From positions 3,120,001 to 3,152,000 of the forward strand of contig NZ_CP064923.1 in NCBI RefSeq assembly GCF_018336915.1: a stretch of DNA of 32,000 nucleotides, in the 5' to 3' direction. Under the pieces are notes generated by a model. That model saw only the letters and a list, made by a program, of their open reading frames with translations. It had not been told where the DNA came from and did no database searches. Below, piece after piece: positions 1 through 32,000 of this stretch. Each line of letters opens with the position of its first letter. Positions within the stretch are counted from its first letter, which is position 1. Source of the stretch: Acaryochloris marina S15. GTDB lineage: Bacteria > Cyanobacteriota > Cyanobacteriia > Thermosynechococcales > Thermosynechococcaceae. A program made the position numbers and the translations under genes.

Positions 1-1264
1 GCTCTCGCATATTGGTTTCATAGGCTAAGCCAATGACTCCCCTTGGAGTATCATTTGCAGGTGCTTTAAAGACACCTCTTGACTCATCTGTCCGACACCA
101 AATCCCCATCATATGCCCGCAGGGCGGCACCATAATCGGGCGTCCACCATTGCGAGGATTCGCGACTTTTATCCAGGGATAATAGATAGCCCCAAACATA
201 GAGCGGCGATTAAATTCATTCAGCCATTGAGCGACATGCTGGGGGCGCTGTTGTTCTGGGGGAACCGCAGTATTATCATTTTTGCCAATTTTGACAGGAG
301 GTGGATCAAGGACGGCCATCCGGTAAGCAGGGCCCGGAAAGGAATTCTCGCATAGGCTGACCATCATTTCCATGACTCCATGCACCTGATCCAGATCGAG
401 CAGGCCATTTTGATAGGCACGCATCAAGTCAGGACAGGCAATCATAGCCACTTCATCAATCTCGAATATGCCCTGCATGCCGGTGCGGTCATCCCGCTGC
501 CCCTGCAAATCACGAGGGAATCTTTCAGGCGTAGAGATTTGAGGCGGGGGGGTGATTTCAAAGGCTCCATTGGCTGGCCGACGAGATAGCGCTTGCCCAG
601 ACTGAGAGAGGTTCGCAACCGTGACGAATTCAGATTCTTCCAAAGCCGTGACGACATAGTCAGCAACAGCCGTGTCAACATCGGGATTCATGGTCAGGTA
701 TTCATACTTCTCTAGCTGTTCTCCACCCTGCCTAACGACAACGGTAAAGTATTCACCAGAGTTGAGAGGAGGCTCTTCATCGTCCTCCACTGGCTTGGGC
801 GCGCTCTCAAAGATAGCAACTTGAATCCGTGCATCTCCGGATGGAAGTGCGGGAGTATCCCCAGAGGCTTCTGGAAGCTTTAGACTAAATTTTAAGGAGG
901 GTCGGCCACTAAAAGTGGGTAATAAAGTTCCAGCTTCTTCTGGATCTGGTGCAGCAGATCCCGGTAATTGAGTGCCAATACTCGTCACCCAACAGCGTCC
1001 ACCGCCATTCAGAAACCAGCCTTGAACAGCGAAAGGTAAGTAGGCATCAAAATCAGTAAACCCATCCGAACCGGGTTTGGCAAAAAATTCCCGATATTGA
1101 TCCCAATTGGTAATCATCATCGGCTGAAACAATTCAGCATCTCCACGCACGTCTTCAGTAAACCCGATAAATCCGGCCACACTGAGACTGACACCTTCGA
1201 TCGGGCGACTTCCTCGGTCAACTTCTTCGACATAAACGCCAGGGGCAAAATAATCCAGGGCCAT
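1..1264 (-). CDS. Contractile tail sheath protein of an eCIS / phage-tail-like particle (first 421 codons; 3' end lies beyond the left window edge)
   Basis: Absent from the supplied ORF track because it runs off the edge. Manual minus-strand translation from ATG (complement of 1262-1264, GGAGGA 8 nt upstream) is stop-free down to position 2: MALDYFAPGVYVEEVDRGSRPIEGVSLSVAGFIGFTED...FLNGGGRCWVTSIG...FEIDEVAMIACPDLM...IYYPWIKVANPRNGGRPIMVPPCGHMMGIWCRTDESRGVFKAPANDTPRGV. The N-terminal APGVY.EE and C-terminal YYPW...PP.GH..G...R.D..RGV.KAPAN are hallmark contractile-sheath motifs (Afp2-4/Pvc2-4, phage sheath family). Track ORFs 113-355, 380-589 and 442-681 are shadow frames inside it. Confidence 0.9.
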   Translation of the reverse strand, partial: MALDYFAPGVYVEEVDRGSRPIEGVSLSVAGFIGFTEDVRGDAELFQPMMITNWDQYREFFAKPGSDGFTDFDAYLPFAVQGWFLNGGGRCWVTSIGTQLPGSAAPDPEEAGTLLPTFSGRPSLKFSLKLPEASGDTPALPSGDARIQVAIFESAPKPVEDDEEPPLNSGEYFTVVVRQGGEQLEKYEYLTMNPDVDTAVADYVVTALEESEFVTVANLSQSGQALSRRPANGAFEITPPPQISTPERFPRDLQGQRDDRTGMQGIFEIDEVAMIACPDLMRAYQNGLLDLDQVHGVMEMMVSLCENSFPGPAYRMAVLDPPPVKIGKNDNTAVPPEQQRPQHVAQWLNEFNRRSMFGAIYYPWIKVANPRNGGRPIMVPPCGHMMGIWCRTDESRGVFKAPANDTPRGVIGLAYETNMRE

Positions 1265-1304
1265 TGACTAGCTTCCTCCATTCGTTACGGGGTAAAGACT
1301 TGAA

Positions 1305-1865
1305 CTACTGCATAGGCGTGCTTTCACACCAATGATTCTTACTAGGTTTGGAAAGAGCAGGCGATCGTTCGGATACAAAAAATGGAATAGTGACGACTAC
1401 GTGTAGCGCCGGACGTAAGGGAGCACCTAACGCATGCCAGAGTTCGATTGGATTCATTAACCTTCCAGTGGAAATTCTCATCGGCAAACGGCCATAGCCT
1501 TGCAAGACTGGAGATAAATATTCAATCGGCAAGAATGAATGACGGGATAAGAGCATAAGGACTTCAGAAAGCAAATGTTGCTCTCCTAAGGCAGTAAAAT
1601 CCCAGACACTGACTAAGAAGGAAATATCAAACCACTTCAATGGCTTTGTCTGTTCTGCTTCTATATCCTGAATAGACTCTTCTTCCCCAGACAAATATTG
1701 TGGGGGGCAAGAATAGCTTTCACGAACGTCGTAACAGTAAAGGTTTACCCCAACTGCCATCTCCTGATCCACTTTGGGGTGGTTGAAAAATATCTGGTCC
1801 TTAGTGATGGAGGACGTTCCGTCAGACAGGATTTCTGCCAAGGTTTGAGTGACAGCAGGAATCAT
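1305..1865 (-). CDS. DUF4255 (Pvc16 N-terminal domain) protein, short form, eCIS Afp16/Pvc16-like
   Basis: 186-aa ORF ending 40 nt upstream of the sheath start on the same strand. N-terminus MIPAVTQTLAEILSDG...AVGVNLYCYDVRESY fits the DUF4255 pattern and parallels the N-terminus of the ORF at 4509. Confidence 0.8.
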   Translation of the reverse strand: MIPAVTQTLAEILSDGTSSITKDQIFFNHPKVDQEMAVGVNLYCYDVRESYSCPPQYLSGEEESIQDIEAEQTKPLKWFDISFLVSVWDFTALGEQHLLSEVLMLLSRHSFLPIEYLSPVLQGYGRLPMRISTGRLMNPIELWHALGAPLRPALHVVVTIPFFVSERSPALSKPSKNHWCESTPMQ

Positions 1866-2204
1866 AAATGAGCGCCATGAGGAAGCACAGCTCTACAGTA
1901 AGGAGTTAGTGAAGATATCGTTATTAGACTTTGGTCGGAATTATTGTTGTCCTTAAGCTACATCGGTTATTGCGACTTAAAACAAGTATTTTTATCCTTA
2001 ACTATTGAGAAATTTAAGTGAAACAAATTATTGATCGATGCCAGTTGACGAAACCCAAAAAACGAAACATTTCTTTACTAATCTTTGAGAAAAAGTGAGG
2101 CAAAACTGAAGCGTTTTTAGCTTTAGGATCATGCCAATATAAGTAAAATAAGCCCTTCAAGGAAGCTGTCTATACTATAAAGTCGAACAACCTATTGAAA
2201 TAAA

Positions 2205-2228
2205 AGAGATAGGTCATGACCTATCTCT
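2205..2228. promoter_or_regulatory. Perfect 24-bp palindrome AGAGATAGGTCA|TGACCTATCTCT in the divergent eCIS intergenic region. It is either an operator or a minus-strand intrinsic terminator.
   Basis: Checked by hand: the reverse complement is identical to the forward sequence. On the minus strand the stem is followed by TTTATTTCAATAGG (complement of 2190-2204), which is terminator-like. It also sits centrally (about 350-400 bp from each flanking start) in the spacer next to a LuxR-HTH regulator gene. Confidence 0.5.
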
Positions 2229-2246
2229 CATGCTGATCTAAAGGAG

Positions 2247-2274
2247 AGGATAAGGAGCAAAATTTATCCTTTTT
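2247..2274 (+). terminator. Weak plus-strand hairpin plus T-tract (AGGATAA-10 nt-TTATCCT-TTTT)
   Basis: 7-bp AT-rich stem (2247-2253 / 2264-2270), 10-nt loop, then TTTTGG. It lies 19 nt from the palindrome. The stem is weak, so confidence is low. Confidence 0.3.
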
Positions 2275-2615
2275 GGAAGAAAAATAAACTAATTTCAAAA
2301 GTCTATAACTGGATTTTCTATTCCCTGAAAGCTTTTGTATTCACCCGATACAAAAACTAGCTAGCCATATATCTAGACATTTAGCAAGAGAATTGAGCAA
2401 GTTTTTCAAGGACTTAAAAAAATCTAAATACCTATGAAAATATGAATAGAAAGTCGTAGGCTGAGTCATGAGTGCAAGTGGTTTGCTTATGAGATTTATT
2501 ACTACGTGTGAACAAATAATCTGGGAGACAACTCTCTCTAGTCTTGACTCAGTTTTGGAATTTTCAATCTTAAGAGAAGCGCACACTAGTTTTACAATTA
2601 TTCGTAAATTCTGGA

Positions 2616-3806
2616 GTGGAATTGGGGGCGACCATGCAGGTTAATCAACCCTTATCATTAAAAATTGAGTCTATTGGCCTAGGGGCTTTTTCAGATTGTC
2701 GCCAGTCCTTCTCAACACTGGATTTGAATCAGCATTGCCGGGGATTTTTAGATTTAATTGTTGATTATTTATCCCTCCCCAGCGCTTGGATTTTGCGACG
2801 TGACTTGGGTAATCAACTAAAGATTGAAATGGAGAAAGACGGTTCTAAACAGCCGGGTATACTCACTGCTAGTCACAATCGCACTTCTTTAAACGCTCTC
2901 CCATCCCCTTCGAACCTATGTTCTCAATTGGTTCTCGAATCCGCTACTGGTTTTGAGAAACCGGGATTACAGCACTGGGTTTACCAAGACTGGCAAGTCT
3001 ACAGTAGTTGTCTTTGTCGGCAACAGGGTCAGTACCTTTTATTTGCCTCAAGATCCCCTTTAACGATGCCAGAACAACATTGGGTAGACCGTCAAATCCT
3101 ATTAATCAGTGACTATTTTGATCTGCATTTAGCCTTTAGCCAACAGCAAGCTGCACTCTTAGCAAAACAGCAGCATCTTCATCAAACGACCCATCAACTG
3201 GGAACTCCATTGTCACTGATCACGCTTTACGCTGATATGTTGCGAGTCAAAACACCACCCGAAAGTGGTCAAGACTATCTAGTACCCTTGCAGCAAGCCG
3301 TTAAACAACTCCATCATCATCTCCAGGAGTTAGTGGATGACGAAGCAGAAGACAGCCCCATAATAGAGCAGTGTAATTTAAGAGAGTTGGTTGCTGAGAA
3401 TATACAGGCGCTTCAACCGCGCCTGCAAAGCCAGGAGATAGAAATCCACTGTCCACAAACGTCTGAGGTCATTGGGATAGACCGTTGGCAAATGCTTCAG
3501 GTTTTCGACAATCTGCTGAGTAATGCGCTGCATTTTAGTCCTCGTGGCAGCCAGATTACCCTCACTTGGCAGCGCTTCCAAACCGAAATTTTGATCGAGG
3601 TGAGAGATCAAGGACCAGGGTTATCACCGGAAGATTTGTGCTGTATGTTTTCCCCTTATTATTCACGACGAGATGGAGGGCGAGGATTAGGGCTAGCGAT
3701 CGCACAGCAAATCGTGTGTCGTCACCGGGGTCGACTGTGGGCGTCTAATTTGCCGGAGAGTGGTGCTCAGTTTTCGATTAGTTTGCCACAAGAGTCCAAG
3801 AATTAA
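2616..3806 (+). CDS. Soluble sensor histidine kinase (GAF-like N-terminal region + HisKA + HATPase_c)
   Basis: Start is GTG 2616 or ATG 2634. No hydrophobic TM segment. H-box HQLGTPLSLITLYADML; N-box LLSNALHFSP; G1 DQGPGL; G2 GGRGLGLAIAQQIV. The N-terminal ~190 aa has no recognisable kinase motif, and its assignment as a GAF-like sensor is inferred. Confidence 0.85.
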   Translation: MELGATMQVNQPLSLKIESIGLGAFSDCRQSFSTLDLNQHCRGFLDLIVDYLSLPSAWILRRDLGNQLKIEMEKDGSKQPGILTASHNRTSLNALPSPSNLCSQLVLESATGFEKPGLQHWVYQDWQVYSSCLCRQQGQYLLFASRSPLTMPEQHWVDRQILLISDYFDLHLAFSQQQAALLAKQQHLHQTTHQLGTPLSLITLYADMLRVKTPPESGQDYLVPLQQAVKQLHHHLQELVDDEAEDSPIIEQCNLRELVAENIQALQPRLQSQEIEIHCPQTSEVIGIDRWQMLQVFDNLLSNALHFSPRGSQITLTWQRFQTEILIEVRDQGPGLSPEDLCCMFSPYYSRRDGGRGLGLAIAQQIVCRHRGRLWASNLPESGAQFSISLPQESKN

Positions 3807-3820
3807 CGTTATCGGGGGAT

Positions 3821-4504
3821 TTGACCATGGGAAGCACTCAGCCACTATCCGTCGTTTTAGCAGATGATCAACCTACTTTTCGCCAGGGATTGCGAACGTT
3901 GCTGGGGTTTTACCAAGCCCAGGAAACGTTCCAATTTCACATTGTGGGTGAGGCAGCCTCAGCCGATCAGGCGATTAGTCTGGCGTTGGAACAGCATCCG
4001 ACTTTGCTGTTTCTGGATTTGGAACTACCAAAGGATGACGGCGTTGCCGCTCTGCAACACCTACGACAGCAGAACTACACAGGTAAGATTCTCGTCATTT
4101 CAGCCCATCAGGAAGATGAATGGGTGTTCCGTGCCATGCGAGCGGGGGCCGATGGGTATGTGTTTAAGTCTCAATTAGCCATGAATTTGCATCAAGCGAT
4201 TCAAACGGTGCTGAAGAATGAGGTTTTCCTACCGCCGAATGCGGCCACTGGTTTTTTCCGGTCTTTCCATTTCTATGAAGGCCGATCTGTTCAATCGGAA
4301 CAGACCCTCCATCTGACGGCCCGGGAAAAGCAGGTACTCCATTGGCTGGTTCAAGGGGCATCGAATCAAGCGATCGCAAATCACTTACACATTACGATCG
4401 CAACGGTGAAAGCCCACCTAACCGCTGTCTTTGAAAAGCTTGAGGTTAAAAGCCGCTCCCAGGCGATTGTCAAAGCCCTGAAGTTGGGTTTGGTGAACCC
4501 TTAA
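3821..4504 (+). CDS. NarL/FixJ-family response regulator (REC + LuxR-type HTH)
   Basis: The track start is TTG 3821. ATG 3827, preceded by GGGGGA, is more likely. REC motifs: VVLADDQ, LLFLDLELPKDDG (acceptor Asp region), ISAHQ. C-terminal HTH: LTAREKQVLHWLVQGASNQAIANHLHITIATVKAHL. The gene begins about 15-20 nt after the kinase stop. Confidence 0.9.
   Translation: MTMGSTQPLSVVLADDQPTFRQGLRTLLGFYQAQETFQFHIVGEAASADQAISLALEQHPTLLFLDLELPKDDGVAALQHLRQQNYTGKILVISAHQEDEWVFRAMRAGADGYVFKSQLAMNLHQAIQTVLKNEVFLPPNAATGFFRSFHFYEGRSVQSEQTLHLTAREKQVLHWLVQGASNQAIANHLHITIATVKAHLTAVFEKLEVKSRSQAIVKALKLGLVNP
4370..4377. repeat. HIP1 octamer GCGATCGC (one example of at least 11 copies in the window)
   Basis: Exact GCGATCGC copies located by eye at 3696, 4370, 4524, 12268, 15707, 17884, 19782, 22043, 22176, 25781 and 31708 (start coordinates). 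HIP1 over-representation is a known cyanobacterial genome signature. Confidence 0.9.
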
Positions 4505-4508
4505 AGCG

Positions 4509-5816
4509 ATGAGTAACTTTCTTGCGATCGCAACCGTAACTGCGGTTCTCCAACGCACCTTGCAAGCTGCCATTCAGGAAGATGTAGAAGGAGCCAGAGT
4601 CACCACCCTGCGTCCAGCCGACATCGGTAAGGGTACTCCGGTTTCTGGAGTGAATATTTACCTCTATCAAACATCCCTGAATACAGCCTGGAACAATACC
4701 GATCATCGGGGTCGGCATCGAAATAGCGATACGGCTAAACGATCTCGAACCGCCCTCGACCTGCACTATATGATCAGCGTCTATGGCAACGAAGTGGAGC
4801 TAGAACCCCAACGCTTATTGGGCAGTGTCATCCGCTCCCTTAGCGATGCTCAGGTAGTCCGAGAAGGGATGATTCAAGACACTCTTGCAGACTCCAACTA
4901 CGAATACTTAGCCGCCTCCGATTTGTGGCAGCAGGTGGAAGAGATTAACTTTATGCCCATGGATATGTCCTTGGAAGATCTATCCAAAGTCTGGTCGGTC
5001 TTCTTTCAAACCCCCTATGCCCTCTCCATTGCCTACCGTAGTACGGTCGTCATGATCGAAGGCCAGACCCCAGCTCAAAAAGCCCTGCCTGTAGCAAGTC
5101 GAGGCTTAGCTGTAGCCCCTTTTGCTGGCCAACCCCTGATCACAGAGATAGAGGCGATGACCGGAAAATTCGAGCCGATTGTGGCAAACTCCACGCTATT
5201 AATTCGGGGCAAGCGACTGCAGGGAAACCATACGGGCATCCGCATTGGGGCTGTCGATGTGGCCCCCTCTCAAGTGAGTGAAGGAGAACTGCTGTTGCCT
5301 TTAGTCCGCTTACCCTCCCACAGCCTGCGAGCTGGAGTCCAAAGTCTACAGGTTGTCCATCAATCCCAAACGCCAGCACCAACCCGACCCGGAGCTTGGC
5401 GTTCTGCTAGAGCTGCCTTGACTGCTCCCACCCACCAAGTCGGGATGGTCTCAAATGCATCTCCCTTTCTGTTGCGGCCAACAATTACCGACTTAGCCGT
5501 CACTACCCAAGGTCAAGAAGAAGAAGCTCGATCTGCTGCCATTCAAATCACAACAGACGTTACCATCGCTAGCCAGCAGCAGGTAACCCTGATTCTCAAT
5601 GAACGCACGGTTGAACATCCAGCTGCCTATCTGTTTGAAGCTCCTCATCGAACGACCGATACTCAATCCGTCACCTTTGAAGTGGAAGATGTGAAACCAG
5701 GAGAATATTTTGTCCGCATCCAAATCGACGGGGCAGAGAGTTCGTTGAAAATCGACCCAGAAGCAACCAGTCCAACATTTGGCAGCTTTGTGAGTCCCAC
5801 AGCCCAGATTATTTGA
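4509..5816 (+). CDS. DUF4255 (Pvc16_N) protein, long form with ~240-aa beta-rich C-terminal extension
   Basis: ATG lies 4 nt after the response-regulator stop. N-terminus MSNFLAIATVTAVLQRTLQAAI...GVNIYLYQTSLN is the DUF4255 pattern. The C-terminal half (ITEIEAMTG...LLIRGKRLQG...IRIGAVDV... and ...VTFEVEDVKPGEYFVRIQIDG) reads like two Ig/IPT-type beta domains; this is inference. Confidence 0.8.
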   Translation: MSNFLAIATVTAVLQRTLQAAIQEDVEGARVTTLRPADIGKGTPVSGVNIYLYQTSLNTAWNNTDHRGRHRNSDTAKRSRTALDLHYMISVYGNEVELEPQRLLGSVIRSLSDAQVVREGMIQDTLADSNYEYLAASDLWQQVEEINFMPMDMSLEDLSKVWSVFFQTPYALSIAYRSTVVMIEGQTPAQKALPVASRGLAVAPFAGQPLITEIEAMTGKFEPIVANSTLLIRGKRLQGNHTGIRIGAVDVAPSQVSEGELLLPLVRLPSHSLRAGVQSLQVVHQSQTPAPTRPGAWRSARAALTAPTHQVGMVSNASPFLLRPTITDLAVTTQGQEEEARSAAIQITTDVTIASQQQVTLILNERTVEHPAAYLFEAPHRTTDTQSVTFEVEDVKPGEYFVRIQIDGAESSLKIDPEATSPTFGSFVSPTAQII

Positions 5817-5825
5817 GGCAACGGT

Positions 5826-6074
5826 ATGAACATCTACCATATTCAAGTTCCCAACTTAGGCTATGTCCACAAAGCCTGGCAAGACGAGCAGCCTCGTTTT
5901 TGCACCCAACCGACACTAGCCAAACAGTGGAAGACCTTAGATAAAGCCTTAGACTTTGGCAACCAATCCCTCACCCCCAAGCTTAAAACCGCCTGGGAAT
6001 TGTGGCAGATGGCAGATGGCGAACTCACCCCCGTCATCCGTACCCATCATTCTGCAAATATCCCAACCCACTGA
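5826..6074 (+). CDS. Hypothetical small protein (82 aa) in the eCIS accessory operon
   Basis: ATG lies 9 nt after the DUF4255 stop, and its stop is 3-12 nt before the next ORF. I recognise no motif. The call rests on tight operon packing and normal composition. Confidence 0.5.
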   Translation: MNIYHIQVPNLGYVHKAWQDEQPRFCTQPTLAKQWKTLDKALDFGNQSLTPKLKTAWELWQMADGELTPVIRTHHSANIPTH

Positions 6075-6077
6075 GGT

Positions 6078-6317
6078 TTGCTGAGTATGACTAATGATTC
6101 CATAGAGCCTCGGATCGACTTAGAATCGGAAGCCCTGCAATACAAAAAACTGCACGAGTTAGGCAATTGTGCCCAAGCTGCAGGATTGATCGTGGGCCAT
6201 GGTCACCACCAGGGCAAGTATGAGATTTTACGACAAGGCCAAGCCCTAATGATGACACCCAAGGAAGCCCAAGCCTTTTTGCTTGAGCTATTGCAGTCGA
6301 TTGAGGCTTCGGAGTAA
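6078..6317 (+). CDS. Hypothetical small protein (79 aa from TTG 6078, or 76 aa from ATG 6087) in the eCIS accessory operon
   Basis: The stop TAA abuts the ATPase start (GTG 6318 / ATG 6324). No recognisable motif. Track ORF 6091-6357(-) is its antisense shadow. Confidence 0.5.
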   Translation: MLSMTNDSIEPRIDLESEALQYKKLHELGNCAQAAGLIVGHGHHQGKYEILRQGQALMMTPKEAQAFLLELLQSIEASE

Positions 6318-8318
6318 GTGCCCATGCAACAGGGGGATGCCGAATGGCAGGAGGCAAATTGGCTTTACTTCACCCAGGCTTTGCAACGGGTAAAGCAAGC
6401 CCTTCTTAATCAGGGGAAACAACTCGAATCTCAGCACCCATCCCCTGAGCCGATTGCTCCATTACCCCCATCGGAACTATCTCCTCCCTCTTATTTAGAG
6501 CAAATCAGTAAAGTCTTTGACCTAACCTCCTTTGCTCAGGATGTGCTGCTGCTCTGTATCGGCATGGAACTCGATCGAGGCTGGGAATCCATTTGTGCTC
6601 TAGCTCAAGGGAATCAAAGTCGGCCCTTCCCCACCCTAGGCTTAGCCCTAACTTGTTTTGCCGGATCGGATTGGAAAGGACTGCAGACCTTTCGGACCTT
6701 GCAAGAATGGCACTTAATTGAAGTAGGAGTGGGCACGGCTTTATCGACTCGGCCCCTATGCCTTGACCCCCATTTGTTACAGGTCCTGATGGGGGATAGC
6801 GAAATTGATCCGAGATTAAAGCCCTTGACCTTACCCTTTCCCTATCCCACGGAGTTGGTTCCTTCGCACCAAACGATTGCAGACCAAATGGTGCAAATCT
6901 GGTGGCGGGCTTTTCAACTGCAACAGTCGTTTCCCATCGTCCAACTTTGCGGACCTGATGTGGTCAGCCAGCAAGGAGTAACCCTGGCTGCTTGTAAACA
7001 AATAGGGTTGTGGCCGTTTGGACTAGCTGCAGAGACTTTACCTGTTGATCAACCTGGATTGCAGCTCATCCAAAAATTACTAGAACGAGAATGGCTATTG
7101 CATCATCGAGTGCTCGTCCTGCACTGTGATGGCTTGGACGACTCCTTGAAGGACCGAGATCGAGCATTAGCAAGTTTTATCGATCGTTTGGCTCTCCCTC
7201 TTATTATTTTGAACCGAGCCCGTCGCCCTCAGCATCTACGACTGATGGTCACCCATGAGGTTAGCTCGCCCAATCCCCAGGAACAACACCAAGTTTGGGA
7301 ACAGTCGTTGGGAGAATTCACAACGCAACTGAATGGTCAAGTAGAAGCATTAGTATCCCACTTCAATCTCAGTGCCACCAAAATCCAGGAGATCAGCCAT
7401 CAATTTCGACTGCAATCCCTAGCCAATAAAACCAGTGGGGAAACTCAGACTCCCTCCTCTCCAGGTGTCGTGTTGTGGCAAGCCTGTCGTCAACAGGCCC
7501 GGCCTCGACTCGATGAGCTAGCCCAGCGAATTGAATCCAGTAGTACTTGGGAAGATTTGGTTCTACCAGAAAAAGAGCAGCAAGTTCTAAAAGATATAGC
7601 AATCCATATCCGGCAGCGTCGGCAAGTGTATGAACAGTGGGGATTTCAAGGAAAAAGTCAGCGGGGGCTGGGGATTGCAGCCCTATTTGCTGGGGCCAGC
7701 GGTACGGGTAAGACTCTAGCAGCGGAGGTGCTAGCCAATACCCTGCAGCTAGATGTATATCGGATCGATCTGAGTTCGGTAGTGAGTAAATATATTGGCG
7801 AGACGGAGAAGAATTTGCGGCGGGTGTTTGACGCGGCGGAAGGGGGCGGCGTGATTCTTCTGTTTGACGAAGCCGATGCCCTCTTCGGCAAGCGATCGGA
7901 GGTAAAGGACAGTCATGATCGCCATGCCAATATTGAAGTGAGCTATCTATTGCAGCGGATGGAAGCGTATCGCGGTTTAGCGATCTTAACCACGAATCTT
8001 AAAGGTTCTCTCGATCAAGCGTTTCTACGTCGCATTCGGTTTATTGTTCAGTTCCCATTCCCAGATGCTAAGCAGCGAGCAGAGATTTGGCAGCATATTT
8101 TCCCGCAGCAAACTCCAACGAAGGGGTTAGATGCGAAAAAGCTGGCGAAGCTGAGTGTGTCGGGAGGGAATATTCGCAATATTGCTTTGAATGCAGCTTT
8201 CTTAGCAGCGGATGAGGGACAGCCTATAGGAATGCAGCACTTGTTGCAGGCGGCCCGTAGTGAGTATGTAAAGCTGGAGCGACCCCTGACTGATGCAGAG
8301 GTAAAAGGTTGGGTTTAG
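6318..8318 (+). CDS. AAA+ ATPase, eCIS Afp15/Pvc15-type (long non-ATPase N-region + single C-terminal AAA module)
   Basis: Walker A GASGTGKT, Walker B VILLFDEADALFGKR, then SYLLQRMEAY..LAILTTN and FLRRIRFIVQFPFPD (classic AAA second region of homology and lid). About 430 aa precede the ATPase module. Sits in the same operon as DUF4255. Confidence 0.9.
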   Translation: MPMQQGDAEWQEANWLYFTQALQRVKQALLNQGKQLESQHPSPEPIAPLPPSELSPPSYLEQISKVFDLTSFAQDVLLLCIGMELDRGWESICALAQGNQSRPFPTLGLALTCFAGSDWKGLQTFRTLQEWHLIEVGVGTALSTRPLCLDPHLLQVLMGDSEIDPRLKPLTLPFPYPTELVPSHQTIADQMVQIWWRAFQLQQSFPIVQLCGPDVVSQQGVTLAACKQIGLWPFGLAAETLPVDQPGLQLIQKLLEREWLLHHRVLVLHCDGLDDSLKDRDRALASFIDRLALPLIILNRARRPQHLRLMVTHEVSSPNPQEQHQVWEQSLGEFTTQLNGQVEALVSHFNLSATKIQEISHQFRLQSLANKTSGETQTPSSPGVVLWQACRQQARPRLDELAQRIESSSTWEDLVLPEKEQQVLKDIAIHIRQRRQVYEQWGFQGKSQRGLGIAALFAGASGTGKTLAAEVLANTLQLDVYRIDLSSVVSKYIGETEKNLRRVFDAAEGGGVILLFDEADALFGKRSEVKDSHDRHANIEVSYLLQRMEAYRGLAILTTNLKGSLDQAFLRRIRFIVQFPFPDAKQRAEIWQHIFPQQTPTKGLDAKKLAKLSVSGGNIRNIALNAAFLAADEGQPIGMQHLLQAARSEYVKLERPLTDAEVKGWV

Positions 8319-8603
8319 ATGAAAGACAGGTGATGGAAGCGTTACTCCCTAACCTGCCTAGGGCAGCAAAACTGAGGTATTTTGCCTACATAAGCCTCAT
8401 GATTTTCTAGCCTGAAACGATTTGAGTTATTGGGCATGCTAGTAGTATTCAGCTCGGTTTTCCAAAATGTACACCTACTGTCACCGGCAGAAGAAAAAAG
8501 CCCGTCATTTGGCTCAGAAAACCAAAATAGAGAAGCCCATCCAACAAGACTTAGGATAATCTCCAACCCGGCAAGAAAAATCCAATGAAGCTGGACTAGC
8601 AGA

Positions 8604-9008
8604 ATGGGCCAACCAACAACAAAAATAGTCATGGCCAATTGGCAAGCCAACAATCCACCAATTGGATTGTCAACGGATATGCTCGCTGAACTCAGCTACA
8701 GTGGCTTTGCCGCAGAAGAAGCAAAGAAACAACTCAATACTTATATTCAGCTCATTGATGCAGGCAATGCGGTTCAGCATCCGTCCGCTTTTATTGATGT
8801 CAAGCTTTACGTGGGCGGGCTAGATTTAGTCAGTATGTTTGTCGGCACTTACAGCGAGACAGGACGTAAGATCGACTCGATCATTGGTACAGGCGGCTCT
8901 AAAAAATCCAAACTGAGAAGTGTTGGTGGCACAAAAGGACATGGTTTTGTTGGTAACTATGTTCCCACCGTCGGCCAAGAAATCGCCCAAGATCTCCAAC
9001 AGCGATAG
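8604..9008 (+). CDS. Hypothetical protein (134 aa; start may be ATG 8631)
   Basis: ORF between the ATPase and the DUF4157 gene on the same strand. The sequence looks like a real protein (LSTDMLAELSYSGFAAEEAKKQLNTYIQLIDAGNAV...) but has no recognisable family motif. Confidence 0.45.
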   Translation: MGQPTTKIVMANWQANNPPIGLSTDMLAELSYSGFAAEEAKKQLNTYIQLIDAGNAVQHPSAFIDVKLYVGGLDLVSMFVGTYSETGRKIDSIIGTGGSKKSKLRSVGGTKGHGFVGNYVPTVGQEIAQDLQQR

Positions 9009-9137
9009 TGATCATATTTATGTTTGGGATAAGTAGCCCCTTAAGCTGGCAGAAAAATTAGCCCAATAGCGAGGTCCTGAGATTCATTTGAAGTGGGATA
9101 ATTCCCTTGACGATGGTATTGTACGGATTCTGGGGGA

Positions 9138-10763
9138 ATGTCAGTGCAGACGCATAAAAATCAGGTACAGCAAGGTAAAACAGACACTGTCCCTTCCTCT
9201 ACCCCACCCATTACGCAACCGACATCTCCATCACCCACTATTGAACCTAAGTCGAATGCTGAAGGTCTAGCAGAACATGCGGAACGGCTGAAAAAATTTC
9301 AAAGATTAGATTCAAATATGGTGCAGATGAGGCCCCCACGCTTAGGCCATAGCAATCCCATTCCTATTCAACCCAAACTGACGATTGGAGCACCCGGAGA
9401 TAAATATGAACAAGAGGCTGATCGCGTTGCCAAACGGGTCGTCACCCAAATTCATTCTCCCAAGAGCCTAGATACTCCATCATCCGCTCAACGCCAGGAT
9501 TTACCTGAACGAGATGAGCTAATGATGAAGCCTATTATTCAACGACACAACGGCCCTAAAGATGCGAATCCCAACCTAGAACAAGCCATTAACCAATCTA
9601 AAGGGGGTGGTCGTCCCCTGAATGATAAGATTCGCGGTCCAATGGAACAAGCTTTTGGAGCAAATTTTGGTAATGTGCGAGTCCATAACGATACAAAAGC
9701 CCATCAACTCAATGAATCTATCCAAGCGCGTGCCTTTACCACAGGCCAGGATCTCTTTTTTCGCCAAGGAGCCTACCAACCGGGCAACCGCGCAGGGCAA
9801 GAACTCCTAGCCCATGAGCTTACTCATGTCGTGCAGCAAAATGGGGTGTTGGTCAAGGAATCGAAATCCTCAAATGCTGATTTGCAAAAGTCAAATGCCG
9901 TTGTACAGGCACAATGGGTGGCAGGGAAAAAAGCTGAAACTTGGTATTGGGACCAAGTATTAGATGGTGTTACATGGTATATGGATTCATCTAATTCAAT
10001 GTGGTTTCAGATCACAAATGCTGAAGCAATAACGACTGGAACAGAGGAAGAATATACTACATTGCAGGGAAAGAAGAACAAGAAGAGTTGGATCGAGTGG
10101 AATGCTTTAAGTGTTGCACCTTTGGGTGGTGTTGGTGATCTTCTTTTTGAGTCAATGCAGTCGATGCAAAATGAGGATTTTGAATGGGGTTCAAATACTC
10201 TTGGAGGGCCGTTAGCGAAGAAACTGGCTACTCAACCGCCCAGAAAATATGGGAATAAAGCTACTCCCTTGGCTCTATGGCTATATAAAAAAGATGAGCC
10301 CGAACCTAAAGTATTTAACTGTTGGGAGGCAGTACTTATTGCAGCATTCAAAGCTGGTCTAATAGATAAAAATTATATTAAGAAAGCAATTGTTATTAAA
10401 GGTGGTGTTCCAGCTTTTGTCAAACCAATTATGGATGGCCCAAGTGGTAAGGCCGATGGCCCTCTGACTAAAGATAAGGTTGCAATTGCAAAGATCCCTT
10501 TTGCCATATCTACACCATTCGCAAAGGGAGTTGTAGTTGCTTTTGGTACTGATCCTGGCCACGTTGCGCTTGCTACAGGAAAACGAGTGTCAATAAAAAG
10601 TTCGGAAGTGGCTCAAGCGGTAGAGGCAGAAGAGGGAAATGAGATTTTGGAGTTGGATAGTGCGACGGAAGGTGTAAGCAAATCAACTATTGAGGAAACA
10701 ATGGCTCGAAATACTGCATATACCCGACAAGTTTGTTGGGGATCATTACCCAGTTCTTTCTAG
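9138..10763 (+). CDS. DUF4157 (HExxH, eCIS-associated) protein with a distinct C-terminal Cys/His module; candidate eCIS effector
   Basis: ATG preceded by GGGGGA. Disordered P/S/T/Q-rich first ~50 aa. DUF4157 signatures: LTIGAPGDKYEQEADRVA, RPLNDKIRGPMEQAFGANFGNVRVHNDTKA, AFTTGQDLFFRQGAYQP, LLAHELTHVVQQ (HELTH = 9813-9827). The C-terminal ~300 aa are unrelated to DUF4157 and contain KVFNCWEAVLIAAFKAG (Cys395, codon 10320-10322) and GTDPGHVALATGKR (His475, codon 10560-10562). Confidence 0.9.
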   Translation: MSVQTHKNQVQQGKTDTVPSSTPPITQPTSPSPTIEPKSNAEGLAEHAERLKKFQRLDSNMVQMRPPRLGHSNPIPIQPKLTIGAPGDKYEQEADRVAKRVVTQIHSPKSLDTPSSAQRQDLPERDELMMKPIIQRHNGPKDANPNLEQAINQSKGGGRPLNDKIRGPMEQAFGANFGNVRVHNDTKAHQLNESIQARAFTTGQDLFFRQGAYQPGNRAGQELLAHELTHVVQQNGVLVKESKSSNADLQKSNAVVQAQWVAGKKAETWYWDQVLDGVTWYMDSSNSMWFQITNAEAITTGTEEEYTTLQGKKNKKSWIEWNALSVAPLGGVGDLLFESMQSMQNEDFEWGSNTLGGPLAKKLATQPPRKYGNKATPLALWLYKKDEPEPKVFNCWEAVLIAAFKAGLIDKNYIKKAIVIKGGVPAFVKPIMDGPSGKADGPLTKDKVAIAKIPFAISTPFAKGVVVAFGTDPGHVALATGKRVSIKSSEVAQAVEAEEGNEILELDSATEGVSKSTIEETMARNTAYTRQVCWGSLPSSF

Positions 10764-10789
10764 AATAACTTGATTTAATTTTGATCGAG

Positions 10790-11731
10790 TTATTTAGGGG
10801 CTACGTCGTGGAAGTGAGTGTAATCAATATATCGATGCCCATCTTGAGTCTGATGGAAAATATCGATGAATTTATGATTCCAAATAATGTCCAATGCCCC
10901 ATAGGTATGGCGAGCATGCAGAGATTGAGCCACTGTATCGTCAATCCCAGTCAGTGTGACAATTAGCGTCGCCTTGGTGCGCTCTAGCGATTCAGCAGTC
11001 GCGCCATAGAGTGGACTGGATTCATCAATCGGATGCATAACCGTCCAAGTCAGGGTAAAGGAAGGAGTACGAGGACGCAGCAAATTGAGATTATACAAAT
11101 GCCGCATGGCATCTCCCTCAGTGCTAACTTCATCCTGGAGAAAATAGAGATTAATTTCAGCTTCCAGAATTTGATTGCGGCGCTGATTGGCAGTACGAAA
11201 CATCAAAGTCGGTACGCCATTGTAAGGCGTAATCACCGCAACGTGGCTAAACAATACCCGAGTTGTTGGTCGAGAAAATCTCGCAAATGCCAAACCCGTA
11301 ATAAGGGCCACACTGAGAATACTCGTAAAAGCTTCTACCGTAACCACAAAATTGGCGTATGCCGTTGTCGGGTGCATGGCTCCATAGCCAATGGCTCCCA
11401 ACGTTTGCACACTGAAAAAGAACGCATCCCAAAAAGATCCTGGAGTCGCATTGGCAATACAATCTCCACCTGCCAAGAAAGCCAAAGCAAACAGAACATT
11501 AATGACCAAATAGCCGCCCACCAAAATCAGCAGAAATCCCAACCAGGGAATCGTTAACAGTAAATGATAGGGATCGCGCCAATAGGTGTACCAAACGCCC
11601 AGGCCAGAAATACTAAATTTGCCATCCTTAAACTTCAGATAGCTTTTTTGAGGCAAACTTTGGGCTAATTTTCGGCGGAGGGACTGACGGCGGCGGGAAT
11701 TCACAGGCGAACGCATAGAATGGACAATCAC
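10790..11731 (-). CDS. Inward-rectifier-type potassium channel (KirBac family)
   Basis: Two TM helices flank a pore loop with selectivity filter TLGAIGYG, followed by the Kir-type cytoplasmic beta domain (RPTTRVLFSHVAVI...PTLMFRTANQR...). Start is GTG 11731 (GTGA overlap with the upstream stop) or ATG 11716. Confidence 0.9.
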   Translation of the reverse strand: MIVHSMRSPVNSRRRQSLRRKLAQSLPQKSYLKFKDGKFSISGLGVWYTYWRDPYHLLLTIPWLGFLLILVGGYLVINVLFALAFLAGGDCIANATPGSFWDAFFFSVQTLGAIGYGAMHPTTAYANFVVTVEAFTSILSVALITGLAFARFSRPTTRVLFSHVAVITPYNGVPTLMFRTANQRRNQILEAEINLYFLQDEVSTEGDAMRHLYNLNLLRPRTPSFTLTWTVMHPIDESSPLYGATAESLERTKATLIVTLTGIDDTVAQSLHARHTYGALDIIWNHKFIDIFHQTQDGHRYIDYTHFHDVAPK

Positions 11732-12222
11732 ATAGGAGCTGTGATTAAGAATTCAACATTATATTGGTTGATCAGGTTGCATGTATCGTGATCAACCTGA
11801 TTCGTGTCTGATAACTCTAAATTATAGAAATCAATATAGTCTGTATCAAAGTGAGGGCCAGCATGCCAAGTCCCCACCTCTAATTTGATAAAGCAGTCCC
11901 CAGGAATTTGAAATGCAGTAATCTGATCTAGAGCAGGTTGAGCAGCATCTCCTGGGGGAGCAACGGCCATCAGCCAGGGTTTACCAGCTAGGGAACCTAA
12001 ACACTGGGTACATTTTAGATGCCGCGTAATGCGCGAGAACTGTCGTCCCAGTTTTTCCAGCCGCATGATATAGAATCGAGGAATTCCGTTGTCTAGCTGC
12101 AATTGAGCATTGTCAGGACCATACACAGCCCCATCTTCGGAGGCAAATATGACCTGGCCGTAGGGCTGAAAAGCCTCTGGAGTAATGGGTTGAGCAATTA
12201 GTTGTTGTGTGGAACATTGCAT
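11728..12222 (-). CDS. Ureidoglycolate lyase/hydrolase-like (cupin-fold) protein
   Basis: N-terminus LIAQPITPEAFQPYGQVI and the internal RFYIMR...FSRITRHLKCTQ... resemble the ureidoglycolate lyase (AllA-like) family pattern. Assigned from memory of the family, not from a search. Confidence 0.7.
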   Translation of the reverse strand: MQCSTQQLIAQPITPEAFQPYGQVIFASEDGAVYGPDNAQLQLDNGIPRFYIMRLEKLGRQFSRITRHLKCTQCLGSLAGKPWLMAVAPPGDAAQPALDQITAFQIPGDCFIKLEVGTWHAGPHFDTDYIDFYNLELSDTNQVDHDTCNLINQYNVEFLITAPM

Positions 12223-12252
12223 AGACGAGTCTTTGAAGGATCCTGCCAGAAG

Positions 12253-13188
12253 CTATGATACGAGTTTGCGATCGCTCCAACGAGCCAGCACAATCCCTGC
12301 CAATACAATAACGCCCCCCAAGCCTTGCTGCAGGGTTAGCGCCTCTCCAAATAATCGCCAAGCCAAAATTGCCGCCGTAACCGGTTGCAGCAGCAAACTG
12401 ACAGAAGCAAAAGCAGAAGGCAAATGGGCCAAAGCAAACATAATCAAACTTTGGCCAATCACCTGAGAAATACAGGCTAATCCCACTAAAGACAACCACC
12501 CTATCGTCGTCACGGGTAAAAAGCTTTCTCCTGATAGCCAAGCGACAAAGAACAAAATAGTAGCCCCGACAGTACTGCTCGCAAAGGCAATAATTGCCGT
12601 GGAAAAATACAAACGTAACCGAGCAACAGACAGAATATATCCAGCGTAGAAAATGGCCGTAAGCAATCCTAAAGCATCTCCAAACAGATGTTGGGTATCT
12701 ATACTGGCACTAACCAATAAGGTGGCTCCAGACAAAACCAAAGCAAGGGCAGCCACAAACCATCGAGAGACAGTTTGCCCAAACAGTAGCCACCCCGCTA
12801 AGACTACGAAAATAGGGGCAAAGTTAGCCAACAAAGTCGCATTGGCCACAGAGGTAAATTGAATAGACCAATGCCAAACCGCCAAATCTGCCGCAAAGAA
12901 GCACCCTGCTGACATCAGGGGAAACAAATTTACACGCTGCCGCGGTGAGAGGGGTGGTGAAGTTGGGAGTGAGGTCCACAACCATAGTCCTAATAGAGGA
13001 GCGGCAAATCCTAATCGATAGAAAGCTGTCGCACTCGGTCCTAACTCACTCAAGCGAACAAAGATGGGGGCAAAAGCAATGCCCACAGCCCCCAGAAGCA
13101 GAGCCATGAAAGCATAGGGATTGGGTTTGACACCATGCGAACCAGCCTTTTTCTCTGTTAACTTGAGCTGGGTCATGGTAAATAGCAA
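12253..13188 (-). CDS. DMT-superfamily (EamA-type) transporter, about 10 TM
   Basis: Highly hydrophobic 311-aa ORF with two internally similar halves and typical EamA endings (...LLQPVTAAILAWRLFGEALTLQQGLGGVIVLAGIVL). Start is TTG 13188 or ATG 13176. Lies 30 nt upstream of the next gene on the same strand. Confidence 0.85.
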   Translation of the reverse strand: MLFTMTQLKLTEKKAGSHGVKPNPYAFMALLLGAVGIAFAPIFVRLSELGPSATAFYRLGFAAPLLGLWLWTSLPTSPPLSPRQRVNLFPLMSAGCFFAADLAVWHWSIQFTSVANATLLANFAPIFVVLAGWLLFGQTVSRWFVAALALVLSGATLLVSASIDTQHLFGDALGLLTAIFYAGYILSVARLRLYFSTAIIAFASSTVGATILFFVAWLSGESFLPVTTIGWLSLVGLACISQVIGQSLIMFALAHLPSAFASVSLLLQPVTAAILAWRLFGEALTLQQGLGGVIVLAGIVLARWSDRKLVS

Positions 13189-14016
13189 GTATCAACAGTC
13201 ATCTGGAGTTAATTATTCCAATCGTATAGCCACAAACATGTGCATACTCGAAAGTAATCAATTCAGGCTATAGCTGGCCCTGGAGCAATAAATTACTCAC
13301 ACACATCACAGCCATATCTGCCACAGGCTGTGATATCGATTTTCATAGCAACTCTCGATCAATATTATCCAACGTCTTGATCTAGAGACATGACTTGCTG
13401 AGCTTGCTCATGGTTACTTATAACGTGACAACGCCCATACCCAATAATATATTTGCTCCGTATCTTGGGCTGTTTGTCCACAATTTTTATTATGAAAGAT
13501 AAAAGCACTAAACAATCAACCTTATCATTGCTAATTTTGGATGTCTTCAAGAAACGATCTAGGTTTACCTCTGTAGGTATGGTCTTCACACAACTATTAC
13601 AGATAATGAGAATTCAGCACTGATATTACTAGCCTTTCAATATAGTTTCCCTGAAAATTCTGTACCTTATTTCAGCCATTTACTAGAGTATTTTAGAGTT
13701 CAAGCAACTTATTATTACTCCATTCATCCGAGAGACTGGATGCTTAAGAAAAACCAGCAGACTTAAACGACTCACCATTGCTATTCCAGAAGAATAATTT
13801 CCTCTTACCTACATGAAATAATAAATATTTTCAAGGGTCATGCTTACATAGCCAAAATGATAAAACCATAGATACGAAGTATGGTCAACTATCCCAGAGT
13901 ACGAAAGCAAGGGAAATAGATCTTTTACAGCCACTAATCAAATAAGGATGTAATTTCAATACCATTCTCTCCCACGATATCAACAATGGTCATTAGGGCA
14001 CCTATTTGAACTGAAG

Positions 14017-14910
14017 ATGAAAAGCACTTGCCCAACTTGCAAACGCCCCTTGTACTTGCCTGATAACAACCAGCCTCTGCGGAAATGGCTAGTTATTTGT
14101 TCTGATTGCTATGTACTATACCAAGCTGAGCCCGGTGTTGTGATTGGTGCATGGCTGGGGTTTTCCCATAATCGCCAAGATATTTATCAAGCCCGAATTC
14201 AGATGAAAACTGGATCTACGAAAACAGTAGAAATGAACCAGCTCATCAGTGCAAACGTTCCAATTATATTAGTGACACCTCTCAACGGCCTAGGTCAATT
14301 AAAGCCAATTTCATTAGTAGAACTCCAGACAAACCAGTCTCACTTTCTGCTTCACCCTCAGCGGCAGCTCTCCAAATATCAACGATACAGCGCTATTGGA
14401 GTCAGTATAATTGTTGTCTGCGTAGGTTTATCCATACAGAGCACGTTAGCCCCTATCATCATTGTGGTGGTGGTCAGCAGCCTTTTAGTAGGAAAATTAA
14501 TACCAAAAATCTTACGAAGCAAAAAACATCATTCTCCAGCTAAATATCGCTTAATTTTGGAGCAGCGACTCATTAAACAAAGCGACAATTGGGGAGAGCA
14601 GCTACAACAACTAAAAATAGAGTTATCAAAATTAGATCAAGCGAACAAACGACTCATTTCTTACAGTAAAGATGAATTATTCCACATCAGATCAATCTCA
14701 AACAAGCCAAGAAAACGCCAGTACTTTGAGAACAAGTATCACAGACTGAACGAATTGATTGAGCACTATATCTTGGCAAAGACTTTGATTGACACAAATA
14801 TCGCTATTATTCAGTTAACAGAAGAAGTGCCCATTGACCTAATAGATCAATTATCTAACTTCTCCTTGAAGATTAAGCATCTAGATAATCGCTATCAATC
14901 TATAACCTAA
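14017..14910 (+). CDS. Hypothetical zinc-ribbon / TM / coiled-coil protein (297 aa)
   Basis: N-terminal CPTC...(19 aa)...CSDC four-Cys ribbon. Central hydrophobic stretch YSAIGVSIIVVCVGLSIQSTLAPIIIVVVVSSLLVGKLI (1-2 TM). K/Q/L-rich C-terminal half predicted to be coiled coil. The gene is visibly AT-rich (about 35% GC in lines I counted), as is the upstream 830 bp. Confidence 0.6.
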   Translation: MKSTCPTCKRPLYLPDNNQPLRKWLVICSDCYVLYQAEPGVVIGAWLGFSHNRQDIYQARIQMKTGSTKTVEMNQLISANVPIILVTPLNGLGQLKPISLVELQTNQSHFLLHPQRQLSKYQRYSAIGVSIIVVCVGLSIQSTLAPIIIVVVVSSLLVGKLIPKILRSKKHHSPAKYRLILEQRLIKQSDNWGEQLQQLKIELSKLDQANKRLISYSKDELFHIRSISNKPRKRQYFENKYHRLNELIEHYILAKTLIDTNIAIIQLTEEVPIDLIDQLSNFSLKIKHLDNRYQSIT

Positions 14911-15031
14911 TCCGCCATACTCTTAACTCCTTGGGTATGAAGGCATAAAATACCTCCAATAGGCTTTCTATAAAATCGGCTCTATCTACTCTAAAACAAC
15001 AGATATTCTAGAGTTTGTAAGCCCTATTGCT

Positions 15032-16015
15032 TTATTGCAGAAGAACATCTTCTTTATGGTCAATGATCACTTTCTTATCTCTAATTAACTGATATCGTCC
15101 AGACCACCGACCTGGAATGAGGGGTTGTTGGGTACCCTTCTTCCCTAAAGAACGGGTCCATACCTTCTGAGATTCAGACACAGGACGATTAAACTGAGCA
15201 ACCATTTTGCCCTGAGGATCTTGGAGCTGCAAGCGTTCCTGATCTCCTTTGAGCATGCCATAGGTATGGACCCAAAACACTAGGGCAGGGCTATCTACCG
15301 GAATCACCCGATCCTTAAAATCCCCATCCCATAACTGCTCTAGTTTAGGCAGTTGCGTGGCAAAGCCAGCCCGAATCAATCCCGTTGATTGGTAGGGAAG
15401 GGCTAGGTTCCATAAGGGACTCTTGCTGCCCTGACACCCCAATTGGGATTCTGGCCCAGTAAACGGATCTATAACCTTGTCTTGGTAGCGAACACTCAAG
15501 TGAACATGGGGAAAAGAAGCCTTCCCAGAAGTACCTACTAAGCCTAGAGGCGTGCCCTCTTTCACTTTATCGCCCGGTTGAACCAGCACACTTCCCTGCC
15601 GCAGATGACAATATTGAGTCTGCCAGCTTTCATCATGTTCAATAACAACACCATTACCGCATTCCATTCCTTCAACGGCATCTGTTTGAGTTTGATCCTG
15701 AATTCGGCGATCGCGAATATTGTTCCGAGTGCGCAATACAGTCCCTGCTGCCGATGCCTTAACGGTAACCTCCTCTTGCTCATCAGAGATAGCAAAGTCG
15801 GTTCCTTTGTGGCCATCGTAAGTCATCCGGCCACAGCCAAAATCTACAGCTTCTGGCCCTGGATCCCGATCAGGATAAAGCAGAACAAAGCAGTCTTTGC
15901 CTAAGGTGCAATCAATGGGTAGCCCTAGCCGCAAGGTGGGGTTAGCTTGGGTCGCCAATTCACATCCCACCACAAAAAACAATCCCAACAGCAGTAGAAA
16001 AATGTACCTACGCAC
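15032..16015 (-). CDS. M23-family (LytM-type) metallopeptidase, probable lipoprotein
   Basis: GTG start. Signal sequence with lipobox LFFVVGC. M23 motifs HKGTDFA (HxxxD) and GKASFPHVHLSV (HxH). Confidence 0.9.
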   Translation of the reverse strand: MRRYIFLLLLGLFFVVGCELATQANPTLRLGLPIDCTLGKDCFVLLYPDRDPGPEAVDFGCGRMTYDGHKGTDFAISDEQEEVTVKASAAGTVLRTRNNIRDRRIQDQTQTDAVEGMECGNGVVIEHDESWQTQYCHLRQGSVLVQPGDKVKEGTPLGLVGTSGKASFPHVHLSVRYQDKVIDPFTGPESQLGCQGSKSPLWNLALPYQSTGLIRAGFATQLPKLEQLWDGDFKDRVIPVDSPALVFWVHTYGMLKGDQERLQLQDPQGKMVAQFNRPVSESQKVWTRSLGKKGTQQPLIPGRWSGRYQLIRDKKVIIDHKEDVLLQ

Positions 16016-16578
16016 AATATTGTTGCTCCTTGTCCTAAACCAGAGGTATGTGAACTCACTTTATCAATGGTTGATGAGTTCTAAGTGAATTAATAACGAT
16101 TGAATTTTATTCAAAATCTAGAATTAAGCTGAATAAATATCGATTTATGGTTTTCTAAATCCCTATTTATTTAGTTATGCTTTGTATTACTTTAATATCC
16201 AAACATTCACAATTCATCACAAATCTTCTACAGCAAAGCATTGCCAAGTAACCTTCTCAGCTTTTTGTAAAGATTGCTAATATTTATGAGCCATAGACTT
16301 ACTAAAGCGTTATAGCTGGAATACTTAGAAAGTAAAAATTAATAACTGCTTAAGAGATGATCACTTTACATTCTCGGAATCAGTACGATTATCAACATTT
16401 CTATTAATATTTTTATAGATATTTCAGAAGTTTTTTAATTTATAGTTAGCAAGGATTTTTTCAGTAGAGAAGAATTACTAGATACATGGGGGAATTGAAG
16501 ACTGTCTGGCGACAAAATCATATCTCCAAATTAATTGGGTAACAGATTCTTCTCGCGTAGAGCATTCATTTTACAGTT

Positions 16579-17736
16579 TTGCTACTCGTTCGAATGAAAG
16601 AGCTACAAGAAATCATTCCTTTTGTCATTCAAGCCGATCATCAAGATCCGTCCATTATTGTAGCGACTGTATTGCAGGCAGAAGAATCAAGCTACTGCAA
16701 GCCTGGAACTCGGATCCTATTAACCAAAACAGACCAAACCATTAAGGCAATTTGTGAGGATTATATTGATCAAAAAATTATTGACCAAGTTAAACAACTG
16801 GTTCAGATCAATGCCAGCCTTCAAGTATACCGATATCATGTCGATTGCCCCCATAAACTGAATAAAACAAGCTCTCAGGGCGGAACTACAATTTTACTGG
16901 AGCCTCTCAATAGCCGATCGACTAGAGCTCAGTTTGATTTTATCGCCGAATGTTATAGCGAGAACCAATCTGGGGCAATCGCTACCGTTTTTACAGTAGA
17001 AGGGGCTATTCCTGCCCAAATCGCCTCCCGATTATTTCTCAAAATGGATGGTTCAGTAGCCAATCAAATTGGGGACCATTTTCTCACCAATCTCATTTTT
17101 CAAGATACCGTCAAGATACTGGCAGCGGGGCAAACTCGGACCAGAAGTTATCCCTTTATTGACGGTTATGTTCAAGCCCTGATCGAAGTCATTACTCCTC
17201 CCATCCAGCTCTATATCTTTGGCATTACACCTTACACCTCTCCCATTACACTCCTTGCCAAACAGTTGGGGTGGACCGTGGTCATCATTGAGCATCCATC
17301 ACGAGAGATTAAACTCAACCATTTCCCAGAGGCGGATCATATTCTGAAAGTAGATACCCAGGATCTGCCCAAACAAATTCAGCTCTCGTCTTATTCAGCT
17401 GCTGTTGTAATGACAGGAAACTTTGAGCAGGATTTGGCGATAGTAAAGTTTCTATGGTCTAGTGCCATAGGCTATTTAGGTATCCCTGGCACCAAAGCAA
17501 GAGCGCAACAACTGATTCAAGGGCTGCAGGGTGGGGGCACACTTACAACTCAACAACTCAATCGGCTGCATGGTCCCATCGGCCTAGATATCGGTGCAGA
17601 AACGCCCAGTGAAATCGCTTTAGCGATAGTGTCTGAGATCCAGGCCGTTGTTAAACATCGCACTGGCTCGTTTTTACGAGAACAGCAAAACTCGATCCAT
17701 GATTCTGTTCCTGATTTGATTTCCCTGATCAAATAA
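16579..17736 (+). CDS. XdhC/CoxI-family protein (molybdoenzyme maturation accessory factor family)
   Basis: The track start is TTG 16579; ATG 16594 (MKELQEI...) is more likely. XdhC_CoxI N-domain: IIVATVLQAEESSYCKPGTRILL. Rossmann-like C-domain: LYIFGITPYTSPITLLAKQLGWTVVIIE...GPIGLDIGAETPSEIALAIVSEI. Confidence 0.85.
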   Translation: MLLVRMKELQEIIPFVIQADHQDPSIIVATVLQAEESSYCKPGTRILLTKTDQTIKAICEDYIDQKIIDQVKQLVQINASLQVYRYHVDCPHKLNKTSSQGGTTILLEPLNSRSTRAQFDFIAECYSENQSGAIATVFTVEGAIPAQIASRLFLKMDGSVANQIGDHFLTNLIFQDTVKILAAGQTRTRSYPFIDGYVQALIEVITPPIQLYIFGITPYTSPITLLAKQLGWTVVIIEHPSREIKLNHFPEADHILKVDTQDLPKQIQLSSYSAAVVMTGNFEQDLAIVKFLWSSAIGYLGIPGTKARAQQLIQGLQGGGTLTTQQLNRLHGPIGLDIGAETPSEIALAIVSEIQAVVKHRTGSFLREQQNSIHDSVPDLISLIK

Positions 17737-17777
17737 CTCCATGCAATTAATCATCAGAGTTGAGTCTCCTTCACATC

Positions 17778-18461
17778 TCAATCTGGAGGTGCTGCATCAG
17801 GATCAGGGGTTTGTTCTGGAATAGGGTTGGGTGGGACAGAGGTAGAGTCACAATCACACACCAAACTTTCTAGGAGTCCAGTTGCGATCGCAGCACCGGA
17901 TTCCACCGAAGGGGCAAACCGACTAACAAGCCGATCAATCTGGCCTGCGGTTCGGACTAACTTGACGCCATCAATCGTCATTTCAGCCAGAGGATACTTT
18001 TCCAGAAACTCCAACAGGGAAATCTGACCATCATCGCTCAAGGACTGAATCACCCCTGACCGAAGGGCTTGAATATTGGCCACTCGACCTGGAGTTCGAA
18101 AAATCTGGCCTGCTTGAAACAATGCATATTCCCCAGGCAATAGGTAGAGCAACCGATCGGCCAATCTAAGGCTAATTTTCACATCTTGAGCTAGAAACCG
18201 CCGGACGACGTTGGGATCTTGATCGGCAGCATTCAAGAAAAACTTGAGTTTAGAAGTGGCTTTACCTGTTTCAGCAAAAGTCTTGAGTTCTTTTACCGTT
18301 AGAGATTGACCAAATGGCCCATAGGTAAATTTAATCTTGGTAGCCCCCAGGGCAGTTTCGGCCTGAAGAACCAGGGCAGACAAGGTACAAATAGAACCCA
18401 GCCCCATCCAGATCACCATGTTCCGCAACCTTCGTAGACCTGTCATTGATGTTGATGCCAT
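17778..18461 (-). CDS. Secreted stand-alone DUF1400 protein (paralog A)
   Basis: N-terminal signal/TM. The DUF1400-like core (IKFTYGPFGQSLTVKELKTFAETGKATSKLKFFL...) matches the domain normally found N-terminal to cyanobacterial alpha/beta hydrolases. Ends in LVCDCDS (CDCD = 17847-17858) plus a Pro-rich tail. Confidence 0.75.
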   Translation of the reverse strand: MASTSMTGLRRLRNMVIWMGLGSICTLSALVLQAETALGATKIKFTYGPFGQSLTVKELKTFAETGKATSKLKFFLNAADQDPNVVRRFLAQDVKISLRLADRLLYLLPGEYALFQAGQIFRTPGRVANIQALRSGVIQSLSDDGQISLLEFLEKYPLAEMTIDGVKLVRTAGQIDRLVSRFAPSVESGAAIATGLLESLVCDCDSTSVPPNPIPEQTPDPDAAPPD

Positions 18462-18524
18462 AGTAAGGTCCCAAATTGAGAGAGCTGGATTAATCAGGGA
18501 AATACTTAACTGCGTCCAATCACC

Positions 18525-19241
18525 CTATTTTGTCTCGATCAGGACAGCTTTTTCAGTCGGCTCCAGGTGATTACATTTCTCAGAGGAATGACGGTCGATT
18601 GCGGCATCTGCAGACTGATATTGCTTGCTGGTGGCATCCACTTCTGGTTCTGCCGCAGATTTAGCGGTATCACAGTCACAAACTAAATCTTGCAAAACCC
18701 CTTTAGCCACTTCTAGGGCAGGGAGTACCCGCTCCACAAAACCGCGAACATCCTGATAGGTCCCTTCCAAACGGGTTAGATCAAGCTGAATTTGGGTTTG
18801 GGGATGCTTGGCAATCAGTTCAATAAAGGAAACCCGGTTGTCAGCAATGGAATCTAAAACAGCGGTGCGAATTTCCGCTAAATCCCTTTCAGTGCTACCA
18901 GAAGCACTACTAATGGCATCATCCAATTTCAATAGCAAAAAATCACCATTCGATCCTTCGATGAAGCGTTCGACAAACTTGGGAATTTTGATTTCTTCTT
19001 TTAAGAGAGTTTGAACAACATTCGGTACCCGGGCATCCGTCCCTAGCAACTTTTGCAAATCAGTAGGCATCTCCCCCGTATCGGCAAACCGATCTAAGTC
19101 TTGTCGAGTCACTGTTGCTTCCTCTGACTTATAGCGAACAATGATGCTCTCAGAAGCCTGTCCTAAGTCTGCACAGGAAAAGCTTACGAGGGTGGCAAAC
19201 ATCATTCCCAAAGGCACGGGGATTGAGCGTTGGAATAACAT
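18525..19241 (-). CDS. Secreted stand-alone DUF1400 protein (paralog B)
   Basis: N-terminal signal. Same domain layout as paralog A (IIVRYKSEEATVTRQDLDRFADTGEMPTDLQKLL...). Ends in LVCDCDT (CDCD = 18669-18680) plus an acidic low-complexity tail. Confidence 0.75.
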   Translation of the reverse strand: MLFQRSIPVPLGMMFATLVSFSCADLGQASESIIVRYKSEEATVTRQDLDRFADTGEMPTDLQKLLGTDARVPNVVQTLLKEEIKIPKFVERFIEGSNGDFLLLKLDDAISSASGSTERDLAEIRTAVLDSIADNRVSFIELIAKHPQTQIQLDLTRLEGTYQDVRGFVERVLPALEVAKGVLQDLVCDCDTAKSAAEPEVDATSKQYQSADAAIDRHSSEKCNHLEPTEKAVLIETK

Positions 19242-19412
19242 AGAATCCTCCTTGAGAAATCAAATAAAGATGCAATGAACCAAAGCACCTTCAGGCAAAC
19301 CCAGCACAACATGTCATGATTTGCTTTATTTTCCGAGGCGCTCGCTTCTCTTGTAAATGCATCCATGTAAATATTTACAGGAGTTTTGAACCTTAAACTG
19401 TTCAGAGAATGA

Positions 19413-20303
19413 GTGCTTTCTCGTCCCCTTCCTTCTATACCTATGAATGCTCCTGCCCAAATTCCAGCCTGGACTCTTCGTAATCACACCTTCGCTTGGG
19501 GAACTCGTACCTATTTAATGGGAATTTTGAACGTTACCCCGGATAGTTTCAGTGATGGTGGCCAATTTAACTCCCAATCTGCAGCCCTATCACAGGCCCA
19601 TCATCTTATAGAAGCCGGTATCGACATTCTCGATATTGGGGGTCAATCCACTCGTCCTCAAGCCATTGAAATTGCTGAGGGCGAGGAATTGGCTCGGGTC
19701 ATTCCCGTCATCAAAGCCATCCGGTCGGAACTAGACGTTCCCATTTCGGTGGATACCACACGAGCCTCCGTAGCAGCGGCTGCGATCGCAGCCGGAGCCG
19801 ATCTCGTCAATGATGTCTCTGGTGGCATTCACGATCCACAGATGCTGTTGACCGTTGCCAATCTGAACGTTCCGATTATTTTGATGCATAGGCGAGGCAC
19901 ACCTCAAACCATGCAGCAATTCACAAACTATGAGAACTTGATTCAGGACATTATTGATTTCTTGAAACAGCAAATTGATGCTGCCCTGGCCGCAGGTATC
20001 TCTAAAGATTCCCTGGCGATCGATCCAGGCATTGGGTTTGCTAAAACCGGGCCTCAGAATTTAGCATTGCTGCGCCAAATCGCCCAATTTCAAGTCTTAG
20101 GCTGTCCGATTTTGGTGGGACCTTCCCGTAAAAGCTTTATTGGTCACATCTTGAATCAGCCGGATCCACAACAACGAGTATGGGGCACTGCTGCCGCCTG
20201 TTGTGCAGCCATTCAAGGTGGAGCGGACATCCTGCGCATTCATGATGGAGCAGCCATGGGAGAGGTTTGCCAGGTGGCAGATGCAATTTGGCGAACTGTG
20301 TGA
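19413..20303 (+). CDS. folP: Dihydropteroate synthase
   Basis: Pterin-binding domain motifs: LMGILNVTPDSFSDGG, ILDIGGQSTRP, ISVDT, VNDVSGG, IDPGIGFAKT, GPSRKSFIG, LRIHD. The track start is GTG 19413; ATG 19443 is plausible. Confidence 0.95.
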   Translation: MLSRPLPSIPMNAPAQIPAWTLRNHTFAWGTRTYLMGILNVTPDSFSDGGQFNSQSAALSQAHHLIEAGIDILDIGGQSTRPQAIEIAEGEELARVIPVIKAIRSELDVPISVDTTRASVAAAAIAAGADLVNDVSGGIHDPQMLLTVANLNVPIILMHRRGTPQTMQQFTNYENLIQDIIDFLKQQIDAALAAGISKDSLAIDPGIGFAKTGPQNLALLRQIAQFQVLGCPILVGPSRKSFIGHILNQPDPQQRVWGTAAACCAAIQGGADILRIHDGAAMGEVCQVADAIWRTV

Positions 20304-20395
20304 TCGATTAAAGTCCTTTTGTTAAGATTGACTTAGAGCGTCTCTGGCTTTTATTCTGAGACTAAAGTAAACTTTCTTAACATTTTCGGATCACC

Positions 20396-20560
20396 ATGAT
20401 TGAACCCAGCCGCGTTCCAAATCAAATTTCTTACAAGTTTGGATTCAACGACTTTGCAGAACGGTTTGGCGGTCGTGCTGCCATGATTGCATTTATTGCC
20501 GCTCTTATCTTTGAAGCCGTCACAGGCCAAGGAATTTTTTCTTACCTGGGTTTAGCCTAG
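20396..20560 (+). CDS. hli: High-light-inducible protein (HLIP/Scp, single-helix CAB family), 54 aa
   Basis: Below the ORF-track size cut-off. ATG 20396 to TAG 20558-20560 gives MIEPSRVPNQISYKFGFNDFAERFGGRAAMIAFIAALIFEAVTGQGIFSYLGLA. The AE..(N/G)GR.AM.(G/A)F motif followed by a TM helix is the chlorophyll-binding CAB signature. Confidence 0.8.
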   Translation: MIEPSRVPNQISYKFGFNDFAERFGGRAAMIAFIAALIFEAVTGQGIFSYLGLA

Positions 20561-20607
20561 TCTTCACCGCCTTCTACTGAGAAGTCTTCACATCCATACT
20601 CTCGATA

Positions 20608-20648
20608 ATCCTGAGCAGTGCCCTTTCGGCTTGTTCAGGATTGTTCTG
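20608..20648 (+). terminator. Candidate intrinsic terminator after the HLIP gene
   Basis: ATCCTGAGCA (20608-20617) pairs with TGTTCAGGAT (20632-20641) with one mismatch, followed by TGTTCTGT. Confidence 0.4.
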
Positions 20649-20720
20649 TATATTGACTGCAATCGGGAACGACTTATCCTATTGACCGCGTCTTAACTCT
20701 AAAGTTAACTGTCCCCAACT

Positions 20721-21209
20721 ATGGCCAACCTCTTTCTCTACTCAACCCTCGCCGCTTTACAAAGCAGCGTCCTCCTTCCCAGTCCTGCCCTCTCTTCAAA
20801 TATTCTGATCGCAAAAAAAGATAAAAAGCCGCCCGCTGCATTGGTAACGGAAGTAGAGATATTGAAAGAGAACTTTGCCGACACCTGGTTCTACACGCTA
20901 CGAGGCAGTTTAAAGAATCAGTCAGATGCCTCAATCTTGACCCCCTTGGTCTATTACGAAATTTATTCCGAAGAAACCGACAAGATCATTGAAGCAGGCA
21001 CAGCCGAAATTCAACCTAAGATCTTGACGGCGGGCAAAGCAGGCAGCTTTCAAAAAGAACTCAATACCGCTGGCAAAATCAGAATTACGTTGGTGCAGTG
21101 GCAGCAAGTCGACAAAGCCATTAAATCCCATAAACAGATGGAGTTCTTTCCCTTAGAAACTGGGGGGGCAGCTGCAGAGGAAGAACCCGGAAATCAACCG
21201 TCTCCCTAA
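20721..21209 (+). CDS. Hypothetical protein (162 aa)
   Basis: Clean ORF with an acidic C-terminal tail and a downstream terminator at 21311. No motif recognised. Confidence 0.5.
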   Translation: MANLFLYSTLAALQSSVLLPSPALSSNILIAKKDKKPPAALVTEVEILKENFADTWFYTLRGSLKNQSDASILTPLVYYEIYSEETDKIIEAGTAEIQPKILTAGKAGSFQKELNTAGKIRITLVQWQQVDKAIKSHKQMEFFPLETGGAAAEEEPGNQPSP

Positions 21210-21310
21210 TTCACGTTAAATCCTTGCTTGTTTCTCAGACTTTCATCAGCCAATACTCAGATTCCCTGTCTACTATCAAAGTAGATTAACTTCTCACACC
21301 AAGGAGTCTG

Positions 21311-21340
21311 CCCAGGGGAGCCATTCCCTGGGTTTCGTTG
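21311..21340 (+). terminator. Intrinsic terminator (CCCAGGG-8 nt-CCCTGGG-TTTCGTT)
   Basis: 7-bp GC-rich stem 21311-21317 / 21326-21332, followed by a T-rich run. Lies about 100 nt after the stop of the 162-aa ORF. Confidence 0.6.
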
Positions 21341-21510
21341 TAATCGCTAGAATTTCTTGATGAATGGATCTGTATGGGGAATATTGACCCTATAAAATTA
21401 AAATTAGCCTGATTTTTCTTCGATCAGCGTCACATTTTTGTCCTAACGACTGTCACTGCTTCTTGCCTAAGTCCTCCTTAGTGTATGAAGTATCGAATCA
21501 GGAAGCAGCC

Positions 21511-21786
21511 ATGAATACCGTCACTCATCCCCCTTCCATTTCATCCAACGCCCCAGTCAAAAGTATTTTTTCCAGTAAGACCTTTTGGGGAATCGCCTTT
21601 ACTACTGTTGCCGCCGTTGCCCCCATCGTCGGCAACAGCGTCGATGCAGGCAAAATTACGGGCAGCGATATTTCCCAAATGGTGGTGATTCTCTGTGGCA
21701 CAGGCGCAACGCTAGTGGGACGAATCGAAGCCGGGAATGTCTATACACCAGACCTAATGCCAGGTCCAAATAAGACTGATATGTAA
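21511..21786 (+). CDS. Small hypothetical membrane protein (91 aa from ATG 21511; the track begins at TTG 21463)
   Basis: AGGAAG lies 6 nt upstream of ATG 21511. Two hydrophobic segments: FWGIAFTTVAAVAPIVG and MVVILCGTGATLVG. Confidence 0.5.
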   Translation: MNTVTHPPSISSNAPVKSIFSSKTFWGIAFTTVAAVAPIVGNSVDAGKITGSDISQMVVILCGTGATLVGRIEAGNVYTPDLMPGPNKTDM

Positions 21787-21879
21787 ACGACTATAGGGCT
21801 CAGGCAGGCTTCCCCGCCAGCTCTTTGGAAATCTGTCCCCTTAAGATAAAGAAGGCTCATCTCAATCTCTTAGCGACCT

Positions 21880-22806
21880 ATGCTTCAAACCTTCTCCCTC
21901 AAGCTGTCCCTGATAGGGGTGCTGACGTTAACTCAGCTAATGGGATGTCAGTCTGAAGTGAAGCCATCATCTTTAACCTCAACCCGTTGCGAACAAGAGG
22001 GAGACTTCGTTTGGATTGAGGCCGGAAACTATATTTTAGGCAGCGATCGCCAAGAACGAGATTATGCATATCGCATCTCAGCAGCAGCTGCGGCCCAGCA
22101 ACCGGATAAGCGAGCCAAAGCTGAAGCCAGTTTACGCCAAAGGGGTTGGTTCGATGGAGAACCGGATCGGCAGGTGCGATCGCAACCCTCAGTTTGCATG
22201 GGCAAAAACCTGATCACCAATACTGAATATCAAGCCTTTGTGAAAGCAACGGGGCATCGAGCGCCTTTCATTTCTGCAGGTGATTATCAAAAACAAGGGT
22301 TTCTCGTCCATCCCTATGCCTCCGTCAAACCCTACCTTTGGCAAGATCAACGTTTTCCATCGGGCAAAGACCAGCATCCTGTCGTTTTAGTGTCTTACCC
22401 AGATGCCCAAGCCTTTGCCCAATGGCGAGGCCAACAAGATGGGCAATCCTATCGCTTACCCACTGCCTTGGAGTGGGAGCAAGCCGCCCGAGGTAACGAT
22501 GGCCGCTACTTCCCTTGGGGCAATGAATGGCAAGCCGATGCCACCAACTGGGCCAATCATGGCGGACTGCAAACGAGTGAGATCGCAACTTATCCCCTTA
22601 GCCGGAGCCCTGCCGGGGTAGAAGACATGGCGGGGAATGTCTTTGAATATACGTCTACCCTAACTCAACAGGTTATTCGCCAAACAGTCGTGATGAAGGG
22701 ATGCTCGTGGGATGACTCACCGGGCTTTTGCCGAGCGGCTTACCAACATTCCCGTCCCCAACATTCACACCATATTTTATTCGGCTTTCGCTTAGTCAAA
22801 GAATAA
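21880..22806 (+). CDS. Formylglycine-generating-enzyme family protein (FGE-sulfatase / SUMF1 domain), probably exported
   Basis: N-terminal signal ending LMGC (lipobox-like). FGE-type motifs: HPVVLVSYPDAQAFAQW, YRLPTALEWEQAARG, YPWGN, AGNVFEYT, KGCSWD, and C-terminal GFRLVKE. Confidence 0.9.
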   Translation: MLQTFSLKLSLIGVLTLTQLMGCQSEVKPSSLTSTRCEQEGDFVWIEAGNYILGSDRQERDYAYRISAAAAAQQPDKRAKAEASLRQRGWFDGEPDRQVRSQPSVCMGKNLITNTEYQAFVKATGHRAPFISAGDYQKQGFLVHPYASVKPYLWQDQRFPSGKDQHPVVLVSYPDAQAFAQWRGQQDGQSYRLPTALEWEQAARGNDGRYFPWGNEWQADATNWANHGGLQTSEIATYPLSRSPAGVEDMAGNVFEYTSTLTQQVIRQTVVMKGCSWDDSPGFCRAAYQHSRPQHSHHILFGFRLVKE

Positions 22807-22856
22807 AGGCTCTAGCACTCCAGCTCTACTTGATCTTGAACGAATCTGGAAGCGGC

Positions 22857-23231
22857 TTAAAACTCAGGGAGTTGAATCGATCGATCTTGAACCAATCGCT
22901 GGGAGTAGGGGATGGCATCCTTAATACAGTCTGCCAGGGTTGCATGAGTTCCAACGATTTGGGTTAATCCGGTCTTGTGGAGATTCTGAACCACATGGGA
23001 CTGAGGCGAATACAACATTAATCGCTTTCCTTGCCGATGGGAGATCCGAAAAGCGCCAAATAAAATACCTAAGCCTCCGCTATCTAAGCGCGTGACTTTT
23101 TCCAAATTGATTAGGATCACCTCAACCCGAGATTGAACCAGCTCATAGATATGCTGATAAAACACGTCTTGGGTTGTGGAAGTGAGATGTTGAGGGGGGT
23201 GAACAATACAGAAGCTCGGTAGTTGCTTCAC
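22857..23231 (-). CDS. STAS-domain protein (SpoIIAA-like anti-sigma-factor antagonist)
   Basis: VILINLEKVTRLDSGGLGILFGAFR contains the conserved D-S-x-G phospho-serine motif, and the size is typical at 124 aa. Confidence 0.8.
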   Translation of the reverse strand: MKQLPSFCIVHPPQHLTSTTQDVFYQHIYELVQSRVEVILINLEKVTRLDSGGLGILFGAFRISHRQGKRLMLYSPQSHVVQNLHKTGLTQIVGTHATLADCIKDAIPYSQRLVQDRSIQLPEF

Positions 23232-23627
23232 AATCGGTACCTGCTACAGACAGCAGTAGAGACAATCAAACCAAACCATTCGTCTATCTGTTGAGTTGTA
23301 GTGGCAGTCTACCAAACCTTGGTTCCTCACCTAAGTTTAGTGACAATGCTTAAACCTCCGCGATCAGTCTTTCGTTATCTGCCTTATTCAGACCCTCTAT
23401 ATTGGCCTCGTTGATGCTGGATGTTGACCCATCAAATTCCGGCAAATCCGCAAACAGTCTATTGTTGCAGACTTAGAGTTGATGCTACTGTGGTTCAACG
23501 TGAATATATTTGCTCATGGTGAAAGAAATTTGTTGGAAGTGACAACTATAGAGGTGGAACTGAGAAATCGAGCATCACTCTAGGTGATCTAACTTCAATT
23601 AAGGGTTTTCTGACTTTAACAAAACAC

Positions 23628-24359
23628 ATGGATATTGCAGACTGCTATCGCCTGCTACAACTTACTTCTAGAGCCAATTTAGAAGACCTCAAAGCCTCAT
23701 ACCGTCGGCTAGCAAGGCAATGGCACCCAGATATCAATCCGGGTGATGCACTCGCCCATGAGAAGTTTATTCAGGTCACCGAAGCTTATAAAACGCTCCA
23801 AAAAATTATTCCTCCTGCTCTAGATAACAGCACCGTTCCTGCATCTGTTCCACCCAGAACGGCAGCGAAGCCCCGCTCAGCCCCTTCAGTCAGAGTCTCA
23901 ACCCAGCCGACCAAACCTTCGCCCCCGCCCCCGCAACAGCCCCAGCGCCAGGCTCAACCCCAAGTATCTACTCCCAAACCAAGAGTAACTGTTGCCCAGC
24001 AGCCCGCCCCTCAGCCGAAACCCGCCTCTACGACAACCGCTAGAAAAACCCCTCTTTCACCTACAGAAATCAAGCTGAAGGTGGATTCTTACAAGCAACT
24101 TCAAGATTTAATTCAACGACAGAGATTCCCTAGAGCCGTTGCGCTCATTGAAGCCCTAGCCCAACGACTTCCTCAAGATGTGGAAGTAAGACAATGGCAG
24201 GCCATTATTTACCAATCTTGGGGACGTCAGCTGATACGTGAACGAAAACTCAATCAAGCTAGAGCCTATTTAAAGAAAGCTTTGAATACAGATCCTCACA
24301 ATAAAGCTCTTTGGGCTGAAATTGAGCTGGACTTTAAGAAAATAGAAATGGCTTTTTAA
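23628..24359 (+). CDS. J-domain protein with Pro/Gln-rich linker and TPR-like C-terminus
   Basis: J domain: DCYRLLQLTSRANLEDLKASYRRLARQWHPDINPGD (HPD tripeptide). Then a long P/Q/A-rich low-complexity segment and a C-terminal helical repeat (ARAYLKKALNTDPHNKALW). Confidence 0.85.
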   Translation: MDIADCYRLLQLTSRANLEDLKASYRRLARQWHPDINPGDALAHEKFIQVTEAYKTLQKIIPPALDNSTVPASVPPRTAAKPRSAPSVRVSTQPTKPSPPPPQQPQRQAQPQVSTPKPRVTVAQQPAPQPKPASTTTARKTPLSPTEIKLKVDSYKQLQDLIQRQRFPRAVALIEALAQRLPQDVEVRQWQAIIYQSWGRQLIRERKLNQARAYLKKALNTDPHNKALWAEIELDFKKIEMAF

Positions 24360-24660
24360 TATCCTATGCATTCCTGGTGGATGAAAAAGGTTGGGATGTT
24401 AGGAATTAAATATCATACTAATCTGCACTAACTAGATTTTGTACTACACCCATCACAAGAGACCTGTGATGTCTGGGCAAGTCGTTGTGATTTCAAGCCC
24501 CTTTTCTTAAGGGCAGCTATTCTACCGATCAAACCGGCCCTAGAACATGATCTAGCCCACACAAATTTGCAGATAATATCTCTATTGGTTTGTGGGATGC
24601 ATCGCTTAGAAGTTTATTGTTAAGTGTTTTCATAGAAGTATCTTATTAGAGGATATTTCC

Positions 24661-24783
24661 ATGAAACAGTTACTAGGTAGTCTAGCTATTTTCTCTACTC
24701 TGGTTTCTTCCCTTGGAGGGTTTGGCACTGAGGCTTTTGCCCAGTCCAATCGTTCAGTCCCCAATCGTAGAACGGTCCATTGA
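24661..24783 (+). CDS. Possible small secreted peptide precursor (40 aa)
   Basis: GAGGA lies 9 nt upstream of the ATG. MKQLLGSLAIFSTLVSSLGGFGTEAFA|QSNRSVPNRRTVH has a signal-peptide-like N-terminus with an AFA cleavage motif, then a double stop TGATAG. It is very short and has no homology support. Confidence 0.3.
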   Translation: MKQLLGSLAIFSTLVSSLGGFGTEAFAQSNRSVPNRRTVH

Positions 24784-25100
24784 TAGTCTAAGCTCTACCG
24801 TCTCAATGGTCATAACCTTTTCTTTCATTTTTAACCAACTAAAAGATTTTTTAGTTGTGGGAGTAGTGGCTCTTTCTCATTCTAAAAACGTTTTTTCGGC
24901 TAGTCTCTAGGTACCGATGATGACACCATCGGTCCTGGATATGTCGTTCAGCAGAGTCAGTTTCTGTCTGGTGGAAATATATTGGCCGCATAACCCTAGT
25001 TCAGCAAGACGATCCCAGGTCCAATTTTCAGCCTACTTCTACCCAATGGGCCTAATTTGAAAAGCAATTTGATTGATTGAACGGTAGATCATCAGGCCAA

Positions 25101-25139
25101 CGAGACTCAGTCTTAGTTAGACTGAGTCTCGTCTTTTGT
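25101..25139 (+). terminator. Strong intrinsic terminator (12-bp perfect stem CGAGACTCAGTC / GACTGAGTCTCG, 7-nt loop, then TCTTTTGT)
   Basis: Stem 25101-25112 / 25120-25131 checked by hand. A T-tract follows immediately. Confidence 0.75.
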
Positions 25140-25463
25140 ATCCGTTGTATAACAAATGTCAGCTTTCAATATATTTTCTCTCAATTAGTAAGAAATACGC
25201 ACATTTACTGATGGCAATCAACAAAGTTAGTTTCCGTCAATAGGTACATAATTTATATAATTATTTTTTCTATTTTGTATCGAAAGAAACGACATCTAAT
25301 CAAATTATTTGCCATAATTGAATCATAAGTTAACTAACAGTAAGTAATAGTAATGTTATTTATTAAGTATATTTATATCCTTTAGATTTCCCGTTCAAAT
25401 GGGCACTCTAAGAGCAATGCATTCATCTTCTCTACTCTTTTCAACAACAATAGCCTTCCTATC

Positions 25464-26006
25464 GTGTCTCAAACTTTAACTCTCTCTCCCCCTTCTGCCC
25501 CTACTCTTCAATCTACTTTCCCTCAAACAGAGACTTACTTCATTACCCTCTGTACTCATGAGCGAGAGTGCTTATTTGGCGAAATTATTGCCGGTGAGAT
25601 GCAGCTCAATGATTTAGGCACATTAGTTGCAGATGAATGGCAAGCCTCTTTTGAGCAAAGTTCCGATTTCGACCTCCACCATTGGGTGATGATGCCGAAC
25701 CATATTCACGGCATTATTGGCGCTGCGAACTCAGGCCCTCAGGATTTGGACCAACAGCCCCTCGTTCAGGAAACGAAGGTGCGATCGCATTCCTTAATCA
25801 AGTGGATCTCCTCCTTTAAAGGGATAGCCAGCCAACGCATTAAACATCTGAGAAACTTGCCCCATCAACCCCTTTGGCAACAAGAGGTCGATCAACATAT
25901 CATTCCTCATCGGTTTGCCTTTCACACCTTCCATCAATACATCACCACTAACCCCCATGCTTGGGATTGGGATAAATTGCATCCAGACAGCCCAGCCCTA
26001 ACCTAA
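25464..26006 (+). CDS. IS200-like / REP-associated tyrosine transposase (RAYT, Y1 HUH family)
   Basis: GTG start. YFITLCTHERECLFGEI..., the HUH motif in WVMMPNHIHGIIG, and a C-terminal ...FHTFHQYITTNPHAWDWD carrying the catalytic-Tyr region. No inverted repeats or second transposase gene seen. Confidence 0.85.
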   Translation: MSQTLTLSPPSAPTLQSTFPQTETYFITLCTHERECLFGEIIAGEMQLNDLGTLVADEWQASFEQSSDFDLHHWVMMPNHIHGIIGAANSGPQDLDQQPLVQETKVRSHSLIKWISSFKGIASQRIKHLRNLPHQPLWQQEVDQHIIPHRFAFHTFHQYITTNPHAWDWDKLHPDSPALT

Positions 26007-26028
26007 CAAGCACCCATCCGTTTCTTTC

Positions 26029-27072
26029 CTAATTAGGCTGAGATCCGGTAGCCATGAATTCGAAGGAGGGTGACATCACGCGGCGGCTTAGGGTCCGGCG
26101 GAATTTTGGGTCCAAATACTTCAGCTGTAGGGCTTGCCATTTTTTCCAATTTCTAAACCGCTCCTCTTGCAAGAGTTTAGCTAGAGAAGGCAGCTGATCT
26201 GACCAATATATTCCCAATTCTCCCACCAAGAACTCACTTAAGACGGCCTCATCTTGAAATACTCCCAATAATTCCTGTAAAGATCTAAATCCTTGGGTTT
26301 GAGCCTGATAAGTCTGTCCAAAAAAAGGAATAAAAAACTCTGTTTGATAACGCACCCGTTTCATTTGTTTTCGCAAGTCATGCAGATCGGGCCCCTCTTG
26401 GGCAAAAACCTGATCTAAGGTTTCCATACTCATACCAACCATCGGATAGATCCGCCCTTCAAGAGTCTCAGTAGCCACCAACCACCCTGGATGCAAAAAG
26501 AGTTGGCTAAGAAGAGGCAATAACAAATCCGGAACCACGTCTAACACAGGCATTGCTGCAACACTTTGGAATTGTGGTTTTTTTAGCCAATCCCCATAAG
26601 CAGCAACAAACTGACGATAGATTTTGCTTTTAAATAACTTAGGAAGTTGTGAGAACTTCTTCTGACGGCGTTTGTTCAATCGCTCTAAAACATGCTGAAT
26701 CTGTACGCCTTCATCAGTACTCGTACTCGCAATGGATAAATAATGCTGAAACCAGAGTTGCAAGACATCTAAATCCCGGACCTTCCCTAATTGCCTAGCA
26801 ATTTTTGTGATGTTGGAGCGCTGAGCAGCATCAGGTAGATCGATAGCTGGGCCAAATACATCGATAGCCGTCCTCAAACGCCTCATGCCCACTCGCATTT
26901 GGTGCAAATTTTCTGGATTGCGATCTGCTAACACCCCATCTTGATATTTTGTGGACTTCTTCACATGTTTTTGAATCGCCCAATAGGCCACTTCGCCCAA
27001 AGATAATTGGGCATCGAACTTTGGAATTTTCGTTTTTGTCGCTTTGGTATGAGATGAGGATTGAGTTCTCAT
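26029..27072 (-). CDS. CHAD-domain protein (polyphosphate-granule-associated family)
   Basis: Signature NLHQMRVGMRRLRTAIDVF and a second LHDLRKQMKRVRYQTEFF. The all-helical, K/R-rich 347-aa protein is typical of CHAD. Confidence 0.9.
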   Translation of the reverse strand: MRTQSSSHTKATKTKIPKFDAQLSLGEVAYWAIQKHVKKSTKYQDGVLADRNPENLHQMRVGMRRLRTAIDVFGPAIDLPDAAQRSNITKIARQLGKVRDLDVLQLWFQHYLSIASTSTDEGVQIQHVLERLNKRRQKKFSQLPKLFKSKIYRQFVAAYGDWLKKPQFQSVAAMPVLDVVPDLLLPLLSQLFLHPGWLVATETLEGRIYPMVGMSMETLDQVFAQEGPDLHDLRKQMKRVRYQTEFFIPFFGQTYQAQTQGFRSLQELLGVFQDEAVLSEFLVGELGIYWSDQLPSLAKLLQEERFRNWKKWQALQLKYLDPKFRRTLSRRVMSPSFEFMATGSQPN

Positions 27073-27532
27073 ATCTAGCTAGGCTCATCCTTTCAAGACT
27101 GGAGCAAGGACTATTCTATAGAAGGGACTCAGCATGGAAGTGACATGCTGCAGTATCTGCAGGATTCTTAGATCCAGTAGGAACTGGGTATGACAAAAAA
27201 GAATCGATAAATCCTGTTACAGAAAGGCCAGCCTTATATTAACTTGGTCTTAACCCTGCAGGATGTTTGCCTAGACACCATTGGCGTAAACATCACTGAT
27301 TCCTAAATACAGATAAAATAATAGAATACTCAAGTATCAGCGAGACTGAAGGATAAAAATAGGATATTAGCAGAAATTTCCTGATACTGAATCAGATATT
27401 AACTTAACAAGAGAATAATCAAAGATTAAATATTTGATTATCCTAAGCACATTCATTATTTTCAGGAAAAAATATTCAGACTTTCTTTATCAGAGTTAAT
27501 ATTTTCTTAGTGCTAGTTAAATCAACACATCC

Positions 27533-27802
27533 TCATTCCAGTTGATCTTGACCTATCTGTAAGTTGTTTTTACTCTTTTTGAGTTGTTTCCATAGTCGCT
27601 TAATATCTTTGTAGGCCTGCAAAGAAGAAATTTTTCCTGATGTTTCCAAGGCACAAATAAAATTAATTTTTTGAGCGAATTCTTGAAGATTTGCATTAAA
27701 TGCAAGCTTTTCAGGAGTAAAATCCCCTCTATACTTACTACGAGGGTATAAATAGCGATATTTGCTATCAGATCGGTCTTTAGGAGTATGTGGTGTAGTC
27801 AA
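27533..27802 (-). CDS. Hypothetical small protein (89 aa, TTG start)
   Basis: ORF divergent from pstS. K/R-rich with a YLYPRSKYRGDFTPEKLAFNANLQEFAQKI core that looks like a conserved cyanobacterial small protein. This is from memory and I cannot name the family. Confidence 0.5.
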   Translation of the reverse strand: MTTPHTPKDRSDSKYRYLYPRSKYRGDFTPEKLAFNANLQEFAQKINFICALETSGKISSLQAYKDIKRLWKQLKKSKNNLQIGQDQLE

Positions 27803-27945
27803 ACAAATACTATGCAGTAACTTTTATTGCTTTTTTATTCTAGCTAATTCAGCTTTTTTAAAGTAATTTATTTGCACTAATAGCTCAAAATCAATTCTGA
27901 AGTTTGCCAGAAATTACTGCATATTACCTATACAATTTAGCGTTC

Positions 27946-27975
27946 CTTATTAACAATTTAACCTATTCTTTACCT
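27946..27975 (+). promoter_or_regulatory. Pho box (three 8-bp direct repeats at 11-bp spacing) upstream of pstS
   Basis: CTTATTAA-caa-TTTAACCT-att-CTTTACCT at 27946-53, 27957-64 and 27968-75. Against the cyanobacterial SphR consensus PyTTAAPyPy(T/A) they score 6/8, 8/8 and 7/8. A -10-like TAGAAT lies at 28001-28006 and the pstS ATG is at 28049. Confidence 0.6.
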
Positions 27976-28048
27976 TGAGCAGATATTCTCCAACGGAATG
28001 TAGAATGTTCTTACTTATTTCGTGAGTGGTTAGGGAGTTTTGTAACCT

Positions 28049-29083
28049 ATGTTTCTGAAACATAAATCGATGAATTTGTTACGCTATGTTTCCCTAGCTT
28101 TTTTGGTTGCTAGCGTATCTGCTTGTACAGGTAGTGATACCCCCAGTGATAGCTCTTCTAGCACTGGCTCTGATGCTGATCTATCAGGGAAGATTACGGT
28201 GGATGGATCTAGTACTGTCCTGCTTATCTCTGAAGCCATGGCTGAAGAATTTCAGGCTGTTAATAAAGATGTCAAGATTACCGTTGGAAAATCGGGTACA
28301 GGTGGGGGTTTCAAGAAATTCTGTACCGGTAAAACTGAAATTTCTGATGCATCCCGCCCCATCAAGCAAAAAGAGATTGATTTATGTGCCGAGGGTGGCG
28401 TTGAGTACGTAGAAATCCCCGTTGCCTTTGATGCACTGTCAGTCGTGGTCAACAAGGACAATGACTGGGCTGCATGCATGACCGTAGACGAGTTAAAGAC
28501 GGGCTGGGAAAAGGCTGCACAAGGCAAGATCAGTAAGTGGAATCAAATCAATCCCAAGTATCCAGATGCACCATTGACCTTACTAGGCCCTGGTACTGAC
28601 TCCGGTACGTTTGACTATTTCAATGAAGCCATCACTGGCGAGGAAGGTAGCCGAGGCGATTTCGCCACCAGTGAAGACGACAACACCATTGTTCGTGGAG
28701 TTGCGGGTGACAAAAATGCCATGGGCTATTTTGGCTATGCCTACTATGAAGAGAACAAAGATACTCTCAAAGCAGTTGAAGTGGATGGAGGCGATGGATG
28801 TGTCGCCCCTAGTGATGCCACTGTTTTAGATGGGACTTACTCTCCTCTTGCCCGTCCCCTCTTTATCTATGTCAGCAAGTCCGCCCTGGATCGTCCAGAG
28901 GTCAAGGCTTTTATCGAGTTCTATATGGATGTCAAGAATAAAGAGCTGGTGACAGAGGTGGGTTACTTCCCCTTGCCCGACGATATCTACGGCAAAGCTT
29001 TGGCTCGTGTTCAGGAAGGTAAGACAGGCACTGCTTTCCCTGGCGGAAAGACCGTTGGTGTTAAGCTCGCCGACGTCCTCTAA
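28049..29083 (+). CDS. pstS: Phosphate ABC transporter substrate-binding protein, lipoprotein
   Basis: Lipobox LVASVSAC. PstS-family motifs: GSSTV, GTGGGFKKFC.G...I.DASRPIK..E, GPGTDSGTFDYF, YFGYAYY. Followed by pstCAB. Confidence 0.95.
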   Translation: MFLKHKSMNLLRYVSLAFLVASVSACTGSDTPSDSSSSTGSDADLSGKITVDGSSTVLLISEAMAEEFQAVNKDVKITVGKSGTGGGFKKFCTGKTEISDASRPIKQKEIDLCAEGGVEYVEIPVAFDALSVVVNKDNDWAACMTVDELKTGWEKAAQGKISKWNQINPKYPDAPLTLLGPGTDSGTFDYFNEAITGEEGSRGDFATSEDDNTIVRGVAGDKNAMGYFGYAYYEENKDTLKAVEVDGGDGCVAPSDATVLDGTYSPLARPLFIYVSKSALDRPEVKAFIEFYMDVKNKELVTEVGYFPLPDDIYGKALARVQEGKTGTAFPGGKTVGVKLADVL

Positions 29084-29091
29084 ATAAAAAT

Positions 29092-29150
29092 CCATTAAAT
29101 GGGGATTCTGTGTGTAGGCATTGATCTATTCAGAATCCCCATTTAATTGG
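29092..29150 (+). promoter_or_regulatory. Long intercistronic stem-loop between pstS and pstC
   Basis: AAATGGGGATTCTG (29097-29110) pairs perfectly with CAGAATCCCCATTT (29131-29144). The loop is 20 nt, and flanking CCATT/AATTGG extends the stem with one bulge. No clean U-tract, so this is more likely a 3'-stabiliser or attenuator than a full terminator. Confidence 0.6.
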
Positions 29151-30121
29151 AAAATTATCTTATCCAGATTGGATTGATCATGCATACTGAATCCACCTCG
29201 CTCCCTCCCCCTAAAGATTCCCAGATGTGGAAACCGAAGCGGGCTTTTAGCATTTGGTCTGAACGACTTGTAAAATACATATTTGCTAGCTTTGCTTTAA
29301 TTTCCGTTGCCACCACGGCAGGTATTGTTGGCACCCTAATTTTCGAGACCATAGAGTTTTTCAAAGAGATCCCCTTGATTCGGTTTTTAACCGACACTCA
29401 ATGGACGCCCTTGTTTAGTGATCAATTCGGCATCTTTGTTTTAATCAGCGCCACCTTCATGACCTCGCTGATCGCATTGTTGGTCGCTTTGCCGATTGGC
29501 CTATTGGCTGCCATCTGCCTGAGTGAATATGCCTCACCCAAAATTCGGAAGTGGTTGAAACCAGCCTTGGAAATCTTGGCTGGCATCCCCACCGTGGTCT
29601 ATGGCTATTTTGCTTTGCTATTCGTCACCCCATTGCTACAGAGTATCGTTCCAGGCTTAAAGATTTTCAACTCTCTTAGTGCTGGTTTGGTCATGGGATT
29701 CGCCATTATGCCTTTAGTGGCATCTCTTAGTGAAGATGCCATTTATGCGGTTCCTCAAAGCCTCCGGCAGGGATCCTATGCTCTGGGAACAACAAAACGA
29801 GAAACCGTCACAGGGGTAGTCTTACCCGCCGCTTTATCGGGAATCGTGGCGTCTTGTGTATTGGCTATCTCCCGAGCAGTGGGTGAAACCATGATCGTGA
29901 CCGTAGCTGCAGGCGCTTCCCCGGTGCTGACGTTAGATCCTCGAGTGTCTGTTCAGACCATGACTTCTTTTATTGTCCAGGCGACCTTTGGTGATAATCC
30001 CGTCGGTACGATTGGCTATAAAACATTATTTGTCGTCGGCATGACGCTCTTTCTGATTACCTTTTGCCTAAACATGTTTAGCTTCTGGTTTGTTCGCCGT
30101 TTCCAGGAGAAATACGAATGA
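29147..30121 (+). CDS. pstC: Phosphate ABC transporter permease PstC
   Basis: Six-TM permease with the EAA-type loop (EDAIYAVPQSLRQGSYALGTTKRETV) and SRAVGETM. The track start TTG 29147 overlaps the hairpin, so ATG 29180 is more likely. ATGA overlap with pstA. Confidence 0.95.
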   Translation: MENYLIQIGLIMHTESTSLPPPKDSQMWKPKRAFSIWSERLVKYIFASFALISVATTAGIVGTLIFETIEFFKEIPLIRFLTDTQWTPLFSDQFGIFVLISATFMTSLIALLVALPIGLLAAICLSEYASPKIRKWLKPALEILAGIPTVVYGYFALLFVTPLLQSIVPGLKIFNSLSAGLVMGFAIMPLVASLSEDAIYAVPQSLRQGSYALGTTKRETVTGVVLPAALSGIVASCVLAISRAVGETMIVTVAAGASPVLTLDPRVSVQTMTSFIVQATFGDNPVGTIGYKTLFVVGMTLFLITFCLNMFSFWFVRRFQEKYE

Positions 30122-31053
30122 CTTTGTCGAATCCCAGTAATTTATCCGATCTTCCAGGCAGTGGAAATGAGCAGTTTAAGCCTGCGTTGAAAACCCGCTA
30201 TCGGTGGGATCGTATTTTTGAACTACTCACCTGGCTTGCCACCCTTATTAGTTTGGTGGTGTTGGTGACGTTGCTCTTCGATGTAATGAGTGATGGCCTC
30301 AGTAGTATTGACTTAGACTTTATAAAAAATCCACCGTCCCGTAAGGCCGAGCGTGCAGGACTATGGCCCGCTCTGATGGGTACTGTTTGGCTTCTGGGAA
30401 TCACGGCAGCATTCGCATTCCCCATTGGGGTGGGGTCTGGCATCTTTTTAGAAGAGTTTGCACCTGATAATTGGTTTACTCGAGCGATTGAGATTAATGT
30501 TGGCAATTTAGCGGCAGTGCCCTCCATTGTGTATGGTCTTTTGGGGCTGACGGTTTTTGTGGACATTTTGCGACCCATTACCGGTGGCACTAGCGTATTA
30601 GCAGGAGGCCTGACCCTCGCTTTACTAATCTTGCCGATCATCATTGTGAGTACGCGAGAAGCCTTGCGAGCAGTCCCTAGCAGTTTGCGCCAGGGAGGAT
30701 TTGCCCTGGGAGCAACCCGTTGGCAAGTGATTCGTGAGTTAGTTTTTGCTCAATCTCTTCCCGGTATCTTGACCGGAACCATTCTGGCCCTGTCCCGTGC
30801 CATCGGTGAAACGGCTCCTATCTTGGTGGTGGGTGCTGCAGGGTATATTGCTTTTGCACCGCCTCTATCTCTAGAAGGTTTGCAGTCTGACTTTACGGCA
30901 CTACCTATCCAAGTTTATGTCTGGATTTCCCGTGCTCAGAAAAGCTTTGAGCCCATTGCAGCTGGGGGTATCCTAGTTTTGTTAGTAGTGTTACTGCTGA
31001 TGAATACAACGGCTATTCTTCTGCGTAATAAGTTCCAGAATCAAAAACTATAG
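30118..31053 (+). CDS. pstA: Phosphate ABC transporter permease PstA
   Basis: Permease with REALRAVPSSLRQGGFALGATRWQVI and SRAIGETAP. The start overlaps the pstC stop by 4 nt. Confidence 0.95.
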   Translation: MTLSNPSNLSDLPGSGNEQFKPALKTRYRWDRIFELLTWLATLISLVVLVTLLFDVMSDGLSSIDLDFIKNPPSRKAERAGLWPALMGTVWLLGITAAFAFPIGVGSGIFLEEFAPDNWFTRAIEINVGNLAAVPSIVYGLLGLTVFVDILRPITGGTSVLAGGLTLALLILPIIIVSTREALRAVPSSLRQGGFALGATRWQVIRELVFAQSLPGILTGTILALSRAIGETAPILVVGAAGYIAFAPPLSLEGLQSDFTALPIQVYVWISRAQKSFEPIAAGGILVLLVVLLLMNTTAILLRNKFQNQKL

Positions 31054-31116
31054 TTTTTCTCATTTTCCTGGTTGAAGATCGATATGTTATTTCCTTCCTT
31101 AATCCAGTAATAAGCT

Positions 31117-31143
31117 GTGTTCTTTAAGGTGAAATAAGAACAC
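31117..31143 (+). promoter_or_regulatory. Hairpin in the 129-nt pstA-pstB spacer
   Basis: GTGTTCTT (31117-31124) pairs with AAGAACAC (31136-31143) around an 11-nt loop. No T-tract follows. Confidence 0.35.
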
Positions 31144-31182
31144 TAGATTTACGCTCACTGATAAGCTTGTGGATACTAAGCC

Positions 31183-32000
31183 ATGACTAACCTTGCCGAC
31201 TCACCTATGACCTCTGATTCCAGACCAGTCACTGAACAGCCCGCGCTAAAGATGGAAGGAGTTTCCGTTTATTACGGTTCTACCCCGGCTGTTCGTGAAG
31301 TTTTTCTAGATATTCCAGCTAATCAAATTACGGCTTTCATTGGGCCTTCTGGTTGTGGCAAAAGCACCGTTTTGCGCTGTTTTAATCGCACAAATGATTT
31401 GATCCCTAGTGCGAAGGTCAAGGGCAATGTCTTTTTCCGAGGCGTTAATCTCTATAGCAAGAAAGTCGACCCGGTTGAAGTCCGACGCCGGATTGGTATG
31501 GTATTTCAAAAGCCGAATCCCTTTCCTAAGTCTATCTACGAAAATATTGCCTTCGGCGCTCGCATCAATGGCTTTCAGGGCGATATGGATCAGTTGGTAG
31601 AACGCTCTTTGCGTAAGGCTGCCATTTGGGATGAGGTGAAGGATAAGCTCAAGCAGAGTGGGTTATCTCTGTCTGGAGGTCAGCAGCAGCGGTTATGTAT
31701 TGCTCGTGCGATCGCAATCCAACCCGAAGTCATCCTTATGGACGAACCCTGCTCAGCCCTGGATCCCATTTCAACCCTGCGAATTGAAGAACTGATGCAG
31801 GAACTAAAAGAGCAGTACACCATTGTGATCGTCACTCACAACATGCAGCAGGCGTCTCGGGTTTCAGACAAGACCGCCTTTTTCAATGCGGAACCCACTG
31901 AGCAAGGCGGCAAGCTGGGGTATTTGGTGGAATTTAACGATACCGTCACCATCTTCACCAATCCCAAGCAAGACTACACCCGCGATTACGTCTCAGGTCG
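31183..32000 (+). CDS. pstB: Phosphate ABC transporter ATP-binding protein PstB (first 272 codons; 3' end beyond window)
   Basis: Not in the ORF track because there is no stop in the window. ATG 31183. Walker [11 protein letters not shown]-loop [10 protein letters not shown], signature [14 protein letters not shown], Walker [13 protein letters not shown]-loop VTHNMQQA. Confidence 0.95.

Follow-up and report, generated by a model that had tools for sequence, protein, structure and literature searches.

Several phage-tail-like contractile injection systems (CIS) resemble the locus analysed here, which occupies positions 1-10763 of a 32-kb stretch of Acaryochloris marina S15 DNA (the window). 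The best solved match for its sheath and its short cap protein (cis16S) is the CIS of Streptomyces coelicolor and S. venezuelae (CIS-Sc, dbeCIS clade IId; Casu et al. 2023; 8BKY/8BL4, 9GTP/9GTS), which, like the Acaryochloris locus, has several tube paralogues and whose clusters contain neither a conventional tape measure nor a tail fibre. The Streptomyces genes form one contiguous cluster, sco4242-4260, which includes the baseplate, whereas those of Acaryochloris appear to be dispersed, and the Streptomyces effectors are the transmembrane proteins Sco4256-4258, whereas a DUF4157 effector is predicted in Acaryochloris. The cyanobacterial host and an embedded kinase/LuxR pair also distinguish the Acaryochloris locus. 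The Streptomyces CIS is cytoplasmic with a role in cell death; the Acaryochloris genes identify a CIS whose particle may act extracellularly, in the cytoplasm or anchored to a membrane.

The thylakoid-anchored tCIS of Anabaena sp. PCC 7120 (Weiss et al. 2022, 7B5H) shares with Acaryochloris a cyanobacterial host, two Pvc16-type cap proteins (Cis16A and Cis16B) and DUF4157 effector genes divergent from the structural operon; a two-protein cap is therefore not new. Its genes, all3313-all3327, are contiguous rather than dispersed, its anchoring parts (the Cis13 transmembrane domain, the Cis12 extension and the Cis19 crown) are absent from the Acaryochloris locus, and its description mentions neither a two-component system nor Cis15, both of which are present in Acaryochloris. 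Since the match of the Anabaena sheath All3325 to the Acaryochloris sheath is limited to a short C-terminal piece (E 2.7e-11), the two represent different lineages. Serratia Afp and Photorhabdus PVC share the sheath, gp19 tube, Afp16/Pvc16 cap, Afp15/Pvc15 AAA+ ATPase and effectors ending the ATPase unit, but their gene order differs, they are single operons of about 20-25 kb that include baseplate, spike, fibre and tape measure, and Pvc2 and Afp2 match the Acaryochloris sheath weakly (E 1e-8 to 1e-9 over about 55 aa). Regulators beside eCIS loci are also known: GerE adjoins 25.8% of the loci, 9% of those with an upstream kinase (Geller et al. 2021). Compared with these, the Acaryochloris pair of a LuxR-type response regulator and its upstream kinase lies within the locus, at the head of the operon that runs on from cis16L to the ATPase and 4 bp ahead of cis16L, and is part of a locus that expression ties to the light regime; the targets are putative in both cases.

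An earlier note on this DNA had proposed five gene types (a sheath, two DUF4255 proteins, an AAA+ ATPase and a DUF4157 protein) in two divergent units with their own sensor system. Family and structure searches matched all five at the coordinates in Table 1, with E-values far beyond chance, and the gene coordinates together with the domain matches of kinase and regulator agree with the proposed layout. In the leftward operon, cis16S is followed by the sheath gene, three genes for tubes and a pair of small paralogues. The rightward operon runs kinase, LuxR regulator, cis16L, s82, s76 and AAA+ ATPase, tightly packed with successive gaps of 14, 4, 9, 12 and 0 bp, and is followed by s134 and the DUF4157 gene. 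We consider it likely that A. marina has a dispersed phage-tail-like CIS and that this region is its module for sheath and tube, caps, loading ATPase, regulators and effector.

Table 1. Features of the CIS locus in the window.
Feature	Position	Strand	Basis
cis2 sheath, N-terminal 421 codons	1..1264 (coding part 2-1264)	-	8BKY and phrog_23 matches
cis16S, short Pvc16_N (DUF4255) putative cap/terminator protein, 186 aa	1305..1865	-	PF14065 E 1e-23
Intergenic spacer between divergent operons, 750-768 bp	1866..2633	.	gene coordinates
Soluble histidine kinase	2634..3806 (alternative GTG start 2616)	+	HATPase_c E 4e-23, HisKA E 2e-6
Response regulator, LuxR/GerE DNA-binding domain	3821..4504	+	Response_reg E 2e-22, GerE E 1e-19
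cis16L, long Pvc16_N (DUF4255) putative cap protein, 435 aa	4509..5816	+	PF14065 E 4e-45, aa 9-196
s82, conserved small gene, 82 aa	5826..6074	+	no family match; homologues in 5/51 relatives
s76, conserved small gene, 76 aa	6087..6317	+	called on Logan contigs
cis15, Afp15-like AAA+ ATPase	6318..8318	+	AAA E 5.5e-25; WHD PF22977 E 1e-11
s134, 134-aa ORF	8604..9008	+	no family match; 74% identical to L036 7944-8318
Predicted DUF4157/eCIS_core polymorphic effector, 541 aa	9138..10763	+	PF13699 E 6e-34

The sheath fragment matched the Streptomyces CIS sheath 8BKY over aa 4-416 (E 4e-53) and phrog_23 'tail sheath' (E 4e-21). It was missing from the ORF list because ORFs running off the window end go unlisted. 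The sequence to the left was read for 8.7 kb on a Logan contig, L001, which is 98.5% identical to positions 1-9844 of the window. The complete sheath on L001 has 566 aa with Phage_sheath_1 and Phage_sheath_1C; both domains fall outside the window, and hence the 421-aa fragment has no Pfam match. The sheath is 98% identical to its counterpart in A. marina MBIC11017 (NC_009925.1 259643-281340), where the locus is about AM1_0262-0278. The gene cis16S leads the leftward operon, 40 bp ahead of the sheath, and its product matched chain 0A of 9GTS, a 'Pvc16 N-terminal domain-containing protein', at E 6.5e-15. No solved cap protein matched cis16L in sequence, and its assignment as a cap comes from the Pfam domain; its C-terminal extension of ~240 aa may be Ig-like (weak TIG match at aa 222-288, E 0.006). 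By gene order s82 corresponds to AM1_0265, and the stop codon of s76 lies directly against the ATPase start.

The divergent spacer measures 750 bp, or 768 bp when the kinase is taken to begin at the conserved ATG at 2634, and presumably holds both promoters and the regulator sites. Several blocks in it are conserved in three Acaryochloris lineages (alignment of the window, MBIC11017 and the IP29b MAG), and a palindrome with an 11-bp stem at 2204-2229 is strain-specific. A 58-aa ORF called in the spacer on Logan contigs has a dN/dS of 0.94 and is therefore probably not coding. The N-terminal ~170 aa of the kinase, the sensor region ahead of HisKA and HATPase_c, had no Pfam match; compared with MBIC11017, the sensor half is 62-75% identical and the catalytic half about 90-95%. 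The regulator gene starts 14 bp after the kinase and ends 4 bp before cis16L, and this position, together with the co-expression given below, suggests control of the CIS genes by the embedded two-component system.

DUF4157 is known as the N-terminal domain of effectors (Geller et al. 2021), and sequence comparison indicates that the DUF4157 protein is a polymorphic effector. A low-complexity N-terminus leads into the eCIS_core with HELTH (aa 160-236, 9615-9845); the C-terminus beyond it (9846-10760) is strain-specific and combines a beta-rich module with a Cys-His module (aa 364-541, 10227-10760). As in polymorphic toxins and other DUF4157 eCIS toxins, the N-terminal part is kept through HExxH and the C-terminal modules are swapped between strains: the DNA identity to L001 breaks off at 9844, and the aligned proteins of three strains diverge directly after HELTHVVQQ. 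The C-terminal modules occur on other DUF4157 proteins (30 of 53 homologues carry eCIS_core), and the C-terminal domain has the invariant residues N-C-W-E, H and E-L(D). The AF2 model has a pLDDT of 86.7. In contrast to polymorphic toxins, no immunity gene follows, the next gene being a convergent K+ channel 26 bp away, and the Cys-His module belongs to no Pfam family and matched no PDB fold significantly. Upstream, s134 has its homologue in the last 125 aa of a 546-aa protein from another cyanobacterium (L036), where an eCIS_core gene comes next; it is absent from MBIC11017 and IP29b and is probably an orphan effector cassette or remnant.

The layout was compared in 80 cyanobacterial relatives with sheaths 76-85% identical, with counts over 51 or 55 of them. 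The gene cis16L is divergent from the sheath in 36/51; a homologous regulator lies between the two, directly upstream of cis16L, in 21/51, with a kinase as well in 14/51; and the sheath operon has no downstream Cis5 gene in 22/55. Divergent units, a regulator within the locus and a shortened sheath operon are thus found again in many cyanobacterial relatives, whose baseplate wedge and spike modules are separate operons. In Altericista, Nif11-gp25-Cis11-Cis12 is divergent from the sheath, and the tubes are followed by Cis5, a 2078-aa ORF, CIS_tube, VgrG and DUF4280. Symplocastrum has a sheath operon truncated as in Acaryochloris and a gp25-Cis11-Cis12 operon on another contig.

At dS of about 0.5-0.65, the sheath has a dN/dS of 0.012 (against MBIC11017), the tubes have 0-0.03, the regulator 0.02, cis16L about 0.05 and the ATPase 0.08; the ranges obtained are 0.02-0.035 for the regulator, 0.12-0.14 for s82, 0.11-0.17 for the kinase, 0.13-0.20 for cis16S and 0.11-0.21 for s76. 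The genes of the locus are under strong purifying selection. Published RNA-seq of A. marina MU13 and MBIC11017 in low far-red versus high white light (PMC11633204) reported as up in low far-red the LuxR regulator AM1_0267 (in strain MU13) and the kinase, AM1_0269-0274 including the sheath AM1_0271, AM1_0265, the AAA ATPase AM1_0263 and AM1_0278; the genes of the locus were among the most strongly light-regulated in MU13. AM1_6403-6405 and AM1_6406 ('baseplate assembly protein GpW', K06903), a distant chromosomal cluster, were also up, and the published annotation and this co-expression suggest a link between that cluster and the locus.

These data bear on the possibility that the locus is a decaying remnant, stripped of the genes for baseplate, spike and tape measure and making no particles any more. 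No such gene was found within about 30 kb, none of the best 120 matches to a relative's Cis5 or Cis11 was labelled Acaryochloris, nor did plasmids yield one, and s134 resembles a gene fragment. However, all three Acaryochloris lineages keep every core ORF intact (dN/dS 0.01-0.08, dS 0.5-1.8), the genes are light-regulated in MU13 together with the annotated GpW cluster, and truncated sheath operons are shared with 22/55 relatives, at least one of which has its wedge operon on another contig. Decay is thus an unlikely explanation.

More improbable still is a separate system, such as anti-phage defence, composed of the ATPase, the small genes and the DUF4157 protein and merely lying beside the tail genes. 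The top NCBIfam match of the ATPase is the anti-phage ATPase IteA (E 2e-30), but at 106 bits against a curated cut-off of 510 this match covers the generic AAA module only. The protein has an N-terminal winged-helix region and a single C-terminal AAA module with Walker A GASGTGKT and Walker B LLFDEAD, and it matched phrog_10401 (ATPase) at E 5e-76 and, in the PDB, generic p97/Cdc48 D2 modules only. Against an independent system, cis16L, s76 and the ATPase stand together beside the sheath in most relatives, with s76 homologues between cis16L and the ATPase in 31/51, and DUF4157 is highly specific to eCIS loci (Geller et al. 2021).

The earlier note had taken the region for one end of an eCIS locus. 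On that reading a canonical contiguous operon would continue directly left of the sheath and tubes with genes for the tape measure, the tube initiator and the spike as well as gp25 and baseplate-J. Such contiguity is the usual layout of Afp and PVC, and in some relatives the tube genes do continue into Cis5, a giant ORF, CIS_tube, VgrG and a PAAR-like gene. Beyond the left edge, L001 carries the remaining sheath, then three tube genes of the gp19 type and two small paralogues (139 and 110 aa), so the expected tubes were present while gp25, baseplate-J, VgrG and tape measure were absent; a lack of baseplate and spike genes left of the sheath is among the findings that the note itself had listed as counting against its reading. 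The operon ends there, at the same point in six near-identical Logan contigs and MBIC11017, and is followed by a Zn-ribbon/kinase-like/TM/PBP-like membrane protein, a convergent Nif11 gene and a peroxidase; the right part of the window holds housekeeping genes only. A leftward continuation is refuted for 8.7 kb (L001, MBIC11017), and we give this reading almost no credence. Because neither the 8.7 kb on the left nor the 21 kb on the right has a tape measure, hub, baseplate or spike gene, the window contains most of a short module and not the end of a canonical 20-30 kb eCIS operon. An integrated myovirus tail module is just as hard to credit, although sheath and gp19 tube genes are common to myoviruses and the sheath matches a phage family: the note's preference for a CIS is borne out by two Pvc16_N proteins, the Afp15-like ATPase and DUF4157, by a chromosomal context with housekeeping flanks that is the same in several strains, and by the absence of capsid, terminase, portal, integrase and lysis genes from the 32-kb window and the 8.7 kb to its left.

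A dispersed CIS therefore remains our preferred reading. The baseplate wedge and the spike/tape-measure modules would lie at other chromosomal sites (AM1_6403-6406 and others) within one shared regulon, and a light- or stress-related signal would switch on the dispersed genes through the embedded two-component system. The baseplate would then nucleate polymerisation of tube and sheath, which the two Pvc16_N proteins would cap like Cis16A and Cis16B of Anabaena, and the AAA+ ATPase may help to load DUF4157-tagged effectors like Pvc15, which is reported to load payloads. Contraction of the sheath would expel tube, spike and effector. The module belongs to a widespread cyanobacterial CIS lineage whose nearest solved sheath is that of the cytoplasmic Streptomyces CIS.

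The earlier note had named a contractile sheath, two DUF4255 proteins, an ATPase and a DUF4157 protein in this module, and all five gene types were confirmed in the ORF list, the translations and profile searches, including the family matches of both DUF4255 ORFs and of the 541-aa DUF4157 ORF (see the table). The sheath was missing from the ORF list because the list omits ORFs running off an end, and its fragment had no Pfam match because the Pfam sheath domains fall in the part outside the window. Both Phage_sheath_1 and Phage_sheath_1C were found in the full-length sheath gene on L001, a near-identical Logan contig that reaches further left. The best PDB sequence match of the fragment, 8BKY, is the sheath of the Streptomyces CIS. 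The sensor system attributed to the locus was also observed, as a soluble histidine kinase and a LuxR/GerE response regulator between the divergent units. The gaps from the kinase through the regulator, cis16L, s82 and s76 to the ATPase are 14, 4, 9, 12 and 0 bp, respectively, so these genes form one tightly packed unit.

Features of the CIS locus, its left extension and selected relatives (window coordinates unless a contig is named; dN/dS among the window-type strain, MBIC11017 and an Acaryochloris MAG)
Feature	Location	Strand	Match or remark	dN/dS
Contractile sheath, first 421 residues	2-1264	-	PDB 8BKY, E 4e-53, whole fragment; phrog_23, E 4e-21	0.012-0.015
cis16S, short Pvc16_N/DUF4255 protein	1305-1865	-	PF14065, 1e-23	
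Perfect palindrome, 11-bp stem (GAGAGATAGGTCATGACCTATCTC)	2204-2229		in 750-bp divergent spacer	
Soluble histidine kinase	2634-3806	+	between divergent units	
LuxR/GerE response regulator	3821-4504	+	between divergent units	0.02-0.035
cis16L, second Pvc16_N/DUF4255 protein	4509-5816	+	PF14065, 4e-45	0.05
s82	5826-6074	+	small conserved gene	
s76	6087-6317	+	small conserved gene	
AAA+ ATPase	6318-8318	+	AAA and N-terminal winged-helix PF22977; Walker A GASGTGKT, Walker B LLFDEAD	0.08
s134	8604-9008	+	134-aa ORF upstream of effector	
eCIS_core/DUF4157 effector	9138-10763	+	PF13699, 6e-34; includes HELTH motif	
Kir-type inward-rectifier K+ channel homologue	10790-11731	-	IRK_C, Ion_trans_2; convergent with effector, 26 bp apart	
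Remainder of sheath	left of window, first		566 aa in all	
Three gp19 tube genes	left of window, second		PF06841; directly after sheath on L001	0-0.03
Two small paralogous genes	left of window, third		139 and 110 aa; no family match	
729-aa protein	left of window, fourth; L001 14912-17101	+	Zn-ribbon, kinase-like region, TM segment, PBP_like_2	
Nif11 gene, 69 aa	left of window, fifth; L001 17153-17362	-	convergent; about 5.5 kb left of window	
Animal-haem-peroxidase/HemolysinCabind gene	left of window, sixth			
Long ORF of a relative	L018 14959-21195		between Cis5 and CIS_tube	
Long ORF of a relative	L012 14997-21125		between Cis5 and CIS_tube	
Long ORF of a relative	L013 14603-21709		between Cis5 and CIS_tube	
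Long ORF of a relative	L046 15154-21321		between Cis5 and CIS_tube	
RelA_SpoT-domain gene, Synechococcus MAG	L036 4358-5401		small-alarmone-synthetase-like	

Several smaller features of the window were recorded. The spacer palindrome was not kept in A. marina MBIC11017 or in the Acaryochloris MAG IP29b, and other spacer blocks were conserved in all three lineages. A 58-aa ORF in this spacer was rejected as a gene on its dN/dS of 0.94. The promoter and terminator consensus scan returned fewer promoter-like sites than in shuffled sequence and was uninformative, and Rfam and tRNA scans of the window found nothing.

The locus was extended leftwards on L001, which is 98.5% identical to window 1-9844 and reaches 8.7 kb past the left edge. 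Ten Logan contigs encode the short cap protein without a single residue difference, and a genome scan found the full sheath to be 98% identical to that of MBIC11017 (NC_009925.1 259643-281340). The predicted continuation of the structural operon was found for the tube genes but not for the tape-measure, tube-initiator, spike, gp25 and baseplate-J genes. The 8.7 kb on the left and the 21 kb on the right contain no baseplate gene (gp25, baseplate-J/Afp11) or spike gene (VgrG/Afp8, PAAR), and these genes were likewise absent beside the MBIC11017 locus. No candidate tape measure (Afp14) was found at the A. marina locus, nor was a tail-fibre gene (Afp13), which an extracellular CIS with released particles would use to bind its target. 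To the right of 10.8 kb are the Kir-like channel, ureidoglycolate lyase, an EamA transporter, an M23 peptidase, XdhC, DUF1400, folP, a STAS protein, a DnaJ-TPR protein, a CHAD protein and pstSCA. With both flanks occupied in this way, the genes for the tape measure, tube initiator, spike, gp25 and baseplate-J are therefore not at the locus. PDB sequence searches with the 139-aa small protein, the first tube protein, cis16L and the N-terminal part of the DUF4157 protein gave nothing useful.

Some observations concern the flanking genes themselves. The 729-aa protein, whose N-terminal Zn-ribbon is Cys-rich and whose Pkinase match is weak, comes after the sheath operon in all Acaryochloris lineages and has a dN/dS of 0.16. 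Its homologue in Coleofasciculus (L065), 38% identical, lies near cis16L, and the link to the CIS is only putative. Four independent Logan assemblies (L002-L005) stop at one base, locus position 18227, inside the peroxidase/HemolysinCabind gene, suggesting that a repeat in this gene, probably of RTX type, breaks short-read assemblies there. On the other side, the DNA of the Kir-type channel gene is 94% identical to L001, compared with 98.5% for the CIS genes.

Head, packaging and integration genes were absent from Pfam scans that took in every ORF of 80-100 aa or longer, both in the window and in its left extension. The reading of the locus as the tail module of a myovirus prophage was thus dropped in favor of the CIS proposed in the earlier note. 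An anti-phage IteA system was also dropped, as the ATPase reached 106 bits where the cut-off is 510. The superfamily features present are the sheath, the gp19 tubes, the Pvc16 cap twice, the Afp15-like ATPase, DUF4157 and the lack of head genes; those lacking at the locus are a clustered baseplate and spike and a tape measure. Geller 2021 accepted only loci in which 10 or more core genes lie close together, and Afp8 and Afp11 co-occurred in 98.7% of them. Streptomyces cytoplasmic CIS (clade IId), a type marked by its sheath lineage, free-floating particles in the cytoplasm, the membrane partner CisA and stress-induced cell death, gave the best PDB match for both the sheath and the short cap in a comparison of sequence similarity. 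The sheath of the Anabaena tCIS, All3325, matched weakly (E 2.7e-11) over a short C-terminal piece, and the anchoring genes of that system (Cis13 transmembrane fibre, Cis12 extension and Cis19 crown) are not at the A. marina locus. As judged by sequence, the sheath and the short cap appear nearer to the Streptomyces cytoplasmic CIS than to the Anabaena tCIS.

In order to compare the locus with its relatives, the locus proteins were placed by tblastn on the best 80 of 387 cyanobacterial genome matches, in which the sheath is 76-85% identical; 51 of these loci had enough flank. Among these 51 relatives, cis16L is divergent from the sheath in 36, s76 was found in 31, and the LuxR regulator lies directly 5' of cis16L in 21, accompanied by a kinase in 14. 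In 22 of 55 relatives the sheath operon ends after the small paralogues, with no Cis5-like gp19 gene further downstream. Longer operons go on with Cis5, an ORF of 2042-2368 aa without a Pfam match, CIS_tube, VgrG and DUF4280. In Altericista, a Nif11-gp25-Cis11-Tail_P2_I series is on the opposite strand. In Symplocastrum, the sheath operon is cut off as in Acaryochloris, and a gp25-Cis11-Cis12 operon is on another contig, where it goes on with a 466-aa protein, a WD40 protein and a 945-aa protein. Dispersed modules are thus recurrent in this lineage, and are neither a peculiarity nor an assembly artefact of the window.

The 2042-2368-aa ORFs of the relatives occupy the position expected of a tape measure and are absent from the Acaryochloris locus; known eCIS tape measures are far shorter. 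The loci of this CIS lineage repeatedly have a 69-aa Nif11-family gene nearby, in 15 of the 51 relatives (including L015, L018, L019, L026, L046, L049, L051, L053, L057-59, L066 and L081), and the Altericista copy opens the gp25-Cis11-Cis12 operon. The Nif11 gene to the left of the window is by gene order AM1_0278 of MBIC11017, whose induction accompanies that of the sheath operon. Since Nif11 domains are known as RiPP leader peptides, a role in the CIS would be unexpected. The RelA_SpoT-domain gene of the Synechococcus MAG L036, located right after a truncated sheath operon and upstream of effector genes, could be a CIS-associated toxin.

The missing baseplate raises the alternative that the locus is a decaying remnant. 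The dN/dS values of the CIS genes were calculated at dS of 0.5-1.8, and their low level is a strong argument against decay. Homology searches with Altericista Cis5 and Cis11 gave no Acaryochloris-labelled protein among the best 120 clusters. Ten unlabelled clusters from these searches contained no Acaryochloris, three unlabelled Logan matches were unrelated samples, and tblastn of Cis11 against the PLSDB plasmids found no Acaryochloris plasmid.

Published RNA-seq of A. marina MU13 and MBIC11017 compared low-irradiance far-red light with higher-irradiance white light (PMC11633204). Among the genes most induced in low far-red light are AM1_0269-0274, with the sheath gene AM1_0271 among them, and AM1_0278, the LuxR regulator AM1_0267 and the histidine kinase, AM1_6406 (annotated as 'baseplate assembly protein GpW', K06903), the WD-repeat protein AM1_6403, AM1_3478-3485 and the 'phage tail collar' genes AM1_3686-3690. 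In MBIC11017, AM1_6404, AM1_6405, AM1_0265 and the ATPase AM1_0263 change in the same direction. The authors pass over these genes without comment (PMC11633204). By published annotation, AM1_6403-6406 is a four-gene run that starts with gp25 and resembles the start of the Symplocastrum wedge operon, and is therefore the putative site of the baseplate genes. Together with the co-expression, this points to an A. marina baseplate that would be encoded about 6,000 gene numbers away and co-regulated with the locus.

GerE/LuxR regulators, with or without a kinase, have been described beside eCIS loci (Geller 2021). The sensor half of the kinase (window 2634-3150) is 62-75% identical between the window strain and MBIC11017, and the regulator is 98% identical, which hints that the sensor region was replaced or diverged rapidly between strains. 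The RNA-seq paper assigns the MU13 kinase to another MBIC11017 gene, AM1_2240 (PMC11633204). It is possible, but at present doubtful, that the kinase/LuxR pair acts as master switch for a CIS regulon scattered over the genome and turned on in dim far-red light in this chlorophyll-d cyanobacterium. The regulon would comprise the sheath/tube/cap/ATPase module, the wedge at AM1_6403-6406, and spike and fibre modules elsewhere. If so, the machine, for injection or lysis, would be light-gated and would belong to an uncharacterised CIS lineage common in cyanobacteria, one under-counted by cluster-based eCIS surveys because its genes are not contiguous.

By analogy with Afp/PVC and the Anabaena and Streptomyces systems, a baseplate encoded elsewhere would start tube and sheath assembly. 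The two Pvc16_N proteins may then cap tube and sheath, comparable to Cis16A and Cis16B in the two-protein cap already described for the Anabaena CIS (Weiss 2022). The AAA+ ATPase might aid loading of DUF4157-tagged cargo, as reported for Pvc15, and contraction would drive out tube, spike and cargo. The embedded kinase/LuxR pair would set transcription. Read from the genes, the particle may act outside the cell, within the cytoplasm like its nearest solved relative, or from a membrane anchor.

DUF4157 has been described as an N-terminal effector domain (Geller 2021). The N-terminal part of the effector is common to the window strain, the L001-type strains and MBIC11017 up to HELTHVVQQ. Right after this motif, the C-termini of the three A. 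marina lineages (about 305, 270 and 430 residues) are unrelated, and the DNA identity between the window and L001 breaks off at 9844 and returns at 10812. With the C-terminus of the window strain, a word-indexed search found only two homologues, and an exhaustive HMMER search found 121 cluster representatives and separated two modules, at about residues 10-95 and 130-300 of that part. The eCIS_core domain was present on 30 of 53 scanned homologues of these modules. The effector thus has the build of a polymorphic or eCIS-associated toxin, with a conserved N-terminal trafficking part and variable C-terminal modules shared with other carriers. No cognate immunity gene was found directly downstream, where the next gene is the Kir-like channel.

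The second C-terminal module contains invariant N-C-W-E, H(VAL) and E-L(D) motifs and had no Pfam or PDB sequence match. Modelling the whole C-terminus with AF2 on three aligned sequences gave nothing usable (pLDDT 34). For this Cys-His module, a 20-sequence alignment gave a confident model (pLDDT 86.7) in which the Cys begins a helix and the His begins a strand. NlpC/P60-papain-like cysteine peptidases, with which the module was compared, have their Cys at the N-terminus of a helix and their His on a strand. Foldseek against the PDB found no significant fold match for the module, the best matches being weak ones to NlpC/P60 proteins (E 0.25, probability 0.35-0.51). The module is a candidate cysteine-dependent toxin domain. 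Upstream of the effector, s134 shares 74% identity with the last 125 residues of a 546-aa protein of L036, which lies just 5' of an eCIS_core gene. Neither MBIC11017 nor the IP29b MAG has s134, which may represent an orphan effector cassette or the remnant of a gene.

To our knowledge, the Anabaena tCIS is the only cyanobacterial CIS to have been characterised. The A. marina locus represents another lineage, very widespread in cyanobacteria. Three points reach beyond the literature consulted: the frequent split of this lineage into separate modules, the link to light-dependent expression in A. marina, which had not been remarked on before, and the strain-variable effector with its unclassified Cys-His domain. 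Because the modules are often scattered, surveys that need about 10 core genes per cluster could miss the lineage or call it incomplete. The candidate CIS toxins gain an uncharacterised Cys-His domain family through the strain-variable DUF4157 effector, and the RNA-seq sign that scattered modules in A. marina react jointly to the light regime gives a practical starting point for asking what purpose cyanobacterial CIS serve.

What the first reader, a model, noticed from the sequence alone, without database searches (positions are those of the whole stretch)
2616..4511. A soluble histidine kinase and NarL-type regulator are cistronically fused to the eCIS accessory operon
**What the sequence shows.** The kinase, regulator, DUF4255-long, two small ORFs and the ATPase follow each other with gaps of about 15, 4, 9, 3-12 and 0-6 nt. 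The regulator stop is at 4502-4504 and the DUF4255 ATG is at 4509. There is no room for a promoter or terminator, so the signalling pair should be co-transcribed with the assembly genes.

**Interpretation.** The kinase has no TM segment and carries a ~190-aa GAF-like input region, which implies an intracellular cue.

**Why it matters.** How eCIS production or firing is controlled is largely unknown. A dedicated two-component system placed between the structural operon and the ATPase/cargo operon suggests signal-gated, possibly autoregulated, particle assembly.
Basis: partly seen in the sequence, partly recalled or inferred. Interest (0 to 1): 0.7.

Follow-up and report, generated by a model that had tools for sequence, protein, structure and literature searches.

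The report
Two-component regulator of a cyanobacterial injection system
An intact cytoplasmic sensor kinase and NarL-type regulator sit inside an Acaryochloris phage-tail-like injection-system locus; this pairing was already noted in a 2021 survey, but here it comes with a conserved candidate DNA operator in front of the sheath operon, which makes the control circuit directly testable.

Summary
The window (Acaryochloris) encodes HK 2634-3806, RR 3827-4504, long DUF4255 4509-5816, two small ORFs and an AAA ATPase (to 8318). The gaps are 20, 4, 9, 3-12 and 0-6 nt. These genes run divergently from a short-DUF4255/sheath operon.

Both signalling proteins have all catalytic motifs, and the kinase has no TM segment. 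"GAF-like" is only weakly supported.

Among 64 informative cyanobacterial loci that carry the long DUF4255:
- 31 have the orthologous HK-RR pair at this position.
- 5 have the RR alone.
- 28 have neither.

The tight RR/DUF4255 junction is lineage-specific: gaps range from -4 to 647 nt, and some loci have 3-4 kb insertions.

The association is not new. Geller et al. 2021 reported GerE regulators beside 25.8% of eCIS loci, with a kinase upstream in 9% of those.

New here is a palindromic element, TTTCGACCAAAGTCTAATAAC (window 1920-1940). It lies 56-60 nt upstream of the structural operon's start codon, about 43 nt upstream of the predicted transcription start. It co-occurs with the RR and co-varies with the RR recognition helix. 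RR binding to it is inferred, not shown.

Verdict: a new member of a known kind, of moderate interest.

The parts
1..1264 (-). Sheath gene, 5' part. Its ATG is at 1264-1262 and the gene runs off the left end of the window. It is the second gene of the structural operon.
   Evidence: The translation MALDYFAPGVYVEEV... appears. tblastn finds 55-98% identical sheath N-termini in the related loci. Phage_sheath_1 is annotated at the same position in Nostoc PCC 7107.
1305..1865 (-). Short DUF4255 (Pvc16_N, 186 aa), the first gene of the structural operon. It is probably one of two cap proteins.
   Evidence: Pfam PF14065, E 9.9e-24. The Anabaena tCIS has a two-protein cap, Cis16A/Cis16B (PMC8894136).
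1895..1900 (-). Predicted -10 box (TACTGT on the minus strand) of the structural-operon promoter. It aligns with TAATCT in other genera. This is inferred; no transcription start has been mapped.
   Evidence: It forms a conserved block at a fixed distance in the multi-genus alignment.
1920..1940 (-). Conserved palindromic element and candidate RR operator. On the minus strand it reads TTCCGACCAAAGTCTAATAAC. The half-sites are at 1924-1929 and 1934-1939, with the centre near 1931/1932. That places the centre 56 nt upstream of the short-DUF4255 ATG and at about -43.5 relative to the predicted start.
   Evidence: - k-mer enrichment: present in 13-14 of 16 non-redundant spacers, against a null maximum of 5-8.
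- Fixed distance of 56-60 nt from the start codon.
- PWM: one strong hit per locus and none in 487 kb of shuffled sequence.
- Metagenome scan: 7 of 8 exact 19-mer matches lie upstream of a short-DUF4255 gene.
- Co-variation with the RR recognition helix.
1866..2633 (.). Divergent intergenic spacer (768 nt) between the structural operon and the HK operon.
   Evidence: Several blocks are conserved among three Acaryochloris genomes. No Rfam family matches.
2634..3806 (+). Cytoplasmic histidine kinase (390 aa). Residues about 28-150 form a small alpha/beta sensor domain. A coiled-coil/DHp region follows, with phospho-acceptor His187, then the CA domain.
   Evidence: - Pfam: HisKA 28 bits and HATPase_c 82.5 bits.
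- H187 and the N, G1, F and G2 boxes are invariant in 35 homologues.
- No TM segment.
- AlphaFold models and Foldseek searches.
3827..4504 (+). NarL/FixJ-type response regulator (225 aa; REC plus GerE HTH). The phospho-acceptor is Asp64, in LLFLDLELP.
   Evidence: Pfam Response_reg 80 bits and GerE 70 bits. D14, D64, S92 and K114 are invariant or nearly so in 41 orthologues. The closest solved structures are NarL, VraR and DevR.
4509..5816 (+). Long DUF4255 (Pvc16_N plus a C-terminal extension, 435 aa), probably the second cap protein. It starts 4 nt after the RR stop codon.
   Evidence: Pfam PF14065, E 4e-45. 1761 homologues were found, almost all cyanobacterial. Its N-terminus is invariant.
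5826..6074 (+). Small ORF s1 (82 aa), of unknown function.
   Evidence: No Pfam or NCBIfam hit. tblastn finds it conserved at this position in about 15 related loci.
6078..6317 (+). Small ORF s2 (76-79 aa), of unknown function.
   Evidence: No family hit. It is conserved between the long DUF4255 and the ATPase in most related loci.
6318..8318 (+). AAA+ ATPase (Afp15/Pvc15-like) with an N-terminal winged-helix domain. It is the last tightly packed gene of the unit.
   Evidence: Pfam AAA, E 5.5e-25, and WHD, E 1e-11. It is syntenic in the related loci.
9138..10763 (+). Protein with an eCIS_core (DUF4157) domain, a putative effector or toxin. It and ORF 8604-9008 follow the ATPase after a 285-nt gap.
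   Evidence: Pfam PF13699, E 6e-34.

Best explanation
This is a dedicated cytoplasmic two-component system that belongs to a cyanobacterial contractile-injection-system locus.

**Shown**
- The kinase and regulator are catalytically intact.
- They are orthologous to pairs at the same position in about half of the related loci.
- In this Acaryochloris genome they are packed with 0-20 nt gaps in front of the long DUF4255 cap paralogue, two small ORFs and the AAA ATPase.

**Inferred mechanism**
1. An intracellular signal acts on the small N-terminal alpha/beta domain of the kinase.
2. His187 autophosphorylates and passes the phosphoryl group to Asp64 of the regulator.
3. The phosphorylated regulator dimer binds the conserved palindrome TCGACC-AAAG-TCTAA (window 1924-1939).
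4. The palindrome is centred at about -43 of the divergent short-DUF4255/sheath promoter, which has a poor -35 box. From there the regulator most likely activates transcription of the structural operon, as a class II LuxR-type site would.
5. In this strain HK, RR, cap paralogue and ATPase are most likely one transcript. Regulator level and late assembly factors are then coupled.
For: **The system is intact.**
- Pfam domains.
- H-box His and the N, G1, F and G2 boxes are invariant in 35 kinases.
- RR residues D14, S92 and K114 are invariant in 41 orthologues; D64 is in 40 of 41.
- No TM segment.

**Synteny.**
- 31 of 64 informative loci have HK plus RR and 5 have the RR alone.
- Nostoc PCC 7107 has the same layout, with a kinase only 34% identical.
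- Decayed HK/RR fragments remain at the same position in L021, L031 and L063.
- RR and long-DUF4255 pairwise identities correlate (r = 0.68; Mantel 0 of 2000).

**Operon.** Gaps are 20, 4, 9, 3-12 and 0-6 nt, with no terminator-like site at the junctions. Four relatives have an overlapping ATGA junction between RR and DUF4255.

**Operator.**
- Strong k-mer enrichment.
- Fixed position 56-60 nt from the start codon.
- One PWM hit per locus, always facing the structural operon, and no hits in shuffled DNA.
- Present in 25 of 30 RR-bearing loci against 4 of 13 RR-less loci with a visible structural promoter (Fisher p = 0.0014, not corrected for phylogeny).
- All 25 operator loci have the recognition helix ATVKAH. 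All 5 RR loci without it have GTVKAY, with other palindromes at the same place.
- 7 of 8 exact matches in the metagenome collection lie upstream of a short-DUF4255 gene. Divergent HK or RR genes are present wherever the flank is visible, and both RRs that are visible there (L087, L093) have ATVKAH helices.
Against: - There is no transcript, transcription-start or binding data, so both the operon and RR-operator binding are inferences.
- The operator also occurs in four Coleofasciculus loci with no RR within the fetched flank. Either the RR acts in trans there or another factor binds the site.
- The helix/operator co-variation may reflect only one or two evolutionary events.
- About 44% of related loci lack the pair altogether, so it is not essential to the machine.
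- Kinase homologues also occur away from injection-system genes.
- In this strain the operator lies about 690 nt from the kinase ATG, so autoregulation through the same site is doubtful.
- If the real start site lies upstream of the palindrome, the regulator would repress rather than activate.
Confidence: 0.6

Rival explanations
1. The pair is a true injection-system regulator, but the conserved palindrome belongs to another factor or is simply core promoter or leader sequence. The RR would then act elsewhere, for example on its own operon or on the effector genes.
For: - The operator is present in four loci with no RR nearby.
- The whole 85-nt region down to the start codon is conserved, including a CTGTACAG block. 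That pattern could reflect a conserved promoter or 5' leader rather than a regulator site.
Against: - The element is a dyad of the size and form used by GerE/LuxR-type dimers.
- It co-varies with the RR recognition helix.
- It occurs in loci that have the RR alone, without a kinase: L027, L033, L062 and L073.
- No enriched motif was found in the RR-to-DUF4255 or HK-to-RR gaps that could serve as an alternative target.
Confidence: 0.22
2. HK and RR are co-located, but the downstream genes (long DUF4255 to ATPase) are mainly transcribed from an internal promoter inside the RR or HK coding sequence. The tight junction would then be gene compaction, not functional coupling.
For: - In most relatives a 30-650 nt spacer separates the RR from the long DUF4255. 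In Laspinema and Phormidium opposite-strand genes are inserted there. Independent transcription of the downstream unit is therefore the common state.
- Weak promoter-like matches lie inside the HK coding sequence at 3337-3364 and 3485-3512.
Against: - Those matches score 9 of 12 and are fewer than shuffled sequence gives.
- Overlapping ATGA or 4-13 nt junctions arose in several lineages, which is typical of translational coupling within one mRNA.
Confidence: 0.25
3. The pair is a neighbour that regulates an unrelated process and is kept next to the locus by drift or hitch-hiking.
For: - Homologous kinases, with or without an RR, occur in unrelated contexts: Anthocerotibacter and a metagenome contig.
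- 28 of 64 related loci lack the pair.
Against: - The same position and orientation recur across many genera, with RR identity of 50-66%.
- The unlinked RRs carry the same ATVKAH helix, which fits trans-acting copies.
- Geller et al. found GerE statistically enriched at eCIS loci.
Confidence: 0.05

Closest known systems
eCIS-associated GerE regulator with an upstream histidine kinase (Geller et al. 2021, Nat Commun, PMC8213781)
   Same: A REC-GerE regulator gene lies beside an eCIS locus, next to afp16/DUF4255, with a kinase gene upstream. The authors proposed that the two form a two-component system controlling the operon.
   Different: - That report is a Pfam co-occurrence statistic across phyla, with examples such as Pelobacter (PAS-HK) and Leeuwenhoekiella (HisKA_3).
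- It gives no operator, no promoter model and no analysis of the cyanobacterial clade.
- Here the kinase is a short soluble HisKA type with an unclassified sensor domain.
- No experimental follow-up was found in the library, including a 2026 review.
NarL, VraR and DevR/DosR family response regulators
   Same: REC plus GerE architecture. They are the best matches among solved structures (NarL 1a04 at E 5e-30, VraR, DevR 3c3w). The target is dyad-symmetric. From memory, the DosR box core GGACTTTAGTCC resembles AGACTTTGGTC.
   Different: - The NCBIfam NarL score is 142 against a cut-off of 250, so this is not a NarL equivalog.
- The partner kinase is HisKA (PF00512), not the HisKA_3 type usual for this family.
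- The target regulon is a phage-tail-like machine.
LuxR/lux-box class II activation (site centred near -42.5; from memory)
   Same: A dyad site for a GerE/LuxR-type HTH dimer overlaps a weak -35 region. Here the predicted centre is about -43.5.
   Different: The regulator is controlled by phosphorylation, not by an acyl-homoserine lactone. The transcription start here is predicted, not mapped.
Anabaena PCC 7120 thylakoid-anchored CIS (Weiss et al. 2022, PMC8894136)
   Same: It is a cyanobacterial CIS with two DUF4255 cap proteins (Cis16A/B) and DUF4157 effectors, and its function is linked to stress.
   Different: That paper does not mention a regulator, a kinase or a two-component system. Acaryochloris is unicellular. 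Whether this locus makes a thylakoid-anchored or a released particle was not tested.
DosS/DosT-DosR of Mycobacterium (soluble GAF-sensor kinase plus NarL-type regulator)
   Same: A soluble kinase with an N-terminal GAF-type sensor is paired with a NarL-family regulator that binds a palindrome. DosS GAF-A is among the Foldseek hits (TM about 0.5).
   Different: The fold match is weak and no haem-binding residues were tested. The sensor here is about 120 residues, with a single conserved Cys35.

Membership tests
Classical two-component system (histidine kinase plus response regulator) | The kinase has an H-box His and N, G1, F and G2 boxes. | tested here: met
   HisKA plus HATPase_c. H187, N293/N297, D325-G327-G329, F339 and G349-G351-G353 are invariant in 35 homologues.
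Classical two-component system (histidine kinase plus response regulator) | The receiver domain has the acidic pocket, the phospho-acceptor Asp, and the conserved Ser/Thr and Lys. | tested here: met
   D14, D64, S92 and K114 are conserved in 40-41 of 41 orthologues.
Classical two-component system (histidine kinase plus response regulator) | Phosphotransfer between the two proteins. | not testable with these tools
   The only evidence is adjacency and correlated divergence (HK against RR, r = 0.89).
NarL/FixJ (LuxR/GerE-type) response regulators | REC domain followed by a GerE helix-turn-helix. | tested here: met
   PF00072 at 80 bits and PF00196 at 70 bits. NarL, VraR and DevR are the top matches among solved structures.
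NarL equivalog (NCBIfam NF007935) | Score above the curated cut-off of 250 bits. | tested here: not met
   142 bits. The protein belongs to the NarL family but is not NarL.
HPK7-type kinases (HisKA_3), the usual partners of NarL-type regulators | HisKA_3 dimerisation/phospho-acceptor domain. | tested here: not met
   Pfam gives HisKA (PF00512) at 28 bits against a cut-off of 26.9, and no HisKA_3 hit.
GAF-domain sensor | Sequence or fold match to GAF. | tested here: inconclusive
   - There is no Pfam hit in residues 1-176.
- The domain model has pLDDT 85.
- Its best Foldseek matches are roadblock/Rag-CTD/MglB and GAF domains, at E 2e-4 to 7e-3 and TM 0.45-0.6.
- A phmmer search of 1.84 billion representatives finds only 2 relatives.
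eCIS-associated GerE regulator (Geller et al. 2021) | A GerE-domain gene adjacent to eCIS core genes, optionally with a kinase gene upstream. | tested here: met
   The RR lies between the short-DUF4255/sheath genes and the long-DUF4255/AAA/DUF4157 genes, with the HK immediately upstream.
Extracellular/thylakoid contractile injection system locus (Afp/PVC/tCIS-like) | Sheath, Afp16-like DUF4255, Afp15-like AAA ATPase and DUF4157 effector-associated domain. | tested here: met
   Tube, baseplate and spike genes lie outside the window, but they are seen in the Nostoc PCC 7107 and Coleofasciculus relatives.

The most novel reading that the evidence does not exclude
The regulator and the 21-nt palindrome form a conserved signal-to-promoter circuit for cyanobacterial contractile injection systems. 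Phosphorylated RR would bind at about -43 of the sheath-operon promoter and switch particle production on in response to an intracellular, possibly redox or stress, cue. That cue would be read by a fast-evolving sensor domain with one conserved cysteine. In genomes where the pair is unlinked, the same RR type would act in trans on loci carrying the operator. This would be the first defined operator and regulon logic for any eCIS/tCIS outside the RfaH-type antiterminators.
Probability: 0.45. Interest if true: 0.6.

Novelty: new member of a known kind. Interest (0 to 1): 0.45.

Why it matters
Cyanobacterial injection systems are abundant: the Anabaena paper cites about 40% of sequenced cyanobacterial genomes. 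In Anabaena their function is tied to stress-induced cell lysis. No regulator, signal or promoter has been defined for them.

This locus offers three concrete handles:
- a soluble kinase;
- a regulator with a clear phospho-acceptor, Asp64;
- a short conserved dyad at a fixed position in front of the sheath operon.

With these, the question of what turns particle production on can be addressed with standard EMSA, reporter and knockout experiments. The operator can also be used to predict which loci in a genome obey the same regulator.

The general idea of a GerE regulator plus kinase beside eCIS loci was already published, so the value lies in the specific, testable circuit rather than in the association.

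Tried and rejected
- **Inverted repeat at 2204-2229** (11-bp stem), the most eye-catching feature of the spacer. It is not conserved in the two other Acaryochloris genomes, so I rejected it as an operator or terminator of general relevance.
- **Promoter and terminator consensus scans**. Nothing lies at the junctions and counts are not above shuffled expectation. The + strand match at 2570-2598, upstream of the kinase, is not conserved in L002.
- **Rfam scan of 1-12000** at E <= 1 found nothing.
- **k-mer enrichment in the RR-to-DUF4255 and HK-to-RR gaps** gave nothing beyond chance. No second operator could be proposed.
- **Possible half-site** AAAAGTCTATAAC near 2297-2312. It is conserved within Acaryochloris but scores below the PWM threshold, so I left it as a lead only.
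- **Sensor domain alone in the search for homologous proteins** returned no hits. This is odd, since full-length relatives exist.
- **Exhaustive single-sequence search of the sensor domain** returned only 2 representatives. Its wider distribution is therefore unresolved.
- **Full-length Foldseek search** was dominated by the kinase core and says nothing about the sensor.
- **Tested and not upheld:** the idea that kinase orthologues are always linked to eCIS genes. Of 4 looked up, 1 was fully linked, 1 was near a DUF4157 gene only, and 2 were unlinked.


Full report
**Observation**

The window is cyanobacterial. It has 11 HIP1 sites and 45.6% GC. It comes from Acaryochloris: the long DUF4255 protein is 92-93% identical to proteins of A. 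marina MBIC11017 and NIES-2412.

On the minus strand a sheath gene (ATG at 1264, running off the left end) follows a short DUF4255/Pvc16_N gene (1865-1305). On the plus strand, after a 768-nt spacer, the genes are:
- a histidine kinase (2634-3806);
- a REC-GerE response regulator (3827-4504);
- a long DUF4255 (4509-5816);
- two small ORFs (5826-6074 and 6078/6087-6317);
- an AAA ATPase (6318/6324-8318).

After a further 285 nt come a 134-aa ORF and a DUF4157/eCIS_core protein.

The ATG at 2634 is supported by orthologue N-termini. The ATG at 4509 is supported by the invariant MSN(F/Y/H)LAIAT start of the family.

**The proteins**

The kinase carries every catalytic motif. His187 and the N, G1, F and G2 boxes are invariant in 35 homologues. 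It has no hydrophobic segment that could span a membrane.

Residues about 28-150 have no Pfam match. Modelled alone (pLDDT 85, pTM 0.79) they form a helix, two strands, helices, three strands and a helix. Foldseek relates this only weakly to roadblock/MglB/Rag C-terminal domains and to GAF domains, including DosS GAF-A and cyanobacteriochrome GAFs. TM scores are 0.45-0.6 and E-values 2e-4 to 7e-3. "GAF-like" is therefore a reasonable label for the topology but not an established membership.

The sensor evolves fast. An exhaustive phmmer search of 1.84 billion representatives finds two relatives. One cysteine (C35) is kept in 30 of 35 homologues.

The regulator is a standard NarL/FixJ-family protein. 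Asp14, Asp64, Ser92 and Lys114 are conserved in 40-41 of 41 orthologues. The pairing of a HisKA-type kinase with a NarL-type regulator, rather than a HisKA_3 type, is slightly unusual.

**Is the association real?**

I aligned 21 long-DUF4255 proteins and used the alignment to fetch 80 loci from one-genome-per-species contigs. I then mapped all window proteins onto them by tblastn.

Of 64 loci with enough upstream sequence:
- 26 have an orthologous HK-RR pair directly upstream of the long DUF4255 on the same strand, usually divergent from short DUF4255 and sheath.
- 5 have the pair displaced by 3-4 kb (Laspinema and Phormidium). In Laspinema L007, the one insertion examined, three opposite-strand methyltransferase genes fill the gap.
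- 5 have the regulator alone.
- 28 have neither.

Of the 28, three retain HK or RR fragments at the expected place, and one (L010) may simply be too short to judge.

Nostoc PCC 7107 shows the identical layout with a kinase only 34% identical. RR identity across genera is 50-66%, while the kinase is conserved mainly in its catalytic half.

The pair is nonetheless dispensable for the machine. Homologous pairs also occur away from structural genes.

**Co-transcription**

Gaps of 0-20 nt, with no terminator-like hairpins at the junctions, make a single HK-to-ATPase transcript the simplest model for this strain. Overlapping ATGA junctions between RR and DUF4255 in four other loci point the same way.

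The junction is not conserved, however. Gaps of 30-650 nt are the rule elsewhere, so in most relatives the cap/ATPase unit probably has its own promoter. An internal promoter within the Acaryochloris coding sequences cannot be excluded by sequence alone.

**A candidate operator**

I looked for shared words in the divergent spacers of 16 non-redundant loci. One sequence stood far above the shuffled controls: it was present in 13-14 of 16, against a null maximum of 5-8.

Read in the direction of the structural operon, the consensus is AAAGTTTCGACCAAAGTCTAATAACCAGC. Its properties are:
- It lies 56-60 nt upstream of the short-DUF4255 start codon in genera from Acaryochloris to Nostoc.
- It is an imperfect dyad (TCGAC-N4-GTCTA) that becomes a perfect TTAGAC-N4-GTCTAA in three loci.
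- A position weight matrix finds exactly one strong hit per locus, always facing the structural operon, and none in 487 kb of shuffled sequence.
- An exact 19-mer scan of the metagenome collection gave 8 hits. Seven lie upstream of a short-DUF4255 gene, with a divergent kinase or regulator wherever the flank is visible. The eighth is on a high-GC, non-cyanobacterial contig.

About 18-21 nt downstream lies a conserved TAnnnT box: TAATCT in most genera, and TACTGT at 1900-1895 in the window. If this is the -10 box, the dyad is centred near -43.5 over a poor -35 region. That is the geometry of a class II activator site such as the lux box (my recollection).

**Link between operator and regulator**

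This link is circumstantial but consistent.
- The operator is present in 25 of 30 RR-bearing loci whose structural promoter is visible, including all four such RR-only loci. It is present in 4 of 13 RR-less loci (Fisher p = 0.0014, uncorrected for phylogeny).
- All 25 operator-bearing loci encode a regulator with the recognition helix ATVKAHLTA.
- The five RR-bearing loci without the operator encode GTVKAYL(R/T) and carry other palindromes (for example TTCTATAGAA) at the same position.
- By my recollection of the NarL-DNA structure, the changed positions correspond to DNA-contacting residues.
- The two metagenome loci with both features visible also have ATVKAH.
- The RRs of two kinase-regulator pairs that are not next to structural genes also have ATVKAH. 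This fits trans-acting copies and could explain the four Coleofasciculus loci that have the operator but no local regulator.

None of this is binding data.

**Comparison with the literature**

Geller et al. [quoted passage not shown] They found a histidine kinase upstream in 9% of GerE-containing operons and suggested a two-component system. Their tables list REC-GerE plus kinase genes next to afp16/DUF4255 in Pelobacter and Leeuwenhoekiella.

A 2026 review still cites only that paper for this point. Chen et al. 2019 and the Anabaena tCIS paper do not mention such regulators. Full-text searches found no work on cyanobacterial CIS regulators.

The Anabaena paper does show that the cap there consists of two DUF4255 proteins, Cis16A and Cis16B. 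This probably explains the short and long paralogues here. It also means the unit downstream of the regulator is not purely accessory.

**Verdict**

The association itself is already published, so the finding is a new, well-resolved member of a known kind.

The tight cistronic fusion is a lineage-specific detail. "GAF-like" is weakly supported.

The added value from this analysis is a specific promoter and operator model with a matching recognition-helix signature. It turns the question of how these particles are switched on into a set of simple experiments.

Noticed in passing
window 2204-2229: A near-perfect 11-bp-stem inverted repeat (GAGAGATAGGTCA/TGACCTATCTCTC) lies in the divergent spacer. 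It is absent from the two other Acaryochloris genomes, so it is strain-specific. Its origin is unknown; it may be a small mobile palindrome.
   Followed up: partly
window 1305-1865 (-) and 4509-5816 (+): There are two DUF4255/Pvc16_N paralogues, one heading each divergent operon. The long one has a C-terminal extension with a weak IPT/TIG match. They probably correspond to the two-protein cap (Cis16A/Cis16B) of the Anabaena tCIS.
   Followed up: partly
window 5826-6074 and 6078-6317: Two small ORFs (82 and about 77 aa) with no family match are conserved between the long DUF4255 and the ATPase. s2 is present in most related loci and s1 in about 15. Their function is unknown.
   Followed up: no
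window ~1878-1893 (minus strand); related loci, same position: A conserved block CTGTACAGCCT, containing the 8-nt palindrome CTGTACAG, sits around the predicted transcription start of the structural operon in most genera. In the window it reads CTGTAGAGCTGTG. It could be a second regulatory site or a start-site element.
   Followed up: no
L006-L009 and L012, between RR and long DUF4255: In Laspinema and Phormidium a 3-4 kb insertion separates the regulator from the long DUF4255. In L007 it consists of three tandem SAM-methyltransferase genes on the opposite strand.
   Followed up: partly
L021 -627..-319, L031 -495..-184 and L063 -456..-256, relative to the long DUF4255 start: Short fragments matching only part of the kinase (50% identity) or of the regulator (49%) remain where intact genes sit in other loci. 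These look like decayed remnants of the pair.
   Followed up: no
L049, L061 and L058, ~70 nt upstream of the short DUF4255: Loci whose regulators carry the variant helix GTVKAY have different palindromes (TTCTATAGAA, TTCTATGGAA, ACTTAAGT) at the position of the main operator. This suggests the site and the protein diverged together.
   Followed up: partly
L004, L006, L012, L015, L017, L025 and L064, kinase side of the operator: In short-spacer loci a conserved TTTAAAA-N3-4-TGTGTG block directly follows the operator on the kinase side. It may be an UP-like element for the structural promoter or part of the kinase promoter. It is not present in the window.
   Followed up: no
L044 ~6935-7085: A tandem array of units of about 20 nt (TTTGAATTCATACCTGT...) lies immediately upstream of the sheath gene.
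   Followed up: no
window 10790-11731 (-): A prokaryotic inward-rectifier-type K+ channel gene (IRK_C plus Ion_trans_2) lies directly after the DUF4157 gene on the opposite strand. It is probably unrelated to the injection system.
   Followed up: no
kinase residue 35 (window ~2736-2738): A single cysteine in the first helix of the sensor domain is conserved in 30 of 35 homologues, although the domain is otherwise very variable. It may be a redox-sensitive or ligand-binding residue.
   Followed up: no

Follow-up and report, generated by a model that had tools for sequence, protein, structure and literature searches.

The cargo proteins of extracellular contractile injection systems (eCIS) closest to the one studied here are built from a leader, a DUF4157 domain and a C-terminal domain. 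This plan was shown experimentally for Cgo1 and Cgo2 of AlgoCIS (preprint 10.64898/2026.05.27.728243) and was described by Geller 2021 (PMC8213781), and Anabaena Alr3311/3312 offer another precedent in the literature. For Cgo1/Cgo2, the disordered N-terminal region is needed for loading and DUF4157 is dispensable for it (preprint 10.64898/2026.05.27.728243). Moreover, EAT14 was validated as toxic, and mutation of its catalytic residues abolishes this toxicity.

We analyzed a window of 32,000 nucleotides from Acaryochloris marina S15, which carries on its forward strand a candidate eCIS cargo gene (9138..10763), i.e., a complete open reading frame (ORF) of 541 aa; an orthologue 97% identical, for which the same start is called, is found in a syntenic contig. 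The explanation that we favor, and that we regard as probable when taken as a whole, is that this protein is a cargo (effector) of a contractile injection system (CIS), either extracellular or of the cyanobacterial thylakoid type, that its last domain is NlpC/P60-like, and that its C-terminal cassette is portable and exchanged among CIS loci by recombination at or near DUF4157.

Both the window and the syntenic contig provide a CIS context, with two Pvc16_N genes, an AAA+/WHD ATPase, and sheath and tube genes. The cargo gene is the last gene of an eCIS accessory operon in which a Pvc16_N gene and the AAA+ ATPase gene are found, the sheath gene being on the opposite strand. The Pvc16_N protein of this operon (4509..5816, forward strand; Pfam Pvc16_N, 4.1e-45) is a tail terminator/cap protein of the DUF4255 type, in which a TIG-like region is weakly recognized. 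Downstream, a small ORF of 79 aa (6078..6317, forward strand) is conserved in cyanobacterial eCIS loci; it is 49% identical (E 3e-19) to a 69-aa ORF lying, in Leptolyngbya (locus L084), directly upstream of a cargo gene with the same last domain. The Pvc15/Afp15-like AAA+ ATPase (6318..8318, forward strand), made of WHD and AAA domains (Pfam AAA 5.5e-25, WHD 1e-11), has 581 eCIS-type relatives and, by analogy with Alg15, is the presumed cargo-loading ATPase. A histidine kinase (2616-3806, forward strand; Pfam HATPase_c, HisKA) and a LuxR/GerE response regulator (3821-4504, forward strand; Pfam Response_reg, GerE) are also embedded in the operon, and GerE regulators are known in eCIS loci (Geller 2021, PMC8213781). 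On the reverse strand, a second Pvc16_N gene (1305..1865; Pfam Pvc16_N, 9.9e-24) is the first of a divergent structural operon. The contractile sheath gene (1..1264, reverse strand) runs off the window after its first 421 codons, the product of which is the same, residue for residue, as the first 421 of the 566 aa of the sheath (Phage_sheath_1, Phage_sheath_1C) of locus L003.

From the ATPase to the cargo gene, there are 820 nt and one ORF of 134 aa (8604..9008, forward strand); among 70 related eCIS loci, 48 have a DUF4157 ORF directly after the ATPase, at a median of 185 nt. The 134-aa ORF has no match in Pfam or NCBIfam and no signal peptide evident from its sequence, and its sole homologue is in the orthologous contig. 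As an immunity or chaperone partner conserved with the last domain of the cargo, it was considered and rejected: it is unlike the genes found upstream of two other family members (P0001 and P0024) and has no homologue in 80 loci. The other neighbor of the cargo gene is a convergent Kir-channel gene, and neither flanking repeats, tRNA-like landmarks nor a promoter of its own were found for the cargo gene. That the gene encodes an eCIS payload, as the original prediction had it, is supported by this ATPase/Pvc16_N/sheath locus and by a protein layout like that of Cgo1 and Cgo2.

The protein has four parts, i.e., the leader, the DUF4157 core, and two domains that we call sd1 and sd2. The leader (aa 1-50; 9138..9287, forward strand) is of low complexity and is presumed to be the loading sequence. 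It had been described as P/S/T/Q-rich over about 50 aa, and these residues do make up 50% of aa 1-50, against 14% of order-promoting ones; by its composition, it is strongly disorder-like (KD -1.07). Upstream of the DUF4157 core, a regular expression detects the conserved motif QPKLTIGAPGDKYEQEAD (aa 78-95; 9369..9422, forward strand), which in its strict form is present in 20 of the 79 DUF4157 proteins whose upstream part reaches 70 aa or more; its median distance to the Pfam core is 62 aa. DUF4157 itself (Pfam PF13699, eCIS_core; 9615..9845, forward strand) is recognized with an E of 6.3e-34, at 116.4 bits vs a cut-off of 22 bits and over profile positions 1-77 of 79. The domain had been drawn over the first ~235 aa, ending in HELTHVVQQ: its HExxH motif is indeed HELTH (aa 226-230; 9813-9827 by codon check), but the Pfam domain covers only aa 160-236. 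Similarly, what had been taken for one C-terminal module is unannotated, as stated, but divides into sd1 (aa 255-340) and sd2 (aa 341-541), two domains that are separable.

sd1 (9900..10157, forward strand) is an unannotated Trp-rich and beta-rich domain, delineated by profile matches; its pLDDT in an AlphaFold2 (AF2) model is about 83-96. It occurs without sd2 in 39 of 150 matches and, where DUF4157 is present, lies 17-98 aa after it. Behind sd1, the tails of 36 sd1-only proteins fall into 24 unrelated clusters. sd1 is a conserved adaptor ('pre-toxin') domain that precedes many different toxin tails.

Homology, conservation and the model together make sd2 (10158..10760, forward strand) a putative divergent Cys-His-Glu domain of the NlpC/P60-CHAP superfamily. 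According to the hhalign register, its predicted triad is C395 (10320-10322), H475 (10560-10562), and E505 (10650-10652), all on the forward strand. The Cys and His, 80 residues apart, are those singled out from the start, Cys395 within FNCWEAVL and His475 within GHVALATG. N394, C395, G464, and H475 are invariant in 69/69 sd2 domains, and E505 is kept in 63 of these 69. C395 and H475 are invariant across 93 more distant members too and, taking more than 160 diverse sequences, N-C-W-E, the Gly and the His are invariant with a conserved Glu/Asp at the third position. The family amounts to roughly 290 sequence clusters.

The C-terminal module had been said to match nothing that could be named, and this holds for Pfam (E<1), NCBIfam, the PDB sequences searched with phmmer, and PHROGs; hmmsearch of the PDB with 3-sequence and 57-sequence profiles also gave no match for sd2. 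The family can be bridged by one of its members, P0063, which scores with the sd2 profile (E 2e-21) and, above the cut-off of 23 bits, with Pfam NLPC_P60 (32.7 bits). The P0063 domain matches about 25 solved NlpC/P60 structures, down to E 6e-4, which include RipA/B, MepS, Spr, CwlO, and the diffocin hub-hydrolase. Its His, and a Glu 12 residues later, align with the His motif of RipA and the Glu 12 residues after, which we take to be His432 and Glu444 in literature numbering. Four distant sd2 members weakly match CHAP (E about 1e-3). For a direct comparison, a harvest of NlpC/P60 domains from 80 loci returned no match, and the profile used is made of four E. coli paralogues: hhalign of sd2 against it gives P = 0.003 and a probability of 11%, significant only around the His motif, and the extended alignment puts C395, H475, and E505 on MepS C68, H119, and H131. 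On this transitive homology, this profile-profile alignment, weak as it is, and the secondary structure predicted by the model, we place sd2 as a putative, very divergent NlpC/P60-CHAP (papain-like, clan CA) member. The original prediction of a papain, NlpC/P60 or CHAP-like module is supported by the P0063 bridge, the weak CHAP matches, the register of the triad and the AF2 topology; the new effector family that it envisaged stands as an unannotated subfamily and not as a new superfamily, the superfamily being already known.

The P0063 domain also matches phage 'tail protein with lysin activity' families and, among the Foldseek matches of the AF2 model, the diffocin hub-hydrolase CD1368 ranks second (probability 0.84). 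Such likenesses would suit a protein that is not injected, either a lysis or penetration factor opening the wall of the producer for release, or a particle-mounted enzyme cutting the target wall locally. eCIS are released by lysis, to which their toxins may contribute (Geller et al., PMC8213781), and a link has been reported between the Anabaena CIS and the formation of ghost cells. We nevertheless consider this very unlikely: the protein has the architecture of a cargo, with leader and DUF4157, and no spike, hub or tape-measure part is fused to it; it lacks both a signal peptide and a holin partner for access to the periplasm; and the same module is found among T6SS effectors, where the sd1+sd2 genes are downstream of VgrG and a PAAR-like gene.

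The AF2 model of the sd1+sd2 region, obtained with a 57-sequence alignment, has a pLDDT of 88.7. An earlier model, made from a 3-sequence alignment, had a pLDDT of 44 and was unusable. In the model, a helix (141-151) starts with the Cys and a strand (221-231) with the His; the Glu lies at the end of a strand (245-252), after a short helical insertion, and two more strands follow. From this topology, we infer that Cys395 and His475 would lie close to each other. Foldseek of the model against the PDB and BFVD gave no significant neighbor (best PDB E 0.07, TM at most 0.3); its top matches, none of them significant, are enriched for papain-like folds (calpain, staphopain, ATG4, MCF), an enrichment that is suggestive. 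The structural check proposed beforehand, AlphaFold followed by Foldseek, thus delivered a confident model with the Cys and His at these positions, but no significant Foldseek neighbor. This last result, together with the low probability of the direct profile-profile alignment, is what can be said for an sd2 that is catalytically inert, or serves binding or scaffolding, with its Cys and His conserved for structure or metal binding. We judge this highly improbable, against the strict conservation of N-C-W-E, G and H with a Glu/Asp at the third position, the collinearity of all three residues with the MepS triad, the positions of Cys and His in the model, and a family member scoring above the curated Pfam NLPC_P60 threshold.

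The C-terminal module had also been presented as swapped in. The tails of 85 DUF4157 proteins from eCIS loci, plus that of the window, fall into 58 unrelated clusters. sd2 cargos are also present in Leptolyngbya and Plantactinospora eCIS loci, and sd1+sd2 are encoded in acidobacterial T6SS islands, behind a different, PPVYRPQ-type leader; around two myxobacterial sd2 loci, no CIS genes were found within 10 kb. Since it occurs both in T6SS islands of acidobacteria and in eCIS loci of actinomycetes and cyanobacteria, the cassette illustrates cleanly how contractile systems share payloads. Compared with a 98.8%-identical strain, the window shows 29 differences in 9330-9689 and 3 in 9900-10763, i.e., a mosaic with a sharp boundary at DUF4157, which is therefore a likely recombination site. 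One family member, P0002, was considered as a stand-alone module and rejected because its ORF stays open to the contig edge. The tail clusters, the recurrence in T6SS and the mosaic boundary support the swap, for which base composition, initially put forward, is a weak argument. By hand counts, GC had been put at 47-58% in the DUF4157 part and 33-37% in the C-terminal part, with a drop near 9850; it does fall, but only from 0.479 (aa 1-236) to 0.420 (aa 255-541), which is statistically ordinary: the best change point (9927) has a z of 2.56, and the other ORFs of the window have |z| of 2.0-2.64. The GC break was thus discarded as a strong sign of horizontal acquisition, its amplitude and z being within the range of other ORFs. 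More informative is GC3: that of the cargo gene (0.347) is the lowest in the window, with 0.371 in the leader region, 0.416 in DUF4157, 0.337 in sd1, and 0.289 in sd2, and the difference between its N- and C-terminal halves is about 2 standard errors only.

By analogy with Cgo1/2 of AlgoCIS, the disordered leader would direct the protein into the tube lumen, with the help of the AAA+ ATPase encoded two genes upstream, and contraction of the sheath would then expel the cargo into the target cell. There, as homology suggests, sd2 would hydrolyze an amide or peptide bond by means of its Cys395-His475-Glu505 triad. The most likely substrate, judging from sequence relationships, would be the peptidoglycan stem peptide of a bacterial target. 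SH3b cell-wall-binding domains are found in 43 of the 93 distant members, which form a sister subfamily; the window protein has no SH3b or other wall-binding domain. No immunity-like gene adjoins the cargo gene in the window, and none was found next to sd1+sd2 in the T6SS islands, where the genes on either side of P0001 and P0151 were considered for this role and rejected, as they encode sibling effectors with the same effector leader.

These last observations could also fit an eCIS cargo whose sd2 is a protease, deamidase or transglutaminase-type toxin acting on a protein inside a target cell, either bacterial or eukaryotic, for example a grazer. The whole subfamily of the window protein is devoid of wall-binding domains, sd2 has NCWE vs the canonical DCSG of wall hydrolases, and the weak Foldseek top matches are mostly intracellular papain-like proteases. 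Moreover, EAT14, which joins DUF4157 to a transglutaminase-like Cys enzyme, acts from within the cytoplasm to kill both E. coli and yeast, and cyanobacterial CISs have been proposed to target predators. We hold this to be rather unlikely all the same: the sole statistically supported homology is with peptidoglycan endopeptidases (RipA/B, MepS, CwlO), phage tail lysins and CHAP, the SH3b fusions of the sister subfamily point to the wall, and many eCIS toxins have no immunity gene, whatever their target (PMC8213781). A bolder proposal, which we put forward as speculative, sees in sd1 and sd2 two new domain families that make up a payload cassette shared across systems. In it, sd1 would be a Trp-rich 'pre-toxin' adaptor placed at the recombination boundary and serving delivery, refolding or target binding in both eCIS and T6SS, and sd2, as an NCWE family, would have shifted from wall hydrolysis to a new substrate, e.g., an intracellular protein of grazers or competitors. 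This shift would explain the absence of an immunity gene in all the contexts examined.

To return to the reading that we prefer, an eCIS cargo that is probably wall-directed, it provides a testable annotation, that of a Cys395-His475-Glu505 NlpC/P60-like hydrolase, for a family of ~290 clusters unrecognized by domain databases. With sd1, a second unannotated domain is now defined, which fronts many DUF4157-linked toxin tails. For the engineering of eCIS as delivery tools, the protein adds one further natural leader/DUF4157/cargo design, from a cyanobacterial system. It is likely a toxin cargo of the known plan (disordered leader, DUF4157, variable toxin) and not a new kind of system, and it leaves the current picture of how eCIS work unchanged.

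Among enzymes, NlpC/P60 endopeptidases (E. coli MepS/Spr, M. tuberculosis RipA/RipB, B. subtilis CwlO) and CHAP amidases share with sd2 the order of Cys, His and a third polar residue, the G-D/x-hydrophobic-x-F...H-V-G/A-hydrophobic motif around the His, and, as far as the model of sd2 predicts, a Cys at the start of a helix, after which comes an antiparallel sheet. Unlike them, sd2 has NCWE instead of DCSG, a Cys-His spacing of 65-80 aa in its family vs about 50, an additional helical subdomain at its N-terminus (aa 341-390) and a helical insertion separating the His strand from the Glu strand, and the window protein has no signal peptide and escapes Pfam and PDB profiles. The T6SS amidase effectors Tae1-4 likewise associate a papain-like hydrolase with a contractile machine, and sd1+sd2 occur in T6SS effector islands, from which they may be delivered by the T6SS. 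The window protein has, however, no detectable Pfam similarity to the Tae families and, in contrast to Tae/Tai pairs, no adjoining periplasmic immunity gene, its neighbors being the 134-aa orphan ORF and the Kir-channel gene in the window, and sibling effectors in the T6SS islands. Diffocin CD1368 and the phage tail-associated NlpC/P60 lysins also tie an NlpC/P60-type domain to a contractile tail-like device, and are related to sd2 by weak sequence and fold matches; their domain belongs to a structural protein of the hub or tail, whereas that of the window is on a cargo-type protein with leader and DUF4157. Polymorphic papain-fold 'Tox-PL' toxin modules, and a 'PVC-metallopeptidase' as delivery marker, were reportedly described by Zhang et al. 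in 2012.

Among cargos, EAT14 of Chitinophaga rupis has, like the window protein, an N-terminal DUF4157 and a C-terminal thiol enzyme of the papain superfamily. It differs by its residue order, Cys298...Asp397...His410 (microbial transglutaminase type) vs Cys...His...Glu in sd2 (NlpC/P60 type), and by the absence of sd1, and EAT14 and sd2 do not detect each other by sequence. Compared with Cgo1 and Cgo2 of Algoriphagus machipongonensis, leader sequences are system-specific, and sd1 and sd2 are unrelated to the C-terminal domains of Cgo1/2 and of the tested EATs. The window protein nevertheless shares with Cgo1/2 and the EATs (Geller 2021, Danov 2024) the same succession of an N-terminal leader, disordered in Cgo1/2 and probably so here by its composition, a DUF4157 and a variable C-terminal domain, the latter being hypervariable between loci.

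The 541-aa candidate cargo protein is encoded by a real ORF (9138..10763, + strand), as confirmed by the ORF listing. Given the order of the CIS genes and what lies downstream, i.e., a prokaryotic Kir-type (IRK_C) potassium-channel gene (10790-11731, - strand) that converges on this ORF at a distance of only 26 nt and, beyond it, unrelated housekeeping genes, the accessory operon of this genuine CIS locus ends (3') with the cargo gene. On the minus strand, a second Pvc16_N gene is followed by the start of a contractile sheath gene, of which 421 codons are included before it runs past the left window edge; in a 98.8%-identical strain (L003), a contig showing full synteny goes on to cover the whole sheath gene and a tube gene of the gp19 type. 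Between both Pvc16_N genes, the operon carries a histidine kinase and a LuxR/GerE response regulator (2616-4504, + strand), which fits the published idea of eCIS control by GerE regulators and kinases. 3' of this pair, all on the plus strand, come the other Pvc16_N gene (4509-5816), two small ORFs, the gene of a Pvc15/Afp15-type ATPase (666 aa, WHD+AAA), an orphan ORF of 134 aa (8604-9008), and the cargo gene. The nearest relatives of the ATPase, found in Coleofasciculus, Nostocales, Laspinema, and Nostoc, are 50-55% identical; together with the presence of DUF1400 proteins, they point towards filamentous cyanobacteria. The small ORF directly upstream of it (79 aa, 6078-6317) belongs to no Pfam family; it shares 49% identity (E 3e-19) with a 69-aa ORF which, in the eCIS locus of Leptolyngbya sp. 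GGD (L084:9769-9978), immediately precedes a cargo gene carrying DUF4157 and the sd2 domain described below, and it appears to encode a small conserved accessory protein of cyanobacterial eCIS. The product of the 134-aa ORF has no obvious signal peptide and no match in Pfam or NCBIfam, and, across the 80 eCIS loci compared below, no homologue, being found in the orthologous contig only. The window also encodes, downstream of the cargo gene, a Peptidase_M23 (15032-16015, - strand); this gene and the Kir-type channel gene appear unconnected with the CIS locus.

The sole Pfam domain of the cargo protein is PF13699 (aa 160-236, E 6.3e-34), presently named "eCIS core domain" and formerly DUF4157, whose HExxH motif reads HELTH (aa 226-230). 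The original prediction assigned the first ~235 aa to DUF4157; the HExxH core is indeed present, but this extent is too generous since the Pfam core starts only at aa 160. Upstream of it lie a low-complexity leader (P/S/T/Q making up 50% of aa 1-50) and the motif QPKLTIGAPGDKYEQEAD (aa 78-95), which is also seen ahead of the core in other DUF4157 family members. The C-terminal half, described as matching nothing nameable, has no direct match in Pfam (E<1), NCBIfam, or PDB sequences, and its two proposed catalytic residues, Cys395 (FNCWEAVL) and His475 (GHVALATG), are located where predicted.

Only 2 relatives came out of 5.8 billion clusters searched through a word index, and 290 out of 1.84 billion representatives scanned exhaustively by HMMER with a three-sequence profile. 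Among the 150 matches listed, two separable units can be recognised, sd1 (aa 255-340) and sd2 (aa 341-541), found alone in 39 and 101 cases, respectively, and together in only 10. DUF4157 co-occurs in 55 of 108 sd2 proteins and in 22 of the 39 sd1-only proteins and, wherever present, precedes sd1 by 17-98 aa. The tails that follow sd1 in 36 sd1-only proteins form 24 unrelated clusters. Thus, sd1 behaves as an adaptor or "pre-toxin" domain rather than as part of one toxin. Its Trp richness (7 Trp in 86 residues, 9900-10157) suggests a possible glycan- or ligand-binding role. Moreover, a DUF4157-sd1 protein is encoded on a 125-kb Pseudanabaena plasmid (NZ_AP017564.1 93511-93738), so this cassette is present on mobile DNA.

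Five lines of evidence favour assigning sd2, within the papain-like clan, to the NlpC/P60-CHAP branch. N394, C395, G464, and H475 are invariant in the 69 full-length domains, in which E505 and D507 are kept 63 and 65 times, and the N-C-W-E...G...H signature holds without exception in another 93 members that are more distant. Among these 93, 43 carry SH3b wall-binding domains, 4 match CHAP weakly, and some bear the name of NlpC-family hydrolases in their sources. The link to known enzymes is provided by a homologous protein, P0063, which matches the sd2 profile (E 2e-21) and, over the same region, Pfam NLPC_P60 (32.7 bits for a gathering score of 23 bits). Further matches of this domain are to phage "tail protein with lysin activity" families and to about 25 solved structures of NlpC/P60 proteins, among them RipA/RipB (E ~6e-4), MepS/Spr, CwlO, and the diffocin hub-hydrolase; its His aligns with the His motif of RipA, and its Glu, 12 residues further, with the RipA Glu located 12 past that His. 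In RipA, we take these to be the catalytic His432 and Glu444 of the literature numbering. When an sd2 profile made without P0063 was aligned by hhalign with four E. coli NlpC/P60 paralogues, the match was weak (P = 0.003, probability 11%) and centred on the His motif; upon extension, C395, H475, and E505 align with the catalytic C68, H119, and H131 of MepS. In a confident AlphaFold2 model built from 57 sequences (pLDDT 88.7, pTM 0.78), Cys395 starts a helix, His475 starts a β-strand, and Glu505 ends the strand coming after a short helical insertion, a predicted placement which is that of papain and NlpC/P60 enzymes. The papain-like module originally proposed is therefore favoured by the P0063 bridge, the triad alignment, and the modelled topology, but Foldseek found no significant neighbour of the model (best PDB E = 0.07, TM <= 0.3). 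Its weak top matches are nevertheless mostly papain-like (calpain, staphopain, ATG4, the NlpC/P60 dipeptidyl-peptidase VI, DUF1460, C39, MCF, and the diffocin hub-hydrolase). Four features set sd2 apart from canonical NlpC/P60 enzymes: its motif reads NCWE and not DCSG, its Cys and His are spaced more widely, a helical subdomain is added at its N-terminus, and a helical segment is inserted between the strands bearing His and Glu.

This module had been considered as swapped-in on account of a drop in GC content. The drop goes in the direction claimed but is far weaker than the hand counts indicated, from 0.479 (aa 1-236) to 0.420 (aa 255-541), and the optimal split (9927, z = 2.56) stays within the range reached by other ORFs of the window (|z| 2.0-2.64). 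Markedly AT-rich, mostly intergenic stretches (GC 0.34-0.39 for a window mean of 0.456) occur at 1501-3000, 13001-15000, 16001-17000, and 27001-28000, so dips as large as that of the cargo gene are common in this genome. GC3 is the more distinctive measure, its value of 0.347 for the cargo gene (0.289 for the sd2 part) being the lowest in the window. Composition alone would not warrant the "swapped-in" label.

We therefore turn to the comparison of loci, as originally proposed, anchoring 80 eCIS loci from many phyla on the neighbouring ATPase. Downstream sequence of 2.5 kb or more is available for 70 of them; in 48 of these, one to four same-strand DUF4157 ORFs follow the ATPase at a median distance of 185 nt. 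Together with the window's own, their 85 C-terminal tails fall into 58 single-linkage clusters (50 singletons), and neither sd1 nor sd2 is present in any of the 80 loci. In acidobacterial (Pyrinomonadaceae-type) T6SS islands, by contrast, VgrG, PAAR-like DUF4280, SPOR, and stand-alone 190-aa DUF4157 genes precede sd1+sd2 (L001:8774-12056, L086:4714-11300, and L087). There, sd1+sd2 stands behind another leader, a proline-rich N-terminal "PPVYRPQ...KVLQ.K" common to sibling effectors with differing C-termini (GNAT, deaminase-like, or sd1+sd2). This arrangement looks like the T6SS counterpart of the eCIS leaders. DUF4157 followed by sd2, without sd1, is found in eCIS loci from Leptolyngbya and from Plantactinospora and in toxin islands of two myxobacteria, Pyxidicoccus and a metagenomic relative (L085:10001-19647, L089:10001-19819). 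In both myxobacterial loci, no CIS gene lies within 10 kb and a Laminin_G_3-rich protein of ~2,630 aa is always encoded 3' of the DUF4157-sd2 gene, a pairing that may reflect another delivery route or a partnership.

A further signal comes from the comparison with the L003 strain. Of the 32 differences in the cargo gene, 29 lie within 360 nt (9330-9689) that cover the leader region and the beginning of DUF4157 (P = 8e-8, Poisson, relative to the background divergence of the locus) and cause 14 amino-acid changes, as opposed to only 3 across the 864 nt coding for sd1 and sd2. This places a mosaic boundary at or just past DUF4157, and the cluster suggests either gene conversion, with a paralogous DUF4157 gene as the donor, or diversifying selection acting on the loading region. 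Among eCIS loci, the tails behind DUF4157 vary; between these two strains, over so short a timescale, the N-terminal part varies and not the C-terminal one. Other hot spots are the Pvc16_N/TIG gene (4509-5816, 30 differences), the divergent-promoter intergenic region (1866-2615, 25 differences), and a 297-aa ORF (14017-14910, 24 differences) of low GC (0.396) and without Pfam match; the sheath fragment (1-1264) shows none. Altogether, the diversity of tails, the occurrence of sd1+sd2 or sd2 in other loci, and the strain mosaic make module exchange at the C-terminal half well supported by comparative sequence evidence and not by composition. The overall interpretation, i.e., an eCIS payload with an exchanged papain-like module, is supported.

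By analogy with AlgoCIS, we propose that the leader and the ATPase would load the protein into the tube, that contraction would deliver it, and that the delivered sd2 would hydrolyse an amide bond. Our best guess for its substrate is peptidoglycan, because all statistically supported homology links are to wall hydrolases and a sister subfamily carries SH3b domains. An intracellular target seems unlikely; it keeps some weight because the protein has no wall-binding domain and no immunity gene is found at the window locus or in the T6SS islands. Regarding annotation, sd2 defines an "NCWE" subfamily of the NlpC/P60-CHAP superfamily and, with the adaptor sd1, adds the annotation of two unrecognised domain families. 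That sd1+sd2 forms a cassette common to eCIS and T6SS loci is also a new observation.

The type of system and the cargo architecture are already known. DUF4157 was described by Geller et al. as a core eCIS domain, N-terminal in 3'-encoded toxins (PMC8213781), and two DUF4157 proteins co-purify with the thylakoid-anchored CIS of Anabaena (PMC8894136). EAT14, a validated toxin, joins DUF4157 to a transglutaminase-like thiol enzyme, whose catalytic order differs from that of sd2 (PMC11297309). In AlgoCIS, experiments have shown that loading of Cgo1 and Cgo2 into the tube lumen needs their disordered N-terminal region and the AAA+ protein Alg15, and is possible without DUF4157 or the C-terminal domain (preprint 10.64898/2026.05.27.728243). 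By sequence, the candidate cargo protein of A. marina has a layout matching that of Cgo1 and Cgo2.
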